This document shows, one piece after another, positions 1 through 64,000 of a stretch of DNA of 64,000 nt; within the stretch, counting starts at the first letter, position 1; each line of letters starts with the position of its first letter. Origin of the DNA: Bacillota bacterium. Lineage in GTDB: Bacteria; Bacillota; Clostridia; DUPQ01. The stretch is taken from positions 118,138-182,137 of the forward strand of contig JAKJBR010000001.1 in NCBI GenBank assembly GCA_022706885.1, written 5' to 3'. Both the position numbers and the translations under genes were made by a program. The notes below the pieces were generated by a model. The model did not search any database. It worked only from the letters and a program-made list of their open reading frames with translations, and had not been told where the DNA came from.

Positions 1-569
1 CATTGAAAAAATGCAAGGCCGATATAATGAGGGCATTTGAGATAATGGAGGAGACATTCAGATACGGCAAAATGTTGCTTATCTGCGGTAACGGCGGATC
101 GGCTTCCGACAGTGAGCATATAGTGGGGGAACTTATGAAAGGATTCAATAAAAGAAGACCGATTGAACCCAACCCCATGCTGGACCAATCAATAAGCGAA
201 AGGCTTTCGGAAGGACTGCCGGCAATCTGCTTATCCAGCCATACCTCGCTCATAACCGCCATAGGAAACGATGCCTCATTTGAAATGATTTATGCTCAGC
301 AGGTTTATGCTTTCAGAAAACTTGCGGGAGTCATACTGTGCATAAGTACCTCAGGTAATGCAAGCAATGTCAATAATGCGGCAATTACCGCAAGGGCGTG
401 CAGAATACCGGTAATAGGTTTAACCGGAGAAACAGGCGGGCAGCTTAATTCGCTGGCCGATGTGTGCATAAAAGTTCCCGCTTCAAAAACATACAAAGTT
501 CAGGAACTGCACCTTCCGGTATATCACTGCCTATGTGCCATGCTGGAATGTGAATTTTTTGAAGATTAG
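1..569 (+). CDS. SIS-domain sugar-phosphate isomerase (GmhA/DiaA-like phosphoheptose isomerase), 5' end runs off window
   Basis: ORF 3..569: LICGNGGSASDSEHIVGEL and ISTSGNASNV SIS motifs; alignment to GmhA indicates about 20 N-terminal residues lie upstream of the window. Confidence 0.65.
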   Translation, partial: LKKCKADIMRAFEIMEETFRYGKMLLICGNGGSASDSEHIVGELMKGFNKRRPIEPNPMLDQSISERLSEGLPAICLSSHTSLITAIGNDASFEMIYAQQVYAFRKLAGVILCISTSGNASNVNNAAITARACRIPVIGLTGETGGQLNSLADVCIKVPASKTYKVQELHLPVYHCLCAMLECEFFED

Positions 570-610
570 GATATAATGAAAAGGATGTATAACCGAAAGG
601 AAGAAATTAA

Positions 611-1264
611 ATGAAAAAACTGCAGGTAATAGAAAATGTAATGAAAAGCGGACTCATAGTTGTTGTGAGAGCGCAAAGTGCCGAAGAAGCATACAGGATA
701 ACAGACGCATGTTTAGAAGGCGGAGTCAAACTGATAGAGATAACATTCACGGTTGACGGAGCTCACCGCATAATAGAGGAGTTGTCGAAAAAGTACGATG
801 AAAAAGACTTGATACTGGGAGCGGGAACGGTTATGGACGAGGAGACTGCAAGAATAGCCATACTTTCCGGAGCTAAGTATATAATCGCACCACATCTGGA
901 TTTGCCTACAATAACCATGTGTCACCGTTACAGAGTTCCTGCAATGCCGGGATGCATGACACCGAGAGAGATAGTAACGGCTACCGAAGCGGGAGTGGAT
1001 ATAGTTAAGATATTCCCCGGAGAAGTATTGGGAACCAAGTTCATAAAAGCGGTAAAAGGTCCCATGCCGTATCTCAATCTTATGGTTAACGGAGGAGTGG
1101 ACGAAAATAATGCAAAAGACTGGATAAAAGCGGGAGCATGCGGAGTGGGAGTGGGCGGAAATATAACAAAGTATGCCAAGACGGGTGAGTATAAAAAGAT
1201 GACCGCCATAGCCGGACAGATATTGGAAAGTATAAAGCAGGCCAAGGAGGAGTTGAATGGGTAA
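611..1264 (+). CDS. eda: 2-dehydro-3-deoxyphosphogluconate (KDPG)/KHG aldolase
   Basis: 217 aa, typical Eda length and TIM-barrel aldolase sequence ([10 protein letters not shown]...[10 protein letters not shown]...IFPGEVLG...[10 protein letters not shown]); RBS upstream. Confidence 0.85.
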
Positions 1265-2285
1265 GATAGTTACTTTCGGAGAAATAATGCTGAGACTGAA
1301 ATCTCCTTACGGAGAGAGGCTTTTACAGTCGGATAAACTGGAAGCCACTTTCGGCGGAGGAGAAGCCAATGTAGCAGTTTCCTGTGCCAATTTCGGAATG
1401 GATACATCATATGTAACGGTTCTGCCGGATAACGACATAGCAAAAGCATGCGTCAGGCAGTTAAGAGGATTCGGAGTAAATACAGACGACATTTATTACA
1501 GAAACGGACGTATGGGCATATACTTTCTGGAACCCGGAGCGGTACAGCGACCCTCAAAAGTAATATATGACAGAGAGTATTCCGCCATATCCCTGGTAAA
1601 GCCGGGAGATATTGATTGGAAAAAGGTATTTAACGGGGCTTCATGGTTACATGTTACAGGTATTACCCCGGCATTGACGCAAAACAGTGCGTTGGTTACT
1701 TTAGAAGCGGTGACTGCCGCAAAGCAGGCGGGACTTACGGTATCCATAGACCTTAATTACAGAGGAAATCTGTGGAAATACGGTAAAAAGGCATCGGAGG
1801 TAATGCCCAGCATAGTTAAGTTTACAGATGTCTGTGTTGCAAATGAAGAGGATGTACAAAAAACCCTGGAGATACACAACGATGCCGATGTTACAAAAGG
1901 CGAGTTGGATGATTACAAATATAAGGAGCTTTCCGATAAAGTTCTGTCGACCTATCCCAATATAAAGGTCATTGCCATTACCTTGAGAGAAAGCAGAAAT
2001 GCAAATATAAACGGATGGGGAGCATGTATAAACGACAGAAAAGATTTTTATGTAAGCAGAAAATATGAGATTACGGATATTGTGGACAGAGTAGGAGGAG
2101 GAGATTCTTTTGCTGCAGGACTGATATACGGACTTAACACATATGGTGACAGCAAAAAAGCACTGGAGTTTGCGGTTGCCGCAAGTTGCTTAAAGCATAC
2201 CGTGTACGGCGATTTTTCACGATTCACTGTGGCGGAAGTGGAAAGACTTATGAAAGGAGACGGTTCGGGAAGGGTACAAAGATGA
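1257..2285 (+). CDS. kdgK: 2-dehydro-3-deoxygluconokinase (PfkB-family sugar kinase)
   Basis: 342 aa; N-terminal FGEIMLRL...[10 protein letters not shown] and C-terminal [14 protein letters not shown] motifs of the ribokinase/KdgK family; 8-nt overlap with eda. Confidence 0.8.
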
Positions 2286-3964
2286 CATACAAGGATAAGT
2301 ATAATGATTGGTTAAAAAAAGCCGATTCCGATACTATAAAGGAATTGGAAGCTATTAAAGGAAATGAAAAAGAAATAGAAGACAGATTCTATAAAACTCT
2401 GGATTTCGGAACTGCGGGATTGAGAGGCGTAATGGGTGCCGGAACCAACCGCATGAACAAGTATGTAATAGGACAGACCACACAGGCTCTTGCCCGATAT
2501 GTTATAGAGCAGGGCATGGAGAAAAGAGGAGCGGTTATAGCGTATGATTGCAGGATTAAATCCGATGAATATGCAAAACAGTCGGCAACGGTATTGGCGG
2601 CAAACGGAATAAAAGTTTATCTGTACGAGAGTCTGAGATCTACACCGCAACTGTCCTATTCGATAAGGAAACTGAATGCCGCAACCGGTATAAACATAAC
2701 CGCCAGCCATAATCCCAAGCAGTATAACGGATATAAAGTGTACTGGGAAGAAGGATCACAGATATTGGACGACATAGCTGATGCTATAGCCGAAAACATT
2801 TCCCGAATAGATCCTTTTAACGATGTTAAAACCGTGGACTTTAATCAGGCGGTTAAATCGGGACAGATAACAATGCTCGGTAAGGACATGGATGATATGT
2901 TCATAGAAGAGGTTCTGTCCTTAACTTTGAATGACGATATAGACAAGGATGTTAAAATTGTTTATACACCTCTGTACGGTACGGGATTGGTTCCGGTAAC
3001 AAGGATACTCAGAGAAAGAGGATTCCACAATGTGACCGTAGTGGAAGAGCAAAAAGAACCCGACGGAACATTCCCCACCACTCCTTATCCCAATCCGGAG
3101 AATGTTAAGGTTTTTGAAATACCTCTGAAATATGGCAAAAAGACGGATGCCGATATGATAATAGCATCCGACCCCGATTGTGACAGGATAGCCATGATGA
3201 TTAAGAATGACAACAATGAGTTTGTCTTCTGCACAGGCAACCAGACGGGTGCATTACTTGCGGAATACATGTTGTCGCAAAGAAAGGAAAAAGGACTGTA
3301 TTCGCCGAAAGATGCTGTTGTGCAGTCCATAGTAAGCGGCTCGGTTGTGCCCAAAATAGCAAAGCATTACGGAACACATTTCTTTGAAACGCTCACCGGA
3401 TTCAAATATATATGCGGTCTGGCAAATCAATTTGAAAAGACCGGTGAATACAGATATGTATTCGGTTATGAAGAAAGCATCGGATACTGTATAGAAACAT
3501 TTACGCGAGATAAAAACGGAGTCAGTGCGGCCATGATGATGTGTGAAATGGCGGGATATTACAAAAAGCGCGGTATAACTCTTTATGAAGTGCTGACCGA
3601 AATATACGAGAAATACGGTTATATGACGGAAAACCAGATATCTGTGGAATATCCCGGTATTAAAGGGGCAAAAATCAAAAAGCATGTAATGTCGCAATGG
3701 AGGAAGAAACCTCTTCTGAAAATCAGCGGCATTAAATGTTCGGTATGCAAGGACTATATCAACGGATATGAAGGGTTGCCCGCTCAGGATGCCCTTAAAT
3801 ATGAGTTTGAAGACGGTTCCTGGTATGCTTTAAGGCCTTCGGGTACCGAACCGAAACTGAAAGTATATATAAATGCAATGGGACGCTCAAGGAAAGAAGC
3901 CGACGACCTGGTGAAAGTATTCACCGAGGATATATCGGACTATTTGGCAAAGTGCGAGAAATAA
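2282..3964 (+). CDS. phosphoglucomutase/phosphomannomutase (alpha-D-phosphohexomutase family)
   Basis: ORF 2186..3964; start placed at in-frame ATG 2282 ([10 protein letters not shown]) overlapping the kdgK stop; TASHNP active-site motif and GTAGLRG motif. Confidence 0.85.
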
Positions 3965-3968
3965 CGGA

Positions 3969-5432
3969 TTATCTGGCACAGAGAGCGGTCATGTCGGAAA
4001 TCTTTTGAGCAAGCGATTCGGTAAGCATATTATCGGTAATTCTGTAAGTCCAGTTTCCGAAAGCTACGGAAGGGAAATTAATACGGCTTTTTGAACCCTG
4101 ACACAGCCAGTCCTGTATGGGTACAACAGCGGTATTTGCCACGGATTTCATTGTTTCAAAAATCAAGTCGTACACATGAACACGCGACCTGTTTAAGTAT
4201 TTTCTTAAGAAGTCTTTGTTTTTTCTGTCCAGCTTTTTATACCATCCGAGTATTGTATCGTTATCATGTGTGCCGGTATATGCAATAAGATTTTTCTTAT
4301 AGTGCATGGGAAGATTGTCATTGGAAGGCTCTCCGGAAAAACCGAACTGCAGCACTTTCATTCCGGGATAACCGGTTTTTTCCAGTAATCTTCGCACATT
4401 GTCCGTCAACACTCCCAAATCCTCGGCAATTATGCCCATATTACCTCTGGATTGGTTTATCGCATCAATCAATTTCATTCCGGGGCCCTGATGATATACT
4501 CCCGTTGCAGCGGTATCGGAGCCGGCGGGGATGGAGAAGTATCGCTCAATCCCTATAAAATGATCTATGCGTACATAATCATAAAGTAGAGAAGCCATAC
4601 CTGTTCTTTGTTTCCACCAGTAAAAATCCTCCTGCTCCATGGCATCCCAGTCATAGAGAGGATTGCCCCACAACTGACCCGTCGCGGAAAAAGCATCGGG
4701 AGGAACTCCCGCAACCGATGTAAGATTTCTGTCCTCATCGGTCAGGAACAGATAATGTCTGGACCACACATCGGAACTGTCCGGTGATACATATATAGGT
4801 ATATCGCCTATTATCATTATGCCCTTTTCATTTGCATATTTTTTTAATTGTGTCCACTGGTTAAAAAACTCAAACTGTAAGAACTTATGAAACAATATCT
4901 TTTCCGAAAGCTCAGTTCCGTATCTCACCAAAGCATCGTTATGCCTCATCCTTATATCTTCCGGCCAGGACTGCCATTCTTTTCCGTCAAAATGTTCTTT
5001 CAACGACATGAATATTGCATAATCATTAATCCAATATGCGTTATCCCGGCAAAAGGCTTTAAATGAGAGATTTTCTTTATCAAACCTGTTAAAAGCCTTC
5101 TCCAACACCTTATTTCTCTTCCTATATAACAAGCCGTAATCGACCTTGTCGGGATTTTCGCCCCATGGCTCGTTCTGATACTCTTCTTTAAGCAGCAGAT
5201 CTTTGCTCTCCAAAATATCCAAATCTATAAAGTAACTGTTGGATGCGAAACTGCAGAAAGACTGATAGGGAGAATCACCGTAACCGGTAGGTCCCAAAGG
5301 AAGTATCTGCCAGTATTTTTGTTTTGCCGAAACCAGAAAATCTACAAACTCATATGCCGCTTTACCCATGGTCCCTATACCGTAAGGTGAAGGAAGACTG
5401 AAGACGGGAAGTAATATTCCGGATGCTCTCAT
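3969..5432 (-). CDS. malQ: 4-alpha-glucanotransferase (amylomaltase, GH77)
   Basis: 487 aa; N-terminus ILLPVFSLPSPYGIGTMG and overall GH77 sequence pattern. Confidence 0.9.
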   Translation of the reverse strand: MRASGILLPVFSLPSPYGIGTMGKAAYEFVDFLVSAKQKYWQILPLGPTGYGDSPYQSFCSFASNSYFIDLDILESKDLLLKEEYQNEPWGENPDKVDYGLLYRKRNKVLEKAFNRFDKENLSFKAFCRDNAYWINDYAIFMSLKEHFDGKEWQSWPEDIRMRHNDALVRYGTELSEKILFHKFLQFEFFNQWTQLKKYANEKGIMIIGDIPIYVSPDSSDVWSRHYLFLTDEDRNLTSVAGVPPDAFSATGQLWGNPLYDWDAMEQEDFYWWKQRTGMASLLYDYVRIDHFIGIERYFSIPAGSDTAATGVYHQGPGMKLIDAINQSRGNMGIIAEDLGVLTDNVRRLLEKTGYPGMKVLQFGFSGEPSNDNLPMHYKKNLIAYTGTHDNDTILGWYKKLDRKNKDFLRKYLNRSRVHVYDLIFETMKSVANTAVVPIQDWLCQGSKSRINFPSVAFGNWTYRITDNMLTESLAQKISDMTALCAR

Positions 5433-5639
5433 AATAAACCTCTTAACAATGAATATATCCGAGATTACTTAGTTTGTAAAGTGTTCTTTATACTATTTAA
5501 TGCACAGTAATTTAACTTCAATCTAAGCATTAAGTCAGTTATATTAAAGATTGAACAGCAAGTTTTGCTAATAGATTTGTGATATTAACAGCTAAACTTG
5601 TTAATACAGCCGTTCTATATTTAACAGTTAATTGATAGA

Positions 5640-5993
5640 TTATTTATCTTCCTCAACCATTCTGTAAACTTTACCGATAGGTACAGTAAACATCAGGCCT
5701 ACACCGCTGCAGGTACAACCTCTGACTGTTTCACGAACGGCGGATACGGCCTTTTCCACCATCTGTTCATCTTTCAGGACGGTGAAAATTGTTTTGCTGT
5801 AAGGATGAGTATTACCCAGCATCATTCTTAATGTGCCGAACATAGGTATATCCTCATTTTTGGTATGAGCAATTGCTCTGCCCATTCCCTGGCTGTCTAT
5901 AATTGTGGCGCCGCCTATACCTTCTCTTAAAAATCCTGCAAGGATATCTTCCAAGCAACAGGTTTCATTTAATACTATGAACAAAACGTACAT
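5640..5993 (-). CDS. PII-like (GlnB/nitrogen-regulatory P-II superfamily-like) small signalling protein, immediately downstream of the antiporter gene
   Basis: 117 aa; ferredoxin-like fold pattern (M..L.IVL....LEDIL..L.E.GI.G.T..D..G.GR ... GVGLMFTVPI) reminiscent of PII proteins; 4-nt gap to upstream CPA gene. Confidence 0.5.
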   Translation of the reverse strand: MYVLFIVLNETCCLEDILAGFLREGIGGATIIDSQGMGRAIAHTKNEDIPMFGTLRMMLGNTHPYSKTIFTVLKDEQMVEKAVSAVRETVRGCTCSGVGLMFTVPIGKVYRMVEEDK

Positions 5994-5997
5994 AATC

Positions 5998-7257
5998 TCA
6001 CCCCTTATCTATTATACATGATTCACTTTTTTGTGAAGATACTTTACTTTTCTTTTTGCCTTTTCTGCGAGGCTTTCTGATCTTTTCTTCAATTCCTATC
6101 TCTCCCGCCTTCTTAAGCGCTATCTTTGCGAATATCGGTCCGCTTGTTTCATATATGAGAACGGAGAACATGATAATGGTATTGATGGCTACCGCATAAT
6201 CGGGAAGTTGCTGACGCACCAGTACCATAAGTCCTATGGATATGCCGCCTTGCGGAAGCAGTCCCAAACCCAGATATTTTCTTACAGCAGGTTCGGCTTT
6301 CACCATGGCTGCACCTGCCCAGGCACCCGCTATTTTTCCTAAACCTCTTGCCAGAACATAGGCAATACCCATCAGACCGACCGTTTTAAGTATCGAAAGA
6401 TCCAAGCTTGCACCGGCAAGTGTAAAGAAGAGTATATATATCGGCGCCGCAAAGCTGTTTACCGAATCAAATACTCTTATGGAGTTTTGCTGTATATTAA
6501 CTAAAACCGTACCCATAACTATACAGGTAAGCAGCGGAGACATATTCAAAAGAAGAGAGATTCCGGTCGCTACACCTATGGCTGCCAATGCTATTGCCTG
6601 AAGTTCGTCTCTTCCCGAGGCTTTTTGTGAAAGCCAGGATAATAATAAGCCCAACACGAAACCGATACCGACAGATCCCGCTATTTCAATAAGAGGACCG
6701 AATATCATGGAAGCAACCGATAACTGCTGCTTATATGTAACAATCTTAGCAACCGACAAGGCAATACCGAATACCACTATTCCGAAGACATCATCAAGAG
6801 CTACTACGGGGAGAATGGTTCTTGTGAGCGGACCCTTGGCGTTATACTGCTTCATTACCAATAATGTTGCTGCAGGAGCGGTAGCAGCCGACATGGAAGC
6901 AATTACTATACTGAATGCAAAAGGTTGTCTGAAAACAAAGAATAAAATGCAAAAAACCAATAACACCGCACCTATTACTTCCATAAGAGTGATTATGAAA
7001 ATGGATTTACCTATCTTTTTCATTTCTTTCAAGACAAATTCATTTCCTATACTGAAAGCAATAGCTGCCAATGCCAGTTCGTTTATAATGTTGAAGGATT
7101 GAACATCCGCGGGGCTAATAAAGTTAAAGAATGAAGGACCTAAAAGCAACCCGAATACCAGATAGCCGGAAACATTAGGCAACTTGACCAGTCCGGCTAC
7201 CCTTCCTCCTATTATTCCTACGACAAGAACAATAGCAATCTTCAGCAAAACATTCAT
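5998..7257 (-). CDS. cation:proton antiporter (CPA/Na+-H+ exchanger family)
   Basis: 419 aa polytopic membrane protein; N-terminal GYLVFGLLLGP motif typical of CPA1/CPA2 exchangers. Confidence 0.8.
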   Translation of the reverse strand: MNVLLKIAIVLVVGIIGGRVAGLVKLPNVSGYLVFGLLLGPSFFNFISPADVQSFNIINELALAAIAFSIGNEFVLKEMKKIGKSIFIITLMEVIGAVLLVFCILFFVFRQPFAFSIVIASMSAATAPAATLLVMKQYNAKGPLTRTILPVVALDDVFGIVVFGIALSVAKIVTYKQQLSVASMIFGPLIEIAGSVGIGFVLGLLLSWLSQKASGRDELQAIALAAIGVATGISLLLNMSPLLTCIVMGTVLVNIQQNSIRVFDSVNSFAAPIYILFFTLAGASLDLSILKTVGLMGIAYVLARGLGKIAGAWAGAAMVKAEPAVRKYLGLGLLPQGGISIGLMVLVRQQLPDYAVAINTIIMFSVLIYETSGPIFAKIALKKAGEIGIEEKIRKPRRKGKKKSKVSSQKSESCIIDKG

Positions 7258-7329
7258 ATAAGACCTCCCACAGTATATATTTCATATGCAGTCCATCATG
7301 TTTTTTGGCAACAACTTAACAAAGCGCAT

Positions 7330-7480
7330 AAAAATCATCATGTACTACATTGCTTGGTGCAATCCTATGGGATTAGCTGTCGGGTTTGGGCCACCAAGCT
7401 GCCCATCTTATCCAGATTCACCCCTTTTCGGTTGGTTCCCCCACTATCAAAACAGATATTCGGATATCCATAAAATAGTA
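7330..7480 (-). ncRNA. candidate cyclic-di-AMP (ydaO/kimA-type) riboswitch in the 5' leader of the CPA antiporter gene
   Basis: Minus-strand reading contains GUGGGGGAACCA ... AAGGGGUGAAUC ... ACCCGACAGCUAAUCC, resembling the conserved GGGGGA-CCA / GGGG-GAAUC / ACCCG-CCGA blocks of ydaO-type c-di-AMP riboswitches as I recall them; leader is 330 nt; boundaries approximate. Confidence 0.45.
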
Positions 7481-7508
7481 ACACAGAAAGCAGGTTAAGT
7501 CAATGACG

Positions 7509-7535
7509 GAGCACTATTGGTGCTCTGTGCTTTTT
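7509..7535 (+). terminator. terminator-like hairpin (GAGCAC-tattg-GTGCTC followed by TGTGCTTTTT) with no obvious upstream plus-strand gene
   Basis: 6-bp perfect stem plus U-rich tail read on + strand; lies between the riboswitch candidate and the lipoprotein gene. Confidence 0.35.
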
Positions 7536-7587
7536 ACAACATTTTTAAAGTTTCTTTCAATAAAAAAACACAAAATCCGCTCTATTT

Positions 7588-8670
7588 CTACTTTTCCAAT
7601 TGAGCTAATACTTTAGCAACGGAATTGATTGTTGTGTCGCGATAACCGTAAAAGGTTAGAGAATTAACACTATCATAGAACTCAAGAATAATGAATATTT
7701 TGTTATACCTGTATACTTCTGTTGACGGACGGCCGAAAACACAATCGGTAGTATAAACAAACCCGTTGTTGTCGTCTGTCAAATCGTCTACAAAGGTAAT
7801 CTTTACCTTGTTGCCTTGGACAATACCTTGAGTATATTTTGTTAAAGCCAGATATTTACCGTATTCTTTAACGGTTTCCTCCAATTCATCCATCAGATCT
7901 ATTTCAAATAAAGGAATCTCGGACTTTGTATATTCTTTGAATTGACTTGTAATATTCTCTTTATAGTACTCATTAAATGCTTCTTGTATATAGTCGAAAT
8001 AAACAGGCATATGTATTTTAGGAATATAGAAACTGTCATCTTCATTATATGTATTCTTATCCATCTCGGAATAGTTGTCTTTCAGCAATGATGAAAACTC
8101 CTTAATGAAATCGGTTTTCTCTTCTGCTGTGAGAGAGGGGTTATAGAACTCAAACACTACATAGCATTTTTTGTACTTATACATCGACATGGTGTATTTA
8201 TCATTGTCGGAAGAATCAAAATATCTGGAATAAAGGCTGCATGTATTAGTGAACAAATATCCGCCGTTATCAAAAGTCTTATCCTGTACTATGCTTATGA
8301 TAATCACATTGTTCTTTACTTTAATAATACCTTGAAGAAAATGAGCTACAGCCATTATTCTACCATCATCAGTTATGCCGTCACCGTCATATCTGTTTGT
8401 TATCGGCATAAAAGGTTCCGACATGACCACAGTATATTCAAAAGGGTGTATCAACTGCTCTTTATAATGTTCGTTTAGTATTTCTTCATATGCACCTACA
8501 ACGGCAAGCTTGTACTTAACACTCAACTCATCATCCTCCTCAACATCATCGGTAACAACCGGAGGTGCGGAAATTTCTTCATTAGGGTTTGGTTGCACAT
8601 TATTATTACAACCGACCAATATTAAGAGTGACAATAAAAGCAACAAAAACTTAAATCTCTTTTTCAACAT
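7588..8670 (-). CDS. hypothetical lipoprotein
   Basis: 360 aa; signal peptide with lipobox LLILVGC; no recognisable catalytic motifs. Confidence 0.55.
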   Translation of the reverse strand: MLKKRFKFLLLLLSLLILVGCNNNVQPNPNEEISAPPVVTDDVEEDDELSVKYKLAVVGAYEEILNEHYKEQLIHPFEYTVVMSEPFMPITNRYDGDGITDDGRIMAVAHFLQGIIKVKNNVIIISIVQDKTFDNGGYLFTNTCSLYSRYFDSSDNDKYTMSMYKYKKCYVVFEFYNPSLTAEEKTDFIKEFSSLLKDNYSEMDKNTYNEDDSFYIPKIHMPVYFDYIQEAFNEYYKENITSQFKEYTKSEIPLFEIDLMDELEETVKEYGKYLALTKYTQGIVQGNKVKITFVDDLTDDNNGFVYTTDCVFGRPSTEVYRYNKIFIILEFYDSVNSLTFYGYRDTTINSVAKVLAQLEK

Positions 8671-8691
8671 TCATACCTCTTCTCTTAAAAA

Positions 8692-9375
8692 TCAGTACTT
8701 CATGAACATAAGGAATATACTGAATGCCAGCATTATCTGTCCCAAATAGTAGGTAACCAGGTTTAAGACACGAGCCCTTAATGTCCTGCCTTCGGTTAGA
8801 ATACCGCGTGCTATCAGCCAGTCGGAAAACAGGAAAAGTACCGCACCCAGCACAACGGTGATACCGTGATAAAAACCGAAAGGTTTTGCAAATGCCAGTG
8901 AAACGGCTTTTACCGTCATAAAAGATATAGCGCTGCTGTACAGCAACATAGGTATTTTAAGCTCTTTAGCATCGTAGTTCATAAACCTGTAAACGAGCAG
9001 GATAGAACCCTCAAGCCCTATAAAAAGCAGAATATCCAACCAGGTAATTGGAACCAATATGGAAAAAGATACTATATAGCAGATTTGCGCAATAAAGAAG
9101 AATGCCACCCCTATAAGAAAGCTGTTCTTTATCTTTACCTCACTGATAAGGAAGAAGTCACCGAATATGGAAAAGAAAAGACCTGCGCACAAAAACAGCG
9201 CGGTTGCAGTGTAATTGCCGGTAAGTATAACCGACACAACGGCTGTAGCAAAAAACATAATGCTCGGAGCCGTCTTGGTTATCTTCTCACGAGGATTTTC
9301 CTTGAATATAATGTGATACAGATAAACGCACAACATTATGAAAAAAATTGCCAAACAAATAAATACACCTGTCAT
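8692..9375 (-). CDS. YhhN-family (lysoplasmalogenase-like, TMEM86) integral membrane protein
   Basis: ORF 8692..9717 trimmed to internal ATG at 9375 (MTGVFICLAIFF) because upstream part overlaps the NUDIX gene on the other strand and is low-complexity; polytopic, C-terminal LFLFSDWLIA motif typical of YhhN. Confidence 0.6.
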   Translation of the reverse strand: MTGVFICLAIFFIMLCVYLYHIIFKENPREKITKTAPSIMFFATAVVSVILTGNYTATALFLCAGLFFSIFGDFFLISEVKIKNSFLIGVAFFFIAQICYIVSFSILVPITWLDILLFIGLEGSILLVYRFMNYDAKELKIPMLLYSSAISFMTVKAVSLAFAKPFGFYHGITVVLGAVLFLFSDWLIARGILTEGRTLRARVLNLVTYYLGQIMLAFSIFLMFMKY

Positions 9376-9505
9376 ATTAACCTCTACCCAAATAGATTTT
9401 AACCTATACAGGCATATAAATGCAAATACTAAGCAAACTATTTTATATACACAATCATTTATAGAATCTTTTAGATGGTATAATGTATCGGTGAAGGTAA
9501 AGATT

Positions 9506-10042
9506 GTGGATATAAAAGAGAAAATAACGGATAGAAAAGTTATGTATAAAGGGAGAATTCTGGAGGTGGAAAAAGTAACCGCACTTCTTCCCGACGGAAA
9601 GGAAGTGTACCGGGATGTGATTCGGCACAGCGGTGCCTGTGCCATAGTGGCGCTGGACGAAGATATGAACATCATACTGGAGAAGCAGTACAGGATTGCT
9701 TTTGACGATATTCTCATTGAATTACCTGCAGGAAAAAAAGAAGAGGGCGAAGAGCCTTTGCAGTGCGCTGTAAGAGAACTGGAAGAAGAAACCGGTTATG
9801 TAGCCGATAAAATGACTCATATGATTACGGTAGCATCATCACCGGGTTTTTCCGATGAAGTGGTGCATATATTTTTAGCGGAAGGTCTTACCCGGACACA
9901 AATGAAATGGGATCAGGAAGAGCGGTTGATAGTATGGAAAGAACCGCTATCCGATGCTAAAAAAATGGTTATGGAAGGCAAGATAAAAAACGGACTGGCG
10001 GTTGCAGGTATATTGACTGCATGTCAGCTAAAGGGGATATAA
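9506..10042 (+). CDS. NUDIX hydrolase (ADP-ribose pyrophosphatase-like)
   Basis: Nudix box GKKEEGEEPLQCAVRELEEETG; start uncertain (GTG 9491/9506 or ATG 9542); stop overlaps next gene start (TAATG). Confidence 0.75.
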   Translation: MDIKEKITDRKVMYKGRILEVEKVTALLPDGKEVYRDVIRHSGACAIVALDEDMNIILEKQYRIAFDDILIELPAGKKEEGEEPLQCAVRELEEETGYVADKMTHMITVASSPGFSDEVVHIFLAEGLTRTQMKWDQEERLIVWKEPLSDAKKMVMEGKIKNGLAVAGILTACQLKGI

Positions 10043-10833
10043 TGATAAAATTTTGTCCTTTATTCAGCGGAAGCAGCGGGAACGCTATTTATCTTAAATA
10101 TAGGGATACATCGATACTGATAGATGCGGGGTTGTCTAAAAGAAAGATTACCCAGGCTATAGCGGATATCGGTGAAGATGCATCGGAATTGGATGCAATA
10201 TTAATAACGCATGAACACTACGACCATATATCCGGTATAGGTGTTATGGAAAGAGGATATAACATACCTATATATGCAAATACCTCTACGTGGAAAGAAA
10301 TGCCGAGAATATTCGGAATAATAAGAGAGGAAAACAAGAAAACATTTGAAACGGGAAAGAGATTTATTATTAAAGATATAGAGATAATGCCTTTTTCCAT
10401 ACCGCATGATGCTGCCGATCCGGTAGGATTCAGTTTCTTTTTAGACTCAAAGAAAGTCACGTCAGTGACGGATATAGGACATCTTACTGAAAGCATAGCG
10501 GAAAACATCAAAGGCAGTGACCTGCTGTTATTGGAGTCCAATCATGATTTGGATATGCTCATAAACGGTCCCTATCCATGGCCGTTGAAGAAAAGAATAA
10601 GGGGAGAATTCGGTCATTTATGCAACAAGGACTGCGGAGATATAGTTGTTAAGTTCATAGAGTTCGGGCTAAAGACCGTTGTGCTCGGACATATGAGTGC
10701 ACAGAACAATGTGCCTCAGCTGGCATATGATACCGTAAGGAAGTGCATAGAAGAGAACGGTTATGTAATCGGCAAAGACATAAATCTGGATGTAGCTGTA
10801 AGGGAAGGCAATAACAGAGTGTTTTTATTATGA
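10042..10833 (+). CDS. MBL-fold metallo-hydrolase (YycJ/WalJ-like)
   Basis: ORF 10021..10833 trimmed to ATG 10042 (MIKFCPLFSGSSGNA); HxHxDH motif ITHEHYDHISG. Confidence 0.75.
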   Translation: MIKFCPLFSGSSGNAIYLKYRDTSILIDAGLSKRKITQAIADIGEDASELDAILITHEHYDHISGIGVMERGYNIPIYANTSTWKEMPRIFGIIREENKKTFETGKRFIIKDIEIMPFSIPHDAADPVGFSFFLDSKKVTSVTDIGHLTESIAENIKGSDLLLLESNHDLDMLINGPYPWPLKKRIRGEFGHLCNKDCGDIVVKFIEFGLKTVVLGHMSAQNNVPQLAYDTVRKCIEENGYVIGKDINLDVAVREGNNRVFLL

Positions 10834-11288
10834 AGATAAATATAATCTGTGTGGGAAAATTAAAAGAAAAATATCTAATTGAAGCACAAGACGAGTATAT
10901 TAAAAGACTGTCAAGGTTTTGTGATGTGAAGATAACGGAAGTAAGTGATGAAAAAGACGATATTCCCGATGCCATGGAAAAAGAAGGAGCAAGAATACTG
11001 TCAAAAATTCAACCCAAAGACTATGTGATATGTCTTGCGATAGAAGGCATGAAATTTGACAGTGAAGCTTTTTCCGAGAAAATCATATCTGTATTTGATT
11101 TATCAAACCCCGTTATTGATTTCGTGATAGGAGGAAGCCTCGGTCTTTCGGACAGTGTAAAGAAAAGAGCGGATATGCTTCTGTCCTTTTCCGACATGAC
11201 TTTTCCTCACCGGTTGATGAGAGTAATATTGTTAGAACAGCTATTCAGAGCATTCAAGATAGCAAACAATGAGAGTTATCATAAGTAG
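10830..11288 (+). CDS. rlmH: 23S rRNA (pseudouridine1915-N3)-methyltransferase, SPOUT family
   Basis: 152 aa; MKINIICVGKLKE...YIKR N-terminus and C-terminal FPHRLMRVILLEQLFRA characteristic of RlmH; ATGA overlap with upstream MBL gene. Confidence 0.85.
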   Translation: MKINIICVGKLKEKYLIEAQDEYIKRLSRFCDVKITEVSDEKDDIPDAMEKEGARILSKIQPKDYVICLAIEGMKFDSEAFSEKIISVFDLSNPVIDFVIGGSLGLSDSVKKRADMLLSFSDMTFPHRLMRVILLEQLFRAFKIANNESYHK

Positions 11289-11301
11289 AAGGATTTAAAA
11301 A

Positions 11302-11439
11302 ATGTTTAAACAAAGACCGCAGAATCAAAAGGATGAGAGCAAAGTATTTGAAGACTTATTATCAGCAAGTGAAAGCAGTATGGATTTCTGGTTTAATGAT
11401 GTAGATGATGAGCAGTGGAATGATGAGAAAAACGATTAA
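11302..11439 (+). CDS. candidate small acidic protein (45 aa, MFKQRPQNQKDESKVFEDLLSASESSMDFWFNDVDDEQWNDEKND); 3' half is part of repeat A
   Basis: ORF below track threshold found by eye; RBS-like GAAGGA upstream; its 3' portion plus 21 nt downstream recurs at 22357..22422. Confidence 0.3.
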   Translation: MFKQRPQNQKDESKVFEDLLSASESSMDFWFNDVDDEQWNDEKND

Positions 11440-11460
11440 ATAACTATTTACACTTCTTGA
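11380..11460. repeat. direct repeat copy A (atggatttctggtttaatga...ataactatttacacttcttga), left boundary of GC-rich island
   Basis: about 90% identical to 22357..22422 apart from a 15-nt indel (cagtggaatgatgag). Confidence 0.8.
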
Positions 11461-11552
11461 GATACGGTTTGTCAAGGGGATTTTTTACCCCTTACATTAA
11501 AACGCAAGAAGTATACAGTTGAGTATTTCGGTTCAATCTGACTCCAATGGTT

Positions 11553-12074
11553 TCATTCATGTGATCTCAACGCTTCCTTCAGCATTGAATGGATGTTTAA
11601 TGATTCCGGCAGATCATTCATGCCGCGATGCACCCATTCTTCTATAAGTCCGGAGATCATACCTGCGAGAAGAGCCCGTATATAGGCCACATTGTCATCT
11701 TCATCTGGTGAGGGGCCACAGCAATAGAATATGTGATCACGTAATAAATAAGTCAAGTTATTCTGATTAAGAAGGAGCAGCAGTTCCTTCTGTTTTTTAA
11801 ATTCATCCAACAGTGACGGCCAGAAGTTTTCATAGAATTCCTTTTCCGGCTTTTGGGAAAACTCCTGCCACCATTCATTGGTACAGGCGGCGAGATACTT
11901 AACAAGAATATCCTGTTTGGAGTTGTAGTTTCTATAAAAAGAAACTCTGCCGACACAGGCTTTTTCACAAAGCTCCGTAACGGTGATTTTGTCAAATGAC
12001 TTAGTTTTCATGAGGCCAATCAAGGCACTGGTAAGGCTTTCAAGTACAAATTCGTGTGATGTTACTGCTTTCAT
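11553..12074 (-). CDS. TetR/AcrR-family transcriptional regulator
   Basis: ORF 11553..12164 trimmed to ATG 12074 (MKAVTSHEFVLESL...KITVTELCEKACVGRVSFYRNY HTH); GC-rich codon usage. Confidence 0.7.
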   Translation of the reverse strand: MKAVTSHEFVLESLTSALIGLMKTKSFDKITVTELCEKACVGRVSFYRNYNSKQDILVKYLAACTNEWWQEFSQKPEKEFYENFWPSLLDEFKKQKELLLLLNQNNLTYLLRDHIFYCCGPSPDEDDNVAYIRALLAGMISGLIEEWVHRGMNDLPESLNIHSMLKEALRSHE

Positions 12075-12225
12075 AGTGATACAAATTCCCCGTTTTGTTT
12101 CTTTTTTTGACGAAGCAATCCTTTCTCTTGATTTCAGGAAAAAGGATTGATACACTTGCACCATGAAACAAATGTATCAGTTGGCTGGGCGCTTGTCAAG
12201 CATAATATAATATCGGGAGGTTTCT

Positions 12226-13707
12226 ATGAGAAGCAAGGAGAGCAAACCAAAAATCGATAAGTCTTTATGGCTTACAACAAAAAGCGAAAGAATCAACTAC
12301 TATGTTGGCGATTTGGGGCGCACATTGGAGGGCTATATCGTCACGGCGTTTATGACGCTCTTTCTGTTATTTCAGGGAATCAACCTGATCTCGATTTCCG
12401 CGGCAATCCTGGTTGTCAAGGTCATCGATGCGCTCGACGACGTAATTTTCGGTTTCTTGATCGACAAACTCAATATCAAAAAGAGCCGACTTTTTGGAAA
12501 AATAGCCGGTGAAGGCAAATACTTGCCTTGGTACCGCGCGACCTTCTTCCTGTTCCCGATTTTTACGGTCCTTTTCTTTCTTATGCCGCAGGGCGTGCCA
12601 AACGCCGTGAAGATCGGTTGGTTTATGGTGACCTATCTTCTGTATGATATCAGTTATACGCTTGTTGAGGTCCCCATGAACTCAATGATTGTGTCGCTGA
12701 CGGACAACACCGAGGAGCGTAACTCAATCCTTCAGACGAAAGGCATCATCGGCGGCATTGCGACGGTTTTAGCCGGCATCATCTGGACATTCCTTATTAG
12801 CGAACATGTAGGAATCTCCATAAGACTGGTTGCGATTGTTTCGTCTGTCATTTTCTTCTTCATGATGCTACCGCTGGCGACAAAAGTGAAGGAACACAAT
12901 ACCGAACTGAAAAACACCGAGGACGAAAAGAGCACGGAGCGTTACAATTTCCGTGATATGATTAAATGCGTAAAGACAAACAAATACATGGCTGTCATCC
13001 TTCTCAGCACGCTTATTATGGGGGCTCTGGCGACGGGCAGTTCTCTCGGAACCTATGCGTCATACTATCTGTACGGTGACTCGATGATTCTTATCATTCC
13101 AATCGCGATCGCCTTTATCCCTCAGCTGATTGCCCAGCTCAATACCGATAAGTTATGCCGCAAATTCGGAAAGAAAAAGGTTTATATGGTCTGCGGGTTG
13201 ACCGCAGCTCTAATCTACGGTTCTATTTTCTTTGCCGGTTACAACAATTTTGTCGTTATTACAATCCTGCTGGTGCTGCAGGCTGCGCCGGGCAATGTTG
13301 CCAATATCGCAAAGACTTTTTTCACTCCGGATACGATTGAGTATACGCGCTATAAGACCGGAAAAGACTGCTCGGGGATTTTCTTCTCCCTCAATGCGTT
13401 CGTTAACAAGTTAACGACAAGCATCGCTTCTTCTTTGGGCGTGTTCATCCTGGGGCTTTCCGAATGGATTACTGTTGAGGCAGACAGCTTTGAGGAGCTT
13501 GCCGAGCTCAATGTAGTGCAGACCCAGAGTGCACTGGACACTCTTTGGATTGTCTTTATGCTGATTCCCGCACTTGGCACACTGCTGAGCGTTGTGGTTA
13601 TGGCATTCTATAAGCTGAAGGATGACGACGCAAAACTTATGGCTCAATGTAATGCCGGTGAGATTAGCCGCGAGGAATGCGAGACCAGATTGTCGCGGAA
13701 ATACTGA
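12226..13707 (+). CDS. glycoside-pentoside-hexuronide (GPH) family cation symporter (MFS superfamily, MelB-like)
   Basis: 493 aa, 12 predicted TM segments; N-terminal YYVGDLG...VIDALDDVIFGFLIDK motif typical of GPH sugar symporters. Confidence 0.75.
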   Translation: MRSKESKPKIDKSLWLTTKSERINYYVGDLGRTLEGYIVTAFMTLFLLFQGINLISISAAILVVKVIDALDDVIFGFLIDKLNIKKSRLFGKIAGEGKYLPWYRATFFLFPIFTVLFFLMPQGVPNAVKIGWFMVTYLLYDISYTLVEVPMNSMIVSLTDNTEERNSILQTKGIIGGIATVLAGIIWTFLISEHVGISIRLVAIVSSVIFFFMMLPLATKVKEHNTELKNTEDEKSTERYNFRDMIKCVKTNKYMAVILLSTLIMGALATGSSLGTYASYYLYGDSMILIIPIAIAFIPQLIAQLNTDKLCRKFGKKKVYMVCGLTAALIYGSIFFAGYNNFVVITILLVLQAAPGNVANIAKTFFTPDTIEYTRYKTGKDCSGIFFSLNAFVNKLTTSIASSLGVFILGLSEWITVEADSFEELAELNVVQTQSALDTLWIVFMLIPALGTLLSVVVMAFYKLKDDDAKLMAQCNAGEISREECETRLSRKY

Positions 13708-13725
13708 AAAACAGGAGACTGTATC

Positions 13726-15312
13726 ATGCTTGAAAGAGACAACGTCAGATTCTTTGATATGACTTCTGTCTCTCCGACGCAGGGAATCGAACGGAGGGCA
13801 ACGGGTCAGTATGTCAAAGCCGGCCTTGCACGGCTGTTTCCCGGTGAGGTGTTCAGAAATATATGTGTCAGTTTTAACGGGAGCGGGGAGTATCATCCAA
13901 AGGTTTCTCTGATTCAGCGTATGTTCGGCGGCGGAAAAAAGATTGAAGGCCTACCCGCATATTATGAAGTGGAACTGGAGCATCTGACCGGTAGCCATAC
14001 TGAGACGCTCATTGTTTGGTCGCCTGCAGCCTGGAACGGTCGTTTTGCGGGAACCGCCGGAGGAGGGACCGGTATCGGAGGACGAAGTTATCTGACAAAG
14101 CCGGATAACGCCCAGCGTGGTTTGACGGTCCCCTTTGCCGTCATGAACGGTTTTACTGCAGCGACGATGTTCGCGGGAAACAATGACGGCGGGTTCCACG
14201 ATTACACCATCGACCCGAAAACCGGAACGCTCAACCGTGAGTTGTACGAAAACTGGAGACTTCGGAGCACTCATAATATGACTGTTTTCGGAAAAGCTAT
14301 AGCAGAGCTTCTCCATGATCGCCCTGTCAGATGGACCTATATGAACGGCGGCTCCGGAGGCGGAAGACAATCGCTCATGGAAGTCCAGAATTATCCGAAA
14401 GACTATAACGGCATCTGGGCATCCTGCCCCGCAATCAACTGGCAGAAGTTGATGGTCTCCGGTTTTTGGGCTCAGACGCTCATGAACGAGTATGGAATCA
14501 CATTTTCAGCTAAAAAGAATCAGTTTTTCATTGACGCCGTTCATGAAGCAAACGGCGGTGCGGACAAGTATTATCGCTTGGAAAAGATCCCTGAATTTGA
14601 TTTTTATTCCTGTGTGGGGAAAAATATTGGTAGCGATTCCATTACAGAAGCCGATGCAAGATTCATGACGGAACTTTGCCGTGGCCCGAGAAAGGCTGAC
14701 GGCAGTTTCCTTTGGTACGGTTTTGCACCCGGCGTGAAGAATTGGCAGTGTGTGATTCCTATCGGCACCTATTATTATCCGATGCCATGGTCGCGGCACG
14801 TAAAGCCTTTTTTTCTCGCCCCAATCTGCGCCAGATGGATCACGGAAACACCGGGTCAGAAGTTTGATGGCATGAAGATTAGGGAATTCACCGAGCTTTT
14901 TGAAGAAGGCGTCAGAAAGTTTTCGGATAACCTTGGTGATAATCCTGCAATCGATGCATTTGTGAATGCCGGCGGCAAACTCATAATCGACCACGGTATG
15001 GACGACCCGCTGATACCGGTGGAAGGGACGCTGGACTATTACGGGAAGCTTCTCACGCATTTTGGTTCGCAGAGTGCGTTGGACCGCTTTATGAGACTAT
15101 ACATAACCCCCGGTGACAGCCATGGTAATTGCTTCGGCAACGGACCCGGAATTACCGAAAAAGATGGCATGCTTGCTCTGATGAAGTGGGTCGAAGAGGG
15201 AAAGGCTCCGGAAGAGATACGAAAAGTCAGAGTGGGCAGAAAGAACGGGGAGACGCTGGAGGAAAGCAGCCAGAGTCCTTACCGGGACGAAAGGCATAAC
15301 AATGAAGACTGA
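13726..15312 (+). CDS. tannase/feruloyl-esterase family hydrolase (no signal peptide)
   Basis: 528 aa; nucleophile motif YMNGGSGGGRQSLMEVQNYPKDYNGIWASCPA matches the GCSTGGRQGLMEAQRYP...G...PA signature of the tannase/feruloyl esterase family. Confidence 0.7.
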   Translation: MLERDNVRFFDMTSVSPTQGIERRATGQYVKAGLARLFPGEVFRNICVSFNGSGEYHPKVSLIQRMFGGGKKIEGLPAYYEVELEHLTGSHTETLIVWSPAAWNGRFAGTAGGGTGIGGRSYLTKPDNAQRGLTVPFAVMNGFTAATMFAGNNDGGFHDYTIDPKTGTLNRELYENWRLRSTHNMTVFGKAIAELLHDRPVRWTYMNGGSGGGRQSLMEVQNYPKDYNGIWASCPAINWQKLMVSGFWAQTLMNEYGITFSAKKNQFFIDAVHEANGGADKYYRLEKIPEFDFYSCVGKNIGSDSITEADARFMTELCRGPRKADGSFLWYGFAPGVKNWQCVIPIGTYYYPMPWSRHVKPFFLAPICARWITETPGQKFDGMKIREFTELFEEGVRKFSDNLGDNPAIDAFVNAGGKLIIDHGMDDPLIPVEGTLDYYGKLLTHFGSQSALDRFMRLYITPGDSHGNCFGNGPGITEKDGMLALMKWVEEGKAPEEIRKVRVGRKNGETLEESSQSPYRDERHNNED

Positions 15313-16495
15313 AACAATCAATCAGGTGATGCAAGGCTATATTGATTCACATGAACTAGCCGGTGGAGCGTTGCATGTGTTTTCAGAAGCTGAAACGATT
15401 TTCCGCGGAAAATGGGGATTAAGCGATATTGAAGCAACGAGATCCGTGGAATATGACAGTATTTTCAGACTCATGTCGATGACAAAGCCGATCGTAGCTG
15501 CCGCAGTGATGATTTGTGCAGAGAGGGGACTTATCGACATAGATGATCCTGTTTCGCATTATCTGCCGGAATTCGCGGATATGCAGGTGAATCATGATCC
15601 GAAATATGCCAACGGACCGGACGTACTTAAAAGAATACCTCTGCTTATTCCGTTTTTCAATATCAGTAAAGTGAAAACAAAACCTGCCTCCCGCGACATC
15701 ACAGTCCGCGATCTCTTAAGCCATTCCTCGGGAATGCAGCAGGGAACGGTCAGTCTGCTGAGCCTTCTGAAAGGTCTTCCGCAGTTCGGATCGCTCAGGG
15801 AAGAAGTTTCGTATTTTGCTGCTCAACCCCTGGATTTTGATCCGGGAACCGGAACGGGTTATTCACCTCTCGCCGGTTTTGATGTGCTTGGATATCTCAT
15901 TGAATGTGTGAGTGGCACACGGCTTGAAGGTTTTGTTCGCACAGAAATCTGCGATCCTCTCGAAATGTTTGATACAGGCTTTTTCCTATCAGAAGAGAGA
16001 CAGAAAAGGCTTGTCAAGGTATATAAAAGGCATGCTGGCAGCCTGAAAGATGTCACCGGAACAAAGAATGATGTGGCAGGAGCCATGCACCAGAAGGCCA
16101 TCTCTTTTGAACATGGCTGTGGCGGAATGTATTCCACTCTTGATGATTATAGCCATTTTGCACAGATGCTGCTCTGTGAAGGTTCCTATAAAGGCAGACG
16201 GATTCTGCAGCCGGAAACGGTTCGAATGATGCGAAGTGAAGCGCCTCTCGTCCATCTTGAGCCCGAACCCGGCTTTGTATGGGGACTGGGAATGAAGATT
16301 CGTCAGAATCCTGAAAAGGGCGGCAGTCCTGCGACAGCCGGAACCTACGGCTGGAGCGGGGCTTTTGGCACGCACTTCTTCATCAGCCCTATTGACAGGC
16401 TGGGCGTTGTATTTATGACGAACCGCGCCGATTTGGAAGGGTCAGGGTCCTATATCAGCAAGAGAATCGAAGAACTGGTTTTTGAAGGGGACTGA
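15302..16495 (+). CDS. beta-lactamase-family serine hydrolase (class C-like esterase)
   Basis: 397 aa; S-x-x-K motif SMTKPIVAAAV; overall PBP/beta-lactamase fold pattern. Confidence 0.7.
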   Translation: MKTETINQVMQGYIDSHELAGGALHVFSEAETIFRGKWGLSDIEATRSVEYDSIFRLMSMTKPIVAAAVMICAERGLIDIDDPVSHYLPEFADMQVNHDPKYANGPDVLKRIPLLIPFFNISKVKTKPASRDITVRDLLSHSSGMQQGTVSLLSLLKGLPQFGSLREEVSYFAAQPLDFDPGTGTGYSPLAGFDVLGYLIECVSGTRLEGFVRTEICDPLEMFDTGFFLSEERQKRLVKVYKRHAGSLKDVTGTKNDVAGAMHQKAISFEHGCGGMYSTLDDYSHFAQMLLCEGSYKGRRILQPETVRMMRSEAPLVHLEPEPGFVWGLGMKIRQNPEKGGSPATAGTYGWSGAFGTHFFISPIDRLGVVFMTNRADLEGSGSYISKRIEELVFEGD

Positions 16496-16500
16496 GAACT

Positions 16501-17556
16501 ATGATTACACCAGAAACAACAATAAAAGAAATCCGCAGCATACTGCAGGACAATCTGTTCAGCCAGTTGATCTATGACCTTTCAGAAAGGGGAGCCGGCA
16601 GATTCTCTGACGAAAACAGAACCCTGAAAGATATTCAGGTTGCAGATCCGGCATGGAATGCGGACGATATGGTTTTCGGTCTGAACACACTGTGCCGTAA
16701 TGCTGCAAGAGGAAGGGTTTTATATGATGTATACAGGTCTGATGAGACTGCTGCGTGCCCCGGAAAAGCGAATGTTAAACTGGTCCATTTTCCGGCAGAA
16801 ACTGCATGCAACTACGAAAAAGACTGCGTACGAAGAACGCTGATACTCGCCTCGGGCGGCGCTTACGGTGCAGTCTGCAATCTGCCCGAGGCATTTCCCG
16901 CAGCGGCAGAAGCTGCAGCGCTTGGAATAGACTGCCTTTGTCTGACATATCGGGTCGGGGCTTTGGCACCGCTTTTCCCAAAGCCGATGGAGGATCTGGC
17001 AGCCGCGATTCGTTTCCTTTTCAGCAATGAACAGAATCTTGATGTTAGCATGAAGCATTACGCAGTCGGGGGCTTTTCCGCGGGGGGACATCTTGCTGCC
17101 TGCGGGGGCATTAAGGAACTGGGATATCGGAAATTCAACCTTCCTGCGCCAGAAGCAGTGCTCCTTGCTTATCCCCTGCTTAATGTTTGGAAAGCCTTGG
17201 AACAGTTGCCGGAACCGTATCGCAAGCTTATGCTTAAAGGTCTTCTCGGGTCTGGAGTTGATGAATCTTATTGTGGACCTTATAACGTTAATCAGAATAT
17301 TGACTGCGACTATCCGCCGTGTTTTATTGTTCACGCAAGAGATGACGAGACGGTGGATTGTGAACTCAGCTCAGCTTTTGCTCGTGCTCTCACAACAGCA
17401 GATGTCCCCTGTGTTATAGAAAAACCTGAACACGGCGGGCATGGTTTTGGCAGAGGCGGCAAAACAGAAGCCGAAGGATGGATTAAAAGAGCAATTACAT
17501 TTTGGAAGGAACAGAGACAGAGACATGAAACTGTATCATTTACGCGTAAATCATAG
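16501..17556 (+). CDS. alpha/beta-hydrolase fold esterase
   Basis: 351 aa; GGFSAGGHLA nucleophile elbow, HARDDETVD and HGGHGFG triad elements. Confidence 0.65.
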   Translation: MITPETTIKEIRSILQDNLFSQLIYDLSERGAGRFSDENRTLKDIQVADPAWNADDMVFGLNTLCRNAARGRVLYDVYRSDETAACPGKANVKLVHFPAETACNYEKDCVRRTLILASGGAYGAVCNLPEAFPAAAEAAALGIDCLCLTYRVGALAPLFPKPMEDLAAAIRFLFSNEQNLDVSMKHYAVGGFSAGGHLAACGGIKELGYRKFNLPAPEAVLLAYPLLNVWKALEQLPEPYRKLMLKGLLGSGVDESYCGPYNVNQNIDCDYPPCFIVHARDDETVDCELSSAFARALTTADVPCVIEKPEHGGHGFGRGGKTEAEGWIKRAITFWKEQRQRHETVSFTRKS

Positions 17557-20134
17557 AACAAATCCCTGCGTTGACGGGGATATTGAGTTTTCCTGGCGCA
17601 TCAGTTCTGAACACAAGAACATTGTGCAGCGTTCTTACCGAATCCTTGTGGAAGGCGAGGAAGGAACGATGTGGGACAGCGGTACAGTGGAGAGCAGGCG
17701 GCAGAGTTTTGTCGCATATGACGGACCGAAGCTTCCCTCAAAATCTGAATATCGGTATACTGTGACCGTGTGTACCGCTGACGGTGATTCCTCCGGTGCA
17801 TCCGGACGTTTTTATACAGGTCTTGACCTTGCAGACTGGAAAGCATGCTGGGTTGAATCCACCTTTATGAGAAATCCGCATCAGATGTTCTCTGACGGTA
17901 TCGAAAACCCGGTGCTCTCTTTTACGAGAGGTTTTGAAATCCGCGGGAAACTTCGCTCAGCCGTCATGTATGCCACCTGTTATGGCGTTTATCATCTGAT
18001 AATCAACGGAGAAAGAGCGGACGACAGGGAATTTGCTCCGGAGTTCACCGCTTACAGCAAGCTTTTGTATTACCAAAGATACGATGTGTCCGGGCTGTTG
18101 CATACGGGAAAAAACAAGCTGGAGATGCTGGTGGGAGACGGCTGGTACTTCAACAGCCAGACCGTACCTGTCGGCTGCGATCACGAAAAGCCCGCAATCC
18201 TGTATCAATTGGAACTTGAATATGCAGATGGAACCCGCGAGACTGTTTTCAGCGACGGCAGTGAGGAGTGTCGCCAGACAAATATCCTGTATTCGGATCT
18301 GTTCGTCGGAGAAAAAATCGATCTGACAAAGCCTTATTCGGAGCCCTTGAGACCGGTGCTCTGTGATTATCCCTTCGATATTCTCCGGGCTCAGGCACTT
18401 GATCCGGTTAGGGCTGTTGAAATCTTCTCAGTTAAGAAGGTCATTCAAAGCCCAAAGGGCGAACTTATTTATGATTTCGGTCAGGTAATTGCCGGCAGAT
18501 GCCGAGTCTTGCTACGGGAAGAACGCGGAACGGAAGTGCGCATCCATCATACGGAAGTTCTGGATAAAGATGGCAATTATTTTGCGGCGCTATCTTCCCG
18601 CCAGCGCGACACCGTAATCTGCAGCGGGGAAAAGACTCTCTATGAACCAATCTTTACCTTTCACGGCTTTCGCTACATCATGATCGAAGGCGCAAGAAAT
18701 ATCCGCCCTGAAGATGTGACTGCCGTCCTTCTTTCCACGGAAAAGGAGAACAAAGGCAGATTCAATTGCAGCAATCCGAAGCTGAACCGGCTGTATCAAA
18801 ACATTCGGTATTCCCAGAGAAACAATATGATGTCAATCCCGACAGACTGCCCGCAGCGCGAAAAAGCAGGATGGACAGGTGATGTTCTGGTCTATAATGC
18901 CGCAAGCATGCTGAACGAAGAAATGACACCTTTCTATGAAAGCTGGCTTTCCAGTCTCCTTGCAGATCAGCAGGAAAGCGGGGCGGTACCGATTACCTGC
19001 CCCTCGACAAAAATGTATGACTTCATGCTTAGAAAGATTAGCCGCGAGTATGATAAGTCAAAGCCGGCCAAGGGGCTGGAGGATATTCTGCCCGCGGAAG
19101 GCGAATCCGCAGCAGGAGGAGAACTGCCTTCGGTTGCCGGGTGGAGCGATGTGATTATAGAACTTCCGTACAGTATGTACAGGCTGACAGGCAATGACCT
19201 GATTCTTAAGAAATGTCTGCCCGCTATGAAGAAATATGCTGATCAGGTAATCCGCACAGCGGCGACCCGCAGAGGCGGCGCTTCACTTGATGAAAACGAT
19301 CGGTACCTCTGGAATACCGGTTTCCATTTCGGAGAATGGCTTGTTCCGGGGAAGGAAAAGCCCGGATTTGAAGCCTGTAAGGAAACGACCTGGTATATCG
19401 CTCCTTTTTACGCATTCCGTTCGGTAAACCTGCTGGCAGAAATCTGTGAAAAGCTTGGCGACGAAAAGAGCGCTGCGTATTACGGAAGTATCGCCCGAAA
19501 AATGAAAGCAGCAATCGAGGCAGAAGTGCTTCCTCTGCAACACGAATATGCAGACTATATGGGACGATACATCCTTGCCCTGGCATTTGAATTGGTTGAC
19601 GGAGACCTGGAAAAGGAATACGCCGGGAAACTCATTGAATTGATTCATTCAAACGATTATCGTATAGGAACCGGTTTTCTTGCAACGCCCTACATTCTGA
19701 AAGTACTGGACAGCATCGGCCGCCACGATCTGGCATTGAAGGTCCTGATGAACCCGAACTGCCCGGGCTGGCTCTATGAAGTCAGCATGGGAGCTACAAC
19801 GATATGGGAAAGCTGGAGTGCCGTAGCGCCTGACGGAACGCCGCAAAAGATCAGCTTTGACCATTATGCTTTCGGTATTGTGGATGAATATTTCTTTTCC
19901 GTTCTTGCGGGAGTCAGACCGCTTGAGCCGGGTTTTGCCAGATTTGAGGTCAGCCCGGACCGTGTGATTGGTCTGGACCGGCTGAAACGGGAGTTTATCT
20001 GCGAGGCCGGCCTTATTTCTGTCGAATATACAGACTCCGTTCTGACGGTAACAGTTCCGCCCAATACCCGTGCAGTGATCAAATGGAACGGAGAAACAAA
20101 GGAGGTTGGGAGTGGTACATGGAGATTCGAATAA
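17525..20134 (+). CDS. alpha-L-rhamnosidase (GH78)
   Basis: ORF 17441..20134; start placed at ATG 17525 (MKLYHLRVNH); length about 870 aa and conserved PTDCPQREKAGWTGD motif typical of bacterial GH78. Confidence 0.8.
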   Translation: MKLYHLRVNHRTNPCVDGDIEFSWRISSEHKNIVQRSYRILVEGEEGTMWDSGTVESRRQSFVAYDGPKLPSKSEYRYTVTVCTADGDSSGASGRFYTGLDLADWKACWVESTFMRNPHQMFSDGIENPVLSFTRGFEIRGKLRSAVMYATCYGVYHLIINGERADDREFAPEFTAYSKLLYYQRYDVSGLLHTGKNKLEMLVGDGWYFNSQTVPVGCDHEKPAILYQLELEYADGTRETVFSDGSEECRQTNILYSDLFVGEKIDLTKPYSEPLRPVLCDYPFDILRAQALDPVRAVEIFSVKKVIQSPKGELIYDFGQVIAGRCRVLLREERGTEVRIHHTEVLDKDGNYFAALSSRQRDTVICSGEKTLYEPIFTFHGFRYIMIEGARNIRPEDVTAVLLSTEKENKGRFNCSNPKLNRLYQNIRYSQRNNMMSIPTDCPQREKAGWTGDVLVYNAASMLNEEMTPFYESWLSSLLADQQESGAVPITCPSTKMYDFMLRKISREYDKSKPAKGLEDILPAEGESAAGGELPSVAGWSDVIIELPYSMYRLTGNDLILKKCLPAMKKYADQVIRTAATRRGGASLDENDRYLWNTGFHFGEWLVPGKEKPGFEACKETTWYIAPFYAFRSVNLLAEICEKLGDEKSAAYYGSIARKMKAAIEAEVLPLQHEYADYMGRYILALAFELVDGDLEKEYAGKLIELIHSNDYRIGTGFLATPYILKVLDSIGRHDLALKVLMNPNCPGWLYEVSMGATTIWESWSAVAPDGTPQKISFDHYAFGIVDEYFFSVLAGVRPLEPGFARFEVSPDRVIGLDRLKREFICEAGLISVEYTDSVLTVTVPPNTRAVIKWNGETKEVGSGTWRFE

Positions 20135-20135
20135 T

Positions 20136-21266
20136 ATGAAAAATCATAGTATCCGACCCGGAAAGCCTTTCCTCGACACGGAAGGAATGCGCATTCAGGC
20201 CCACGGGGGGAGTATCTTTTTCGATGCTGAAACCGAGACATATTATCTGTATGGAGAAAACAAGGAATTCTCTGTTCCCGGTAGCGGTATCTGGACTTGG
20301 GGAGTTCGTGCCTATGCGTCAAGGGACTTCTACAACTGGGAGGATAAGGGATTGATAGTTGAGCCTGTGCTTGACGATCCGTTGTCACCGCTCAATCCCC
20401 GGACGGCATGTTTGGATCGGCCACATATCCTGTTTAACCAAAAGACGGAGAAATATGTCTGCTGGATGAAGATCATGCACAGAGATGACAGCAGGCGGCA
20501 GACGGTTACGATAGCGGTCGCAGACAGCTTTTTAGGACCGTATTCGATTGTACAGAGCGGGGTATCTCCGCTTGGCATGAATGCCGGGGATTTTGATCTT
20601 GTCGATGATGAGAACGGAAAAGCTTATTATTACTTTGAACGAGTCCATTCAGAGCTGATTTGCGCGGAGTTGACAGCAGATTACACAGATGTGACAGATG
20701 TCTGCTCCCATCATTTCCCGCATCCGTATCCGCCTTTTGTTCGGGAAGCGCCGGCACACTTTAAGCGAAATGGGCTGCACTATCTTATTACATCCGGAAC
20801 AACCGGGTATTTTCCAAACCGCAGCGAAGTTGCAGTGTCGGAAAGCTGGCATGGCCCTTTTACTGTTCTCGGAGATCCACATCCCGGCGATCCGACCGGC
20901 ACATCCTTTCACTCGCAGATTTCCTCGGTGTTCAAGATGCCTGGAAAGAAGAATCTGTATGTGGCGTTGGCAGACCGCTGGATGCCGAATGCGATGGAAA
21001 TACCGGCAGCCTTCTGTGAGGAGGTTTTTGAGGGCTTCTTTTCGGGCCGAGTCCCGCTCAGCGAAGGCGAGCATTTCCGGGAATCTCTGATCAGGAAATA
21101 CGGGCTACAAGGTTACCGGAGTATTCTTGTGCAGAATGATACGGACACTTCCGTCGCAGACTATGTCTGGCTTCCGCTGAGGTTTGAGGAACCGGCTCCG
21201 CAGCACCCGAATGGAATGATTTTCATAGACTGGCTGGATGAATGGAGAATTGAAGATTACTCATAA
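20136..21266 (+). CDS. GH43-like five-bladed beta-propeller glycoside hydrolase (arabinofuranosidase/xylosidase-like), cytoplasmic
   Basis: ORF 20106..21266 trimmed to ATG 20136; sequence pattern compatible with GH43 fold; family assignment tentative. Confidence 0.5.
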   Translation: MKNHSIRPGKPFLDTEGMRIQAHGGSIFFDAETETYYLYGENKEFSVPGSGIWTWGVRAYASRDFYNWEDKGLIVEPVLDDPLSPLNPRTACLDRPHILFNQKTEKYVCWMKIMHRDDSRRQTVTIAVADSFLGPYSIVQSGVSPLGMNAGDFDLVDDENGKAYYYFERVHSELICAELTADYTDVTDVCSHHFPHPYPPFVREAPAHFKRNGLHYLITSGTTGYFPNRSEVAVSESWHGPFTVLGDPHPGDPTGTSFHSQISSVFKMPGKKNLYVALADRWMPNAMEIPAAFCEEVFEGFFSGRVPLSEGEHFRESLIRKYGLQGYRSILVQNDTDTSVADYVWLPLRFEEPAPQHPNGMIFIDWLDEWRIEDYS

Positions 21267-21294
21267 GAATTATTTATAAAAGGAGACGATGTAA

Positions 21295-22092
21295 TTGGAA
21301 TGTACTTTGTTTTACACGGAACTGTCAAGAGGGATATATCGGATTTCCGACAGTCTTCACGGACCGAATTCTGACGGATTTTCAGACGCACCGGGCAGGG
21401 CAACACAGAATTCATATTTGATACAAGGACAGGAAAGGGCTGCTTTAATTGATTTGGCAGTAGATACGCCTGACTTGTTTTCCTATGCTTGTCAGCTTAC
21501 AGGCCTTCCGACACAGGTACTGTTAACCCATGGGCATCCGGATCATGTTTACAATCTTGAGTCGGTTGGTGAAGCATGGCTTCATCCTGATGATTATGAT
21601 CTGGTCCTGAAAGGGATTCCGGGAATATGTTTTCCCATACATAATGTCGTACTGAATCCGCTGAAGGACAGGCAGAAGATTGATCTGGGTGAGCGAATCC
21701 TTGAGGTTATCCATATGCCCGGGCATACACTGGGGAGCGTTCTGTTTTGGGACAAACTGTCTGGTTTTTTGTTCAGCGGGGATTCCTGTTCAAGACGATT
21801 GCTCTACGGCCTAACGCCTACGGTCCCGTTGGATGAACATTGTAAAAAAATTGCCGGGCTTGCAGAGCTTCCCATTAATCATATTTACACAGCACATGAC
21901 CGATGCGGTCTGCCCAAGGCACACTTGCTGCGGAGTTGTGAACTTATCCGACAGGAACTTCCAAAGTCGGCAACAACAGTTATCATACCAGGAATAGGCA
22001 TTATGCGAAATCTCCGATGGGGAGATGAAAATACTCTGGATTACTTTGACATGGCGGTTGAAGAGTCCTATGTTGAAGGATTGTTGAAATAA
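21295..22092 (+). CDS. MBL-fold metallo-hydrolase
   Basis: 265 aa; HxHxDH motif LLTHGHPDHV, later HMPGHT. Confidence 0.7.
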   Translation: MECTLFYTELSRGIYRISDSLHGPNSDGFSDAPGRATQNSYLIQGQERAALIDLAVDTPDLFSYACQLTGLPTQVLLTHGHPDHVYNLESVGEAWLHPDDYDLVLKGIPGICFPIHNVVLNPLKDRQKIDLGERILEVIHMPGHTLGSVLFWDKLSGFLFSGDSCSRRLLYGLTPTVPLDEHCKKIAGLAELPINHIYTAHDRCGLPKAHLLRSCELIRQELPKSATTVIIPGIGIMRNLRWGDENTLDYFDMAVEESYVEGLLK

Positions 22093-22188
22093 GAAAAAGA
22101 CAATACTCATTTCTTACAACTGCTTTCCAATTCACCACAAATGAGCCACAGTCATATGTATTTGGTGGTACAAACCACCCTTTACATA

Positions 22189-22358
22189 TTAGCTCTTGAA
22201 AACCCATTCTCTTTGAACATGGAAAGAAACAAAGAAAAGTATTGTATACACCCCTGTTTTAATCAATGTGATTATTATTTCTCTTTCGGCAGGGATAATC
22301 AAGGAAAGTAAAGTTACAAGACCTGCCGATGTAAGCATAACGGATACGGATAATACAT
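22189..22358 (-). pseudogene. duplicated fragment (about 50 codons) of the C-terminal GtrA-like region of the downstream glycosyltransferase
   Basis: ORF 22189..22470 encodes VLSVSVMLTSAGLVTLLSLIIPAEREIIITLIKTGVYTILFFVSFHVQREWVFK, about 90% identical to the true C-terminus of ORF 22406..23485; about 158-nt tandem copy. Confidence 0.55.
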
Positions 22359-22581
22359 GGATTTTTGGTTTAATGACATAGATGATGAGAAAAACGGTTA
22401 AATAACTATTTACACTTCTTGAATACCCATTCTCTTTGAACATGGAAAGAAACAAAGAATAATATTGCATCCACCCCTATTTTAATCAATGTGATTATTA
22501 TTTCTTTTTCGGCAGGGATAATCAAGGAAAGTAAAGTTACAAGACCTGCCGATGCAAGCATAACGGATACGGATAATACAT
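22201..22581. repeat. tandem duplication of about 158 nt (22201..22358 and 22423..22581) separated by repeat copy B
   Basis: Direct comparison: acccattctctttgaacatggaaagaaacaaagaa...gatacggataatacat present twice at about 92% identity. Confidence 0.8.
22357..22422. repeat. direct repeat copy B (atggatttttggtttaatgacatagatgatgag-aaaaacggttaaataactatttacacttcttga), right side of island
   Basis: Matches 11380..11460; contains the stop codon of the GT gene. Confidence 0.8.
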
Positions 22582-23485
22582 AGTATTTGATAAGACACTT
22601 TTTATAATCACACTTATGTTTGAAAACCGAACTCTTATTGAAATTGAAATTAAAAAACGAGGATAACGCTCTGGCTATTACCGTACTTATAAGAATCCTT
22701 GTATTCTCTACATAATTTGCAAATATCAACAAAGACACATAGAAAACAATGTTGTCCAAAAGGAAAGATATTATTGAACTTAGCATGAACTTGAATATGA
22801 GCCTGTATATCCTGAAAGCATCTCGAACCGCCTTGAAATGCGACCCTACATTTTTATCCTCATATACGGTAGTTATTTCCACTTCCTTAAACGGAATACC
22901 TTCGGGTTTCATCTCTAAAAGCATATTGGTTTCATATTCAAAACGATCACCCTCAACTGAAAGAAGGAAAGGAATAAGTTTTACGGGAAATACTCTCAAT
23001 CCGGTTTGTGTGTCGTTAATATTTATTCCGCATCCCGTTTTGAAAACAAAGGAAGTTATCTTGTTTCCCAAAAAGCTTTTCGGGGGAACATCCGGTTGAT
23101 GGAAATTCCTTGCTCCCAATATAACCGTTTTGTCATCGGTCATGTGCTGCGAACATTTCAATATGTCTTCAGGAAGATGCTGTCCGTCCGCATCCGCTGT
23201 GACTACACCTTTAATATCTTTGTTCCGCTGCTGAATATATGAAAAGGCTGTTTTAAGAGCAGCTCCTTTTCCTTTATTCACTTCATGCTTTAACAGAGTG
23301 CACTGTTCCGTAGAAGATACTTCATCGAATATACCGTCATACTCCGGACCGCTTCCGTCATTTACCACTATAATATCGGAAAAGCCTTGTTCAATTAATC
23401 CCGAAACCGTCGTAAGAAGTTTCTGTGAGGGGTTTAATGACGGTATAACTGCGGTTATTCCAAGACCGTTATCTTTAAATGTCAT
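22406..23485 (-). CDS. family-2 glycosyltransferase with C-terminal GtrA-like membrane domain (polyprenol-phosphate sugar synthase-like)
   Basis: 359 aa; GT2 motifs AVIPSLNPS, VVNDGSGPEY, TADADGQH; C-terminal four-TM GtrA-like region. Confidence 0.8.
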   Translation of the reverse strand: MTFKDNGLGITAVIPSLNPSQKLLTTVSGLIEQGFSDIIVVNDGSGPEYDGIFDEVSSTEQCTLLKHEVNKGKGAALKTAFSYIQQRNKDIKGVVTADADGQHLPEDILKCSQHMTDDKTVILGARNFHQPDVPPKSFLGNKITSFVFKTGCGININDTQTGLRVFPVKLIPFLLSVEGDRFEYETNMLLEMKPEGIPFKEVEITTVYEDKNVGSHFKAVRDAFRIYRLIFKFMLSSIISFLLDNIVFYVSLLIFANYVENTRILISTVIARALSSFFNFNFNKSSVFKHKCDYKKCLIKYYVLSVSVMLASAGLVTLLSLIIPAEKEIIITLIKIGVDAILFFVSFHVQREWVFKKCK

Positions 23486-23500
23486 GATTATACTCCTTAT

Positions 23501-24919
23501 TTATTCCGATAGCATCTCCGCTACTTTCCACTTATTATTATACAGTATAAACACCAGGTCAAACGAATCTTCCAGATATCGCGTTTCATAGTATGTTTTA
23601 TGTATTGCACTGAAAGACATAGTGCATGTGAAACATGTTTCACTTACCGGACGGAAATCAATAACTTTAAGATACTTATACTCCAAAGTGGAACCCATTA
23701 CCCAGTACAGGCTTGCACATGCCGACTTAAGCCTGGACTGTAAAACACTGCCTTCAACAAGATATGCGTTTAATGTGGGGAAATATCCCCATATATCGCC
23801 TGTGGCGTTGACGGTAAAATTAATATATGTTTTGGCAAAATTCAGAGCATGCTGTTCGTGAGTGTTTTTCAGCTGCTCGTCTGCGGGGTAGTGATAGAAT
23901 ATATTCTTGCTATCGGAGGCCTTCGTTACCTCCAAAGACTTTCCGTTTACATCATAACATTCAATATCCGGTTCATAATACAAATCCTCCGCTGAGTATG
24001 TGTTTAACAAAGGAACCTGCGAGTATGTCGTTATATTCTCATACCCGGGATAATATGCTTCACCGTTTTCAATATACTTTTCCGTAAGTAATACTCCGTT
24101 TATATAAACCTTAACCTCTTTCGGAGCGGTGACTTTATATGAATAAGTTTCTTTTATAACTAAAGGGTAGGCATACTCGTTTTCCGTTTTGTTAAGTTCT
24201 AAAGGCAACCCCTTGTCGTCTTTAGCCGTTACTTCCGCCTCCAGGTATATACCCGGTATCTCATATTTCTTTCCCGTAGGTCGTTTATCAAAAGGCTGAT
24301 TGACATCTTCAAAACCTGTATATGCTACGGCATTGTCCGTGATATATGATTCACCCACTTTTATATTATTGACATACACATCGGCATATTCCGGTACCGT
24401 TATACTTAATGTTTTTTGCTCAGGTAAAAGCACCCAATCCAAAACGGTAAAGCTTGCGGTCTGCCAAAGATTGAAGCCGTATTTTGCGGAATTATCACCC
24501 TTGCTTGTCAGCACAACTTTACCTAAATCTGCCGAGTCGGTATAGATTATGTAGACCGGTGATGTGTCGGCATATTGCCCCGGCATCTTACGGTATTTAT
24601 ACTCTTCATTCTTAAGAAGTGAAAAGTATAATTGATTAATGACTGTGTTTTCCTCTTCAAATTCCGATACTTCAATCTTCTTGTTTTCAGCCATCAGGGC
24701 TCTTACGGTATCGTCATTGACGGTAGAGATAAACTCGTTCATATAGTTTTCCGGTCGGGATATTTCATAGGACTTTATATATTGCCAGAAGAAAACCAAA
24801 CCGACAAACACCGCAACAAGAAAGCATATTGAATATATAATCAAGCCTTTTACGAATTTACTCTTGGGTTTTCCCGCATTGTCTTTATTATGCATAACTG
24901 CTTTATCTCTCATAATCAC
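23501..24919 (-). CDS. hypothetical membrane-anchored protein (single N-terminal TM, large extracytoplasmic domain)
   Basis: 472 aa; TM anchor GLIIYSICFLVAVFVGLVFFW; no recognised motifs; ATGA overlap with upstream gene. Confidence 0.5.
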   Translation of the reverse strand: MIMRDKAVMHNKDNAGKPKSKFVKGLIIYSICFLVAVFVGLVFFWQYIKSYEISRPENYMNEFISTVNDDTVRALMAENKKIEVSEFEEENTVINQLYFSLLKNEEYKYRKMPGQYADTSPVYIIYTDSADLGKVVLTSKGDNSAKYGFNLWQTASFTVLDWVLLPEQKTLSITVPEYADVYVNNIKVGESYITDNAVAYTGFEDVNQPFDKRPTGKKYEIPGIYLEAEVTAKDDKGLPLELNKTENEYAYPLVIKETYSYKVTAPKEVKVYINGVLLTEKYIENGEAYYPGYENITTYSQVPLLNTYSAEDLYYEPDIECYDVNGKSLEVTKASDSKNIFYHYPADEQLKNTHEQHALNFAKTYINFTVNATGDIWGYFPTLNAYLVEGSVLQSRLKSACASLYWVMGSTLEYKYLKVIDFRPVSETCFTCTMSFSAIHKTYYETRYLEDSFDLVFILYNNKWKVAEMLSE

Positions 24920-25959
24920 CTTACCAAAAATGAAGTGGGAAGAGCCCTCGGACCGGTTACCGATGCACAGACATTGAGTACCTCACCCTCATAAATCATA
25001 AGTGTTGAGGAGCCGCCGTCTAAATTGGAAGCGTTGACTGCTCCGAAATCCAGCATAATATCCGCTAAGTCGGCATATGTGGCGCCCAGGGAGTTCATGC
25101 GTCTGCCGTCAACCACCAGCATCAGAACCGCTCCGTCGGCACGTTGTCCGATTGCCGTTCGGGGATTTAATCCGCTTATGAGGTCTTTTTCAAAACTCTG
25201 CACTTTTCCGTTTATAATCAAAGGGGGTCCGAAACTGACCGCCCACTGTATCTTGGCATCCATTGCCTCCTGTGTGGTCATCATGCCTACATGCAATATA
25301 CCCTTATCATCAAAGGCGGAGACATTCAGTTTTACATCGGGGTCACCCCAGACTACTTCACCGTTACATATAACCATACCGTCGGGAGTGCCTTCATGAC
25401 CGCCTCCCAAGGGATCATAGAAACCGCCCGCATTGATACCGGCAACGGCATCATACTTTTCCACCATTTCCGTAAGCTTTAAGCCTTTTCCTCCCAATTC
25501 GTCGGGAGTTCCCACAAATACTCTTAAGGGATCTTTTACTATAAGCATAACCGCTTCATAAAGGCTTCCCTTTATTCTGACAACCTCTATATCTTTTTCC
25601 TCCGGAACGGTATCTGTAATATCGGTATCCTCCCCCGAAGGAGGTAATGAAGAGGTAGGTGTGGGTATTTCAATTAAGGAGGTATCGGTTTTTTCTTTCG
25701 GTTCTTCTACAATCTCCGAAACAGTAAGGGTTGCAAGCTCTTCATCCGACAGATATATGTCGGCCAGAAAGCCTACAGCACTTGTTTCTCTTACCGACAG
25801 CACAAACAGTTTTTTTGCGGTAGGAGAAGGGCCTTTTACCAATACATATATAACTCCCAGCAGAGCCACAACTATTAAAGCTAAAGTGGTAAAGAAAACA
25901 GCCAGAGTTTTCAATATTACTGAAACCGCCCTTTTTGCAGCACCGAGTTTGTTTGTCAT
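24916..25959 (-). CDS. phosphodiester glycosidase family protein (DUF2233/NAGPA-like), membrane-anchored
   Basis: 347 aa; N-terminal TM; C-terminal region AGINAGGFYDP...ICNGEV...PPLIINGK resembles DUF2233. Confidence 0.5.
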   Translation of the reverse strand: MTNKLGAAKRAVSVILKTLAVFFTTLALIVVALLGVIYVLVKGPSPTAKKLFVLSVRETSAVGFLADIYLSDEELATLTVSEIVEEPKEKTDTSLIEIPTPTSSLPPSGEDTDITDTVPEEKDIEVVRIKGSLYEAVMLIVKDPLRVFVGTPDELGGKGLKLTEMVEKYDAVAGINAGGFYDPLGGGHEGTPDGMVICNGEVVWGDPDVKLNVSAFDDKGILHVGMMTTQEAMDAKIQWAVSFGPPLIINGKVQSFEKDLISGLNPRTAIGQRADGAVLMLVVDGRRMNSLGATYADLADIMLDFGAVNASNLDGGSSTLMIYEGEVLNVCASVTGPRALPTSFLVR

Positions 25960-26090
25960 AACAAGTCTCCTTACTTACCCTTCATATATTATATTCACAA
26001 AGAGAGGAATTTCCAATATAATATTGGTGCCGTTAAGGGGATATGCGGCAAAGAAAAGAAAGGTATTGTTATATAAAGTATAGTTGTCTT

Positions 26091-27398
26091 ATGAAAAGGA
26101 AAGCATATAAATTGCTTATATTGATTATAGTTGCAGCTCTGTTGCTTATGCTGTGCGGTTGTGCCGAACCGGTTATTTCTCCGAGCGAGACAACAGTAGT
26201 TTTACCATCACCCACACCCACACCGACACCCACACCTACAGTTATACCGGAAACGGAAACACCGTCTGCAACACCCGAACCGACTCCCGAGCCTACAGAA
26301 GAGATAAAACCCGATGCGGAGGATATAACCAAGAAGGTGTATGTAAGTGTTGACGGGCATTATTCCGACAAGCTTTCCGATTACAGTTTCTATTCCAAAC
26401 ACAAACTTAACAAAGGATCAAAAATAGAGATATCGTCTTATGAAAAGATGCACTCTTTATACATAATATGGGACAGAATACCTGGAGAATGGACGCTTAA
26501 TATAGGTGATGAAAAATTGACGTGCGGAAAGAACGGATTTATACATGAATATATAGAGCTGCCGTGCGGTTGCACAAGAATAAGTATTGAGTTGACAAAC
26601 GATGGTGCAACAATATGTGATGTCTATGTTTTCACATACGGCAATCTTCCCGGATGGGTACAGATATGGAATCCTCCGTATGAAGATGCCGATATGCTGC
26701 TGATACCCACTCATGCCGATGATGAACATCTGTACTTCGGAGGTATGATGCCGTATTATGCCGGACAGTTACAATACAAAGTCCAGATTGCATATCTTAC
26801 AAACCATTGGGGAGAACCGTACAGGCCTCATGAGTTGCTGAACGGATTATGGACCGTAGGCATGACCGCATACCCTGTTATAAGTGAATTTGAAGATAAA
26901 TATTGTTCAAATCTGGAACATGCCAAAAGCGTATATCCTATGGAGGATGTGCTGAATTTCCAGGTGGAGCTTTTAAGAAGATTCAAACCGGAAGTGGTGA
27001 TAGGACATGACTTAAAAGGTGAGTACGGTCACGGAGCTCATATGTTGAATGCATATGCCCTTACTTTAGCGGTGGAATATGCCGCAGACAGTACAAAATA
27101 TGTGTCATCGTATGAAAAATACGGTGTATGGGATACTCCGAAACTGTATCTTCATTTATATGAGGAAAACAAGATTTTAATGAACTGGGATATTCCGCTG
27201 GAGCGATTCAACGGGCTTACAGCATTTGAAATGGCCGTACAAGGCTATGACTGTCATAAGAGTCAGCACATATGGTCCTTTGCCGTAAGACAGGGTGAAA
27301 GTCAGTACGATTGCAGATGGTTCGGATTGTACAGAAGTCTTGTCGGTCCGGATGTGGAGAAGAATGATGTGTTTGAGAATATATTATCGGGAAAGTAA
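26091..27398 (+). CDS. PIG-L/LmbE-family N-acetylglucosaminyl deacetylase lipoprotein with Thr/Pro-rich linker
   Basis: ORF 26043..27398 trimmed to ATG 26091 (MKRKAYKLLILIIVAALLLMLCGC lipobox); HADDE motif (LLIPTHADDEHLYFGG) and GHDLKGEYGHGAH zinc-site motif. Confidence 0.65.
   Translation: MKRKAYKLLILIIVAALLLMLCGCAEPVISPSETTVVLPSPTPTPTPTPTVIPETETPSATPEPTPEPTEEIKPDAEDITKKVYVSVDGHYSDKLSDYSFYSKHKLNKGSKIEISSYEKMHSLYIIWDRIPGEWTLNIGDEKLTCGKNGFIHEYIELPCGCTRISIELTNDGATICDVYVFTYGNLPGWVQIWNPPYEDADMLLIPTHADDEHLYFGGMMPYYAGQLQYKVQIAYLTNHWGEPYRPHELLNGLWTVGMTAYPVISEFEDKYCSNLEHAKSVYPMEDVLNFQVELLRRFKPEVVIGHDLKGEYGHGAHMLNAYALTLAVEYAADSTKYVSSYEKYGVWDTPKLYLHLYEENKILMNWDIPLERFNGLTAFEMAVQGYDCHKSQHIWSFAVRQGESQYDCRWFGLYRSLVGPDVEKNDVFENILSGK
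26208..26243 (+). repeat. ACACCC/ACACCG hexanucleotide microsatellite encoding a (TP)n linker
   Basis: cacccacacccacaccgacacccacacctaca read directly in sequence. Confidence 0.8.
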
Positions 27399-27484
27399 AT
27401 ATCGGTAACACTCGATTTTATAGCGCTTATTGTAACTAAAATATTAGTAAAAATGAACTTTTAATGAACTTTTCCTGCAAAGCG

Positions 27485-27512
27485 TTGACATAAATGCCTG
27501 TTATGATAGTAT
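27485..27512 (+). promoter_or_regulatory. sigma-70-like promoter (TTGACA-16-TGaTAGTAT) upstream of small ORF
   Basis: consensus -35, extended -10 read from sequence. Confidence 0.45.
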
Positions 27513-27601
27513 CAAACATATTAAAACAATCAAAATATTAACAGAAGCAATATAAGGCTTTAAGTCCGTGTATATATTTTATTAAACCGAGAGGTGAGAT
27601 A

Positions 27602-27709
27602 ATGGAAGCTAAAAAACCCAAAGTCAAAGCAAGAATAGCAGTATTCATAATTGTCGCTATCCTTATAGTTGCAGCGGCAGTGTTTCTGTTTTTGTTGCTG
27701 GGAAGATAA
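27602..27709 (+). CDS. candidate small hydrophobic membrane protein (35 aa, MEAKKPKVKARIAVFIIVAILIVAAAVFLFLLLGR)
   Basis: Below ORF-track size cutoff; strong RBS GAGAGGTGAG 6 nt upstream; own promoter; basic N-terminus plus single TM. Confidence 0.4.
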   Translation: MEAKKPKVKARIAVFIIVAILIVAAAVFLFLLLGR

Positions 27710-27771
27710 AGATCCGTTCCTGCATGAAAGACGGAAAGCTTGTTCCGGAAGAAAAAACCGATTGAGTGTTA

Positions 27772-29973
27772 TTAATTCTCCAACAACTTGATAAACTGCT
27801 GCTTGTTGACCGCTTCTTTTTCCTTTAACGTATTTGTTGCTTTTATAACTCTCTCCCTATGTTTAAAACTCTCTTCCATTGCATTAATAACGGAGTGTTC
27901 CGTTACATCGGAAAGTTCCAAGCATGCCGAGCTTTCTATATAGTTCATGAAACCCGATACTTTTACATCATAGGATATTCCCACTACGGGAACATAATTT
28001 GCGGCTGCGAATATCAATGCGTGAAGTCTCATTGCTACAACCTGTTCCATCTTTGACATGAATGCCACTACCTGCTCGGTGGGATATTTATTGCGAATTA
28101 AATAGTAAGGTGTATCTAACAGTTCCGCCGTCTTTTCCGACACAGATAAATCCTTGGGATATTCCATAGGGAAGAATATTGTGGTAAATCCGTATTTGTT
28201 ATACATATGCTCGCAGGCTTTTGCAACGGCTTCATTCCTGTTGAAGTTTTTCCAGCTTCTAAGTGCCAGACAGATGTATTTTCCGTCTGCGGGTATATCT
28301 TCCGAAATGAATATCTTATGGGTGTTGCTTTTATCGGCGGTCAGGTTTATTGCGGGGTCTGCGGAAACGGTGATTTGAGGTTTTGTTACTCCTAAAGATT
28401 GCAACTCTTTTTCCGACATATGATCGCGTACCGTTATTACATCCACATAGTTATCAATTATCTTTCCCGACAGCTTTCTGTTGAACGGTCTGGATACAGG
28501 CCCTATTCCGCAGCCGAACATTATAACCTTACAGCCCAGTTTCTTGGCAAGATAAAGAGTAAAGGTGTAGAAGAAAAGCGATCTTGATGATGTCACATCC
28601 TGAATAAGGGAACCTCCTCCGCTTACAAATATCTTGGATTTTCTTAACAGGAAAAACAGCTTTATAACATTAAAGGTGTATATGGTCTGAACTCTGTCGA
28701 TTGCTCTTTCTTTTTTAGGCCTTAAGGTCATTACACATATATCCATATCCGGATCTATATTCCTCATACTGGATAAGGTTGTGTATTTTATTGCCTCATC
28801 ACCGGCATTACCTCGCCCGTATGCTCCGCATATAACTACCTTGTTGCGCTCCTTTTCGTTAAAGTGTTTGAGTATAAGCGAATAGATATCTTCCTGTTTA
28901 TTCTTCATTGCCTTTAGCGAGAAGTTGGCTTTTGTATGCTCATAGGAAGCTTTTTGCATGGTTATGCGTTTATTCTTGTCTTTTGACAGTTGATACAGAT
29001 AATTGCCTAATGTCTCATAATCCTTGGGCTCGAAAATGTATCCGGTAACTTTCTGGTCAATCAGTGAAGATGCTCCTCCCACATTACTGGAAACGGGGAT
29101 GGCTCCCGCCCGGATTCCTTCGGTTAAAGAGTAAGGGAAAGTTTCGCTAAGTGAGGATATTACATCAATGTCTATTACACTGAAAAAGCTGTCCACATCG
29201 TCTATCCAGCCCAAAAAGTGCACCTTTTCACTTACACCCAGTTGATTTGCCAAATCCGTAAGTTTTTGCTTTTCTTCGCCGTCTCCGCCGATAAGAAGAC
29301 GCATATTAGAATTATCGGCATGAGCTTTTGCAAAGCCTTTTATAAGGGTGGGTATATCCTTTATTTTGGTAAGACGTGCCGCTATCCCTATAATCAACTC
29401 GTCGGGATTATACGGTATGCCATATTGTTCAAAATATTCCTGCCTGGATATCTTAGGCATTTCTTTTTCAAAATCAATGCCGTTGTATATGGAAAACATG
29501 TTATATGCCTCAAAGCCTCTGGATATCAGGGTTCTTGCAAACTGTTCGGTAACGGCAATGTGAAACTTTATTATTCTCAAAGCCAATGTATTGAACAGAC
29601 CTATAGTGGCCTGTTTGAACAAGTTATGCATATAGTCTTTTCTGTAATCGGAGTGTATAGTGGTGGTAACACACGCATTTCTGTGCCTTTTAAGAAAAAG
29701 TCCCATCATGTTGGCTTTGGCTCCGTGACAGTGAACTATGTCCGGTTTAAATTTGTCATATTCAATAAAAAGGGCATGAATATCTTTGAGAAGGAAAGCA
29801 CTTTTAATTTCCGTCACATCAATGCCTTCGGCTTTGGCGCTTTCGGCAAAATCTCCGTATCGGAAAGATACCAGTTTAAGAGTATTGGTACGGGAAAGCT
29901 CTTTTGCCAAAGAGATTATATGGGTTTTTGCTCCTCCTATATCACCGCCGCCGGCAAGATGCATTATCTTCAT
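27772..29973 (-). CDS. bifunctional GT4 glycosyltransferase / polysaccharide pyruvyl transferase (CsaB-like) fusion
   Basis: 733 aa; N-terminal GT4 (MKIMHLAGGGDIGGAKTH...) and C-terminal pyruvyl-transferase domain (ICGAYGRGNAGDEAI...FVSGGGSLIQD...FGCGIGP). Confidence 0.75.
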   Translation of the reverse strand: MKIMHLAGGGDIGGAKTHIISLAKELSRTNTLKLVSFRYGDFAESAKAEGIDVTEIKSAFLLKDIHALFIEYDKFKPDIVHCHGAKANMMGLFLKRHRNACVTTTIHSDYRKDYMHNLFKQATIGLFNTLALRIIKFHIAVTEQFARTLISRGFEAYNMFSIYNGIDFEKEMPKISRQEYFEQYGIPYNPDELIIGIAARLTKIKDIPTLIKGFAKAHADNSNMRLLIGGDGEEKQKLTDLANQLGVSEKVHFLGWIDDVDSFFSVIDIDVISSLSETFPYSLTEGIRAGAIPVSSNVGGASSLIDQKVTGYIFEPKDYETLGNYLYQLSKDKNKRITMQKASYEHTKANFSLKAMKNKQEDIYSLILKHFNEKERNKVVICGAYGRGNAGDEAIKYTTLSSMRNIDPDMDICVMTLRPKKERAIDRVQTIYTFNVIKLFFLLRKSKIFVSGGGSLIQDVTSSRSLFFYTFTLYLAKKLGCKVIMFGCGIGPVSRPFNRKLSGKIIDNYVDVITVRDHMSEKELQSLGVTKPQITVSADPAINLTADKSNTHKIFISEDIPADGKYICLALRSWKNFNRNEAVAKACEHMYNKYGFTTIFFPMEYPKDLSVSEKTAELLDTPYYLIRNKYPTEQVVAFMSKMEQVVAMRLHALIFAAANYVPVVGISYDVKVSGFMNYIESSACLELSDVTEHSVINAMEESFKHRERVIKATNTLKEKEAVNKQQFIKLLEN

Positions 29974-29980
29974 AAAGTCC

Positions 29981-31090
29981 TCACTTTAAGTTTTCGGGGT
30001 TAAGACAGTGAAGTTCTTCCACCGTGAATATACCGTTTTTGCGTATTAACCTGTCATCAAACATGATTTCTCCTCCGCCGTACTGTTCGGTCTGTATGCA
30101 CACCAAATCCCAATGAATGGCGGAATCATTGCCGTTGGGTGCTTCGTCATAGCAGGCACCGGGGGTAAAATGGAAAGATCCGCATATCTTTTCATCAAAC
30201 AAAGTGTCTTTCATGGGATCTAATATATACGGATTTACACCTATTGCAAACTCACCTACATACCTTGCGCCTTCGTCGGTATCTAATATCTTGTTTAAAT
30301 GCTCGGTATAGTTGGCTGTAGCTTTTACAATTTTACCTTTTTCAAATTCCAGACGGATATTTTCAAATGTCTTACCTTCACTGACCGAAGGAGTGTTAAA
30401 GGTTACATAACCGTTTACCGAGTCTTTTACCGGAGCGGTAAATACTTCTCCGTCGGGTATATTCATTTCACCGGCACATTTTATAGCGGGAATATTCTTT
30501 ATGGAAAAAGTCAAATCGGTACCTTCTCCCTTTATATGCACTTTATCGGTTTTGTTCATAAGTTCCACCAGATTATCCATTGCGTCACTCATTTTTTGAT
30601 AATCCAGCGTACATACATCGTAATAGAAATCGGTAAACTTTTCGGTATTCATTCCGGCAAGCTGAGCCATGGACTCATTGGGGTACCGCAGCACACACCA
30701 CTTTGTATATTTGACTCTTCGGTCAAAGGAAGGCTTCAATATTTTAGATGCCAGGGACAGTTTTTCCGAAGGAACGGTACTTATCTCATATATGTTTTTA
30801 CTTGCCCGTATGGCTATATATGCATCCATCTTCTTCATGAAGTTCAGGTCCCGCTCGTTCATTATTTCCAGCTGCTCTTCCGTTATATGCTCATACAGTT
30901 TCGGGGACAGGGACGAGTCGGATATCTGTACAAAAGGCAGAGCTTTTGCCTGATATGCCTTTTCCACCAGCCTCTTAACCAGGTCGTTATCGATCTCGGA
31001 GACGGAAATGAGTATCTTCTCTCCTTCTTTAAGTCTGCAGGAATAGTTGATTAATAAATCTGCCAGTTTTTCGTTTCTCGGATCTTTCAT
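29981..31090 (-). CDS. M29-family aminopeptidase (AmpS/PepS-like)
   Basis: ORF 29981..31153 trimmed to ATG 31090 (MKDPRNEKLADLL); aminopeptidase T-like sequence pattern. Confidence 0.7.
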   Translation of the reverse strand: MKDPRNEKLADLLINYSCRLKEGEKILISVSEIDNDLVKRLVEKAYQAKALPFVQISDSSLSPKLYEHITEEQLEIMNERDLNFMKKMDAYIAIRASKNIYEISTVPSEKLSLASKILKPSFDRRVKYTKWCVLRYPNESMAQLAGMNTEKFTDFYYDVCTLDYQKMSDAMDNLVELMNKTDKVHIKGEGTDLTFSIKNIPAIKCAGEMNIPDGEVFTAPVKDSVNGYVTFNTPSVSEGKTFENIRLEFEKGKIVKATANYTEHLNKILDTDEGARYVGEFAIGVNPYILDPMKDTLFDEKICGSFHFTPGACYDEAPNGNDSAIHWDLVCIQTEQYGGGEIMFDDRLIRKNGIFTVEELHCLNPENLK

Positions 31091-31203
31091 TTTTTCTTCT
31101 TTCTTATCAACAAAATATATTTGAATATATATTATCATAAAACATAACATCATTGATTGTAAATAAGGCGAGTATCCATTAAACTTAACATAGCAGGAGG
31201 TAT

Positions 31204-32079
31204 TTGCGCATGAAGAAATGTGATATTTTAGTTCCGATATTCACACCGTTTAAAAAAGATCAGACCGTGGATTATAAGGCGCTGAAAAAACTTGTAAGAT
31301 ATGTGTTGGATAAAGGAGCCGACGGACTGTATACAACCGGCAGTTCCGCGGAGACCTTTCTTCTGACTGAAGAAGAAAGAATGAAAACGCTGGAAGTAGC
31401 CGCAAAAGAAGCAAACGGAGCGACTGTTGTGGCACATGTGGGCACACCCGGTACGGCGTTAGCCGTAATGTATGCGAAACATGCAAAAAGCATGGGCGTT
31501 GATGCGGTAGCTTCGGTTCCTCCGTTCTATTACTTACACGGACATAAGGCTATAAAAAAGTACTATACCGATATAGCGGATGCATGCGGCTTAAAGATGA
31601 TGATATACAACATTCCCGGTGCTACGGGTGTGGATATGTCGGTAGACCAGATAAACGATTTGTTGTCCGATGACAGGATTTACTCCATTAAATATACCGC
31701 TGCCGATTACTATGTGTTAAACAGAATAGCGGTTGCATCAAAAAAACCGATATACAGCGGCAAGGATGAAGCTTTCGCTTCCGCTTTAATGGCGGGAGCA
31801 ACCGGTGCTATCGGAACAACAATGAACATATATCCGCAGGCTTTTGTACAGATAAAAGCCGCCTTTGACAAAAAAGACATTGCTTCGGCACAAAAATTAC
31901 AGACAAAACTGAACAACATTATACAACCCATGATTGAAAGCGGTGCGGTTATTCAGGCTATGAAATATGTGTCAAAACTTGCGGGAATTAATTGCGGAGA
32001 GGCAAGAAGGCCTTTTAAGAATCTTACGGCGGAAGACAAGAAAAAACTGGAGCAGGCAGTAAGGGATAATGCGTTCTAA
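31204..32079 (+). CDS. nanA: N-acetylneuraminate lyase (DHDPS/NAL family)
   Basis: 291 aa; close pattern match to E. coli NanA as I recall it (DGLYTTGSSAETF, AHVG, DAVASVPPFYY, YNIPGATGV, AQKLQTKLNNII, ARRPF). Confidence 0.75.
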   Translation: MRMKKCDILVPIFTPFKKDQTVDYKALKKLVRYVLDKGADGLYTTGSSAETFLLTEEERMKTLEVAAKEANGATVVAHVGTPGTALAVMYAKHAKSMGVDAVASVPPFYYLHGHKAIKKYYTDIADACGLKMMIYNIPGATGVDMSVDQINDLLSDDRIYSIKYTAADYYVLNRIAVASKKPIYSGKDEAFASALMAGATGAIGTTMNIYPQAFVQIKAAFDKKDIASAQKLQTKLNNIIQPMIESGAVIQAMKYVSKLAGINCGEARRPFKNLTAEDKKKLEQAVRDNAF

Positions 32080-32749
32080 AAGAAAAAAGAAAAAGAAAAA
32101 CAGATTACAAAAGGCAATAGCGATTATTTTACTGATTTCGGCACTGCTGTTTACGTCATTACAGCTTTATGTAATGCTTTATCCTCTGTCCGATATATTT
32201 GACAGTGTTGAGCAGTTGGGAAAGATTGAAAGACCTCAGGCCGTTCTTGTACTGGGAGCGGGGGTATATGCAAGCGGGAATCCTTCACCCGTACTTAAAG
32301 ACAGGCTGGATTACGCATATCAGGTATATGAATACTATGACGGAAAGATTGCTGTTATAGTGTCGGGGGACAACGGCACCGTTGAGTACAACGAAACGAA
32401 GGCCATGTATGATTACCTTATATCCAAAGGTGTGAACGCAGACGATATCTACAGAGATTATGCGGGATTCAACACTTATGACAGCATATACAGAGCGGGC
32501 TATATCTTCAAAGTGCAAAGCATAATAATATGCACACAGAGATTCCATATTTACAGAGCATTGTATATAGCAAAAAGGCTGGGCTTTAAAGCATACGGAT
32601 ATGCAGCGGAGAACAAGAGCATATACAATATGACGTATAATCATATAAGGGAGAGTTTAGCCAGGATAAAGGCCGTTCTGGAAACGGATATTATGAAAAG
32701 ACAGCCCAAATATCTCGGTGACCCCATACCGGTAAAACAGTACGAGTAG
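32069..32749 (+). CDS. SanA/YdcF/ElyC (DUF218) family membrane-anchored protein
   Basis: 226 aa; N-terminal TM; DUF218 core VLVLGAGVYASGNPSPVLKDRLDYA...VSGDNG. Confidence 0.65.
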   Translation: MRSKRKKKKKNRLQKAIAIILLISALLFTSLQLYVMLYPLSDIFDSVEQLGKIERPQAVLVLGAGVYASGNPSPVLKDRLDYAYQVYEYYDGKIAVIVSGDNGTVEYNETKAMYDYLISKGVNADDIYRDYAGFNTYDSIYRAGYIFKVQSIIICTQRFHIYRALYIAKRLGFKAYGYAAENKSIYNMTYNHIRESLARIKAVLETDIMKRQPKYLGDPIPVKQYE

Positions 32750-32806
32750 TGATTTATGCAGTTATATAAGCAGTGTATATGCACCGTGTTTTAAAGAGGT
32801 GGCAAA

Positions 32807-34546
32807 ATGGAAGATTTCAGATACATTGACAGAGGAAAACCTATACCCAGGGAGCAGTATACCGACCAGCCGTATGTCGTGGTTGCGGATGACGGAGCAT
32901 GGGTCTGCGTTCTGACAACCGCATACGGACAGGAAGGAGCGGCCGGAACACATGTTGGTATAACCGTAAGTTATGACCGGGGCAATACCTGGACCGATCT
33001 GTACTTTCCGGAAGGCGATGATTTAAGAGAGTCGGCTTACGGAGTGTTGCTGAAAACATCGTTTAACAGGATTTACTGTTTCTATAATTTCAATAAAAAC
33101 AACTTAAGAAATCTGATATGCAGAAAAGAGCGTCTGTCTCACAGAGTGGATATGCAGGGAGCTTTCGTATTCAGATACTCCGATGACTCGGGAAAGACCT
33201 GGTCGGAAAGATACGAAGTACCTATAAGAGAAACAAAGATAGACAGAGAAAATCCGTACGGAGGGAAAGTTCGCATGTTCTGGACCGTGGGCAAACCTTT
33301 TATACTGGACAATGACGGCTACGTTATAATCCACAAGATAGGCGATATGCTTACCGTATCCGAAGGCTGGCTGTTAAGAGCGGTTAATATGAACATTGAG
33401 AAAGATCCCAATAAGCTTGTGTGGGAAACACTGCCCGACGGCGATATAGGACTTATTACCCCTAAGGGCGGCGGATTGATTGCCGAAGAACAATCCATGG
33501 TTGTATTAAGCGATAAAAGTATTTACTGTGTATACCGTTCTATAGACGGTCATCCGGTGGAAACATACAGTCGAGACAAAGGACATACATGGGAGCAACC
33601 GCAATACAAAAGGTATGCCGACAATAGATTGATGAAACATCCGAGAGCGGCAAACTTCGTATGGAAGTGTAAAAACGGCAAATACCTGTACTGGTACCAC
33701 AACAACGGAAGCAAATGGTATGAAAACAGAAATCCGGCATTTTTATGTTCCGGTATCGAATATGACACAAAAGAAGGCAGGAGGATAAAGTGGTCGCAGC
33801 CGGAAGTGCTTTTATATCATGAAGATCCCGGTGTCAGAATGAGTTATCCGGATTTCATAGAGGATAGCGACAAATACTACATTACCGAAACACAAAAACT
33901 CGATGCAAGAGTGCATGAAATACCGGAAAAATTCCTGCAAAGCCTTTGGAATCAGTTTGAGTCATCGGATATAACCGATGAGGGGTTACTTTCAGAAAGC
34001 GAAGGCAAATCGGTAATTGATATGCCGGAACTTCCCGTATTCTGTATCACCGACAGGAAGAGTCACATATTTGCAACAAAGAGTACCGAAAGCGGAGTTA
34101 CCTTCGAGCTTATATACAAAGCGGGAACGGGAAAGAGAAAGATATTAGACAGCAGGGATGCTTCGGGAAAAGGAGTGCTGATAGAACAGATATGCGACTG
34201 CAGAATTAATATATTAATGAATGACGGTGTAAATACCTGTTACCGGAGTTCCGATAAATATATGCTGAAACCCGATCAGATAAACCATATAGCCATAATA
34301 ATTGACGGAGGTCCCAATATAGTTTCCTATGTCATCAACGGAATGTACAATGACGGAGGTCAGGACAGAATATTCGGTTTCGGTCGGTTCAGCACATACT
34401 TCAAGGATATGAACGGAAAAACAAAAGCATGTGTGTGTAAGAATGTTTTGAAGTTAAGAATATATGGCAGAGCACTTTTGACTTCCGAAATTATATCCAA
34501 CGGAAGAGGCTACAAAAAAGGGGGTAAATATGAAAAATACGATTGA
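32807..34546 (+). CDS. BNR/Asp-box repeat sialidase-like glycoside hydrolase with C-terminal lectin-like region; no signal peptide
   Basis: 579 aa; three S-x-D-x-G-x-T-W Asp-boxes (SYDRGNTW, SDDSGKTW, SRDKGHTW); adjacent to nanA. Confidence 0.55.
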   Translation: MEDFRYIDRGKPIPREQYTDQPYVVVADDGAWVCVLTTAYGQEGAAGTHVGITVSYDRGNTWTDLYFPEGDDLRESAYGVLLKTSFNRIYCFYNFNKNNLRNLICRKERLSHRVDMQGAFVFRYSDDSGKTWSERYEVPIRETKIDRENPYGGKVRMFWTVGKPFILDNDGYVIIHKIGDMLTVSEGWLLRAVNMNIEKDPNKLVWETLPDGDIGLITPKGGGLIAEEQSMVVLSDKSIYCVYRSIDGHPVETYSRDKGHTWEQPQYKRYADNRLMKHPRAANFVWKCKNGKYLYWYHNNGSKWYENRNPAFLCSGIEYDTKEGRRIKWSQPEVLLYHEDPGVRMSYPDFIEDSDKYYITETQKLDARVHEIPEKFLQSLWNQFESSDITDEGLLSESEGKSVIDMPELPVFCITDRKSHIFATKSTESGVTFELIYKAGTGKRKILDSRDASGKGVLIEQICDCRINILMNDGVNTCYRSSDKYMLKPDQINHIAIIIDGGPNIVSYVINGMYNDGGQDRIFGFGRFSTYFKDMNGKTKACVCKNVLKLRIYGRALLTSEIISNGRGYKKGGKYEKYD

Positions 34547-35495
34547 TATAACGGAAAAGGTAATGATTAACGGGATACAACAGAAGATTCATATTATAGG
34601 AACAGACAGCGTTAATCCCGTTGTACTCTTTATCCACGGAGGACCCGGTGTAGTGGACAGACATAACGTAATGAAGCATATGTTAGATATAACTGACAAA
34701 GTGACAATAGCGGGATGGGACCAAAGAGGTACCGGCGGAAGCTATAAAGGGGCAAAGAAAGAGGATATGAATTTGGATACCTTTGTGGAGGACGCAAGGG
34801 AGATTACGGAATATCTTTGTAAAAAATTCAATAAAGACAAGATATACATACAGGGACATTCATGGGGATCCTGCGTAGGCACAATGCTGGTATACAGATA
34901 TCCTGAGAATATAAAAGCGTATTTCGGACAGGGGCAACTTGTGAACGGGATAAGAAATGAAGAGAAAAGTTATGACTACGTGCTGGAAAAAGCAAAGGCT
35001 GCCGGTAATGAGAAAGATGTGCAGAAGCTTCTGGAAATAAAAAGACCGGTAGAGGGGCTTTATGCAGGCGATCCGATAAAGGGATTGATGGAACAGAGAA
35101 AACTTTTATCAAAATACGGCGGTGCAACATTCAAATGCTCATCAATGTGGAAGAGTACCGTTAAACCGATACTTTTCTCAAAGGAGTACACATTGTGCGA
35201 CATAGCCGGCGTTTTAAAAGGCTACAGTTTTTCTCTGAAAAACATGTGGGAAGATATAGTTAAGCTGGACTTTTCCCAAGAGTATACAAAGTTTTCCGTT
35301 CCCATGTTTTATCTGATAGGAGCTTCCGATTACAATACACCGTTTGAACTGTCGTATGAATACTATAAAACCGTAGAGGCTCCGCTTAAAGACTATATAT
35401 GGTTTAACCGATCAAGCCACAGTCCGTTAGCGGAAGAGCCGGAGAAGTTCAGTAAAACTCTTGCGGAAAAAATACTGCAGGTGGAAGCGATGTAG
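34530..35495 (+). CDS. alpha/beta hydrolase, prolyl aminopeptidase (S33) family
   Basis: 321 aa; FIHGGPG and GHSWGS motifs. Confidence 0.7.
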   Translation: MKNTIDITEKVMINGIQQKIHIIGTDSVNPVVLFIHGGPGVVDRHNVMKHMLDITDKVTIAGWDQRGTGGSYKGAKKEDMNLDTFVEDAREITEYLCKKFNKDKIYIQGHSWGSCVGTMLVYRYPENIKAYFGQGQLVNGIRNEEKSYDYVLEKAKAAGNEKDVQKLLEIKRPVEGLYAGDPIKGLMEQRKLLSKYGGATFKCSSMWKSTVKPILFSKEYTLCDIAGVLKGYSFSLKNMWEDIVKLDFSQEYTKFSVPMFYLIGASDYNTPFELSYEYYKTVEAPLKDYIWFNRSSHSPLAEEPEKFSKTLAEKILQVEAM

Positions 35496-35613
35496 GTCAG
35501 GGCAGGAACTTGCTTTACATGCACAATATAGCAATAGGCGATAAGATAAAATGTTTAAAAAACACTCATTCAGTGATAAAATAGGCAATACAAAATGAGC
35601 AGGACGGGAAATA

Positions 35614-35880
35614 ATGCTAATATACGGCAAACTTATCAAGAACAATTTAATACTGGTTGAAGAAAAAGCCGAATGTGTCAATCCCGACATGAACTTTCAG
35701 CAAAGACTCACAAACTGTCTTGTGGACATATGCAAGAAGATGGATATACAGGTTCCGGTATGGATGAGTAAAAACACCAAAGAGCTTGCGCGATTCAACA
35801 AGACATTTTTCACCGATGAGCAGTTTATGGAGAAAGTATACTTTGACCGATTTGAAATAGAGATGAAGAGGAAGGATTAA
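35614..35880 (+). CDS. hypothetical protein (88 aa)
   Basis: ORF with RBS; no recognisable motifs. Confidence 0.35.
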   Translation: MLIYGKLIKNNLILVEEKAECVNPDMNFQQRLTNCLVDICKKMDIQVPVWMSKNTKELARFNKTFFTDEQFMEKVYFDRFEIEMKRKD

Positions 35881-35881
35881 G

Positions 35882-36664
35882 ATGAAGAATAAAATATTTA
35901 AAACATTAACTCTTGTTTTATTGATATCGTTGCTTTGTACGACCTTAACCGGATGCAAAATACAGCTTAGCGAAGATGAATATACGGTCGGTGAAATACC
36001 GAAAGGGTCCTACCGCCTGGTATACTACATAGTAAACGAAGATCAGAATATTGACGGAGACCTCACATTCAAGTATGTAACAGACGGGAACATAACAAAA
36101 ATGCAGTCATATGCGGAGTTTGACATGTGGCAATACAGAGCACAGGTCATATTCGATACCGATACTCTTATTCCGTCTTCTTCGTACAAATCCAATGTTT
36201 TCTATTCCGGAAAAGAAAAAGACTGGTCGGTAAGAACCGACTATACGAAAGAAAAGGCAACTATAAAAGCGATTCAGGAAGACAAGCAAGCGGATAAGGA
36301 AGTAGCAAAGCCTGCACGATATCTTGACAATGAAATGATTAACCTGACACTCGGGTTAATTGAGATTGAGCAAGGCGATAAGGTGTACATAAATGTGCTT
36401 GTAAACGAAAGTGCAATGTTTGCTCCTTATGGAGTAACCAATCAGACGATGGAAACAATTACCGTTAACGGTAAGTCTTATGAGTGTGTCAAGTACTCTG
36501 CCAAGTATGCGGGATTTTCCTTATTCACGGCAAGAGAAAGCTATTTTTGGTATACAAACGACCGAGACAGAAGATTGGTGAAATTTGTAAGCGGCTCTCA
36601 GATAATGACTTTAAAAGAAATTATAGAGGTGCCGGCTGATGACCCGTGGTTATTTGGTGAATAA
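35882..36664 (+). CDS. hypothetical lipoprotein
   Basis: 260 aa; lipobox LTGC. Confidence 0.5.
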   Translation: MKNKIFKTLTLVLLISLLCTTLTGCKIQLSEDEYTVGEIPKGSYRLVYYIVNEDQNIDGDLTFKYVTDGNITKMQSYAEFDMWQYRAQVIFDTDTLIPSSSYKSNVFYSGKEKDWSVRTDYTKEKATIKAIQEDKQADKEVAKPARYLDNEMINLTLGLIEIEQGDKVYINVLVNESAMFAPYGVTNQTMETITVNGKSYECVKYSAKYAGFSLFTARESYFWYTNDRDRRLVKFVSGSQIMTLKEIIEVPADDPWLFGE

Positions 36665-37233
36665 TGAAACCTGATGATTTTTTACAATGGCTGCATGTTA
36701 TAGAGAAGATGAAATGCAATTTTCGGCATTCAAAGACATCCTGCGGAAGAGAGGAATCGGTTGCGGAACACTCCTACCGGCTCATACTTATGGCATATGT
36801 ATTAAAAGACACTATACCCGATGTGGACATGGACAGAGTTGTGGAAATGTGTATTGTTCATGACATAGGCGAAGCGATAACGGGGGATATACCTTCTTTC
36901 AGGAAAACAAAAGAAGATGATAAAAAAGAAATGGAGCAGGTGCTGGAATTTATACGGCAGCTTCCGGAAGAACGCTATCAGCATATCAAAGAACTCTTTT
37001 CCGAGATAGAGCAAAAGAAGACAAAAGAGGCGATAGTCTTTAAAGCATTGGATAAAATGGAAGCGGTTATACAGCATAATGAGGCGGACATATCTACCTG
37101 GTTGGATATAGAGTATGAGCTGCAGAAAACCTACGGCACAGAAGAAGCACAGGTTTGTGAATTCTTAAAGACCCTAAGAAATCAGGTACTGAAAGATACC
37201 GAAGAAAAGATAGAGAAAAGTAAAAGAGAGTAG
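36664..37233 (+). CDS. HD-domain phosphohydrolase (YfbR-like)
   Basis: 189 aa; HD motif CIVHDIGEAITGD and upstream H..EH; start overlaps previous stop. Confidence 0.7.
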   Translation: MKPDDFLQWLHVIEKMKCNFRHSKTSCGREESVAEHSYRLILMAYVLKDTIPDVDMDRVVEMCIVHDIGEAITGDIPSFRKTKEDDKKEMEQVLEFIRQLPEERYQHIKELFSEIEQKKTKEAIVFKALDKMEAVIQHNEADISTWLDIEYELQKTYGTEEAQVCEFLKTLRNQVLKDTEEKIEKSKRE

Positions 37234-37387
37234 TTTTTTACATATTGACTTTTTGCAATATTTCGTGATTAACGGAATGAGATTCCGAAAAAATTGTCGG
37301 AATTCTTTCTTATAGTATAAAAAAAAGCATTTTTGTCAGTAGACATATATCGGCAATAACAATAGCATGATACTCGAAAGGAGTATT

Positions 37388-38560
37388 ATGAAGAAATTTA
37401 CATCTTTATTGCTTGTCATATGCTTAATACCGGCAGCCGGAGTATGCGGTGTTAATGCTCAGGCTGCAGGTTCACGGTTTAGCGATGTGCAATCATCCCA
37501 GTGGTTTTTTGAACCGGTCATACAGTTGTACGGAATGAATATTATAAACGGATATCCCGATAACACATTCAAACCCGACGGCAATGTCAAAGCCGATGAG
37601 TTGATAAAAATGATAATAAAAGCGCTGGGTTTTGATATAGGTAATGCTGAAGGTTACTGGGCTCAAAATTACATAGATAAAGCAGGTGATATTAAGCTTT
37701 TGGAAGGATTTGACGGTGAATATCAAAAAGAGATTAACAGAGGGCAGGCAGCCTTGCTTATCTCCAATGCCATGACATACCTTAAGGAGCCGGAATTTTA
37801 TTCGGAAAAGATATATCCGTTTGATTTGGGCGCATATACACCTGATAAGTATAAAGAGCATATAAAAAAGTGCTACAATGCGGGAGTTATTAACGGGTTT
37901 GAAGATTTCACTTTCCGATTCAATGAGACGCTTACCAGAGCACAGGCCTGCACCTTATTAATCAAGCTTATCGATAAAACAAAGAGAGATACCTCGGTGA
38001 GATTCGATTGCTCGTTTTTGGATAATACAACCAAAGATAATGTGCAATACAAGGGTGTTACATATGAGGAATTATCCGATGTTATAAAATCCACTCTAAC
38101 AGAAGTAAAGGATGATATCGGGTATATAGTGGTGGAAAAAAGAGTTTATGAGACCAAGAATACATATGAGATCCGATACCACAAATCCGCCATAAATACC
38201 AACCCCACATATTGTTTGTTTGCTTTCAGGTTTTTTGGAGGTCCGTCGGGATATACCGAAACACAGTGGGGTTACGATACAATGTTTTTAAAGTTGGAAC
38301 TGAAGAAGTTTAACTGGGATGACGGTATACCCGATAGCTTCTATAAGAGTAAAGTTAAAAATGCACTGTGTGCAGCTTTATCCGAACATAATCCTTATGA
38401 TATAGCGGATTATGTAATAGACAGATATGTATTTTTACGTGCTTTAAAACCTTGGGATGCATATAACCTGTTGGAAGACAATTCCAATGAAACATTGAGG
38501 TATGTCTTTTTCACTATGCACAATGTAATAGGCAATTTTACTTTTTCAAATAAAAAATGA
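37388..38560 (+). CDS. S-layer-homology (SLH) domain cell-wall-anchored protein
   Basis: ORF 37367..38560 trimmed to ATG 37388; signal peptide; SLH-like segments FSDVQSSQWFFEPV...GYPDNTFKPDGNVKADEL. Confidence 0.6.
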   Translation: MKKFTSLLLVICLIPAAGVCGVNAQAAGSRFSDVQSSQWFFEPVIQLYGMNIINGYPDNTFKPDGNVKADELIKMIIKALGFDIGNAEGYWAQNYIDKAGDIKLLEGFDGEYQKEINRGQAALLISNAMTYLKEPEFYSEKIYPFDLGAYTPDKYKEHIKKCYNAGVINGFEDFTFRFNETLTRAQACTLLIKLIDKTKRDTSVRFDCSFLDNTTKDNVQYKGVTYEELSDVIKSTLTEVKDDIGYIVVEKRVYETKNTYEIRYHKSAINTNPTYCLFAFRFFGGPSGYTETQWGYDTMFLKLELKKFNWDDGIPDSFYKSKVKNALCAALSEHNPYDIADYVIDRYVFLRALKPWDAYNLLEDNSNETLRYVFFTMHNVIGNFTFSNKK

Positions 38561-38610
38561 AAAGGTAAGTATAGAGCAAAATAAATAGCGCAACTTATGG
38601 AGAAGATAAC

Positions 38611-41136
38611 ATGAAAAGAGCTATCCTGTCTTTGATTACGATAATTTTACTGTTAAGCATGTGCATTAACGCATTTGCATATTGTGAAAGTTTTGAGAGA
38701 ACCGGAAAACACATAAATGTCGCATATGTTTCCGATGTACACACTCCGCAAGGTCATCAATGCGGATATATTTGTCAGGATTGCGAGTTGATTACCGTGA
38801 CGGGATATACAACACTTTCAACATGTTGTCGGTGCACCGGTAATCATAACTACTATACACTTTCTGTCGGATCTCATACCGCTTACGGGCATTTGGTAAA
38901 ATTGAAGTGCTCAACCTGCGGATACACGACCTCCTACTATAAAAAAGATGACAGCTGCTGTGATTGTGTCGGTCATATTCGAGGTCTCATGGAAATAAAC
39001 ACGGAGCATACGCAGGGACTGGGCCATTATTACACCGTTCCCTGTAAGGAATGCGGAGCGATTATAAAAAGCGGATATACAACACTGGCGTCATGTGCTA
39101 TCTGCAATTGCAGTCATTCCTATACAACAAGCATATCCGATTATCATACGTCCGGATCGGGACATTACTATACCAAGAAATGCAGTAAATGCGGCTATGT
39201 TTGCGATTCGGGATATACAGAGAAATCCGACTGTTGCGAATGCAGAGGATACCATAATTACAGTTACAGCGTATCTCCTGCTCATACAACATACGGACAC
39301 TATGTTACACAAAGATGTTTTGACTGCGGACATAATGCCGACTATTACACGACAGTACCCACCTGCTGCTATTGCAGAGGTTATCACAATTACTCATATA
39401 CCGTATCACAGGAACACACTGTTGACGGGCATAAAAAGACCGGTACCTGTTCTGCATGCGGGCATATCACCGTATCTTATACAACACTTGCCGACTGCTG
39501 CCTGTGCAGGGGATATCATGATTTTTCCGAATGGTCGCCGGTTTCAAAAATACATGAGGAACAAGGACATCGACAGAGCAGAACCTGTAAAATTTGCAAA
39601 CAAACGGAAGACAGGTTTACTACATACAGACCGTGTTGCTTATGTCACGGACATGATATGCAGAAGACATCGAATATAGGGGAGCATACCGATTTCGGGC
39701 ATGCCGTCATATACAGATGCATAACATGTGGATATGAAGAAACAATATACGAGGACATGTTCGGCTGTTCTTTATGTTCCAATACTCCCACAAATCAGGA
39801 GGAGTTTATGCTATGGATACAATATTTAGGAATACCTGTAAAAAGTGTAAACGGTAACTATACCGTATCCTTCACAATGTACCGTGATTACGGATATATT
39901 GTTTACGGTAATCCTCAAGATGTAGTGAATAATCATTGTGTAGCAGGTGAATATCAGTTCTTGGGATATACGTTTGATGAAGACCCTTTTACCAATATAT
40001 CTTATCAGAACACCGAAATGGGTCCCGTTAATGCTAATCAGTGGATATATGCCGAAATATCCGGAGCGGTCGAATCGTGGGACAGGCTGGAGCCTTCGGT
40101 GCAAAAACCGTATATGCTGCACACAAATCTTATAGGGCACGGAGCGGTGAATTTTACCGCAAATGATATAGGTATGGCTAAGACAAGGGTGCAGAACGGC
40201 GCATCCTGGCTCAGTACCGGTTCCATCTATACCTTCAAAACCAACGGATATTATGCCACTTTCAAGGTTCCTTCAATGGGTGTTCCCGATGTAAATCTGA
40301 ATGCCGCTTTTACTGAAGAAAGGCTTACCTATTCCGCTGCCGATGTACATAAGAAAGGATATATCAATGTAAACTTCACCATAGACAAACCTCTTAAGGA
40401 AATTGACTATATAAAACTGTCGGTACAGGGAGGTAACAGCATTATTCTGCAGCCTCATGAAAGAAACGGGCAACTGGAGCTGGACATACCGATTCAGAGT
40501 GTCATGCCGGCAAGGTATAAGGTGAGGGTATTAATAGAAGTTAAGAGCATATTTAACGATGTTCATATAACAAGAGAGTATTGTTCTGTAGACCTTTATA
40601 AAGAAGAGACTCCGTATAACCCGACTGATCCCGTACAGCCGGAGGAAATAATATCCGACCTGCCGGAAGATATTCCGTATCAAGCGAATTATGATATTCA
40701 CGTTACCGACATTTCATTGACGGGTTACTGGAATATATGGCATCTGAATGAAAGATTTACCTCACTGGAAAGAGTTCGCTTAAATGTGGCGGTTGAGGGA
40801 AGAGTAACAAAACTGTCGGTCATATTCAGTGAAGAATTGAAAAACCGCACATACCGGGACAAATACGGAAACACCTATGATTATAAAGAGCTTTTAGGCA
40901 GTTATGACATGTGCCCGAATGATATATGTTATGAAGGATTATGGGAGAACGGCTACACATTGAATACGGAATATATACTTCCTCTGTGTCCCGATACCGT
41001 TGATTCTTCCGGTAACAGAATAAAGGATAAGTATTTTATAAAAATAATAGCCGAAAACGAGAATAAGGAGCACACAAAGGAATACCTGATTGATATTACC
41101 GGCAACATTTATGATTTTCTGTATGTGCAGCCATAG
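38611..41136 (+). CDS. secreted protein with eight tandem about-45-aa Cys/His-rich modules followed by about 450-aa Cys-poor C-terminal region
   Basis: 841 aa; signal peptide MKRAILSLITIILLLSMCINAFA; modules follow HT-x2-GH-x5-C-x2-CG-x6-8-YTT-x3-CC-x-C-x-G-x-H-x-Y; nucleotide repeats 38710..39800 generate spurious overlapping ORFs on other frames. Confidence 0.7.
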   Translation: MKRAILSLITIILLLSMCINAFAYCESFERTGKHINVAYVSDVHTPQGHQCGYICQDCELITVTGYTTLSTCCRCTGNHNYYTLSVGSHTAYGHLVKLKCSTCGYTTSYYKKDDSCCDCVGHIRGLMEINTEHTQGLGHYYTVPCKECGAIIKSGYTTLASCAICNCSHSYTTSISDYHTSGSGHYYTKKCSKCGYVCDSGYTEKSDCCECRGYHNYSYSVSPAHTTYGHYVTQRCFDCGHNADYYTTVPTCCYCRGYHNYSYTVSQEHTVDGHKKTGTCSACGHITVSYTTLADCCLCRGYHDFSEWSPVSKIHEEQGHRQSRTCKICKQTEDRFTTYRPCCLCHGHDMQKTSNIGEHTDFGHAVIYRCITCGYEETIYEDMFGCSLCSNTPTNQEEFMLWIQYLGIPVKSVNGNYTVSFTMYRDYGYIVYGNPQDVVNNHCVAGEYQFLGYTFDEDPFTNISYQNTEMGPVNANQWIYAEISGAVESWDRLEPSVQKPYMLHTNLIGHGAVNFTANDIGMAKTRVQNGASWLSTGSIYTFKTNGYYATFKVPSMGVPDVNLNAAFTEERLTYSAADVHKKGYINVNFTIDKPLKEIDYIKLSVQGGNSIILQPHERNGQLELDIPIQSVMPARYKVRVLIEVKSIFNDVHITREYCSVDLYKEETPYNPTDPVQPEEIISDLPEDIPYQANYDIHVTDISLTGYWNIWHLNERFTSLERVRLNVAVEGRVTKLSVIFSEELKNRTYRDKYGNTYDYKELLGSYDMCPNDICYEGLWENGYTLNTEYILPLCPDTVDSSGNRIKDKYFIKIIAENENKEHTKEYLIDITGNIYDFLYVQP

Positions 41137-41156
41137 CATATGATGATATAATTTCC

Positions 41157-41738
41157 ATGATGAATATTTGTGTATTCGCCTCGGGCGGAGGTTCCAACAT
41201 GCAGGCGGTAATAGATGCCTGTAAGAACAGGAAGATCAATGCAAAAGTAGTACTGGTTATTTCCAACAACAGTGATGCCTATGCTTTGGAGCGCGCAAAA
41301 AAGGAAAAGATAGATAATTATCATGTAAGCGAGTACAAATATAAAGAAGGTTTTATTGATAAGCTGTTGGAATTGTTGGCAAAGTATGAGATTAATCTGG
41401 TACTGCTTGCAGGCTATATGAAGAAATTGCCTAAAGAGATTGTGGAGAGATATAAAGTGCTGAATATCCATCCGGCCCTTCTTCCCAAATACGGAGGCCG
41501 GGGCATGTACGGAGAAAGAGTACATAAAGCGGTACTGGAAGCCAAAGAAAAAGAATCGGGCTGTACCGTTCATGTGGTGGATGAACACTATGATAACGGT
41601 AAGATACTAAATCAGATAAAAGTTCCCGTACTGGAAGACGATACCGTGGAGACATTGGCAAAAAGGGTATTGGAACAGGAACATATCATATATGTCGACA
41701 CCGTAAAGAAAATATTGACAAAAGAAATAGAGATATGA
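41157..41738 (+). CDS. purN: phosphoribosylglycinamide formyltransferase
   Basis: 193 aa; SGGGSN and NIHPALLP motifs. Confidence 0.85.
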   Translation: MMNICVFASGGGSNMQAVIDACKNRKINAKVVLVISNNSDAYALERAKKEKIDNYHVSEYKYKEGFIDKLLELLAKYEINLVLLAGYMKKLPKEIVERYKVLNIHPALLPKYGGRGMYGERVHKAVLEAKEKESGCTVHVVDEHYDNGKILNQIKVPVLEDDTVETLAKRVLEQEHIIYVDTVKKILTKEIEI

Positions 41739-41744
41739 GGAGAT

Positions 41745-41990
41745 ATGTACAGATATAAAACAAAAGGAACATGTTCAACCGAGATAACTTTTGAGATACA
41801 GGAAGGAAAACTGAAGGATGTGAAATTTACGGACGGATGCAGCGGGAATCTTCAGGGTATAAGCAAATTGCTTGAGGGTATGGAAGCATAGAAAGCCGTA
41901 AGCCTGTTGAAAGGCATTAAATGCGGTTATAAAGAAACATCCTGCCCCGATCAGTTGTCCATAGCGATAAGTAAGGTGTTGGAACACTGA
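41745..41990 (+). pseudogene. TSCPD-domain small protein gene interrupted by in-frame TAG at 41889..41891
   Basis: Translation MYRYKTKGTCSTEITFEIQEGKLKDVKFTDGCSGNLQGISKLLEGMEA*KAVSLLKGIKCGYKETSCPDQLSIAISKVLEH; both halves conserved (GTCS, GGC.GN.KGI, TSCPDQL). Confidence 0.55.
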
Positions 41991-41997
41991 ATCCTTT

Positions 41998-43383
41998 TTA
42001 TTTTACCATTCCCAACAGTTGTCGTACCCGTTTTTGCAGATGCTTTTCAATTGCCGTCAATCGCTCTTCCGGCCAGTTAACGGACGGATGCCTCTTGAAG
42101 GTAAAACCGATTAAACGACGCAACTGCTGTGCCTGTGCTTTTCCCGCAACTTCTCTGCAAATGTCTTCGAATGTTACATCCGGATAAGCGGGTAGACGGG
42201 TTTTAGCATATTGGTCAAGGTTTTTGATGTCTTTAGGCATAGCATAATTAAACAGTGAAAGTCCGTGGTCAAACAGAGGTGCAGGGGCAATCAATGCACC
42301 TGAATGATTATCTCTTAAGACTCCGAAATTTCCGAAGTGTCTGTCCTCATTGTAGATTACCGCGTCAAATACCAGCATGCTGTGTACCGCTTGGAGAAAA
42401 TCTTCCCCGATTGAAGAATAGTATTTTAATACCGCTTTCAAACCGCCCGATGTTACAATGCGTCCTACCGGTACAAAAGCGGTATCAATATCACAAAACA
42501 ACTTGCATTTTGAAGCTAAAATACCTTTCCAGTTCTCCAATTCATACTGCACGGCATTTAGACCCATGGTCTGTGCAATTTGGCAAGCATAATATTCACT
42601 GTAAGGCTCGTTTCCCGTATTAGCGGCACCGAATGTGCCTCCCTTATACAAGTAAATACCGTCATTATCAATAAGGCGCCATGCTTTAGGCAACATTCCG
42701 GCAGTAGTCAGCTCCGGCGAGGTTGTGAAACCTCCGTGACTTTGCTCTATACCCGTATAGGCAACCAAAGAAAGAATTTCCGAAAAACGGTTTTCATAGA
42801 GGTTATACTGAGCAAAGGAACCTTCAAAGCCCTCCGGGACTACCCAAAAACTGTCGTTAAGCGACAAGCCCTTGCAAATATCAATAATACCTTTAGTATC
42901 ACCTTGAGACAGATTTAAAGTTTTCAAGATCTCTTTCACAAAGGTACGGTTTTTAGGAATCACTCGTTTCTCCAACCATCTCAAAATGCCTTTATCAGAC
43001 AGTTCCAATCCAAGCGGGAGTAAGTGAAGTTGTTCCTTGTCAATAGAAATAATATGTGCTGTCAATCCTTCAATTCCTCTTTTCTCAAGAGAGAAAGTGA
43101 GTAATACTTTGTCAAAGAGCCGTAACTCGTAGTTGTTTTTCATATGGGAAAGTACTTTCGTTGAAGGTGCTGTCAGTTCAATTTTCAGCTCCAAAACCGA
43201 AGCCACTTGTAGTAAAAGGTCCAATGAAGGACTGTGACTTCCGCTTTCCAAGCGTGATATGGCGGAACGGTGCATACCTAAAAGTTCAGCTAACTGACTT
43301 TGTGTGAGACCTTTAGCAACCCGTGCTTTTGTAATCTGTTTGATAATATCCTGACGAAAGTCTTTAATATTATTGTCCGTCAT
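41998..43383 (-). CDS. HTH (XRE-type) - HipA-like Ser/Thr kinase fusion (HipH/YjjJ-like toxin)
   Basis: 461 aa; N-terminal HTH GLTQSQLAELLGMHRSAISRLESG; C-terminal HipA catalytic loop VIYNEDRHFGNFGVL; own promoter TTGACA-17-AATAAT at 43402..43430. Confidence 0.7.
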   Translation of the reverse strand: MTDNNIKDFRQDIIKQITKARVAKGLTQSQLAELLGMHRSAISRLESGSHSPSLDLLLQVASVLELKIELTAPSTKVLSHMKNNYELRLFDKVLLTFSLEKRGIEGLTAHIISIDKEQLHLLPLGLELSDKGILRWLEKRVIPKNRTFVKEILKTLNLSQGDTKGIIDICKGLSLNDSFWVVPEGFEGSFAQYNLYENRFSEILSLVAYTGIEQSHGGFTTSPELTTAGMLPKAWRLIDNDGIYLYKGGTFGAANTGNEPYSEYYACQIAQTMGLNAVQYELENWKGILASKCKLFCDIDTAFVPVGRIVTSGGLKAVLKYYSSIGEDFLQAVHSMLVFDAVIYNEDRHFGNFGVLRDNHSGALIAPAPLFDHGLSLFNYAMPKDIKNLDQYAKTRLPAYPDVTFEDICREVAGKAQAQQLRRLIGFTFKRHPSVNWPEERLTAIEKHLQKRVRQLLGMVK

Positions 43384-43493
43384 TAAAATGCCTCCTGCTC
43401 TATTATTGCAAAATGTAACAAATTTGTCAACAAATTACAAGAAACATTTAATAACAGTTCTACGTGGTAACAAATATGTAGACAATTATTTGA

Positions 43494-43658
43494 TTAAATT
43501 GTAAATGCTATTCCTACCTTAAAAACTTTTCGTGGTTTTTTATTATTTTCCATAAAACCAAGCACATCTGCAAGACGACAAATCTTTTCAAATGTATCTC
43601 GGACAAAACCAAGAGCATTGGCTTGTCTGTTCAGTTCTGCTTTACTAAAGTGCAGCAT
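43494..43658 (-). pseudogene. N-terminal remnant of AbiEii-type nucleotidyltransferase toxin (about 25 homologous codons then unrelated sequence)
   Basis: MLHFSKAELNRQANALGFVRDTFEKI resembles the N-terminus of AbiEii toxins as I recall them, then diverges and stops after 54 codons; start overlaps AbiEi stop by 14 nt as in intact abiEi-abiEii operons. Confidence 0.4.
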
Positions 43659-44409
43659 GATAATCTACTCCTTTATTTATCACCGTATTTATATCCTTTG
43701 GTGCCATAAGTCTCCATTCCGGATGATATACATATCCTATATGTTCCTTTGTGAGATAGCGGTCGGATTTAGGTATACGATCTGCGCAGATGCGGAAGAA
43801 AGCATCCGATAGACCGTAAGACTCGCGAAAGTGTTTCAGGATAAAACCGGTTTTTTGGTAGAGAAAACCATTTTGATATTCATTCAGAGTAAATAGCAGT
43901 TTTTCTTCATTTAGGGTAGGTATCAGATCAAGGCAGCGGAGAAGCTCCTCCAGTCCCGCAATCTTATCTACATCATTGATACTGTCGATAACCGTCTGTT
44001 CTACTCCTGTAACACGGACACCTCCTATTATTTCCGTTTGCACAGTTCCTTTAGGTGAAACACGGCGGAAAGTTATTCCATCGTATTCAAAGTCCTTGAA
44101 ACGACTGCCTGTCATAACATAAACCTCATAAAATACTTGATTTGCATACCCATATACTTCAAAGGCACTATGATGTGAAACGGACGCATCGGGAAATAGG
44201 CGGCTGCCTATTCCGTAACGCGATAAGATTGGTTGCTTGTTCTCTATGCTTATCGCAACGTAAAAGTTATGCCTGACCCGTTCTATATATCCTTTTTTCT
44301 GATATTGTTGTAATATGGTGGCTGCTGTATTATCCCCCAATTGTAAAGCCTTAGCAAGCTCACTACGGGAAAAGCAACCCATTTCTACCATATTCTCATA
44401 GTATTTCAA
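43645..44409 (-). CDS. AbiEi-type antitoxin/transcriptional regulator (type IV TA, winged HTH)
   Basis: 254 aa; N-terminal GCFSRSELAKAL...KKGYIERVRHNFY wHTH pattern typical of AbiEi. Confidence 0.55.
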   Translation of the reverse strand: MKYYENMVEMGCFSRSELAKALQLGDNTAATILQQYQKKGYIERVRHNFYVAISIENKQPILSRYGIGSRLFPDASVSHHSAFEVYGYANQVFYEVYVMTGSRFKDFEYDGITFRRVSPKGTVQTEIIGGVRVTGVEQTVIDSINDVDKIAGLEELLRCLDLIPTLNEEKLLFTLNEYQNGFLYQKTGFILKHFRESYGLSDAFFRICADRIPKSDRYLTKEHIGYVYHPEWRLMAPKDINTVINKGVDYHAAL

Positions 44410-44518
44410 AAGAATATACCTCCTGTATTTTTAATTATTGCACAAAAAGACTTAAACAGCAATATAGTTGTGCAATTATTAAAAAGGGGAGGAAATAAAA
44501 AAAGCGGTAATTTTGCCG

Positions 44519-45058
44519 CTATTCTATAACCGTTAAAACATCTTCCAAGGATTTTCTTTTCTTCGGACGGAGTTTGTCCGAGTCGTCTTTATAGCCTACC
44601 GCTATAACCAGCCTTATCCTGTCGGACTTTTTAATATTCAGCAGTTCTTTAATGCCGTTTTCATTAAACCAACCTATTATACAGGTGGATAATCCCAAAG
44701 CTTCAGCCTGCAATACAAAATGTGCCACGGATATCCCTATATCCATTGAGGAAAAATCCTGATCCTTTAATCGCTCTCCCATAGATGCCATTGCATTGGT
44801 AGGTTTTTCGGTAATAACCGCAAAAGCGGGTGTTTTGGTTGTAAATCTGTTGGCGCCGGCGGACTGTAAATGCCTTACCAGTTTAGTTACTGTTTCACTC
44901 TCGGTAATAAGGGTATAATGCCACGGCTGACCGTTACATGCCGAAGGTGCTATGGCCGCAGACTTTATGCACTGCATAAGTTTTTCTTTTTCAACTGGTC
45001 TGTCCGAATAGTTTCTGCAACTCTGTCTTTTTGATGCCAATTCGTAAAAATTATCCAT
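44519..45058 (-). CDS. nitroreductase-family protein
   Basis: ORF 44519..45073 trimmed to ATG 45058; KRQSCRNY, APSACNGQPW motifs. Confidence 0.75.
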   Translation of the reverse strand: MDNFYELASKRQSCRNYSDRPVEKEKLMQCIKSAAIAPSACNGQPWHYTLITESETVTKLVRHLQSAGANRFTTKTPAFAVITEKPTNAMASMGERLKDQDFSSMDIGISVAHFVLQAEALGLSTCIIGWFNENGIKELLNIKKSDRIRLVIAVGYKDDSDKLRPKKRKSLEDVLTVIE

Positions 45059-46691
45059 TATAAGCCTCCTCAATCATACTTTCTTCCCAGGTTTCGGGGG
45101 CCACATATCCTAAAAGATTGACAACCGTAGCCGCCACATTGGCCAATCCGAAATCGCCTTCTTTCAGTGCATAACCCTTGTCTTTTCTGTTGTCATAGAT
45201 AATGAACGGAACTTTGTTAAGAGTATGACTGGTTTTGGGCACCGGTTTTCCCGTTTTTCTGTCTATTGATATGATGCCTTTCTTTGTCTCGTACATCTCC
45301 TCGGCGTTTCCGTGGTCTGCCGTTATTATGGCTACTCCGTTCAATCGGTCCACAACCGGCAACATTCTTGCCAGACAAAGGTCTACCGATTCCACACCTA
45401 TTACAGCCGCATCGAAACTGCCCGTGTGACCTACCATATCCCCGTTGGGGAAATTCATTCTCAGGAACTTATATTCTCCGCTTTTCAACGCTTCCAGAAG
45501 CTTATCGGTTATAAGGGCGCATTGCATCCAGGGACGTTGCTCAAACGGTATCTTATCCGAAGGTATTTCAACATATGTCTCACCTTCAAATTTGGCGGAA
45601 TTGTTTCCGTTCCAGAAATATGTGACATGTCCGAATTTCTGTGTTTCGGATATTGCGAACTGTTTAATTCCTTTTTTGGAGAGATTTTCTCCCAATGTGT
45701 TTTTTATATCCGGAGGGCTGACCAAATAGTTCTTGGGTATATGAAGGTCTCCGTCATATTCCAGCATACCCGCATAAATGACATTCGGTACTCTTACTCT
45801 GTCGAATTTGTCAAAGTTCTTTTCTTCAAATGCTCTGCTTATTTCAATAGCCCTGTCTCCGCGGAAGTTGTAGAATATAACACTGTCGTTATCTTCTATT
45901 GTTCCCACCGGTTTATTGTCTTTTGTTATTACAAATCCCGGAAGAAACTGATCCACCACATCGGTTTCCGCCCTGTATGTCTCTATAGCTTCCTTGGCGG
46001 AGGAAAATGCGCGTCCTTTTCCCAATACATGAATTTCCCAGCCTTTTCTTACCATATCCCAGTCGGCTTCATATCTGTCCATGGTAATATTCATTCTGCC
46101 GCCGCCGCTTGCAATTTCAACATCAAAACTTTTACAGCGCAAAGTATCAAGATACTCTTCAAAAGGCTCCACATATTCCAGGGCCGATGTTTCTCCGACA
46201 TCTCTTCCGTCCAATAATATATGCACACGCGCTTTTTTAACTCCTTCGGCTTTTGCCTGTTCCAACATTGCTTTAAGATGAGCTATATTGGAATGAACAT
46301 TGCCGTCGGAAAACAACCCTATAAAATGTATTGTAGAATTATGCTTTATGCAATTGTCTTTAAGTTTAAGCCAGGTTTTCCCGCTGAAAATGGTTTTCTT
46401 TTCTATGGCTTCAAAAACCAGTTTTGCTCCCTGACTGTAAATCTGTCCGGAACCCAATGCGTTATGACCTACTTCCGAGTTGCCCATATCCTCATCACCC
46501 GGTAATCCTACCGCAACACCGTGAGCCTTTATGGTCGTATGCGGATATTTGTCCATCAACATCCTCAATGTAGGAGCATTTGCAGCCGCTACGGCATTTC
46601 CTTCTTTTTTATCCGATAACCCCACTCCGTCCATTACGATAAGAAGAAGCGGTCCTTGTATTTCTTTGAATTCAGAGCTTTTTTTAAGCAT
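45051..46691 (-). CDS. gpmI: 2,3-bisphosphoglycerate-independent phosphoglycerate mutase
   Basis: 546 aa; LLLIVMDGVGL, NSEVGHNALG, alkaline-phosphatase-like core. Confidence 0.9.
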   Translation of the reverse strand: MLKKSSEFKEIQGPLLLIVMDGVGLSDKKEGNAVAAANAPTLRMLMDKYPHTTIKAHGVAVGLPGDEDMGNSEVGHNALGSGQIYSQGAKLVFEAIEKKTIFSGKTWLKLKDNCIKHNSTIHFIGLFSDGNVHSNIAHLKAMLEQAKAEGVKKARVHILLDGRDVGETSALEYVEPFEEYLDTLRCKSFDVEIASGGGRMNITMDRYEADWDMVRKGWEIHVLGKGRAFSSAKEAIETYRAETDVVDQFLPGFVITKDNKPVGTIEDNDSVIFYNFRGDRAIEISRAFEEKNFDKFDRVRVPNVIYAGMLEYDGDLHIPKNYLVSPPDIKNTLGENLSKKGIKQFAISETQKFGHVTYFWNGNNSAKFEGETYVEIPSDKIPFEQRPWMQCALITDKLLEALKSGEYKFLRMNFPNGDMVGHTGSFDAAVIGVESVDLCLARMLPVVDRLNGVAIITADHGNAEEMYETKKGIISIDRKTGKPVPKTSHTLNKVPFIIYDNRKDKGYALKEGDFGLANVAATVVNLLGYVAPETWEESMIEEAYNG

Positions 46692-46819
46692 ATTCTATCC
46701 CTTTCCGTAGTACTTCCGTACCTCTTTAAAATTATATCATACCGCAATATGCCAATCAATTACGGCTGTTGGATATAATATAGAAGGAATATACAATGTT
46801 TTATTAACAAATATATCTC

Positions 46820-46845
46820 CAATTGTGAACAATTGTGAACAATTT
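46820..46845. promoter_or_regulatory. perfect tandem direct repeat CAATTGTGAA x2 (plus CAATTT) upstream of candidate promoter for paralog cluster
   Basis: read directly; promoter candidate TTAACA-16-TGtTAGAAT at 46857..46884. Confidence 0.4.
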
Positions 46846-47021
46846 AAGTAATTTATTTAACAGTTCTCTGTTTTATGTTAGAATGAACCGTGTGTAGCAG
46901 CAGTATTAATAAAAAATATATATAGAAGAAGAAAAAGAAACAGAGTATTGTTTGGATAGTTAAGTCTTGAAGATACAGTATATATGCAATTTTATTGTAT
47001 TTAAATCGGAGGTCTGACAGA

Positions 47022-48746
47022 ATGGAAAACAGGAAAAAAAGATTTGCTATTTTGATTATCGCAGCTGTAATTATAGTTATTGCGGCTTCACTGTTGTTTT
47101 TATTCCGTGACAGATTATTTAAAAAAGACAACTTTGTTGTTACAACATTTAACAGCGATATTGTAATAAAAAGAACGGATGCGAATGAATCGTTGGATAT
47201 GCCTTACAGATATACCAAAGCACTGATGGATAACTTATTTATATTCAGACAGGAAATTGCCGGCATCAATATAGCATCCGTAAAGTATAACATGAGCGAT
47301 AACTATATCAATTGGCATACACCGGAGGGTGTTTTAACAGATACCGACAGAGGTAAAGGTAAGCAGGTAATAGATGAGGTAAAGTATTTCAAGGGTATAT
47401 CCACTTTAAGTTCGATAGTTGCCGACAAGGAAGACTGCAAGATATCCATTTATGAAGGCTATTCCGAAGATTTACTGATGCATGATTATCAAAACTTTGC
47501 CATTATACCTTCTTCCATGAGTAAGTATTTTGATAAGGATTTGCCTGCCGATGAAAAGGTGTTGAATATAAGGAATATGAGATACGGCAGCATGTTGCAT
47601 TTTACGATAATAGGGGAGTACAAGACTGAAGAAGAGTATGATACCTTGTATGTTACGTATACCGGCTTAAGTACCTTAATCCGTGCCGGCAGAGCCGATA
47701 TTCTAAACCATGTTGACTGTCTGGAAATTGATGTGAATGAGGACAAGGATCTTAATAAACTTATGCGTTTCTTAAGCGAATATTACGCGGATGCACAGGT
47801 GCTTTCCCAGTATACGGAAAGGAATAATATATATAACGACCCTTATCAATATATGTTTGTTCACTCAATGGGTATAGAACCTATTGAACTTAAAGAGAAT
47901 GTAATCTATGAAAAGAACATAATAACCATATCCAGAATGGACGGGAAGGAAGATCTTGAAATGTCGCATGTGTATGCCGATGCGATAATAAAAGGGTATA
48001 ACAAATATTCACAATGCATAACCGATTTAGATATAAGTACGGGAGTAAAAGGAATTAATCCGGCAGATTATCCTCCCGGTTCGGAAGCTTTCTGGAATCA
48101 GCCGGTATATCAGTTGCTTTTAAAATATGACACGGTATACGAGGCTAAACTGAAAGAAACGCTGGGGGACTTTCCCTGTTATCATCAGGCCGTTACAAGT
48201 ATAAATGAAATATTAAGGATGAAAAAAGACTGCAAAGTTACATACTATCTGAACTATATGAACAGTGACCTTATTGTACCCAGACAGAAGGACTTGTTGG
48301 GCAAAATAAAAGGCTATGCCATAGTTCCCAAACCTTTGCATGAGGCAACATCCGATCTTCCCAATTTTAACAATCACATTGTTGAAGTATATGAGAGCAG
48401 GGTATATGTCGGTATAGGCGGAGTTGACCCCAGTCAGATAGACAGATCTCCTCATTTTAGAGCCCAATTTAAAATAATAGGGTATTACGAGACAACCGAT
48501 CCGTATGATACCGTGTTTGTAACATATGTCGGATGCAACGAGAAGTATAAAAGTGCAGCATTCAAGAACGAACATATAGAGTCTATAACCATGAAGACAA
48601 AAGGAGATGTGGAGATAAGTCCGTTGATTAATTTTTTGAAGTTGTATTTTGCACCTTCGGAAAACGCCGCTGAATATGCAGGCAGTACAAATGAATTGGG
48701 TTTGGCGTATGAATACAGTTTTACAATGAAGGAGATTGCGGAGTAA
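47022..48746 (+). CDS. paralog 1 of a membrane-anchored, internally duplicated extracytoplasmic protein family of unknown function
   Basis: ORF 46995..48746 trimmed to ATG 47022 (MENRKKRFAILIIAAVIIVIAASLLF TM anchor); shares KYCKGITSL..IVADK, NEPYQYMYV, KYSQYITDI.ISTG, GYAIVPK, IGYYETTD.YDTV.VTY.G motifs with the next two genes. Confidence 0.7.
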   Translation: MENRKKRFAILIIAAVIIVIAASLLFLFRDRLFKKDNFVVTTFNSDIVIKRTDANESLDMPYRYTKALMDNLFIFRQEIAGINIASVKYNMSDNYINWHTPEGVLTDTDRGKGKQVIDEVKYFKGISTLSSIVADKEDCKISIYEGYSEDLLMHDYQNFAIIPSSMSKYFDKDLPADEKVLNIRNMRYGSMLHFTIIGEYKTEEEYDTLYVTYTGLSTLIRAGRADILNHVDCLEIDVNEDKDLNKLMRFLSEYYADAQVLSQYTERNNIYNDPYQYMFVHSMGIEPIELKENVIYEKNIITISRMDGKEDLEMSHVYADAIIKGYNKYSQCITDLDISTGVKGINPADYPPGSEAFWNQPVYQLLLKYDTVYEAKLKETLGDFPCYHQAVTSINEILRMKKDCKVTYYLNYMNSDLIVPRQKDLLGKIKGYAIVPKPLHEATSDLPNFNNHIVEVYESRVYVGIGGVDPSQIDRSPHFRAQFKIIGYYETTDPYDTVFVTYVGCNEKYKSAAFKNEHIESITMKTKGDVEISPLINFLKLYFAPSENAAEYAGSTNELGLAYEYSFTMKEIAE

Positions 48747-48809
48747 AAATTATGCCGTAATTTGTGTTTTACATAAGGATTTACAAACAACCGATTGGAG
48801 GGTAAAAAC

Positions 48810-50624
48810 ATGAAAAAAACAAATATGATTATAGCTGTCGCCTTAACAGTTATAATAACTGCATTGCTGTTGGCATCTTGTGACGGTCTGTCAAAAAAAG
48901 AAGAGGGTTTGATTGATGCAACATTCAGCAACGATATAGTTATAAAAAGGGTTGACGGGAAGCAACCGGCAAATATACCGTATAAGTATACAAAAGCCCT
49001 GCTTTCGGACAATATAGCATATATTGACGGAGTGGAGGCTGTAAATATATCTTCTCGCAGATACAACATAAAGGATAATGATATAAGTGTGCGCGGAGAC
49101 AGGGATTTGTTTGTTTCTTCGGAGGAGGAAAAAGCTGCGGAAGTTATGGGCTCGATAAAGTACTGTAAAGGTATAACTTCCCTCTGCACGATAGTCGCCG
49201 ACAAAGGAAAAAGTAAAGTGGAGTTTTATGCAGGATATTCCGAGGAGTATCTTACAAGTGTAGATAAAGCTTATGTAATTATTCCGTCTTCCATAGGTGA
49301 GCTTATAAACGAAGAGATACCTGATTCCGACAAAAGAATAGTACTGGAGAAAGGCGCTTTCGGTATAACATATTTCACTATAATAGGGGAGTATGAAGTA
49401 AAAGACAGGAGCAAAAATAAAGGTGAGCCCGATACCCTATATCTGTCATATGCGGGATTTGGTAACTTGATTAATATGGGTGAAGAGATTGACATAAGCT
49501 TTGTTGATTGTCTGGAGATTGACGCAGATGAGCAAGCCGATCTCACAAAACTTACCTACTGTCTTACCACATATTTTGCCGATGCAAACACGCTTTCTCA
49601 ATATGAAGGCAGGATAAACATGTTTAACGAGAATTACTCATATATGTATGAAAACTCCGTCAACATGAAGTCGTTGGATTTATCACCCGATACAGATTGT
49701 GAAAAGAAAATAATAACCGTTTCCAGAATAGACGGAAAAAGTGATTTGGATATGTCCTATGTATATGCAGATGCGTTGGTAAGAGATTACAATAAATACT
49801 CACAATACATAACCGATATAAATATAAGTACCGGTTTGGGAGGACATGATCCTTATGAAAATGCAAAACTTGAGTCAATAGACAAAGGCGGTGGTTTTAT
49901 ACAGACAAATTTTATTCTTGATAATGCTGACGGTCTGAATATAAGTTTTGCTTCAAGCTCAACCGGTTTTCGCGATGCGGTAACCAATATGATTACACAG
50001 AATCGTAAAGATGCCTTGGCAGATGTAGGAAAAGGGAAAGCTTGGAAAAAACACGTTCAATATCTTTTGCATCAGCCTATAACCAGCATAAGTGAAATAG
50101 AAAAAATGAAGAGCAACAGCGAGGTGACTTTTTATACGAACTATACAAACAGGGATCTTGTTGTGCAAAGAAAGGAAGATTATATTGAGAGTACCTTTAA
50201 AAGCGACGGTGATATAAAAGGATATGCGATAATACCTAAGACAATGCATGATGCCGCAAGCGCTCTTCCCGATTTAAAAACCCATATTTTATACCTGAGC
50301 GAGAAAAATGATGCTGTGGAGAGTAACCAGAAAGTATTAGTCGGTTTTAAGGTAATAGGCTATTACGAGACAGATGACAGATATGATGTGGTATATATAA
50401 CATATGCGGGCAGTAATGATAAGTATACAAAGGAACGTTTCAGAAATGACTATATTAACTCTGTAACCATAGAAACAAAAAAAGATACCGACATTACACC
50501 GTTGCTGGAATATCTGGAGCAGTATTTTGCACCGGCAACCGATACATCAAAATATGCGGGAAAGAAAAATGCATTGGGCAGGGATTATGAATATTGCTAT
50601 ACAATTAAAAGCAATGCGGATTAA
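48810..50624 (+). CDS. paralog 2 (lipoprotein form) of the same family
   Basis: ORF 48795..50624 trimmed to ATG 48810 (MKKTNMIIAVALTVIITALLLASC lipobox). Confidence 0.7.
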   Translation: MKKTNMIIAVALTVIITALLLASCDGLSKKEEGLIDATFSNDIVIKRVDGKQPANIPYKYTKALLSDNIAYIDGVEAVNISSRRYNIKDNDISVRGDRDLFVSSEEEKAAEVMGSIKYCKGITSLCTIVADKGKSKVEFYAGYSEEYLTSVDKAYVIIPSSIGELINEEIPDSDKRIVLEKGAFGITYFTIIGEYEVKDRSKNKGEPDTLYLSYAGFGNLINMGEEIDISFVDCLEIDADEQADLTKLTYCLTTYFADANTLSQYEGRINMFNENYSYMYENSVNMKSLDLSPDTDCEKKIITVSRIDGKSDLDMSYVYADALVRDYNKYSQYITDINISTGLGGHDPYENAKLESIDKGGGFIQTNFILDNADGLNISFASSSTGFRDAVTNMITQNRKDALADVGKGKAWKKHVQYLLHQPITSISEIEKMKSNSEVTFYTNYTNRDLVVQRKEDYIESTFKSDGDIKGYAIIPKTMHDAASALPDLKTHILYLSEKNDAVESNQKVLVGFKVIGYYETDDRYDVVYITYAGSNDKYTKERFRNDYINSVTIETKKDTDITPLLEYLEQYFAPATDTSKYAGKKNALGRDYEYCYTIKSNAD

Positions 50625-50704
50625 TTATTAACACGCATTATTCCGTAACTTGTGTCGTATTTAAATAAACAGCGTTAGTGAAAGTATTTGAGGGCATTAA
50701 GTGT

Positions 50705-52429
50705 ATGGTGAAAAAGAAAAAGACAGGTTTGATTATTACTGTCACTGTAATCGTTTTAGCGGTTGTAGCAGCATTGTTGTTTCTTTTTCGCAACAGACTT
50801 TTTTGCAATATCGGACATTTCAATGTCACAACTTTCAACAGCGATATAGTTATTAAAAGGTCGGATGCACAGGAACCGCTGAATATGCCGTACAGATATT
50901 CCAAGGCTTTATTGGATAAAAGGTTGGTGTTCAGAGAGGAAATAGAAAGACTCAACATAACCACCGTCAGATATGAAATAAGTAATACGGGTCTGACTTT
51001 GTATAACTGTAAGGAGGTTTTGAAAAATCCGGAAAGCGGAGTGACAAAGAAAGTTATAGAATCAATAAAGTACTGTAAAGGTATAACTGCATTAAGCGGT
51101 TTAACTGCTGATAAAGCGGACAGTAAAATCACAATTTACCGAGGTTACTCTGCGGACCTTCTGGAACAGAGTTTACATAACTATGTAATAATTCCCTCTA
51201 CCCTTAGCGAACATATAGATTCTCAATTATCCGATAATGAAAAGGTATTGTTCCTTGCAAATTCCGGCACAAGCAGTCTGGCATATTTCACCATAATAGG
51301 GGAATATGAAACCAAGCACAGACATGACACTTTTTACTTTTCCTATTCAGGATTGAGCAATGTGGTGCTGGGAGGGAAAGAAGATATTGCCGATCATATC
51401 GACTACATGGGGATTGATGTAAACAATAAAGCGAACCTTGTAAAATTCTCATATTTCCTGAGCGAATATTTTGCAGACTATAATGTGCTTTCACAGTATG
51501 AAAAAAGAATAAACAAATTCAATGAACCTTATCAATATATGTATGTAAACAATGTTGATATCCTGCCGATAAATCTTTCGGAAGATTCCGGTTTTGAAAA
51601 GAATATAATAACCGTAACCGGAATAGACGGTAACGATAATCTTCAGATGTCGCATGTATACGGTGATGCATTAATTGAAGACTACCATAAATATTCGCAA
51701 TATATAACGGACATAATAATAAGCACAGGGGTAAAAGGAGAGGATTGGTCTAAGTACCCGCTAAATGTAAAGATTCCCTGTTACGGTATTAATTTCGGAG
51801 GTTACGGATTGGAAGGCTTTTATGTGAAATATACGGAATACTACCAATCACACGGTATGGATAGTCCTTGGTACCATCAGGCTGTTACAAGTATAAGAGA
51901 AATTAAAAGTATGAAAAAAAATTGTGATATAACATTTTATACCAACTATACCGAAAAGGACCTTGTTGTTATCAGAAAAGAAGACTATGTGGAGCCCAAG
52001 GATCACTTGGACAGCGGCATAACGGGATATGCAATTGTGCCTAAAATGATATGGGAATCGGTCCGCAACCATCCCGATATAGACTACCAGATTATAAGGT
52101 TGTTTGAGCAACCGAAAAAAGAAGACAACCCTTCGGACAGAATGAGATTCGGATTTAAAGTAATAGGCTATTATGAAACCGCTGACGAAAGTGATACGGT
52201 GTATGTTACATATGGCGGGTATAACAGGAAGTATGTAAAGGAGCCTTTCAAAAACGAGTGCATCCGGTCTATGATTATAGAAACAAGAAGCGATGCCGAC
52301 ATTACTCCGTTGCTGGAATATCTGGAGCAGTATTTTGCACCGGCATCCGATACATCAAAATATGCGGGAAAGAAAAACCTATTGGGAATGGAGTATGAGT
52401 ACTGTTATACTATTACCAGTGAGCAGTAA
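50705..52429 (+). CDS. paralog 3 of the same family
   Basis: ORF 50678..52429 trimmed to ATG 50705 (MVKKKKTGLIITVTVIVLAVVAALLF TM anchor). Confidence 0.7.
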   Translation: MVKKKKTGLIITVTVIVLAVVAALLFLFRNRLFCNIGHFNVTTFNSDIVIKRSDAQEPLNMPYRYSKALLDKRLVFREEIERLNITTVRYEISNTGLTLYNCKEVLKNPESGVTKKVIESIKYCKGITALSGLTADKADSKITIYRGYSADLLEQSLHNYVIIPSTLSEHIDSQLSDNEKVLFLANSGTSSLAYFTIIGEYETKHRHDTFYFSYSGLSNVVLGGKEDIADHIDYMGIDVNNKANLVKFSYFLSEYFADYNVLSQYEKRINKFNEPYQYMYVNNVDILPINLSEDSGFEKNIITVTGIDGNDNLQMSHVYGDALIEDYHKYSQYITDIIISTGVKGEDWSKYPLNVKIPCYGINFGGYGLEGFYVKYTEYYQSHGMDSPWYHQAVTSIREIKSMKKNCDITFYTNYTEKDLVVIRKEDYVEPKDHLDSGITGYAIVPKMIWESVRNHPDIDYQIIRLFEQPKKEDNPSDRMRFGFKVIGYYETADESDTVYVTYGGYNRKYVKEPFKNECIRSMIIETRSDADITPLLEYLEQYFAPASDTSKYAGKKNLLGMEYEYCYTITSEQ

Positions 52430-52484
52430 AAACGGCGATTATGACAGACTTTGCCGTAAATCACATTAATCGGAGGAAAAGAAA

Positions 52485-53027
52485 ATGCTTAAACTACAGG
52501 GAAAATCCATATATTTAGCAGCACTGGAACGTGCAGACTGCCGCAAACTTTTTGAGGACAACGAATACGATTTTGAGAATCCTACCGATATTCTTTACAT
52601 CGGTTATTCTGTAGAAGGAGCCGACAAGTGGTTTGAGGAGATACAGGCGGCACAGGGAAAGACACATGTGCGACTGGGAATCTTTCTCAATGACGGTACT
52701 GTGATAGGAGATATCGCCATGCAGAATATCGATAATCGTAACCGTTCCTGTTCCATCGGCATGGGCATACAGAAGTTGGAAAACCGTAACAGAGGTTATG
52801 GCAAGCAGGCAGTCTCGCTGATACTTGAGTACGGTTTTTGCAACCTGGGTCTTGAACGCATTACGGCAGGCACATTGGACTGCAATATTTCAGCAAAGAA
52901 GTCGCTGGAGAAGCTGGGATTTGTCTTGGAAGGACGCGAGCGCAAGGCAATCTATTTCGGCGGCGTGCGTCATGACCGGCTTTGTTATGCTATGCTTGCG
53001 GAGGAGTATAATGGAAAGCAGCATTAA
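52485..53027 (+). CDS. GNAT-family N-acetyltransferase (RimJ/RimL-like)
   Basis: 180 aa; acetyl-CoA binding motif RNRGYGKQAV. Confidence 0.75.
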   Translation: MLKLQGKSIYLAALERADCRKLFEDNEYDFENPTDILYIGYSVEGADKWFEEIQAAQGKTHVRLGIFLNDGTVIGDIAMQNIDNRNRSCSIGMGIQKLENRNRGYGKQAVSLILEYGFCNLGLERITAGTLDCNISAKKSLEKLGFVLEGRERKAIYFGGVRHDRLCYAMLAEEYNGKQH

Positions 53028-53784
53028 AAAGTTCTGGAATGACGGTTCCGATGAGTACTATAACAGAGCATATAACATAAACAACAATGCGATAAGGATA
53101 AAAGCCGACCCGTGGTGGGCGTTTCCCGTACCTGTCCGTAATATGATTCAAAATGCGTTTAGCAGTATGAAAGGTATTAAGGTGCTTGTACCGTCAAGCG
53201 GAGACAACGGAGCGGTTTTTGCCTTTCATTTGCTCGGTGCAACAGTTGTCTCTGCGGACATTTCGGAGCAGCAACTGGGAAATGCAAAAAGGATTGCCGA
53301 CAATGAACGCTGGGATATTGAATTTATTCAAGCCGACACTATGAAGTTAGACGGAATGTGCGATAGTGAATTTGATCTTGTCTACACATCAAACGGCACT
53401 CATATCTGGATAAATGACCTACAAGCTATGTATTCAAACTTCAACCGTGTGTTGAAGCCGAAGGGAAAGTATATTATGTTTGAAACTCATCCTTTCAATC
53501 GACCGTTTGACGATTCAGGTGCAAAAATAAAAGTGAAAAAGCCGTACAACGATACAACAGGAAACCATTGGCGAATTATGGATATATTTAATGCCGTTAT
53601 CAGCCAAGGCTTTTATATTCTGCATCTTGAGGAATTTCACGCAGAACCCGGGGCACACGACTTATGGTTTTACAAAACTATTAAAGAAGCCGAAGCGGAC
53701 GGAAACAGGAAATATGATATAAAGCATAATCCGTTCGCGGCTCTGCCGGCATGGTTTGGGCTTTCCTCAATAAAAAGATATTAG
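53011..53784 (+). CDS. class I SAM-dependent methyltransferase
   Basis: ORF 52825..53784 trimmed to ATG 53011 (MESSIKKFWNDG), overlapping GNAT stop by 17 nt; motif I VLVPSSGDNG and VVSADISEQQ. Confidence 0.65.
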   Translation: MESSIKKFWNDGSDEYYNRAYNINNNAIRIKADPWWAFPVPVRNMIQNAFSSMKGIKVLVPSSGDNGAVFAFHLLGATVVSADISEQQLGNAKRIADNERWDIEFIQADTMKLDGMCDSEFDLVYTSNGTHIWINDLQAMYSNFNRVLKPKGKYIMFETHPFNRPFDDSGAKIKVKKPYNDTTGNHWRIMDIFNAVISQGFYILHLEEFHAEPGAHDLWFYKTIKEAEADGNRKYDIKHNPFAALPAWFGLSSIKRY

Positions 53785-53827
53785 GACGAACTTTATTAAA
53801 TAGCACTATTACTATTACCGAAATTTA

Positions 53828-53856
53828 TTGACATTACAAAGATGTGTTGATATACT
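53828..53856 (+). promoter_or_regulatory. sigma-70-like promoter TTGACA-17-TATACT for tyrS leader
   Basis: read directly. Confidence 0.5.
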
Positions 53857-53882
53857 TCGGATAAATTAAAAAGGAGCGCCAA

Positions 53883-53966
53883 ATGGCAGTAAACAGAAAA
53901 CACAGTTCAAATATGTATTATTACAACTATTACTACTTAAATAGGCTTGGGCTGTTATTGTCGTAA
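53883..53966 (+). CDS. candidate tyrosine-rich leader peptide (27 aa, MAVNRKHSSNMYYYNYYYLNRLGLLLS)
   Basis: RBS AGGAG 7 nt upstream; six Tyr codons in seven consecutive positions; followed by intrinsic terminator before tyrS. Confidence 0.5.
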   Translation: MAVNRKHSSNMYYYNYYYLNRLGLLLS

Positions 53967-53993
53967 TTCTTTTGTAGAAACAATTAATGATTA

Positions 53994-54022
53994 GGCTCAG
54001 GCAAACGCTTGAGTCTTTTTTG
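53994..54022 (+). terminator. intrinsic terminator/attenuator hairpin (GGCTCAGGC-aaac-GCTTGAGTC + TTTTTTG) in tyrS leader
   Basis: stem-loop plus U-tract 18 nt before tyrS ATG. Confidence 0.6.
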
Positions 54023-54040
54023 ATGTAAGGAGAAACAGGT

Positions 54041-55213
54041 ATGAATAATGGAAAAACAATGGAAATTCTAATGAAAAATGCGGTCAATGTTTTCAATGAA
54101 GAAGAACTTCGCACAAAGCTGAGCAGCGGGAAATCCCTGAAGGTAAAGTTCGGTGCCGATCCGTCCAGACCGGATTTGCATCTGGGACACACGGTGCCTT
54201 TGAGAATGCTGAAAGTGTTGCAGCAGGCAGGACATCATATCATATTTGTGATAGGCGATTTTACCGGCATGATAGGAGACCCGTCGGGCAGAAGCAAGAC
54301 AAGAAGTCAGCTGTCTTATGAAGAAACCGGAAAGAACGGTCGAACATATTTTGAGCAGGTAACAAAGATATTGGATCCGTCGAAAACAGAGATAGTATAC
54401 AACTCGGAATGGCTGGGAAAGATGAGGTTTACCGATGTTATTGAATTGGCCGGGAAGTATACTCTTGCAAGGATAATGGAAAGAGAGGATTTTTCCGCAA
54501 GGTATTCGAATAATCAACCGATAGGTATTCATGAGCTTTTATACCCTCTTATACAAGGATATGATTCGGTTGCGGTTAATGCCGATATTGAAATAGGAGG
54601 AACCGATCAAACATTTAATCTTCTGGTGGGCAGAGAACTGCAAAAGGATTACGGGCAGATTCCTCAGGTAGTTATGACTTTCCCGCTTATTGCGGGATTG
54701 GACGGAGTGGAGAAGATGAGTAAATCTTTGGATAACTATATAGGTATAGATGAGTCGGCGGAGATAATGTATGAAAAGTGCATGCGGATTCCCGACGGAT
54801 TGCTTACTGACTATTTCAGACTTACAACGGATATTTGTGAAGCAGAGTATACCGATATTATTTCTGAGGATATAAGAGAAGCCCATAAAGTATATGCAAG
54901 AAAGATAGTGGAGATGTACCACGGAAGAGACTGTATTAATGCGGCGGAAGACAGATATAACAGTATTGCCGCAAAGGCAATTCCGGACAATATAGAGGTA
55001 TTTCATATTGAGGAGCATGAGACGGGCATTATTGATGTTCTTGTAAAAACAGGTTTAGCAACATCCAACTCGGAAGCCAGAAGACTGATAGCGGGCAGAG
55101 GTATTAAAATTGACGGTATAACTGTTAATGACTTTAGTGTCAGATTAAAAGGTAAGTTTGTTATATGCAGAGGGAAGAATAAGTTTATTGAAGTAAGAAT
55201 GAAGATGATATAA
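54041..55213 (+). CDS. tyrS: tyrosine--tRNA ligase
   Basis: 390 aa; class I HIGH-like motif HLGH and KMSKS motif; C-terminal S4-like domain. Confidence 0.9.
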   Translation: MNNGKTMEILMKNAVNVFNEEELRTKLSSGKSLKVKFGADPSRPDLHLGHTVPLRMLKVLQQAGHHIIFVIGDFTGMIGDPSGRSKTRSQLSYEETGKNGRTYFEQVTKILDPSKTEIVYNSEWLGKMRFTDVIELAGKYTLARIMEREDFSARYSNNQPIGIHELLYPLIQGYDSVAVNADIEIGGTDQTFNLLVGRELQKDYGQIPQVVMTFPLIAGLDGVEKMSKSLDNYIGIDESAEIMYEKCMRIPDGLLTDYFRLTTDICEAEYTDIISEDIREAHKVYARKIVEMYHGRDCINAAEDRYNSIAAKAIPDNIEVFHIEEHETGIIDVLVKTGLATSNSEARRLIAGRGIKIDGITVNDFSVRLKGKFVICRGKNKFIEVRMKMI

Positions 55214-55310
55214 TATGCAAAAGGAGATAATGAGGTATAAATGAATCGGTTTATGACACTTTCCGACAGTATTGAGATATAATAGTTTATAGCAAAGAGA
55301 GGTAAAAAAC

Positions 55311-56135
55311 ATGAATGAAACATTAAGCAAACTATGGGATACTCTGCTTGAAGCATCTGCTACGGCGGGTTTGAGGATACTGCTGGCAATAGCGGTACTG
55401 ATTGTAGGTCTTCTGCTTATCAAATACCTTGTGAAGTTTATAGTGAAATCCAAAGGATTCAATAAAATTGACGTAACGGTACAGACATTTTTAAAAAGCG
55501 CTCTGGCTATTACATTGAAAGTGCTTCTTATTATCTCCGTGATAGGAATACTGGGTGTTCCGCTGACATCAATAATAGCGGTGCTTGCTTCTGCCGGACT
55601 GGCAATAGGATTGGCATTACAGGGAGCACTGTCCAATTTTGCCGGAGGGATAATGATACTGGTATTTCGTCCTTTCAAGGTAGGAGATTTTGTAGACAAC
55701 GGAACGCATATGGGTTATGTCGATTCAATAACCATATTTTATACAAGGCTGCTGACAAAAGATAATAAACTTGTAACTGTTCCCAACAGTACCATGACTA
55801 CCGCATCTATAACCAACTTCAGTGCAAAAGAGTTGAGACGCGTGGATATAGAGTACAACGTTTCATATAAAAACGACATAGATAAGGTAAAAAGTGTTTT
55901 GACTTCAGTAGCGGAGAAACATCCTTTAGTTCTTAAAGATCCGGCTGTAACATCCGGAGTTTATGCTCATGGTCCTAATTCACTTGTGTATGTATTAAGA
56001 GCATGGTGTAAAGCCGACGATTATTGGACGGTATATTTTGACATGAACGAAAACGTAAAGAAATCATTTGATGAGCAAGGGATTGAGATACCTTTACAGC
56101 AGGTGGTTGTGGATATAAAGGATAAGAATAAATAG
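55311..56135 (+). CDS. small-conductance mechanosensitive channel (MscS family)
   Basis: 274 aa; three TM then ALQGALSNFAGGIMILVFRPFKVGD pore/beta-domain signature. Confidence 0.85.
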   Translation: MNETLSKLWDTLLEASATAGLRILLAIAVLIVGLLLIKYLVKFIVKSKGFNKIDVTVQTFLKSALAITLKVLLIISVIGILGVPLTSIIAVLASAGLAIGLALQGALSNFAGGIMILVFRPFKVGDFVDNGTHMGYVDSITIFYTRLLTKDNKLVTVPNSTMTTASITNFSAKELRRVDIEYNVSYKNDIDKVKSVLTSVAEKHPLVLKDPAVTSGVYAHGPNSLVYVLRAWCKADDYWTVYFDMNENVKKSFDEQGIEIPLQQVVVDIKDKNK

Positions 56136-56223
56136 GATTAATTTGGTTATAGAAGAAAGCATAAGTAGTCGGTGGCATGTGCTGCCGATTTCTTCGTAAA
56201 AGATAATAAGAATAATTGCTTAA

Positions 56224-56661
56224 TCAGCATCTGTCGATAGCATCCTTCAAAAGCAATATGGCTTCTTTATATCCTTCAAATCCTTTTCCCGTAACGGTTT
56301 TTATACATACATTTGCAGTGTAGGAATGTTTCCGGAAATCCTCACGTTTTGTAATATCGCTTAAATGCACTTCCACAGCCGGAAGCCCCACGGATTTTAT
56401 TGCATCGGCAATGGCTATACTTGTATGGGAATATGCTGCGGGGTTTATGACTATGGCATCGGAAATCATATATGCATCCTGTATTTTATCGATGATATCA
56501 CCTTCATGGTTGGATTGAAAAATCTCACATTGAATATTGTTTTGCGTACAGATATCCTTTATGTATCTTACTAAATCCGCATATGTTGCATGACCGTATA
56601 TTTCCGGTTCTCTGATACCCAGCATATTCATATTGGGTCCGTTTATAACTAAAAGTTTCAT
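56224..56661 (-). CDS. aroQ: type II 3-dehydroquinate dehydratase
   Basis: 145 aa; LVINGPNMNMLGIREPEIYG and HLSDI motifs. Confidence 0.9.
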   Translation of the reverse strand: MKLLVINGPNMNMLGIREPEIYGHATYADLVRYIKDICTQNNIQCEIFQSNHEGDIIDKIQDAYMISDAIVINPAAYSHTSIAIADAIKSVGLPAVEVHLSDITKREDFRKHSYTANVCIKTVTGKGFEGYKEAILLLKDAIDRC

Positions 56662-58166
56662 AAGCCTAACACCTCATATATTTTTAAATGTGCTTTATCT
56701 GTATCGTCACAGTCTATTTGATAATCCGACCAGCCGAGATAATTATTCTTTCTTGCTTTGTAAAGCTCTTCCAAAGTGTTTTGCTGCGACAGCGGTCTGT
56801 CGAGTGTGGAAAGCAGTGATAAATCTCTTTTCAGAAAAACGACAATACCGTTCTGGCGTAAGAGATAGCGGTTTCTTTCTCGGGTTACAACACCGCCGCC
56901 TGTAGATATTACACAGTTGCTTTGTTTAGTTACTTTTTCCAGCACCTTTGTTTCAATGTCCCTGAAGAAAACTTCTCCTTTGTCTTTTATAATGTCCGAT
57001 GCACTCTTATTATATGTTGCGGCTATTACCTCATCGGTATCTATAAAGGCTCTTTCAGTCAGTTCTGCAAGAGCTTTTCCCGCAGTGCTCTTTCCGCTTC
57101 CCGGCATTCCTATGAGTACTATGTTCCCGGTTTTCTTAGCTACCTTTTCAACTACTCTTTCAATTACGGAATCATCGATTACGGAATCGGTAAACAGTTC
57201 GGCGGCTTTCTTTGCCTGTGCCACAAGCATGGAGAGTCCGTTATATGCTTTTATACCAAGTTTGGATGCCTCATACATCAATCTTGTTTGAGCGGGATTG
57301 TATATGAGATCGAAAAGAGCAATACATTTTTTGAAAGAGGAGATATCTATAACGGTTTTGCCGTTGTCAGGGTACATTCCCACCGGTGTGGAGTTAATAA
57401 TTATATCGCTGTCATAGTGATTGCTTATATTTCCGTAATTTTCCTGACCGCTTCTGGATACCGTTACCAGACAGCCTGCGTTCATGTCCCGTATTGCCGC
57501 TTTGATTGTGGCAGCGGAGCCTCCGTCACCCAGAAGGAGAACCTTTTTACCTTCCGGATTTATGCCGCTTCTTTCAATCATATATCTAAAACCGTAGTAA
57601 TCGGTATTATCTCCTATAAGACTGTTTGCTCTCCATATAACGGTATTGACACTGCCGGTTCTTTTTGCAATAGGTGTCAGTATATTACAGTATTTCATAA
57701 TATCTTTTTTATAGGGTATCGTTACGTTAAAACCGTCAAGGTCGCTGTTATGTACAAAATCATAAAGCTGATCGGGCTGCTTTTCATAAAGCCCGTATTC
57801 ATAATCGCCCAGATGAGAATGTATAAGCGGGGAGTAACTGTGCTGTAATCCGGCACCCAATAAACCGAACTTCTTATTGGAATATCCGAACGCAGACGGC
57901 TTAGAAATATTCAGCTTTTCCTGATAAGATTTGCTTGTATCAAACAATGTATTGAAGAGTATTTGTGTATAGGAGACCAACTCTTCGTCCGTCTTGGAGA
58001 TAATATCTGAAAGTTTGGCTTTTTCCAATTCACTGTTAAGTATGGGTATGTTGTGTACTTTTTTATACTCTGCAATGTCTTTTACAATGCCCATTCTTTC
58101 CTGAAATAATTGTAAAAGTTTATCATCAATTTTATCTATTTCTTTTCTCAAATCGTCTAAATTCAT
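56658..58166 (-). CDS. trifunctional fusion: chorismate mutase (AroQ-class CM_2 domain) - shikimate dehydrogenase (AroE) - shikimate kinase (AroK)
   Basis: 502 aa; N-terminal CM domain (LRKEIDKIDDKLLQLFQERM), central AroE (NVTIPYK, LLGDGGSA), C-terminal P-loop kinase (GMPGSGKST). Confidence 0.8.
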   Translation of the reverse strand: MNLDDLRKEIDKIDDKLLQLFQERMGIVKDIAEYKKVHNIPILNSELEKAKLSDIISKTDEELVSYTQILFNTLFDTSKSYQEKLNISKPSAFGYSNKKFGLLGAGLQHSYSPLIHSHLGDYEYGLYEKQPDQLYDFVHNSDLDGFNVTIPYKKDIMKYCNILTPIAKRTGSVNTVIWRANSLIGDNTDYYGFRYMIERSGINPEGKKVLLLGDGGSAATIKAAIRDMNAGCLVTVSRSGQENYGNISNHYDSDIIINSTPVGMYPDNGKTVIDISSFKKCIALFDLIYNPAQTRLMYEASKLGIKAYNGLSMLVAQAKKAAELFTDSVIDDSVIERVVEKVAKKTGNIVLIGMPGSGKSTAGKALAELTERAFIDTDEVIAATYNKSASDIIKDKGEVFFRDIETKVLEKVTKQSNCVISTGGGVVTRERNRYLLRQNGIVVFLKRDLSLLSTLDRPLSQQNTLEELYKARKNNYLGWSDYQIDCDDTDKAHLKIYEVLGL

Positions 58167-58191
58167 TTTATCCCTTTATATAATTTTTAAA

Positions 58192-59283
58192 TTATTCCCA
58201 TATTCTGTATGATGCATACATGTCTAAAATTGCTATTGCAGCCGCCGCTTCCACACAGGCAACCGCTCTGGGCACGATACATGCATCATGTCTTCCGCCT
58301 ACCTTTATTTGCTCACTGTTATTGTTTGCCATATTGACACTTTCCTGCTTAATACCTATTGACGGAGCGGGCTTTACGGCCACTCTGAATATCAACGGCA
58401 TCCCGGAGCTTATGCCTCCCAATATGCCGCCGTGGTTGTTTGTCCGCGTAAGAATTTTGCTGTCTTTGATATAGAAAGGATCATTGTTCTCGGAGCCCTT
58501 CAGATTGGCGCAATCAAAACCGTTACCGAACTCTATTCCTTTTACTGCGGGTATTGCAAACACGGCCTTGGAAATGTTGTTTTCCAGACCGTCAAACATG
58601 GGCTCGCCTATTCCTGCGGGAAAGTTATATACCCCACATTCTATTATTCCGCCTAACGAATCATTCTGTTGTGATGCTGTACGAATGCGCTCCTGCATAA
58701 GTATGCCTTTTTGCCTGTCTATAACGGGAAAGTCATTGTTTAAGAGTTTTTCAATATTCTCTCTGTTATCTTCTGCAGGATTGAAAGATATATCTTCCGT
58801 ATCGTATATCTTTTTTATGTGTGCATGTATGCTTATACCGTACTTTTCCAGTATCTGAAGACAGATACCTCCCGCTATACATAAAGGTGCGGTCAGTCTT
58901 CCCGAGAAGTGTCCTCCTCCCGAAGTGTCCTGAAAACCTTTGTATTTTATATGAGCCGTATAATCGGCATGAGAAGGTCTGGGGATATCCTTAAATGATC
59001 GGTAGTCTTCGGGATTTATATCTTTATTGTAAATAATTGCACATATCGGGGCGCCGCATGTAGTATTTCCCATCAGTCCGGAAAGAAACTCTATTTCATC
59101 CTTTTCTTTCCTTTTTGTGGAGAACGGTTTATCTATGGCACTTCTTCTTTGCATAAAAGCGGTGAGTTGCTGCATATCTATTGAAAAACCGGCAGGCAGA
59201 TTGTCGATAACCACACCTACAGCTTTTGAATGAGATTGTCCGAATATAGTGACTGTTATGTTTTTTCCGAATACCGATGACAT
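58192..59283 (-). CDS. aroC: chorismate synthase
   Basis: 363 aa; GQSHS, GRHD motifs. Confidence 0.9.
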   Translation of the reverse strand: MSSVFGKNITVTIFGQSHSKAVGVVIDNLPAGFSIDMQQLTAFMQRRSAIDKPFSTKRKEKDEIEFLSGLMGNTTCGAPICAIIYNKDINPEDYRSFKDIPRPSHADYTAHIKYKGFQDTSGGGHFSGRLTAPLCIAGGICLQILEKYGISIHAHIKKIYDTEDISFNPAEDNRENIEKLLNNDFPVIDRQKGILMQERIRTASQQNDSLGGIIECGVYNFPAGIGEPMFDGLENNISKAVFAIPAVKGIEFGNGFDCANLKGSENNDPFYIKDSKILTRTNNHGGILGGISSGMPLIFRVAVKPAPSIGIKQESVNMANNNSEQIKVGGRHDACIVPRAVACVEAAAAIAILDMYASYRIWE

Positions 59284-59287
59284 TTTA

Positions 59288-60550
59288 CTAAATCCTTTCC
59301 GTTATACCGCCTATAGACGCAAAATCCCGGAAAAAGGCGGGATATGATTTGTTTACCGCATGCGCCTCTTTGATTATTACGGCATTTTCACACACAATAG
59401 ATGCTATTGCCGCGGTCATGGCAATTCTGTGGTCATTATGGGAACAAACTGTTCCGCCGTTCAACATTTCTTTTCCTGTTATAACCAGGGAATCGGGTTT
59501 TTCCGTTATATCAGCACCTAACGTTTTAAGCATATCACAAGTGGAAGATAATCTGTCACTTTCTTTTAACTTAAGCCTTTTTGCATTGAATATATTGGTT
59601 GTTCCTTCGGAAACAGCTGCCAAAAGAGCAAGTACGGGGACAAGGTCGGGTATTTGTGATGCATCAATATCAGTGGCATTTAACCGGTTCTTTTTGACGG
59701 TTACAGTATCTTTATTAACTGTAACATATGCTCCCGTTGTTTTAAGAATATCGATAATTGTTTTGTCGGTTTGTCGGGAGTGTATATTCAATCCGGTAAC
59801 GGTAATTGCTCTTTCAGAGAAAGCTCCGGCACAAAGGAAGAATGCCGCATTGGACCAGTCTTTTTCAATACTCATATTTCCTGTCGGTGTATAAGTAGCA
59901 TTGCCGGGTACTTCAAAACCTTTCTCTGTTTTAATAATCTTTACATTGTATTGATTCATGACATCAGCAGTCATATCAACATATCCTGAAGACTGAAGGT
60001 CGGAGGTTAGCAGGATGCCGCTTTTATTCTTCAGAAGAGGAAGTGCCAGAAGAAGACCGGATATATATTGAGAAGATACATCACCGGGTAATTGATATAT
60101 ACCGCTTTTAAGCTGCCCTTCGGTAAGGAAAGGTACGGTTCCTTCTAAAGATAATGTGCAGCCTTTTCCGATAAGCTGATTATATAAAGGTGTTATGGGT
60201 CTTTTGGATAACCCTTTTTTCATGATAAAGGAAGACTTTGCTCCCAATGCACAGGTAACCGGAAGAAGGAAACGAAAAGTGGAGGCCGATTCATTGCAGT
60301 CCAAAAGGGCATTTATTCTTACGGTTTTTATCGGATTTATATAAAACCCGTTTTTTTCAGCGGTAATGTTTGCACCCAATGAGTTAAGGCATTGAACGGT
60401 AGCATTAATATCGGAAGAGGTGTCGGTTACTTCAACAAAGTTAGGTACATCTGACAATGCCGAACATATGAGATGTCTGTGTGCATGTGATTTTGATGTA
60501 ATCGCCTTTACGGTACCCCCCGGATTCTTTACTGTAACCGATATATCCAT
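59288..60550 (-). CDS. aroA: 3-phosphoshikimate 1-carboxyvinyltransferase (EPSP synthase)
   Basis: 420 aa; SKSHAHR motif and overall fold pattern. Confidence 0.9.
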   Translation of the reverse strand: MDISVTVKNPGGTVKAITSKSHAHRHLICSALSDVPNFVEVTDTSSDINATVQCLNSLGANITAEKNGFYINPIKTVRINALLDCNESASTFRFLLPVTCALGAKSSFIMKKGLSKRPITPLYNQLIGKGCTLSLEGTVPFLTEGQLKSGIYQLPGDVSSQYISGLLLALPLLKNKSGILLTSDLQSSGYVDMTADVMNQYNVKIIKTEKGFEVPGNATYTPTGNMSIEKDWSNAAFFLCAGAFSERAITVTGLNIHSRQTDKTIIDILKTTGAYVTVNKDTVTVKKNRLNATDIDASQIPDLVPVLALLAAVSEGTTNIFNAKRLKLKESDRLSSTCDMLKTLGADITEKPDSLVITGKEMLNGGTVCSHNDHRIAMTAAIASIVCENAVIIKEAHAVNKSYPAFFRDFASIGGITERI

Positions 60551-60551
60551 T

Positions 60552-61613
60552 TCAACCTCTATATTCCGTTGCGGTTTGTATTATGTCGGTCAAGTCTGAC
60601 ATATCGGTTTTTTCTATAGTGCATTTACCTATGTCCCGTATAAGTATCAGATTTATGTGGCCGCTGCTTCTTTTCTTATCCGCCGTTATTGCGTTTGCGA
60701 TATCTTTTGCGCCGTATAACAAATCGGTATTAAAACCGTGGAGGTTCAGCATATCTGTTATCTTTGTTAAAACTTCCTTACTGCATAACCCTTGTGTATA
60801 GGAAATTTTAGATATTAAATGCAGTCCCTTTGCAACCGCAGCACCGTGCGAAATTGTATAACCGCTCAGAAGTTCAACAGCATGAGCTATCGTGTGTCCC
60901 AGATTAAGAAGTTGTCGCATACCGATATCCGATTCATCTTTTTGTACAATGTCTCTTTTTATTTTTACACATTCGTATACGATGCTTTCGATATCGCTTT
61001 TTAGAGGTTTTTTTATACGGTTAAAAAGCTGATTGCCCGATAATATCCCGTATTTTATAATCTCGGCATATCCGTCTTTAAATACTTCATCCGGTAAAGT
61101 ATCCAATAATGAAAGGTCGCATATTACCGCTTGCGGCTGATAAAAAGCACCTGCGAGGTTTTTGCCTTCTTTTAAATCAATTCCCGTTTTTCCTCCTATT
61201 GAGGAATCCACTGTTGCAAGCAATGTGGTGGGAATGTGTAAAAGCGGTATACCGCGCAGGTATGTAGCCGCAGCAAAGCCGCCGAGGTCACCGGGAACCC
61301 CGCCACCGAAAGCGATAAGCATATCCGATCTGGAAACTCCTTTAGTTGCCATATCATTGAGTACCGCTATGTAATTGTCGGTGTTTTTGGATTGCTCCCC
61401 GTGCGGAATAATATACCTGAATACCGACAGCCCGTTGCTTTCCAAAGAGTCGGTTAATATAGAGCCGTATAGCGAATCCACTATGTCATCGGTTACGATA
61501 TAGACAATATTACCTGTTAAGAAAGGCTTAATATATTGATATGCTTCCGACAGAATGTTTTTATCTATTATTATGTCGTATTTCTTTGAACCTGCTACAG
61601 TTATTTTTCTCAT
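60552..61613 (-). CDS. aroB: 3-dehydroquinate synthase
   Basis: 353 aa; GGGVPGDLGGFAAATYLRGI nucleotide-binding motif. Confidence 0.9.
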   Translation of the reverse strand: MRKITVAGSKKYDIIIDKNILSEAYQYIKPFLTGNIVYIVTDDIVDSLYGSILTDSLESNGLSVFRYIIPHGEQSKNTDNYIAVLNDMATKGVSRSDMLIAFGGGVPGDLGGFAAATYLRGIPLLHIPTTLLATVDSSIGGKTGIDLKEGKNLAGAFYQPQAVICDLSLLDTLPDEVFKDGYAEIIKYGILSGNQLFNRIKKPLKSDIESIVYECVKIKRDIVQKDESDIGMRQLLNLGHTIAHAVELLSGYTISHGAAVAKGLHLISKISYTQGLCSKEVLTKITDMLNLHGFNTDLLYGAKDIANAITADKKRSSGHINLILIRDIGKCTIEKTDMSDLTDIIQTATEYRG

Positions 61614-61718
61614 CTTGTATCCGCCATGTCACTATTATACATTATCATCTAACGGTTTGAAGTTATGTTTATTAACAAACCGTATAATGATAATATGATT
61701 ATGTTCTTAGCAGGCTCT

Positions 61719-61748
61719 ATAAAAAAGAAAGTAGCATGTGCTACTTTC
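61719..61748 (-). terminator. intrinsic terminator (10-bp stem GAAAGTAGCA/TGCTACTTTC plus U-tract on minus strand) downstream of rubredoxin
   Basis: read directly; A-run on + strand precedes hairpin. Confidence 0.6.
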
Positions 61749-61766
61749 TTCGAGTTGATGTTTATA

Positions 61767-61925
61767 TTATTCTTCTTCAAACTCCTCTTTGGAAACTCCG
61801 CATATCGGGCATGTCCAGTCTTCCGGAACATCCTCCCATTTTGTGCCGGGATCTACACCGTTATCCGGATCGCCATCCTTTTCATCATAAACATAACCGC
61901 ATACCATGCAAACATATTTTTTCAC
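61767..61925 (-). CDS. rubredoxin (52 aa, GTG start)
   Basis: Not in ORF track (below cutoff); translation [52 protein letters not shown] has both CxxCG knuckles; RBS GGAGGAGG upstream. Confidence 0.7.
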
Positions 61926-61964
61926 GGGAACAACCTCCTCCACAATTATATTTATGACTATACA

Positions 61965-62357
61965 CTATTTTACGGCAGTTTTCCACAGTCCGTGCAGATT
62001 GCAGTATTCATATGCCGCAATTACCTTGTCGTCATCGGTGATTGCAAATGTTGCCACGGGTTTTTCCCCTGGAAGAAGGGATTTACGTTGTCCGCCTTTT
62101 GCCGTTTCCAGATAAATCCACATGATATAGTGTTCTTTTACCATGGGATGAGCTACGGTGGATACTTCCACAACTACATTGTTGCCGTTCTGTTTTATTA
62201 CAGGCAGGTGTTTTTCATTTGCACCGTCGGTTGTATTTGCAACCAATTGCTCCATATTCACTCCGCAACAGACAATGGGCACACCCGAGTTATAAATCAT
62301 TCCTATCATATTTCCGCAACGTCTGCAGATAAAAAATCTGTTCTGATCTTTTTTCAT
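61965..62357 (-). CDS. desulfoferrodoxin (2Fe superoxide reductase)
   Basis: 130 aa; N-terminal desulforedoxin-like CRRCGNM...CCG and C-terminal SOR domain with HPM...H...C..H ligands. Confidence 0.8.
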   Translation of the reverse strand: MKKDQNRFFICRRCGNMIGMIYNSGVPIVCCGVNMEQLVANTTDGANEKHLPVIKQNGNNVVVEVSTVAHPMVKEHYIMWIYLETAKGGQRKSLLPGEKPVATFAITDDDKVIAAYEYCNLHGLWKTAVK

Positions 62358-62513
62358 TGTATTTCTCCTTTCTATTTAGTACTTAGTACTATTAGACTTT
62401 TATTATATCACAAACATATAGTTGTCTATAGGTTATTTGCAAATATATTTTGTACACAAAGGTTCCCGGTATTCATAGTTTCATAATTTCCATAATTGTT
62501 ACCAATGTACTCA

Positions 62514-62571
62514 TTGACTTGATATAATCAGTATTATAGAATACTCAGAATATTAGCTGATTGAGGGATTT
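62514..62571 (+). promoter_or_regulatory. promoter TTGACT-17-TAGAAT with perfect palindrome AGTATT-atag-AATACT (62530..62545) overlapping the -10; whole segment repeated at 63940..64000
   Basis: read directly. Confidence 0.5.
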
Positions 62572-63921
62572 ATGAACGAGTATCTGCATGCAATAAAGAT
62601 AAAGTGGCGGAATTCCGCTTTTGCAAGAACATTTAACCTTACTGATGAAAAGGCTAAAGGAAGAAGTTGTTTTTTAACTTCGTCCATACTTGCCTCTTTA
62701 GCTGCACAGTTAAGCGGAGGAGTGTTTTATACCGGTTTTCTCTTAAGTTTCGGAATTAATATCGTTAATATAGGGATAATAACCTTTGTTCCCGTTGTTA
62801 CAAGGTTGCTGTCGATATTCTCTCCTTTTATTTTGGAAAGATTCCGTTCAAGAAAAGTTTTTCTTACTGTAATGGGTATATTGGCCAACATAATAAATAT
62901 ATTAGGTGTAACGCTACTACCTAATATTATTACGTCGGAAACGGGAAGAGTAATAGGATTCACATTATTGGTAACAATATCTTCAGCAATATCCGCAATA
63001 ATCGATCCCGGTTATTCCGCCTGGCATGCACCGTATCTTCCAAATGAGATAAGAGGGGATTATTTCACATTAAGCTCCGGAGTAAACAGCTTTTTGACGC
63101 AGGGCGTGGTATTGATTCTTTCATTGGTAGCAGACTCCTTTGCGGGCAGCCCCAGGCAATTGGAAATAATAACGGGATTCCGTTATGCGGCATTGGTATT
63201 GGCTGTAATGCATATACTGGTATTGGCTATACCTAAGGAGTATCCTTATGAGCAAAGCGGCAGCAAGATAAAATTAAGCAATATATTCGTTCTGCCTTTT
63301 AAGAGTAAAAAATTTCTGTGGACTGTTATCCTGATAGGCTTTTACTATCTGGGAGCAAGTCTTACAAATGCCTCCATTAACATCTTTTTACTTCAGGATG
63401 TAGGTGTAACCTATTCTCAGATTAACCTTATAAATGCCGTATATTTCATGTTTTTTATCTTTTTCGGAAAGATGTGGAAAAAGGTTCTTAAAAAGTATTC
63501 CTGGTTTAAGACTCTTGCAATTGCAATGCTTTTACAGGGACCGACATTCATTATGTATGCTTTTGTCACAGCGGAAAACTATACCTGGCTCTGGTTTACG
63601 GTAAGACTGTTGCAGCATGTGCTCGGTGTAGTTTCCAATACGGTTATTTCTTCAATGCTGTATGTAAATCTTCCGGACACGGACAGGACATATTATGTTT
63701 CCTTCTATAATATAGTAATACATATGTCCTCTTTCTTAAGCATGATGCTGGGCACCATGTTCCTTTCATGGATGGGAGACAATGTCTTGAATGTTTTCGG
63801 TTTTAAAATGGCGGGTGTTCCCGTATTGCTTGCCATAACCGGTATAGCGGAGGTTATTGTGGGAATTCTTTCCTGGAAGTTTAATGATAAGCTGCTTCCC
63901 GATGATATATCAAGGAGATAA
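62572..63921 (+). CDS. MFS-superfamily transporter
   Basis: 449 aa, about 12 TM segments. Confidence 0.65.
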   Translation: MNEYLHAIKIKWRNSAFARTFNLTDEKAKGRSCFLTSSILASLAAQLSGGVFYTGFLLSFGINIVNIGIITFVPVVTRLLSIFSPFILERFRSRKVFLTVMGILANIINILGVTLLPNIITSETGRVIGFTLLVTISSAISAIIDPGYSAWHAPYLPNEIRGDYFTLSSGVNSFLTQGVVLILSLVADSFAGSPRQLEIITGFRYAALVLAVMHILVLAIPKEYPYEQSGSKIKLSNIFVLPFKSKKFLWTVILIGFYYLGASLTNASINIFLLQDVGVTYSQINLINAVYFMFFIFFGKMWKKVLKKYSWFKTLAIAMLLQGPTFIMYAFVTAENYTWLWFTVRLLQHVLGVVSNTVISSMLYVNLPDTDRTYYVSFYNIVIHMSSFLSMMLGTMFLSWMGDNVLNVFGFKMAGVPVLLAITGIAEVIVGILSWKFNDKLLPDDISRR

Positions 63922-63939
63922 TAGTTACCAATATTCCCG

Positions 63940-64000
63940 TTGACTTGGTATAATCAATATTATAGAATGCACAGGCATTTACTGATTGAGGAATTTATGA
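63940..64000 (+). promoter_or_regulatory. second copy of the promoter/5'UTR module; ATG at 63997 starts a gene that runs off the window
   Basis: about 85% identity to 62514..62574 including -35, -10 and RBS. Confidence 0.45.

Follow-up and report, generated by a model that had tools for sequence, protein, structure and literature searches.

A c-di-AMP-class riboswitch in the leader of a conserved NapA-type antiporter/P-II-like protein operon of Clostridia

On the minus strand of a 64-kb window of a Clostridia contig (the window being the whole stretch of DNA analysed), an aptamer of the c-di-AMP riboswitch class lies in the leader of a gene for a NapA-like cation/proton antiporter, and this gene is followed by one for a divergent P-II-family protein (Table 1). 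The overall explanation that we favor, and consider likely, is an operon with a c-di-AMP riboswitch, a NapA-type antiporter and a P-II-like regulatory subunit. As parts of this same likely explanation, 5640..7503 would be a single transcription unit comprising promoter, riboswitch, antiporter and P-II-like gene, and the riboswitch, antiporter and P-II-like protein would together be an ancient unit of Clostridia, Erysipelotrichia and Mollicutes. Among the second messengers of Firmicutes, c-di-AMP is the principal one for potassium and osmotic homeostasis. The kind of riboswitch is already known; many Firmicutes conserve the antiporter/P-II-like pairing, of which we found no description.

Table 1 Features of the riboswitch-antiporter-P-II-like locus, in window coordinates
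Feature	Position	Strand	Basis or remark
Predicted sigma-70-like promoter	7475..7503	-	Consensus scan, 9/12 matches plus TG
Promoter elements	-35 TTGACT 7503..7498; TG-extended -10 TACTAT 7480..7475	-	17-nt spacer
c-di-AMP riboswitch aptamer (RF00379, ydaO/kimA class)	7346..7475	-	cmscan
P1 helix	AUCC 7465..7462 with GGAU 7365..7362	-	
Aptamer helix	GUGGGG 7444..7439 with UCCCAU 7372..7367	-	
Aptamer conserved core ACCCGACAGCUAA	7385..7373	-	
Aptamer pseudoknot	GCUUGGUG 7399..7392 with CACCAAGC 7359..7352	-	
Long imperfect hairpin, -16.4 kcal/mol	7286..7350	-	MFE folds; starts immediately 3' of the pseudoknot strand
Ancestral terminator 3' strand and U-tract remnant AUGCGCUUUGUU	7329..7318	-	Enclosed by the long hairpin
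Shine-Dalgarno GGGAGG	7269..7264	-	Overlapped by CUGUGGGA, 7273..7266
NapA-like CPA2 cation/H+ antiporter, 419 aa	5998..7257	-	PF00999 Na_H_Exchanger
Divergent P-II-family protein, 117 aa	5640..5993	-	PF00543, AlphaFold model

The aptamer covers the entire RF00379 model (positions 1-134 of 134) with 66.8 bits, against a gathering score of 38, and an E value of 2.6e-13. It is also the sole gathering-level Rfam match in the 64-kb window, and these values together place it far beyond chance. A sequence-only reading of this DNA had suspected such a riboswitch in a 330-nt antiporter leader from the blocks GUGGGGGAACCA (starting at 7444), GGGGUGAAUC and ACCCGACAGCUAAUCC (starting at 7385). All three blocks are present on the minus strand, the leader length is borne out by the gap between the upstream-gene stop (7588) and the antiporter start (7257), and the covariance-model search that had been suggested as a check gave the significant match described here. 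Of the conserved core, the blocks CCGAAU, GGGGUGAAUC and ACCCGNCAGCUAA are each present. In the pseudoknot, which joins a hairpin loop to the 3' tail, GCUUGGUG complements CACCAAGC perfectly over 8 bp, and its core CUUGG/CCAAG is preserved in nearly all relatives. RNAalifold analysis of 32 antiporter-linked aptamers gave 26 consensus pairs, 10 of them with compensatory double changes. As far as sequence can establish it, the window element is confirmed as a genuine member of the c-di-AMP riboswitch class, with the binding of two c-di-AMP molecules, a property of the class, predicted. RNA-level control by such a riboswitch, as proposed earlier, is strongly supported by the RF00379 match, the covariation in the 32 aptamers and an arrangement conserved in several bacterial classes; at the window leader itself we infer control, in a direction that is uncertain. 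The element shares its full-length aptamer, helices, core and pseudoknot with the RF00379 riboswitches of Bacillus subtilis kimA and ktrAB and of B. thuringiensis kdpFABC, and like them it heads an operon for cation transport. Instead of a K+ importer, an osmolyte transporter or a cell-wall enzyme, the genes found here encode a NapA-type antiporter and a P-II-like protein.

The predicted promoter would start the transcript a few nucleotides 5' of the aptamer P1 helix, and a promoter immediately 5' of the aptamer was also found in close relatives. At the other end of the unit, the 117-aa open reading frame starts 4 nt past the antiporter stop codon, with a GGGG-rich ribosome-binding site inside the end of the antiporter gene; the P-II-like gene is probably translationally coupled to the antiporter.

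The antiporter matches PF00999 at 97.8 bits, in agreement with the earlier CPA assignment, contains no other domain and gives a weak match to the CPA2 model TIGR00932; its NCBI name is 'Sodium/hydrogen exchanger family protein' (OQC01618.1). It carries a 'DD' motif in TM5 (ALDDVFG), a lysine in TM10 (LGKIAG) and a Lys-rich C-terminal tail. Its best solved relative is NapA of Thermus thermophilus (4bwz/5bz2), an electrogenic CPA2 Na+/H+ antiporter. Although similarity to NapA is low (E 5e-10), the alignment spans almost the whole transmembrane domain and places ALDDVFG and LGKIAG over IDDVLG and LGKVLG, the DD and K positions of which we take to be D156/D157/K305. The window protein differs from NapA in the Lys-rich tail and in a glutamine (GLLPQGGI) in place of the arginine of GMAPRGEV. 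Its ion specificity would presumably be Na+(Li+/K+)/H+. A domain search found no RCK, KTN or TrkA domain in the 419-aa antiporter or in the proteins of its neighbours. To our knowledge, the known c-di-AMP targets among cation/proton antiporters, CpaA and KhtTU, all use RCK domains. The operon resembles CpaA of Staphylococcus aureus and KhtTU of B. subtilis in having a CPA2-type antiporter under c-di-AMP control, here putative, but differs from them in that no RCK domain is fused or neighbouring, the control would be exerted on the RNA and the accessory protein adopts a P-II rather than an RCK fold.

The match of the 117-aa protein to the P-II family PF00543 is marginal in itself (28.7 bits versus a cutoff of 25); all 34 homologues match the same family, with a best E value of 7.7e-9. 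Its AlphaFold model has the P-II fold, a double beta-alpha-beta ferredoxin-like arrangement with a T-loop and a B-loop. The sequence-only reading was correct in calling a P-II-like protein at a 4-nt spacing, but its further suggestion of a DarA/PstA- or SbtB-like receptor is not supported. None of the 34 family members matches the DarA family PF06153, even at E <= 10. DarA/PstA proteins have a short T-loop and a long B-loop; the present family shows the opposite, a long T-loop with an ordinary B-loop, and has a fixed genomic partner. The likeness that remains is that of small Firmicutes P-II-fold proteins with a link to c-di-AMP, made here through the riboswitch regulon. As for SbtB, the family lacks its C-terminal CGPxGC R-loop and the neighbouring gene does not encode SbtA. 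Canonical GlnB/GlnK proteins bind ATP and 2-oxoglutarate through residues that we take to be R38, Q39, K90, R101 and R103, and presumably carry the C-terminal signature G-[DY]-G-[KR]-[IV]-[FW]. The 117-aa protein lacks these binding residues and this signature, as well as the ~19-residue T-loop with a Tyr51 or Ser49 site. When the family is aligned with Thermus P-II, the signature region reads GxG[LF]MF, with L/F in place of K90; there is no conservation of R101 or R103, and R38/Q39 are largely missing. Conservation does extend to residues aligned with the canonical nucleotide cleft (G28, T30, G36, G97xG99 and F102), and the T-loop equivalent between beta2 and beta3 extends over ~31 residues with conserved DSQGMG...PLFG...HPYSKTIF motifs. 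Its sequence places the protein on a divergent branch off canonical P-II, outside both DarA/PstA and SbtB. The family comprises 452 clusters at 50% identity, and its proteins are named 'hypothetical' by NCBI.

Relatives of the 117-aa protein are encoded in at least 332 species genomes. Of the 80 best loci, 70 have the antiporter gene directly upstream of the P-II-like gene and 3 have it directly downstream; 4 lack it and 3 sit at contig ends. The two genes are thus neighbours in 73 of 77 informative loci, which come from different species. Of the 61 loci that offer 350 nt of flank or more, 35 have RF00379 before the antiporter, as do three further, truncated loci. The other 26 of the 61 operons have no riboswitch, and a core-motif search found no cryptic aptamer in them. 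The riboswitch also precedes the operon in Acholeplasma vituli (91 bits) and in an Erysipelotrichia-like contig (81 bits), where the proteins are 38-43% identical, and in Acetivibrio straminisolvens it lies directly before a solitary P-II-like gene. Tandem duplications of the antiporter/P-II-like pair occur at three loci (L030, L077 and L089). A search of 1.8 billion representatives yielded no natural antiporter/P-II-like fusion: two candidates (P0103 and P0143) are truncated or frameshifted calls across the gene junction, and in a third (P0108) gene calling has probably merged the P-II-like gene with the neighbouring prmC. The only real-looking fusion joins EIIA-2 to a P-II-like domain (P0222).

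Most riboswitch-bearing relatives have the aptamer-then-terminator layout of kdp. In at least 29 of 38 antiporter-linked relatives, a hairpin of -7 to -19 kcal/mol followed by U4-U8 comes directly after the pseudoknot strand, and the Acholeplasma leader also has a terminator after its aptamer. A candidate anti-terminator, in which the terminator 5' strand GC..UGAC pairs with the core GUCAGC, appeared in 12 of 29 nascent-transcript folds. The same architecture in the B. thuringiensis kdp leader is an experimentally validated OFF switch (PMC6488665), and every c-di-AMP riboswitch with a reported mechanism in the literature searched is OFF. We infer from this layout that the aptamer-terminator relatives are OFF switches. 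In these terminator-bearing members, high c-di-AMP (K+-replete conditions, low osmotic stress) would turn the operon off, and low c-di-AMP (K+ limitation, hyperosmotic or salt stress) would allow it to be made, which fits a Na+(Li+/K+)/H+ exchanger needed in ionic stress.

The window leader departs from this layout. A consensus scan and folding of every U-run context found no intrinsic terminator in it; the 5' strand of the ancestral terminator is mutated and its U-tract is interrupted (CUUUGUU). The position at which relatives carry a canonical terminator is homologous to that of the long imperfect hairpin of the window, which shows one compensatory change relative to the variant L002 (AUGUAGU:ACUGCAU versus AUGUAAU:AUUACAU). 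In contrast to the known RF00379 leaders, therefore, an eroded terminator is accompanied here by the long hairpin and by a potential anti-Shine-Dalgarno (anti-SD) helix, since CUGUGGGA can form 8 bp with UCCCAUAG (7372..7365), the 3' strand of the aptamer. Because the leader has no terminator, OFF control at the window locus would be assigned purely by homology, and modelling of SD accessibility points weakly the other way (unpaired probability 0.25 free, 0.50 with the aptamer locked). The 5' strand of the terminator has decayed, and the aptamer 3' strand would pair with the 5' half of the SD. As this is the only strong alternative helix, any remaining regulation in the window lineage is most likely translational; and since the strongest alternative pairing now reaches the SD while the terminator is eroded, the direction of control in this lineage is uncertain.

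One reading of these features is that the window lineage, comprising the window locus (WIN) and the variants L001, L002 and L003, has had its riboswitch rewired into a translational ON switch. Without ligand, UCCCAUAG would pair with CUGUGGGA and mask the SD, and the c-di-AMP-bound aptamer would hold the strand and free the ribosome-binding site. The anti-SD duplex is predicted by RNAduplex at -13.4 kcal/mol in all four variants, compared with about -5.5 to -6.6 kcal/mol in terminator-bearing main-clade relatives; it forms in the unconstrained MFE structure of all four, and the chance of its four extra pairs is about 0.03. A G.U pair of this helix in WIN is an A-U pair in L003, and across the four variants the SD unpaired probability rises from 0.12-0.28 in the free state to 0.25-0.50 when the aptamer is locked. 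Loss of the ancestral terminator also speaks for such a switch. L003 may add ON-type anti-termination, because its UCCCAUAG-equivalent strand has a second possible partner in AUUUUUGUGGG, which precedes U6 (-12.2 kcal/mol). For a K+ exporter, ON logic would make sense, because c-di-AMP is reported to activate CpaA and to accelerate its K+ export (PMC6488665); most operons described here, unlike CpaA, are predicted to be repressed. However, with only four sequence variants covariation is minimal, and a clade-specific pattern scan of the metagenome collection returned only the same four and one chance match. Across 38 loci there is no covariation between aptamer strand and SD (own pairs -8.0 versus swapped pairs -7.5 kcal/mol), and any C-rich aptamer strand is partly anti-SD by composition. 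Start-codon accessibility moves in the opposite direction in WIN and L001, dropping from 0.73-0.80 to 0.33 when the aptamer is locked, and the orthologous operons are OFF-type, as are the c-di-AMP riboswitches of reported mechanism. We therefore regard conversion to an ON switch as unlikely. Still further down in our estimation, and very unlikely, is that the window riboswitch is a decaying relic whose aptamer may fold but exerts no control, leaving the operon effectively constitutive. The mutated terminator strand and interrupted U-tract would be expected of a relic, at 66.8 bits the aptamer scores towards the bottom of the relatives' range (44 to 93), and many related operons function without any riboswitch. 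Yet the conserved core blocks and the extended 8-bp pseudoknot are all intact. Many positions separate the WIN aptamer from that of L001, and where helix-closing pairs differ, pairing is preserved (GGGC/GCCC to GAGU/GCUC), which argues for continuing selection on aptamer structure. Decay is also at odds with the long hairpin and anti-SD helix being common to three diverged lineages, in which the P-II-like protein shares 81-83% identity with that of the window.

At the protein level, the P-II-like protein probably partners the antiporter and regulates it. The pairs GlnK-AmtB and SbtB-SbtA suggest, by analogy, that it would most likely be a cytoplasmic regulatory subunit, supplying in trans the nucleotide sensing that RCK domains give CpaA and KhtTU; both the physical interaction and the ligand are putative. 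As in those pairs, the gene for a small P-II-fold protein stands immediately next to one for a membrane transporter; conserved here too is the T-loop, the partner-binding element of GlnK and SbtB. SbtA and Na+/H+ exchangers belong to the same CPA/AT transporter clan in Pfam. AmtB and SbtA are trimers, as are P-II proteins themselves, but the CPA2 partner should be a dimer, in line with descriptions of NapA and other CPA2 antiporters, so that a GlnK-style plug is not an obvious geometric fit. The protein also differs from GlnK and SbtB in its T-loop equivalent (~31 versus ~19 residues) and in lacking both the canonical ATP/2-oxoglutarate residues and the redox R-loop of SbtB.

We also considered two-tier control, in which the P-II-like protein is itself a c-di-AMP receptor that gates the antiporter, so that the same messenger acts on transcript and protein. 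In three bacterial classes the P-II-like gene lies within the regulon of c-di-AMP riboswitches, and in A. straminisolvens the riboswitch is followed by this gene alone. Positions aligned to the adenine-nucleotide cleft are conserved, and the missing triphosphate-binding residues (K90, R101, R103 and R38/Q39) are compatible with a ligand without a triphosphate. The antiporter is also without RCK_C, the domain by which CpaA binds c-di-AMP. Other P-II-like proteins, DarA/PstA and SbtB, are reported c-di-AMP binders (PMC4475381 and a preprint). Even so, we hold two-tier control to be somewhat unlikely. A broader and doubtful, though possible, reading is that the 117-aa protein adds a third class to the P-II/transporter partnerships known from GlnK-AmtB and SbtB-SbtA. 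An adenine-nucleotide-sensing subunit (possibly sensing c-di-AMP) would gate a NapA-type antiporter through its enlarged T-loop in place of RCK, with RNA-level c-di-AMP wiring in Clostridia, Erysipelotrichia and Mollicutes; as a further twist, the riboswitch of the window lineage may have been converted to an ON-type c-di-AMP switch.

Neither a P-II-like/CPA2 pair nor a c-di-AMP riboswitch before such an operon is described in the literature searched; earlier riboswitch gene-association tables lay outside this search and may hold a brief mention of an antiporter. Should none of our inferences hold, what is left is a further, correctly assigned member of a familiar class of riboswitches. The eroded terminator and anti-SD helix of the window lineage constitute a small natural experiment in expression-platform rewiring. 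More broadly, the analysis defines a widespread operon of an RCK-less NapA-type antiporter and an uncharacterised P-II-family protein, with a riboswitch in over half of the assessable cases. It suggests a candidate function for proteins listed as 'hypothetical' by NCBI and provides a testable hypothesis for a new P-II/transporter regulatory pair. It would also extend the c-di-AMP regulon to Na+/H+-type exchange, tying sodium extrusion or pH control to the K+/osmolyte signal.

A c-di-AMP riboswitch was predicted in the antiporter leader by the sequence-only reading, whose description of a 330-nt gap carrying GUGGGGGAACCA, GGGGUGAAUC and ACCCGACAGCUAAUCC on the minus strand is accurate. Supporting this prediction, a covariance-model search matched RF00379 with 66.8 bits (threshold 38, E = 2.6e-13) over model positions 1-134 of 134, the sole gathering-level match in an Rfam scan of the whole 64-kb window. 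RNAalifold analysis of 32 aptamers preceding related operons recovered the class helices; it gave 26 consensus pairs, with double compensatory changes in 10 of them, and in the window GCUUGGUG and CACCAAGC form a perfect 8-bp pseudoknot. Moreover, the window aptamer differs at many positions from that of L001, the closest relative, despite near-identical proteins (antiporter 99%, P-II-like 97% identical). In one helix the change from GGGC/GCCC to GAGU/GCUC keeps the pairing, which argues that the aptamer structure is under continuing selection. Judged by sequence comparison, the window aptamer is real and selected; as a riboswitch it is nothing unusual, since its class is well studied and its biology known.

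Both protein assignments of the earlier reading were also sustained at the family level; the second-messenger receptor role that it proposed for the small protein is a hypothesis, so that its interpretation is half right. The proposed CPA antiporter matches the Na+/H+-exchanger family PF00999 (97.8 bits), and the domain search found no other domain in it; specifically, it lacks the RCK/KTN domain that is present in CpaA and KefC. Among solved structures, its nearest match by sequence is NapA of Thermus thermophilus (4bwz, 5bz2; E 5e-10), with an alignment that covers nearly the whole membrane domain and places ALDDVFG and LGKIAG on IDDVLG and LGKVLG. The NapA positions aligned to the window DD and K are D156/D157 and K305, which in electrogenic CPA2 exchangers bind the ion and the proton. 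The 117-aa protein encoded 4 nt past the antiporter narrowly clears the P-II model of Pfam, at 28.7 bits against a cutoff of 25, and clearly belongs to the P-II superfamily; membership of DarA/PstA or SbtB did not hold, and the protein fails the defining tests for these as well as for canonical GlnB/GlnK. Both window proteins are identical to those of 'Firmicutes bacterium ADurb.Bin099', named 'hypothetical protein' (OQC01617.1) and 'Sodium/hydrogen exchanger family protein' (OQC01618.1) by NCBI.

Features of the antiporter/P-II-like locus and of related loci (window positions unless a locus is named)
Feature	Position	Strand	Remarks
P-II-like ORF	5640..5993	minus	117 aa; begins 4 nt past antiporter stop codon
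Antiporter ORF	5998..7257	minus	419 aa; PF00999
Intergenic leader	between upstream gene stop 7588 and antiporter start 7257	minus	330 nt
Segment complementary to aptamer 3' strand	7273..7266	minus	CUGUGGGA
Imperfect hairpin	7350..7286	minus	65 nt; -16.4 kcal/mol
Interrupted U-tract	7329..7318	minus	AUGCGCUUUGUU
RF00379 aptamer	7346..7475	minus
Pseudoknot strands	7399..7392 with 7359..7352	minus	GCUUGGUG, CACCAAGC
Aptamer 3' strand	7372..7365	minus	UCCCAUAG
Sigma-70-like promoter	7503..7475	minus	TTGACT, 17 nt, TG-extended TACTAT; directly 5' of aptamer
Antisense ORF	7286..7498	plus	70 aa
GC-rich hairpin	7506..7528	plus	10 bp
Upstream gene	7588..8670	minus	360 aa; lipoprotein-like signal sequence (LVGC), no Pfam match
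ORF	8692..9717	minus	341 aa
ORF	9338..10042	plus	234 aa
Fluoride riboswitches	L037:1976-2035, L045:2108-2167, L047:2117-2176	minus
Second leader element	L011:2640-2729, L014:2640-2720, L005:2690-2734 and similar loci

The GC-rich hairpin lies between the upstream gene on the minus strand and the promoter of the riboswitch, and a T-run follows it in the plus-strand reading alone. It would stop plus-strand transcription antisense to the antiporter operon; alternatively, as a hairpin lacking a U-tract, it may mark the upstream gene's 3' end. Just before it ends a 70-aa ORF exactly antisense to the riboswitch leader, which is probably spurious. Further upstream, the 341-aa and 234-aa ORFs share ~380 nt; in the former, the first third is of low complexity and probably non-coding, and the membrane-protein gene in this ORF probably begins at an internal Met.

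Relatives of the 117-aa protein are encoded in 332 genomes (pattern-plus-tblastn scan, one genome per species), and an exhaustive profile search resolved the family into 452 clusters at 50% identity (E <= 1e-10). Among the best 80 loci, an antiporter homologue lies directly upstream of the P-II-like gene in 70 and directly downstream in 3; 4 have none despite room and 3 lie at contig ends, giving adjacency in 73 of 77 informative loci. When all 80 were scanned at Rfam's own thresholds, RF00379 preceded the antiporter, in the operon's orientation, in 35 of those 61 loci whose upstream flank measured 350 nt or more; 3 truncated loci had it too. A core-motif search of the 26 riboswitch-negative loci did not find even the aptamer core motifs. 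The arrangement holds in the most distant relatives examined, Acholeplasma vituli, where RF00379 (91 bits) and the antiporter are followed across a 1-nt gap by the P-II-like gene, and an Erysipelotrichia-like contig (RF00379 at 81 bits). In several Clostridium species, a fluoride riboswitch lies on the opposite strand just upstream of a riboswitch-less antiporter/P-II-like operon.

Three loci carry tandem duplications of the pair (L030, 3992-7282; L077; L089, 1727-5188) with paralogues 36-39% identical, which suggests that each small protein is matched to its own antiporter and works with it. In Acetivibrio straminisolvens (L072:3794-4351), riboswitch and terminator directly precede a P-II-like gene that stands alone, no antiporter being encoded in its vicinity; in sister species (L038, L041) a plain promoter holds that position. 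The small protein is therefore a c-di-AMP regulon member in its own right. We infer that it would sense an adenine-containing ligand, not Mg-ATP/2-oxoglutarate, and would act on the adjacent antiporter via its T-loop; a weak point of this reading is that P-II proteins are trimeric and a CPA2 exchanger should be dimeric, so that their symmetries are expected to differ. The one real domain fusion found, P0222 (a 289-aa library protein from a high-GC organism), joins PTS EIIA-2 (PtsN-like, Ntr-type) to a P-II-like domain of this family, and is suggestive only because EIIA-Ntr regulates K+ transporters in proteobacteria. Cysteine pairs in ETCCLED and GCTCSG (residues 12-13, 93-95) occur in the window-clade P-II-like proteins and are absent in the rest of the family. 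SbtB has been reported to use a redox-sensitive cysteine pair, and by analogy a redox input to the window-clade proteins is conceivable.

Of the 38 antiporter-linked relatives, at least 29 have a canonical intrinsic terminator directly past the pseudoknot strand, at a fixed distance, with the consensus GCGUAUGAC, an inner hairpin, GUUAUGCGC and U4-U8 (-7 to -19 kcal/mol); Acholeplasma has a compact version, GCGUAUAAACCACUAUGCG and then U8. This aptamer-then-terminator layout is that of the experimentally validated B. thuringiensis kdp OFF switch, in which a spacer of ~140 nt follows the terminator (PMC6488665). In 12 of 29 nascent-transcript folds, the ligand-binding core GUCAGC is paired to the 5' strand of the terminator (GC..UGAC), plausibly as a weak anti-terminator that bound ligand would remove. 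Because of the kdp-like layout and this candidate anti-terminator, we infer by analogy an OFF logic, expression lowered upon c-di-AMP binding, for the family as a whole. Main-clade leaders also carry a second conserved element past the terminator, AAAGCGYUAAAC and a hairpin CGUCAUA...UAUGAUG abutting the Shine-Dalgarno (SD) sequence. Both terminator strands are complementary to the 5' part of this element, so that read-through transcripts could refold, and the element may form a second, translational control layer. In L020 (2250-2698), the 449-nt leader from aptamer/terminator to start codon is full of tandem ~44-nt repeat copies.

The window's lineage comprises four sequence variants (the window, L001, L002 and L003), and a clade-specific metagenome scan found no others. 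Here the terminator 5' strand is mutated (AGCAAUGUAGUAC), the U-tract is interrupted, and neither a consensus scan nor folding detected a terminator; a 65-nt hairpin, with one compensatory change between the window and L002, now begins right past the pseudoknot strand. The aptamer 3' strand is complementary over 8 bp to a segment overlapping the SD sequence GGGAGG. This helix reaches -13.4 kcal/mol in all four variants. The corresponding value is about -5.5 to -6.6 for main-clade relatives that have the terminator, and about -12 to -13 kcal/mol for a few relatives whose leaders are short or rich in G. The helix is present in every unconstrained MFE fold, and the chance probability of four pairs beyond the trivial CCC:GGG match is ~0.03. 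Across the family, no covariation was found between the aptamer 3' strand and the SD segment. When the covariation-supported aptamer structure was held fixed to mimic the state with bound ligand, SD accessibility rose from 0.12-0.28 to 0.25-0.50, and start-codon accessibility dropped in the window and L001. On these folding models, regulation at the window locus, if retained, would be translational.

As for its sign, homology would indicate OFF, and the local pairing hints at ON, that is, raised expression upon binding. OFF logic would suit a Na+-expelling exchanger, because such an exchanger would help during K+ limitation or salt stress, conditions in which c-di-AMP is low; ON logic would suit a K+ exporter. 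In reviews, this riboswitch class is associated with genes for K+ and amino-acid transport, osmoprotection and the cell wall, and no description of the antiporter/P-II-like pair was found in the searchable literature, although earlier ydaO gene tables could list antiporters. The conserved partnership of an RCK-less antiporter with a P-II-like protein, recurrently captured by c-di-AMP riboswitches, is a new variation on known systems and makes a good experimental lead.

Follow-up and report, generated by a model that had tools for sequence, protein, structure and literature searches.

Introduction

Among the described ways in which DNA enters a genome with no recombinase of its own are Campbell-type single-crossover integration, in which a fragment first re-circularises, and homology-facilitated illegitimate recombination (HFIR), a name that reportedly goes with the work of de Vries and Wackernagel in 2002 and of Prudhomme et al. 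in 2002. Of 60 E. coli integrants obtained with one-arm fragments, 56 had the homologous locus duplicated over 109-950 bp, because re-circularised molecules had entered by a single crossover (Amarir-Bouhram et al. 2011, PMC3240628). According to the same study, true HFIR was rarer, with joints of 0-10 bp homology, and classical HFIR usually deletes rather than duplicates recipient DNA (PMC3240628). An HFIR-like mechanism has also been proposed for displacement in Rhs/CDI/T6SS effector arrays (PMC5361080).

The locus described here is a 10.7-kb island between two convergent genes, rlmH with a small acidic ORF (S) on the left and a glycosyltransferase gene (GT) on the right. Like the products of single-crossover integration and HFIR, the island has no element-encoded recombinase, target homology on one side, one novel joint in the range of 0-10 bp (here AT), and a duplication in the range of 109-950 bp (here ~225-240 bp) (PMC3240628). 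Unlike them, the event is read from its product, the insert is 10.7 kb versus ~1-2 kb in the experiments (PMC3240628), and the route requires that a first insertion at TCTTGA had already taken place in another member of the clade. As in the Rhs/CDI/T6SS orphan 3' fragments (PMC5361080), incoming DNA has left a displaced, decaying 3' fragment beside an intact copy; unlike in those arrays, the locus is not a toxin/immunity array, there is one displacement, and the duplication extends across the ends of two convergent genes.

Recombinase-less genomic islets at core-gene hotspots are comparable in that they consist of an atypical, self-contained block of regulator plus operon, with other cargo in the gap in sister lineages, and are fixed in one species; the locus here differs in that its junctions are known to the nucleotide and combine a 6-bp repeat with a polymorphic tandem duplication of the target, both flanking genes being left whole. 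Integrase-type genomic islands, ICEs and prophages share with it the direct repeats on both sides, the insertion at a gene 3' end and the foreign GC content, but here an integrase is lacking, the right boundary and the long repeat do not coincide, the insertion is not at a tRNA gene and no excision products were seen. The locus is thus a well-resolved recombinase-less genomic islet, ordinary though neatly documented, which overturns nothing in current understanding.

Layout of the locus and its junctions

On the plus strand of the window, i.e., the whole 64-kb stretch of DNA analyzed here, the order is rlmH, S, A, the island, X1, B, X2 and the rest of GT, where A and B are the two copies of one imperfect direct repeat and X1 and X2 those of another (Table 1).

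Table 1. Features of the island and its flanks (positions counted from the first nucleotide of the window)
Feature	Position	Strand	Evidence or remark
rlmH, SPOUT methyltransferase, conserved left flank	10830..11288	+	PF02590, E=3.8e-54; syntenic in L021, L022, L023
ORF S, small, acidic, 45 aa	11302..11439	+	translation; C-terminal tail family; relB synteny; DNA homology to relB 3' ends
Repeat copy A	11380..11460	+	S codons 27-45, stop, 4-nt spacer, last 17 nt of GT frame
Left TCTTGA hexamer, junction repeat	11455..11460		A/B homology ends here
Inserted island, 10,733 bp	11461..22193	+	absent from syntenic site in L021, L022, L023; composition
Hairpin AAGGGG-ATTTTTT-ACCCCTT	11474..11493		13 nt inside left end, downstream of minus-strand tetR
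TetR-family regulator, 173 aa by gene finders (ORF extends to 12164)	11553..12074	-	PF00440, E=1.1e-4, just under curated cutoff; host-like GC 40%
MFS_2 glycoside-type transporter	12226..13707	+	PF13347, E=1.2e-47
Tannase/feruloyl esterase family protein	13726..15312	+	PF07519, E=6.5e-43
Beta-lactamase-fold serine hydrolase	15302..16495	+	PF00144, E=7.5e-64
BD-FAE / alpha-beta hydrolase esterase	16501..17556	+	PF20434, E=2.5e-16
GH78 alpha-L-rhamnosidase, 869 aa as called	17525..20134	+	PF17389, E=1.3e-80, plus four more rhamnosidase domains
GH43 glycoside hydrolase	20112..21266	+	PF04616, E=1.3e-15
Metallo-beta-lactamase-fold (MBL) protein	21295..22092	+	PF00753, E=7.3e-15
Imperfect palindrome ATATGTA..GGTGGT acaa ACCACC..TACATAT, 36 nt	22154..22189		ends 4 nt before right island edge
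X1, relic copy of GT 3' end (~52 codons)	22194..22358	-	reads ...REWVFKS-stop instead of FKKCK-stop
Right TCTTGA hexamer	22194..22199		X1 vs B-X2 homology begins here
Repeat copy B	22357..22422	+	relic S 3' end fused to real GT tail
GT, bifunctional family-2 glycosyltransferase / GtrA protein, 359 aa, conserved right flank	22406..23485	-	PF00535 + PF04138
X2, functional counterpart of X1, within intact GT	22417..22588	-	alignment with X1

The first-pass annotation of this DNA had described A and B as imperfect direct repeats with a 15-nt deletion in the right copy, the left copy lying in the 3' end of a small acidic ORF, and the alignment agrees: A (81 nt) and B (66 nt) are true repeats with one mismatch in the 41-nt 3' part and three in the 33-nt 5' part, and A spans the last 20 codons of S. 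Neither part has a third copy elsewhere in the 64-kb window (0 matches expected from 100 shuffles), i.e., the repeat did not prove to be a common dispersed element. The 15 nt absent from B are the stretch between two ATGATGAG octamers in A, a layout typical of a slippage deletion; an undeleted 81-nt B was found in two other contigs (L002 and L006). The GT portion of A (11444-11460) comprises, on the minus strand, the stop, K, C, K, K and two nucleotides of Phe355, and CTATTTACACTTCTTGA at the end of A is the reverse complement of the terminal codons of GT (K-K-C-K-stop) plus these two Phe355 bases.

X1 and X2, ~160 nt long and 95% identical, correspond to the 3' end of the minus-strand GT, X1 being located between the island and B. 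This pair, the TCTTGA hexamer as the true junction repeat and the GT end codons inside A had been overlooked at first reading. Because A/B homology stops and X1/B-X2 homology starts at TCTTGA, the island was delimited to the 10,733 bp between two perfect hexamers; a third copy of TCTTGA is located at 22417-22422. The island splits the Phe355 codon of GT, which precedes the stop by four codons, and the novel joint between X1 and B has a 2-nt microhomology, AT (22357-22358). The repeats do bracket a GC-rich interval, as had been described, but X1 separates B from the island.

When the island is removed, a head-to-tail duplication remains, with a unit of 225-240 bp in which the 4-nt spacer links the 3' ends of S and GT. 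There are two copies of this target segment (~60 terminal nt of S, the spacer and ~175 terminal nt of GT), and the island is located in unit 1; A and B are best read as the S-derived halves of this tandem target duplication. The outer genes are intact: A completes S, and X2 together with the tail inside B completes GT. Since the two genes converge with stops 4 nt apart and the target is duplicated, both are complete when read inward, and X1 and the S-derived part of B are surplus, decaying inner copies. An ORF running through X1 and B (93 aa in the window, 75 aa according to gene finders) was rejected as a gene, because it has no family match and carries frameshifts in other strains.

Empty site in related genomes and composition of the island

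Related genomes were retrieved with the GT protein as query. In Firmicutes bacterium ADurb.Bin146 (L021), whose GT is 80% identical, the neighbourhood is syntenic (p451-NAGPA-p472-GT; S-rlmH-MBL-NUDIX-YhhN) and S adjoins GT through one continuous ...TTTACACTTCTTAAAAACCCAGTCTC..., with neither island nor duplication, which is the arrangement of small ORF, single repeat and GT 3' end that had been predicted for the empty site. In two more distant relatives, L022 (GT 63%) and L023 (GT 56%), rlmH and GT converge directly. The relatives carrying rlmH (with or without S) and GT end to end, the island was considered to be a gain in the lineage of the window. The outgroups without it comprise four lineages (L021/L130, L128, L022 and L023) and cover three depths. 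No lineage between 80 and 99% GT identity was found among the GT homologues, and no island-bearing donor allele without the duplication was found among the GT homologues or cluster members.

The GC content of the island is 48.1% versus 40.0% in the rest of the window (48.9% in the operon part, 40.4% at the TetR end), so the higher GC reported between the copies stands, though not its value of about 55%, which came from a local hand-counted sample. The island genes also have a higher GC3, 0.52 versus 0.41 +/- 0.035 in 41 other ORFs (Mann-Whitney p=1e-4). Judging from these values, the island is in all likelihood horizontally acquired and compositionally foreign.

Both ends of the island are structured. 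The hairpin said to follow copy A exists, though it is modest (-10.6/-13.0 kcal/mol, z -1.9 for -10.6); it has no T-run and the terminator scan gave no call, i.e., it is not a canonical terminator. The palindrome at the right end is strong, its folding energies being -18.0 kcal/mol (plus strand, z -3.6) and -23.1 kcal/mol (minus strand, z -4.7). As the two hairpins occupy the expected terminator positions of tetR and of the operon, the insert was presumed to be one complete regulatory unit.

Variation within the species

The conspecific genomes in NCBI are those of Firmicutes bacterium ADurb.Bin099. The island was found next to S and next to GT in every conspecific contig of sufficient length, and both junction sequences are identical across all of them, covering more than 20 independent assemblies (JGI, ENA, Logan, NCBI). 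The protein accessions of S and GT are offset by 9 in seven MAGs, corresponding to eight genes between them, and an exact rlmH look-up returned three contigs, all with the island (3/3). Diversity within the island is 0.4-1.5%, similar to that of the flanks. These universal identical junctions, together with island diversity that matches the flanks, indicate that the island is older than the sampled diversity and fixed, as the first-pass annotation had supposed from its appearance.

More than 40 conspecific contigs yielded neither an excised nor an empty allele, and a pattern scan of metagenome contigs for such alleles gave 0 matches in a collection where a TetR-based scan showed only 2 filled contigs. 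Intermediate alleles, with the island but no duplication or the duplication but no island, were absent from the contigs read. Likewise, no single-copy GT ending in FKS-stop was found among the GT homologues or cluster members, the sole FKS-ending ORF (P0265) being an X1 relic downstream of an intact GT.

The array itself is variable. Most contigs have two units; in L006 there are three, with three copies of X and two of B, and the middle one is a hybrid. X1 carries a +CG frameshift in most strains, a 1-nt deletion in L008 and an X2-like mosaic in L126, and the 15-nt indel of B is polymorphic among strains. Polarised with L021, derived changes number 6 in X1 versus 2 in X2, and 2 plus the deletion in B versus 1 in A, counts that are small and rest on a distant outgroup. 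This pattern fits inner copies that would be unconstrained relics on which gene conversion and unequal crossing-over have acted. A crossover between A and B could still remove the island exactly.

Small ORF S and the rlmH-GT gap

S has no match in Pfam, NCBIfam or PDB searches. In an exhaustive representative search, about 20 small proteins were found to share its C-terminal motif SESS(L/M)DFWxNxxDDExWN, and their N-termini are either RelB/DinJ (P0122, TIGR02384, 59.9 bits) or weakly DUF2281-like. In L130, the same gap holds a relB gene (167 aa, ending ...SESSLDFWFNDIDDEEWNNV-stop) that overlaps a pemK/mazF toxin gene (PF02452), whose stop adjoins the GT tail; relB is alone in the gap in L128 and L129, and only a 45-47-aa tail ORF is present in L021 and in the window. 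In addition, the 3' half of S shows DNA homology to relB 3' ends. On the evidence of the representative search and synteny, from which its identity was drawn, S is most probably what is left of the 3' part of a RelB/DinJ-type antitoxin gene, with SESSMDFWFNDVDDEQWN as the putative toxin-binding tail. It consists of the 45-aa C-terminal tail only, with no DNA-binding N-domain and no toxin gene after it, and was therefore regarded as a remnant rather than a member of a RelB/DinJ-PemK(MazF) module. Within the species S is polymorphic, including one truncated form.

Seen across these genomes, the gap appears to display a decay series of the relB-pemK module. The GT tree (window,(L128,(L021,L130))) conflicts with the distribution of S-type versus relB-type alleles, which suggests that alleles may have been exchanged at this hotspot. 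The rlmH-GT gap is a gene-flux hotspot between convergent core genes, where the cargo in sister lineages comprises relB-pemK, MarR-like and APH-like genes.

Insertion mechanism and alternative explanations

We consider, with a probability of roughly 0.7, that the island was inserted by recombinase-independent microhomology joining together with RecA-type homologous recombination, and that it is now fixed in the species. The locus has features of homology-assisted illegitimate integration, namely a target-homologous duplication beside the insert and one joint that shares only AT (22356-22359), as well as features of a tandem segmental duplication, namely head-to-tail units, copy-number polymorphism and hybrid units. 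It also has a short repeat like a target-site duplication, the TCTTGA at both junctions, which is equally expected from microhomology-mediated joining.

Three routes may be proposed. In route (i), a fragment of A, island and X1 from an island-bearing allele would re-circularise at AT and enter an empty allele by a single crossover within A. In route (ii), which is HFIR-like, a one-sided homologous exchange between island-bearing and empty alleles would be combined with an illegitimate AT joint at the other end. Either of them would yield S-A-island-X1-B-X2-GT in one step and restore the FKKCK tail of GT; the basic FKK(C/S)K tail is kept in four lineages, and its restoration by these two routes may offer a selective reason for the duplication. 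In route (iii), a tandem duplication would come first and a microhomology-mediated insertion would follow, the duplication being the only neutral landing pad because the stops of S and GT are 4 nt apart. A duplication-first intermediate would read S 5' part ... TTTACACTTCTTGAAAACCCATTC and then X1-B-X2, and an insertion-first intermediate would read ...TTAGCTCTTGAAAACCC...GGATAATACATAGTATTTGATAAG straight into GT, with GT ending in FKS-stop. All three routes would give the same product, and the duplication-first order is equally compatible with it. After insertion, the array would be reshaped by unequal crossing-over and gene conversion. The target duplication would thus be a way to keep both flanking genes intact where there is no neutral intergenic space.

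Site-specific integration, with A/B or the TCTTGA cores as attL and attR and an integrase that was lost or acted in trans, is unlikely. Direct repeats surround a compositionally foreign block, the insertion is at a gene 3' end, and the identical core, at 6 bp, is about as long as the overlap region of a tyrosine recombinase. The toxin-antitoxin remnants at the locus would also agree with it, as toxin-antitoxin modules often travel with mobile elements. However, B does not lie at the island boundary, since X1 intervenes, and the earlier reading of A and B as att sites is not supported, B being ~160 nt from the right edge while the true junctions share only the 6 bp of TCTTGA. In agreement with the first-pass annotation, no integrase or transposase was found by Pfam in the eight island ORFs; nor was an excisionase or IS, and there are no mobility domains within 10 kb on either side. 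Moreover, the cores have no inverted repeats of the recombinase-binding type around them, the island ends are not significantly similar to each other and have no further occurrence in the DNA retrieved for comparison, and no excised or empty form was found in the more than 40 conspecific contigs. Neither a tRNA nor a tmRNA gene served as target, none being present in the window and no Rfam match occurring near the site. An Xer/dif (IMEX) element was rejected for want of a dif-like site near the junctions, the best match in the window having 9 mismatches (at 5455). Repeat-mediated capture, which had been named beside att sites, comes closer; the repeat is nevertheless a consequence or companion of the insertion, with no sign of a pre-existing capture device. 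Flanking direct repeats should therefore not automatically be taken as att sites.

Transposition would make the island a composite or trans-mobilised transposon, with TCTTGA as a 6-bp target-site duplication and the tandem duplication unrelated to it. It is quite improbable, even though the perfect 6-bp direct repeat lies exactly at both junctions, a 6-nt overlap at a blunt insertion would occur by chance at about 1e-3 (as we infer), and hairpins stand near both ends. A transposase or tyrosine recombinase acting in trans would also leave a perfect 6-bp repeat at both junctions. Against it, there is no transposase or IS, and no terminal inverted repeats were found: for the 80-nt ends, 433/2000 shuffles reached the score of the best inverted match, and 133/2000 that of the best direct match (ACCCYTTACAT, near both ends), which is chance level. 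The two hairpins differ in sequence, unlike paired recognition sites, and are located where terminators are expected. Site-specific integration and transposition would both require trans-acting enzymes; they would account for the hexamer, though not for the displacement of B, and all their other defining features are absent.

A recombinase-less operon cassette mobilised in trans, for which the end hairpins (4-13 nt inside) and TCTTGA would serve as recognition and crossover sites of a host or helper enzyme that works on hairpins or single strands and the duplication would be a by-product, seems very unlikely. The perfect 6-bp repeat and the structure at both ends are compatible with it, but the hairpins are dissimilar and there is no second copy in the DNA retrieved. 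We know of no enzyme for such a hairpin-ended operon cassette.

An ancestral island that the relatives have lost by deletion, with repeats left over from an unrelated local duplication, is highly improbable. The outgroup genomes available are few and the island is fixed in the species; however, rlmH (with S or relB, where present) adjoins GT in all four island-free outgroup lineages, GC and GC3 are foreign, and GT end codons are stranded to the left of the island (11444-11460). Together with the duplicated TCTTGA, these stranded codons indicate that a once-continuous sequence was split. An assembly artefact, i.e., a chimeric join at the repeat in a metagenome-assembled genome, hardly deserves credence, because the same junctions occur in the independent assemblies, which come from several projects and assemblers and include contigs of 113-264 kb and one of 2.0 Mb, and the several short-read contigs that end exactly at A or X1 (L016, L019, L020, L010) are explained by the identity of A and B over 32 nt in most strains.

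Gene content and putative function of the island

The island is filled by eight ORFs, all with metabolic or regulatory Pfam matches, which leave no unassigned coding space. They form a self-contained module in which the TetR-family regulator is divergent from a seven-gene transporter/esterase/rhamnosidase/GH43 operon. According to the domain content, we infer that the putative substrates are plant rhamnosylated or esterified phenolics or oligosaccharides. A small-genome (~2 Mb) anaerobic-digester Firmicute would thus have gained a complete polyphenol-glycoside/ester utilization module with no mobile-element machinery.

Megablast of the entire island against PLSDB gave no match, i.e., no plasmid copy was found, and the TetR protein did not point to a donor, its closest non-self relative being only 35% identical. 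A similar operon type (MFS_2-tannase-GH78-beta-lactamase fold-BD-FAE, with GH43/MBL nearby) is present in other Firmicutes metagenome contigs at 63-66% identity. The Lachnospiraceae-like contigs among them were rejected as donor, because the nearest non-self tannase is only 66% identical and the operon is rearranged, so that they represent the module type rather than the source. These similar modules have AraC regulators, and one of their proteins is named from Roseburia sp. NSJ-9.

Gene flux between rlmH and the glycosyltransferase gene

Comparison of the window with three related-lineage contigs that lack the island (L021, L128, L130) identifies the gap between rlmH and GT, the convergent glycosyltransferase/GtrA gene, as a hotspot of gene flux, in which the cargo is, depending on the lineage, a TA module, a MarR-like gene, an APH-like gene, or the 10.7-kb island. 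S-type and relB-type alleles are distributed among the lineages in a way that is incongruent with the GT tree, which suggests that alleles have been exchanged at this gap through flanking homology.

The small acidic ORF S behind rlmH is what remains of the 3' end of a RelB/DinJ-type antitoxin gene, and the same site is occupied by relB genes in two other lineages (table). A representative protein search showed that the C-terminal tail SESS(L/M)DFWxNxxDDExWN is common to about 20 small proteins; this tail has neither a Pfam model of its own nor a solved structure. Within the species, S carries several amino-acid polymorphisms, and the S-type protein P0280, from an ENA contig of 4465 bp, is a form of 37 aa terminating after ...NDVDDE, because of a premature stop or because the contig ends there. 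The short form and the polymorphisms jointly suggest relaxed constraint on S.

To the right of the island, the tandem units [X+B], each joining a copy of the GT 3' end (X) to a repeat copy with the S 3' end (B), vary within the species. There are two or three units, the 15-nt deletion is present in some strains and absent in others, X1 (the relic GT copy) contains frameshifts, and mosaic units are present. This polymorphism indicates that unequal crossing-over and gene conversion are still ongoing in the array.

Features of the window and of compared contigs
Feature	Sequence	Position	Strand	Remark
Cation transporter, Na+/H+-exchanger type	window	5998-7257	-	riboswitch RF00379 upstream
c-di-AMP riboswitch, RF00379	window	7346-7475	-	66.8 bits
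ORF S	window	11302-11439	+
Island TetR end	window	11461-12225
Imperfect palindrome	window	22154-22189		36 nt, strong; ends 4 nt inside right island end
[X+B] array	L006	11081-11635
[X+B] array	L002	11081-11412
[X+B] array	L126	1719-2033
relB-pemK(mazF)	L130	4082-4937		sister lineage, same site as S
relB without toxin gene	L128	4093-4599		another lineage, same site as S

Island composition and related modules

The GC content of the island TetR end is host-like (40.4%), versus 48.9% in the operon. Outside the species, no relative of the TetR protein exceeds 35% identity. Regulator and operon may have separate origins. The palindrome (minus strand, -23.1 kcal/mol, z -4.7) is probably the operon terminator. 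It is also notable for its location at the extreme edge of the insert.

A recurrent module of MFS_2, tannase, GH78 rhamnosidase, beta-lactamase-fold hydrolase, and BD-FAE esterase, accompanied by GH3/GH43/MBL and AraC regulators, was found in other Firmicutes (L101-L106), which are gut Lachnospiraceae-like contigs, some of them Roseburia sp. NSJ-9-like. This module is a candidate for a conserved pathway acting on plant phenolics that are rhamnosylated or esterified.

Riboswitch locus

Elsewhere in the window, a P-II-like gene comes next after the cation transporter, and the order of riboswitch, transporter, and P-II-like gene is an ordinary arrangement.

Follow-up and report, generated by a model that had tools for sequence, protein, structure and literature searches.

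The window, a stretch of 64,000 nucleotides from an uncultured member of the Clostridia, contains a block of eight genes for a regulator, a transporter and six hydrolytic enzymes, which raises the questions of where this block came from and what it is used for. An earlier note, made from the sequence alone, had described it as a horizontally acquired locus for plant phenolic glycosides or feruloylated oligosaccharides, and all eight genes were indeed found at the places and in the families given there. As an explanation of the whole, we consider it probable that a foreign operon under control of a TetR-family repressor serves the import and cytoplasmic breakdown of acylated alpha-L-rhamnosides.

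Origin of the island

The island genes exhibit a mean GC content of 0.477 compared to 0.405 +/- 0.024 for 40 host genes (Mann-Whitney p=3e-6), and a GC3 of 0.50 compared to 0.415. Measured against the remainder of the window, the tetranucleotide distance amounts to 0.34-0.40 in the island and to 0.12-0.17 in every other 4-kb window. This 7-point GC shift and the 2-3-fold higher tetranucleotide distance are limited exactly to positions 11461-22193, in line with the sharply different composition noticed before. Neither a uniform composition nor an assignment of the enzymes to unrelated families, both named in the earlier note as findings that would speak against it, was observed.

The inserted DNA (11461..22193) comprises 10,733 bp, with the eight genes occupying 11553-22092. 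The left end proposed earlier is the exact left junction; the right end, previously placed at 22100, has to be moved to 22193/22194. Junction alignments revealed a 6-bp duplication, TCTTGA, with its left copy at 11455..11460 and its right copy at 22194-22199. The left copy is the end of a longer junction repeat (11380..11460), consisting of the tail of a short ORF and of 21 nt that correspond, in reverse complement, to the final GT2 codons (KKCK*). This repeat (direct-repeat families D3 and D5) has a counterpart at 22357..22422, a second copy of the short ORF tail and GT2 stop region, to which it aligns at 91-98% and with an indel of 15 nt. Directly to the right of the insert lies an additional, incomplete copy of the GT2 3' tail (22194..22365, 172 nt; repeat family D1 and alignment), which is 94% identical to 22417-22588. 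It is present in all conspecific contigs, one of which (L010) has one more repeat unit. No terminal inverted repeats were detected on the insert, no recombinase or transposase genes are encoded in it, and no tRNA was found at the insertion.

Both flanks are host DNA. On the left, a 45-aa ORF (11302..11439, plus strand) represents the remaining C-terminal part of a RelB-family antitoxin; two sister-species contigs (L034, L033) encode the full-length RelB (PF04221; 168 and 155 aa, respectively) with the identical ...SSLDFWFNDIDD... tail. On the right, the native GT2 + GtrA glycosyltransferase gene (22406..23485, minus strand) is intact. The location is thus a variable toxin-antitoxin hotspot, with rlmH on one side and the GT2/GtrA gene on the other. 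In the sister species (GT2 80% identical, GC 0.33-0.36) GT2 abuts the RelB gene and the island is absent from both contigs; the segment 22357..22422 together with native GT2 reproduces this empty-site configuration as seen in L034. Among the contigs listed for the exact GT2 protein, all that reach beyond GT2 carry the island.

Horizontal acquisition of 11461-22193, as claimed in the earlier note, is therefore well supported by the empty site in the sister species, the junction scars and the composition. It is very unlikely that the block is ancestral, with an unusual composition, and was lost from the sister species by deletion, even if a single sister lineage with the empty site was found and the island encodes no mobility gene. 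Against this speak the exact confinement of the GC shift and tetranucleotide distance to the insert, the 6-bp duplication and duplicated target scars on both sides, a relaxase gene adjoining the same gene set elsewhere, and the best homologues, which belong to other Firmicutes families with a GC content of 0.47-0.53. A near-identical donor is not among the sampled sequences; apart from self matches, the highest identities are 49-77%, in a mosaic pattern. The suggested search for a donor among Bacteroidetes, Actinobacteria or Proteobacteria led elsewhere, as all relatives found are Firmicutes (Clostridia, Erysipelotrichia).

As to the order of events, the 10.7-kb catabolic island would have been acquired by an ancestor of this biogas-reactor Clostridia population after the split from the sister species, its target within the rlmH-GT2 hotspot being a spare copy of the duplicated GT2 3' end. 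Since then it would have been inherited vertically; the island is 98.9% identical to its copy in a MAG, and the flanks are 97.6% and 98.1% identical.

Regulator and control region

A 173-aa TetR-family repressor is encoded divergently from the operon (11553..12074, minus strand). Its true start is the ATG at 12074, which is preceded by a ribosome binding site (GGGGA). The TetR_N domain scores 22.4 bits (E=1e-4), slightly below the Pfam cut-off of 24, and the PDB matches are TetR-family proteins only (3KKC, E=3e-6). Homologues with 48-50% identity occupy the same position in the related loci L017-L024.

The presence of a TetR operator between 12075 and 12225 had been predicted. We detected a palindrome of 32 bp at 12148..12179, TGATACACTTG-N10-CAAATGTATCA, as the putative operator. 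Its arms coincide in part with the -10 elements of the two divergent promoters identified by a promoter scan, one for the operon (TTGATT-17-TACACT, extended by TG) and one for tetR (TTGACA 12199-12194, TACATT 12176-12171). The palindrome is unique in the window (0 expected by chance) and conserved in three further lineages, the loci that have it being L017, L018, L021 and L024. Among 118 fetched loci, the pattern occurs once in each of 11 matching TetR-bearing loci and in none of the 107 others; the exact pattern has no match in the Erysipelotrichaceae loci L031 and L032.

The operon genes are tightly packed, with spacings from a 32-nt overlap to a 28-nt gap, and no convincing internal terminator was found within the operon. 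Judging from this anatomy, the repressor would bind the single operator covering the -10 boxes of the two face-to-face promoters, and would silence its own gene and the seven-gene operon until a ligand releases it. The arrangement resembles TetR/TetA-type divergent units in that a small TetR-family protein is divergent from its target operon and a palindromic operator overlaps both promoters. It differs from them in that the target is a catabolic operon and not an efflux pump, and in the operator arms of 11 nt that lie 9-10 nt apart.

Transporter and enzymes

The first gene of the operon (12226..13707, plus strand, as all operon genes) encodes a GPH-family (MFS_2) cation symporter (PF13347, E=1e-47), presumably a glycoside importer. 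It reaches 183 bits with the model TIGR00792 gph, under the cut-off of 231, and shows weak similarity to glucuronide transporters.

Three serine esterases follow. The first (13726..15312) belongs to the tannase/feruloyl esterase family (PF07519, E=6e-43; 147.7 bits compared to a cut-off of 29.8), its closest characterised relative being a distant PDB match (E=1e-21). Like FaeB-type feruloyl esterases and MHETase it has the catalytic Ser, His and Asp, which align with those of MHETase (Ser210 in GGSGG, then His466). It differs from them in lacking a signal peptide and in carrying Gly209 at the position of the MHETase Cys. In MHETase-type enzymes, the Cys pair flanking Ser and His presumably forms a disulfide; with Gly in place of the Cys before Ser, this disulfide cannot form in the present clade. 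The motif G[GAS]SGGG was found in all 120 nearest homologues, and 119 of these lack a hydrophobic N-terminus.

The second esterase (15302..16495; PF00144, E=8e-64) is of the family VIII type. With these carboxylesterases it shares the class-C beta-lactamase-like fold and the motifs S-x-x-K and W-x-G (SMTK at 59, WSG at 351), and its best PDB matches are the carboxylesterases 4IVI, 7PP3, Est-Y29 and 1CI8 (E=1e-44 to 1e-28). It differs from 4IVI, Est-Y29 and 1CI8 in its location within a glycoside operon and in that, in several lineages with this gene set, its gene lies directly upstream of the MBL gene. The third (16501..17556; PF20434, E=2.5e-16) is a BD-FAE/Abhydrolase_3 alpha/beta esterase with GFSAG at 191; NCBIfam models for pectin and xylan acetylesterases and for an arylesterase match it weakly.

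The alpha-L-rhamnosidase (17525..20134, 869 aa) consists of five GH78 Pfam domains, all above their cut-offs, and contains no CBM67. Its best PDB match is 3W5M (E=1e-99), which we take to be a Streptomyces enzyme active on gum arabic.

The adjacent glycosidase (20112..21266), starting at GTG 20112 with a good ribosome binding site or at ATG 20136, is similar to GH43 subfamily 24. The earlier note had inferred arabinosylated substrates, in part from this gene, but the enzyme does not indicate arabinosyl or xylosyl residues. At E<=1e-3, its solved relatives are subfamily 24 chains, i.e. the exo-beta-1,3-galactanases BT3683 (6EUI), Pc1,3Gal43A (7BYV) and Ct1,3Gal43A (3VSF) at E=1e-36 to 1e-17, plus one unnamed glycosyl hydrolase, 3NQH; no GH43 arabinofuranosidase or xylosidase structure in the PDB matched at this threshold. 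The catalytic apparatus of the galactanases is retained: the AHGG motif substitutes for the Asp base, and Glu as the acid, Gln as the base, E57, R103 and D158 are all present. The -1 pocket, however, is altered: three of the eight residues described as fully conserved at this subsite in GH43_24 are changed in all 8 members of the clade (E102 to D, W229 to Y, loop with Y126 absent), and in the galactanases these residues read C4-OH and C6 of galactose. Further differences from the galactanases are the absence of a CBM and of a signal peptide, and a gene position that always adjoins the tannase-family esterase gene.

The last gene (21295..22092) encodes an MBL-fold binuclear metallo-hydrolase with an HGHPDH motif. 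Counted from an alternative start at 21307, the residues H75, H77, D79, H80, H140, D159 and H197 are invariant in 41 homologues. Its AF2 model (pLDDT 96) retrieved generic fold neighbours only, all PDB neighbours having a TM of <=0.63, and its closest characterised relative is a distant PDB match (E=1e-10). An in-frame junction of MBL and GH78 occurs in two assemblies, and each such contig has a downstream lesion.

A signal-peptide-like N-terminus is absent from all six enzymes (maximal 10-residue Kyte-Doolittle hydrophobicity <=1.34 within the first 45 residues), as had been noted before. This, together with the tannase clade lacking the Cys beside the catalytic Ser, supports the proposed uptake by the GPH symporter and subsequent processing in the cytoplasm.

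Recurrence of the gene set and probable substrate

At least 12 Firmicutes lineages, many of them gut Firmicutes, carry the gene set with its order shuffled, and it is thus a conserved module and not a chance mix. Roseburia lenta NSJ-9 is one of the carriers that have been cultured. We found no published characterisation of it. GH78 is the recurring glycosidase in nearly all full-length versions, there are three to five esterases per locus, and the esterase-MBL and tannase-GH43 gene pairs are near-contiguous. The MBL gene, formerly regarded as an uncommon oddity, is a recurrent and tightly linked member present in 8 of 12 lineages. Other versions carry AraC-type regulators, and in one locus (L116) the module adjoins ParB, TnpV, MobC and relaxase genes. 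In Erysipelotrichaceae the module is fused with rhaA as well as with a rhaD-like Aldolase_II gene and a rhaB-like FGGY kinase gene; in other places it comes with GH3 genes and with genes for GH106-like rhamnosidases. These partners support the theme of rhamnosides with aromatic or other esters put forward in the earlier note. Within the window itself no rhamnose catabolic genes were found, the region at 56-62 kb being a shikimate operon.

Families, motifs, absent export signals and conserved neighbours suggest acylated alpha-L-rhamnosides as the substrate. The symporter would import small ester-decorated glycosides containing alpha-L-rhamnose, most plausibly acylated plant phenolic or terpenoid glycosides. 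The three cytoplasmic serine esterases would strip the acyl groups, with the tannase/feruloyl esterase type acting on aromatic acyl groups and the BD-FAE enzyme being of the acetyl/feruloyl type, beside the family VIII esterase. GH78 would remove rhamnose, the GH43_24-like enzyme with its remodelled pocket a second sugar, and the MBL-fold enzyme would carry out another hydrolysis, connected with those of the esterases and the rhamnosidase.

We regard the locus as a system of an ordinary type whose enzyme clades are uncharacterised. Gram-positive cytoplasmic alpha-L-rhamnosidase operons, e.g. the ram genes of Lactiplantibacillus plantarum, contain a GPH/MFS transporter and a local regulator beside GH78. 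The island shares with them the GPH-type symporter, a signal-peptide-free GH78, a local regulator and, as we infer, import followed by intracellular cleavage. It differs by the three additional serine esterases, the GH43_24-like enzyme and the MBL protein, by the use of a TetR repressor and by the lack of a beta-glucosidase. Most flavonoid rutinosides and phenylethanoid glycosides would need a beta-glucosidase, which counts against our model.

Three other substrates are each unlikely. Oligosaccharides of type-II arabinogalactan (AGP, gum arabic), with GH78 removing terminal rhamnose and the GH43_24 enzyme cleaving beta-1,3-galactan in the cytoplasm, would fit the solved GH43 relatives, the match of GH78 to 3W5M and the weak similarity of the transporter to glucuronide transporters. 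We nevertheless regard this use as improbable: the -1 subsite is changed across the clade, none of about 12 module versions showed a recurrent beta-glucuronidase, beta-1,6-galactanase or arabinofuranosidase partner, and the esterases of each locus have no role on AGP.

Feruloylated arabinoxylan or pectin side-chain oligosaccharides, close to the second option of the earlier note, from which the esterases would remove ferulate and acetate and GH43 arabinose or xylose, are similarly doubtful. FaeB and other feruloyl esterases belong to the tannase family, the BD-FAE/Abhydrolase_3 esterase is weakly similar to acetylxylan and pectin acetylesterases, and GH43 enzymes and feruloyl esterases are paired or even fused in Bacteroides arabinoxylan PULs (PMC7815789). 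The GH43 protein of the island, however, matched no arabinofuranosidase or xylosidase structure at E<=1e-3. Genes for xylanases, xylosidases or GalA processing are absent from the modules, and their recurring glycosidase is GH78, in some cases joined by a GH106-like enzyme as second rhamnosidase and by rhaABD-like genes.

In lactobacilli, cytoplasmic GH78 genes beside GPH-type transporters are a known arrangement for the use of flavonoid rhamnoglucosides. By this likeness, and with GH3 genes nearby in some module versions, the island might handle non-acylated flavonoid rutinosides or neohesperidosides, with the esterases and MBL as passengers for general detoxification. This seems no more credible than the two preceding readings, as the esterases have stayed with GH78 in 12 or more shuffled contexts, an indication that they share a substrate, the genes of the esterase-MBL and tannase-GH43 pairs are near-contiguous, and the island has no beta-glucosidase. 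An antibiotic-resistance island, as the superficial Pfam names might imply ('beta-lactamase', 'metallo-beta-lactamase', TetR, MFS pump), is hardly conceivable, since the NCBIfam models for class-C and class-B beta-lactamases all remain at 19-32 bits compared to cut-offs of 100-875, the best structural relatives of the PF00144 protein are carboxylesterases, the transporter is of the GPH sugar symporter type, and these genes are always linked to GH78.

Gene content and predicted control of the island

The interval 11461-22193 is occupied almost fully by eight genes, and the families named for them in the earlier note were all confirmed by Pfam and NCBIfam. A TetR-family regulator gene on the minus strand (11553-12074; true start ATG at 12074 with a ribosome-binding site, giving 173 aa) faces seven plus-strand genes. 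These encode an MFS_2/GPH symporter (12226-13707), a tannase/feruloyl-esterase family protein (13726-15312), a beta-lactamase-fold protein (15302-16495), a BD-FAE/Abhydrolase_3 esterase (16501-17556), a five-domain GH78 protein (17525-20134), a GH43 protein (20112 or 20136 to 21266) and a hydrolase of the MBL fold (21295-22092). Adjacent operon genes overlap by up to 32 nt or lie at most 28 nt apart, and a search of the operon gave no convincing internal terminator; the seven genes are therefore probably transcribed as one unit. The six enzymes had been described as lacking signal peptides, and this holds for all of them: the maximal 10-residue hydropathy within the first 45 residues does not exceed 1.34, and no hydrophobic N-terminal segment was found in any of the six. 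The central reading of the earlier note, namely that the locus came in by horizontal transfer and serves to use glycosides and phenolic esters in the cytoplasm, is well supported at the level of sequence. The island is an ordinary repressor-controlled catabolic island gained by horizontal transfer, a textbook case of its kind.

The symporter scores 162.9 bits against PF13347 (MFS_2, cut-off 27) and 183 bits against the gph model TIGR00792 (cut-off 231), and its predicted assignment to the GPH/MFS_2 family is clear. For the regulator, the TetR_N score of 22.4 bits is slightly under the Pfam cut-off of 24; its four PDB matches are all TetR-family proteins (best E=3e-6). By sequence it has the features of a TetR repressor, namely an N-terminal HTH, a length of 173 aa and a conserved palindromic operator at divergent promoters.

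A TetR operator had been predicted between 12075 and 12225. The 151-bp spacer between tetR and the operon indeed contains a conserved palindrome, TGATACACTTG-N10-CAAATGTATCA at 12148-12179, as putative operator. The motif occurs once in the window, with 0 occurrences expected by chance. With a 9-nt spacer it is found in the equivalent tetR-operon spacer of loci whose TetR is 48-50% identical, in Oscillospiraceae, Faecalibacterium, Acutalibacteraceae and Eubacterium bins; the fixed 10-nt-spacer pattern is present in conspecific loci only. Of the 118 fetched loci, 11 contain a match to a spacer-tolerant pattern and 107 do not; the 11 all bear a TetR gene and have one site each (that of L022 being counted on both strands).

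Both arms of the palindrome overlap promoter-like elements. The left arm carries a TG-extended, -10-like TACACT 17 nt after TTGATT, which we infer to be the operon promoter. On the opposite strand, the right arm carries TACATT 17 nt after TTGACA, the likely tetR promoter, whose -35 element would be the conserved TTTGTCAA. This layout corresponds to the classical one, in which a single operator governs two divergent promoters. The TetR protein would bind at 12148-12179 and be released by a ligand. Just within the left end of the island, downstream of tetR, lies a hairpin (AAGGGG-ATTTTTTA-CCCCTT, 11473-11492) that may be a terminator; a T-run after it is absent on both strands.

Insertion site and acquisition

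The foreign composition claimed for the island stood up to calculation: the mean GC of its genes is 0.477, compared to 0.405 +/- 0.024 for 40 host genes (p=3e-6), and the shift is seen at all three codon positions. Measured against the rest of the window, the tetranucleotide distance is 0.34-0.40 for the island and 0.12-0.17 for every other 4-kb segment. Ordinary core genes flank the island (walJ-like MBL, rlmH, cell-wall glycosyltransferases, SLH protein, tyrS, shikimate operon). A cell-envelope glycan cluster (22406-31153) adjoins the island, comprising GT2+GtrA, a 472-aa protein without Pfam match, an NAGPA phosphodiester glycosidase, a PIG-L-like deacetylase and a GT4-polysaccharide pyruvyl transferase fusion; the SLH protein (37367-38560) is encoded further on.

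Both junctions could be placed to the nucleotide. The left one (11460/11461) follows a 45-aa ORF (11302-11439) and 21 nt that reverse-complement the last codons of the GT2/GtrA glycosyltransferase gene of the right flank. The right one (22193/22194) is followed by a 172-nt copy of the 3' tail of this gene (94% identical), a second copy of the small-ORF tail and then the intact GT2 gene (22406-23485, minus strand). The hexamer TCTTGA stands on both sides of the 10,733-bp insert. The junction unit, consisting of the GT2 tail copy and the small-ORF tail copy (223-238 bp; 22194-22422 in the window), is present in every conspecific contig examined and varies between strains: one contig (L010) has one further copy, another (L006) a 15-nt indel variant.

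Two routes to this arrangement fit equally well. The convergent gene ends may have been duplicated in tandem first, the island then being inserted in the spare copy, or a circle may have been integrated via a Campbell-type single crossover. An integrative element borne by its own integrase or transposase was rejected: apart from the 6-bp duplication the insert has no terminal inverted repeats, there is no tRNA in the window that could provide an att site, and the island contains no integrase, transposase or recombinase gene nor room for a further gene.

When metagenomes were scanned with the GT2 protein, a sister species was found (GT2 80% identical, GC 0.33-0.36). In one of its contigs (L034), which has no island, a convergent gene for a 168-aa RelB-family antitoxin lies 12 nt beyond GT2; this protein, with the C-terminus ...SSLDFWFNDIDD..., is the full-length counterpart of the 45-aa ORF of the window. 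A second contig of the species (L033) has a PemK/MazF toxin gene in the gap between GT2 and the antitoxin gene. The interval between antitoxin gene and rlmH encodes an APH-like kinase and a histidine phosphatase in L033 and an AlbA_2/MarR protein in L034. The gene content of the two sister contigs thus marks the interval from rlmH to GT2 as a variable hotspot of toxin-antitoxin genes, and the ORF at 11302-11439 as the decayed C-terminus of a RelB-family antitoxin that the sister species has in full length (L033 3090-3891, where the PemK/MazF toxin is also encoded; L034 3104-3610).

Among the contigs listed for the exact GT2 protein, every one reaching past GT2 carries the island. Between the window and the MAG copy the island is 98.9% identical and the flanks are 97.6% and 98.1% identical. 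Because the sister site is empty, the conspecific contigs contain the island and island and flanks show these identities, the sequence comparison places the gain of the island after the split from the sister species, with vertical inheritance since. A MAG from a biogas-reactor collection (PMC7038595), 'Clostridiaceae bacterium AS08sgBPME_331', represents the host.

Catalytic features of the island enzymes

The tannase-family protein scores 147.7 bits against PF07519 (cut-off 29.8); among solved structures it is related to MHETase and to feruloyl esterases of the FaeB type (about E=1e-21). Ser210, located in GGSGG, His466 and Asp427 align with the MHETase motifs GCSEGG, NH-C and GMSD, respectively. 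In the family (FaeB, MHETase), a Cys pair flanking the catalytic Ser and His forms a disulfide. MHETase has a Cys before the nucleophilic Ser, whereas the island protein has Gly209 at this position. The Cys-pair feature fails in the whole clade: all 120 nearest homologues show G[G/A/S]SGGG, and 119 of the 120 have no hydrophobic N-terminus. The island protein belongs to a distinct clade with features that fit a cytoplasmic location.

The beta-lactamase-fold (PF00144) protein contains S-x-x-K as SMTK59 and, instead of KTG, W-x-G as WSG351. Its top PDB matches are the carboxylesterases 4IVI, Est-Y29 and 1CI8. Motifs, fold class and nearest relatives all assign it, by sequence, to the family VIII carboxylesterases. 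Against the beta-lactamase models of NCBIfam it scores far under the cut-offs; on NCBIfam scores an antibiotic-resistance island was rejected. The BD-FAE esterase (PF20434, 60.3 bits, cut-off 26.8) has its G-x-S-x-G elbow as GFSAG at 191. The GH78 protein has five Pfam domains above their cut-offs (271.7, 112.1, 81.9, 76.7 and 38.5 bits), arranged as N-terminal Ig, N domain, concanavalin-like, (alpha/alpha)6 catalytic and C domain, and matches PDB 3W5M with E=1e-99.

For the GH43 protein arabinosylated substrates had been suggested. This was not borne out, and the enzyme is of neither the arabinofuranosidase nor the xylosidase type: no Araf/Xyl GH43 chain of the PDB matched at E<=1e-3, the only matches at this threshold being GH43 subfamily 24 exo-beta-1,3-galactanases and one unnamed glycosyl hydrolase (3NQH). 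Solved GH43_24 structures include 6EUI (BT3683) and 7BYV (the Phanerochaete enzyme; PMC7939473); for PDB codes 6EUG and 6EUF no paper was found in the literature. GH43_24 enzymes have no Asp base and use a Glu acid and a Gln base, and their -1 subsite is fully conserved (E57, E102, R103, Y126, D158, E208, W229, Q263; PMC7939473). The catalytic set is kept in the island protein, with Glu204 (in REAP) as acid, Gln261 as base and Asp152 as pKa modulator, the canonical Asp base being absent. Its AHGG aligns with AHGG/AHGA of BT3683 and Pc1,3Gal43A, and AHGG, E57, R103, D158, the Glu acid and the Gln base are kept in the island protein as well as in seven clade members. The full conservation of the -1 subsite, however, fails, with five of the eight residues kept: compared to GH43_24, E102 is replaced by Asp94, W229 by Tyr225, and the GYG loop with Y126 is missing, as in the seven other clade members. 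The altered positions (E102, W229 and Y126) are those reading the C4-OH and C6 of galactose. The protein is GH43_24-like by alignment, and because of these changes its glycone cannot safely be called beta-galactose.

In the MBL protein (numbered from the alternative start at 21307), the ligands H75, H77, D79, H80, H140, D159 and H197 are invariant in 41 homologues. The AF2 model (pLDDT 96) matches MBL structures with probability 1.0; modelled fold and ligands, HxHxDH plus the downstream His, Asp and His, identify the predicted product as an MBL-fold metallo-hydrolase. Foldseek against the PDB returned generic MBL neighbours only (TM <=0.63), so that no function can be transferred. A role as glyoxalase II (hydroxyacylglutathione hydrolase) was rejected, with 42 bits against TIGR03413 (cut-off 200.8) and TM <=0.5 to glyoxalase II structures.

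A recurring Firmicutes module and its probable substrate

We surveyed the module by a GH78 scan of species-representative genomes and by the gene contexts of tannase homologues. The same families occur together, in shuffled gene order, in an uncultured Clostridia MAG, Oscillospiraceae, Faecalibacterium, Oribacterium, Acutalibacteraceae, Ca. Fimenecus, Eubacterium, Roseburia lenta, Blautia, Erysipelotrichaceae and Agathobacter-like contigs. Its core consists of the MFS_2/GPH symporter, the tannase-family protein, one or two BD-FAE esterases, GH78 and the family VIII esterase. Accessories are a GH43_24-like protein (always beside the tannase gene), GH3, a PETase-like esterase and a GH106-like second rhamnosidase; regulators vary, being of TetR or AraC type. 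The MBL gene, regarded as an oddity in the earlier note, proved to be an integral and recurrent member, found in 8 of 12 lineages. A tannase homologue named by NCBI for Roseburia sp. NSJ-9 was found in 1,830 blocks of the assembly collection. Inside the module, two loci (L114 5798-8524, L115 7326-9986) encode proteins of 886-908 aa with 63% mutual identity and no Pfam match. They are distantly related to the BT4145-type alpha-L-rhamnosidase model and to PDB chains 6Q2F and 5MQM, and may be a second rhamnosidase.

A donor in Bacteroidetes, Actinobacteria or Proteobacteria had been considered, but all relatives found are Firmicutes. The best non-self identities form a mosaic (GPH 77%, GH78 74%, tannase 66%, MBL 64%, esterase 61%, GH43 54%, the rest about 50%), the closest relatives have an island-like GC of 0.47-0.53, and no single donor was found among the sampled genomes. 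In the plasmid database the island DNA had no near match, and its tannase protein had only distant (about 30%) Streptomyces matches. In an Agathobacter-like contig (L116 2029-7201), the esterase/GH78/MBL module adjoins genes for ParB, TnpV, actin-like segregation, MobC and a relaxase and, by this gene content, is on a mobilisable element.

Two independent metagenome assemblies (L117 231-1409, L118 434-1423) show no stop between an MBL homologue (64% identical) and the N-terminus of GH78, the two being in one reading frame. The assemblies differ in a downstream lesion, a 1-nt indel in one and a stop in the other; because each contig carries such a lesion, we regard an MBL-GH78 fusion as no more than suggestive.

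All versions of the module share alpha-L-rhamnoside cleavage and several ester hydrolases, including the aromatic-acyl type, together with a sugar symporter. Since these activities are common to all and the island enzymes have no signal peptides, the predicted functions point to small, imported, acyl-decorated rhamnosides as substrate. Plausible candidates are acylated flavonoid or anthocyanin rhamnoglycosides, phenylethanoid glycosides and acylated or bidesmosidic saponins. AGP oligosaccharides, and likewise feruloylated arabinoxylan or pectin oligosaccharides, were weighed as substrates, but fewer of the conserved features fitted them.

A more far-reaching proposal, which we put forward tentatively and consider rather doubtful, is that the island represents one instance of a pathway, widespread and mobile among Firmicutes and not yet characterised, which handles a particular class of rhamnosides bearing several acyl groups. 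Three of its components would then show activities new to their families. These would be the tannase-type clade without signal peptides or a Cys beside the catalytic Ser, the GH43_24-derived glycosidase with a remodelled -1 pocket acting on a sugar other than beta-galactose, and the MBL-fold hydrolase acting on the rhamnoside itself, e.g. as lactone or ester hydrolase. The last activity is suggested by the linkage of the MBL gene to the esterase and by the in-frame junction with GH78. Nothing specific on a published characterisation of the gene set, or on a genetically defined acylated-rhamnoside pathway, was found in the literature.

The main use of the island itself is as a sharply bounded example for which the empty site, the junction scars and a conserved operator are all available. 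Its wider value is that it exposes a gene set common to many gut and digester Firmicutes. If acylated plant rhamnosides are the substrate, the module would offer a genetic handle on the processing of dietary polyphenol or saponin glycosides by butyrate-producing Firmicutes, and new enzyme specificities in three families. As cultured carriers exist, among them Roseburia lenta NSJ-9 (L023), the substrate question is directly testable.

No beta-glucosidase gene is present in the island, and no rhamnose catabolic genes are present in the 64-kb window. ORFs at 56-62 kb, guessed from their size to be rhaB, rhaA and rhaD, turned out by Pfam to be the shikimate operon. In Erysipelotrichaceae, genes for RhaA, Aldolase_II (rhaD-like) and an FGGY kinase (rhaB-like) directly follow the module.

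Several further features of the window were observed. Within the aroB-aroA-aroC operon, domains of chorismate mutase, shikimate dehydrogenase and shikimate kinase are united in a single polypeptide (56658-58166, minus strand). Upstream of a Na+/H+-exchanger-family gene (5998-7257, minus strand) lies a c-di-AMP riboswitch (RF00379, 66.8 bits; 7346-7475, minus strand). A possible HipA-type toxin fusion of 461 aa is encoded at 41998-43383 (minus strand); it has HTH_3 at its N-terminus and a region with weak similarity to the HipA_C kinase. Three tandem paralogous ORFs at 46995-52429 (plus strand; 583, 609 and 583 aa), 38-47% identical and without Pfam match, each encode an N-terminal membrane anchor or signal-like segment.
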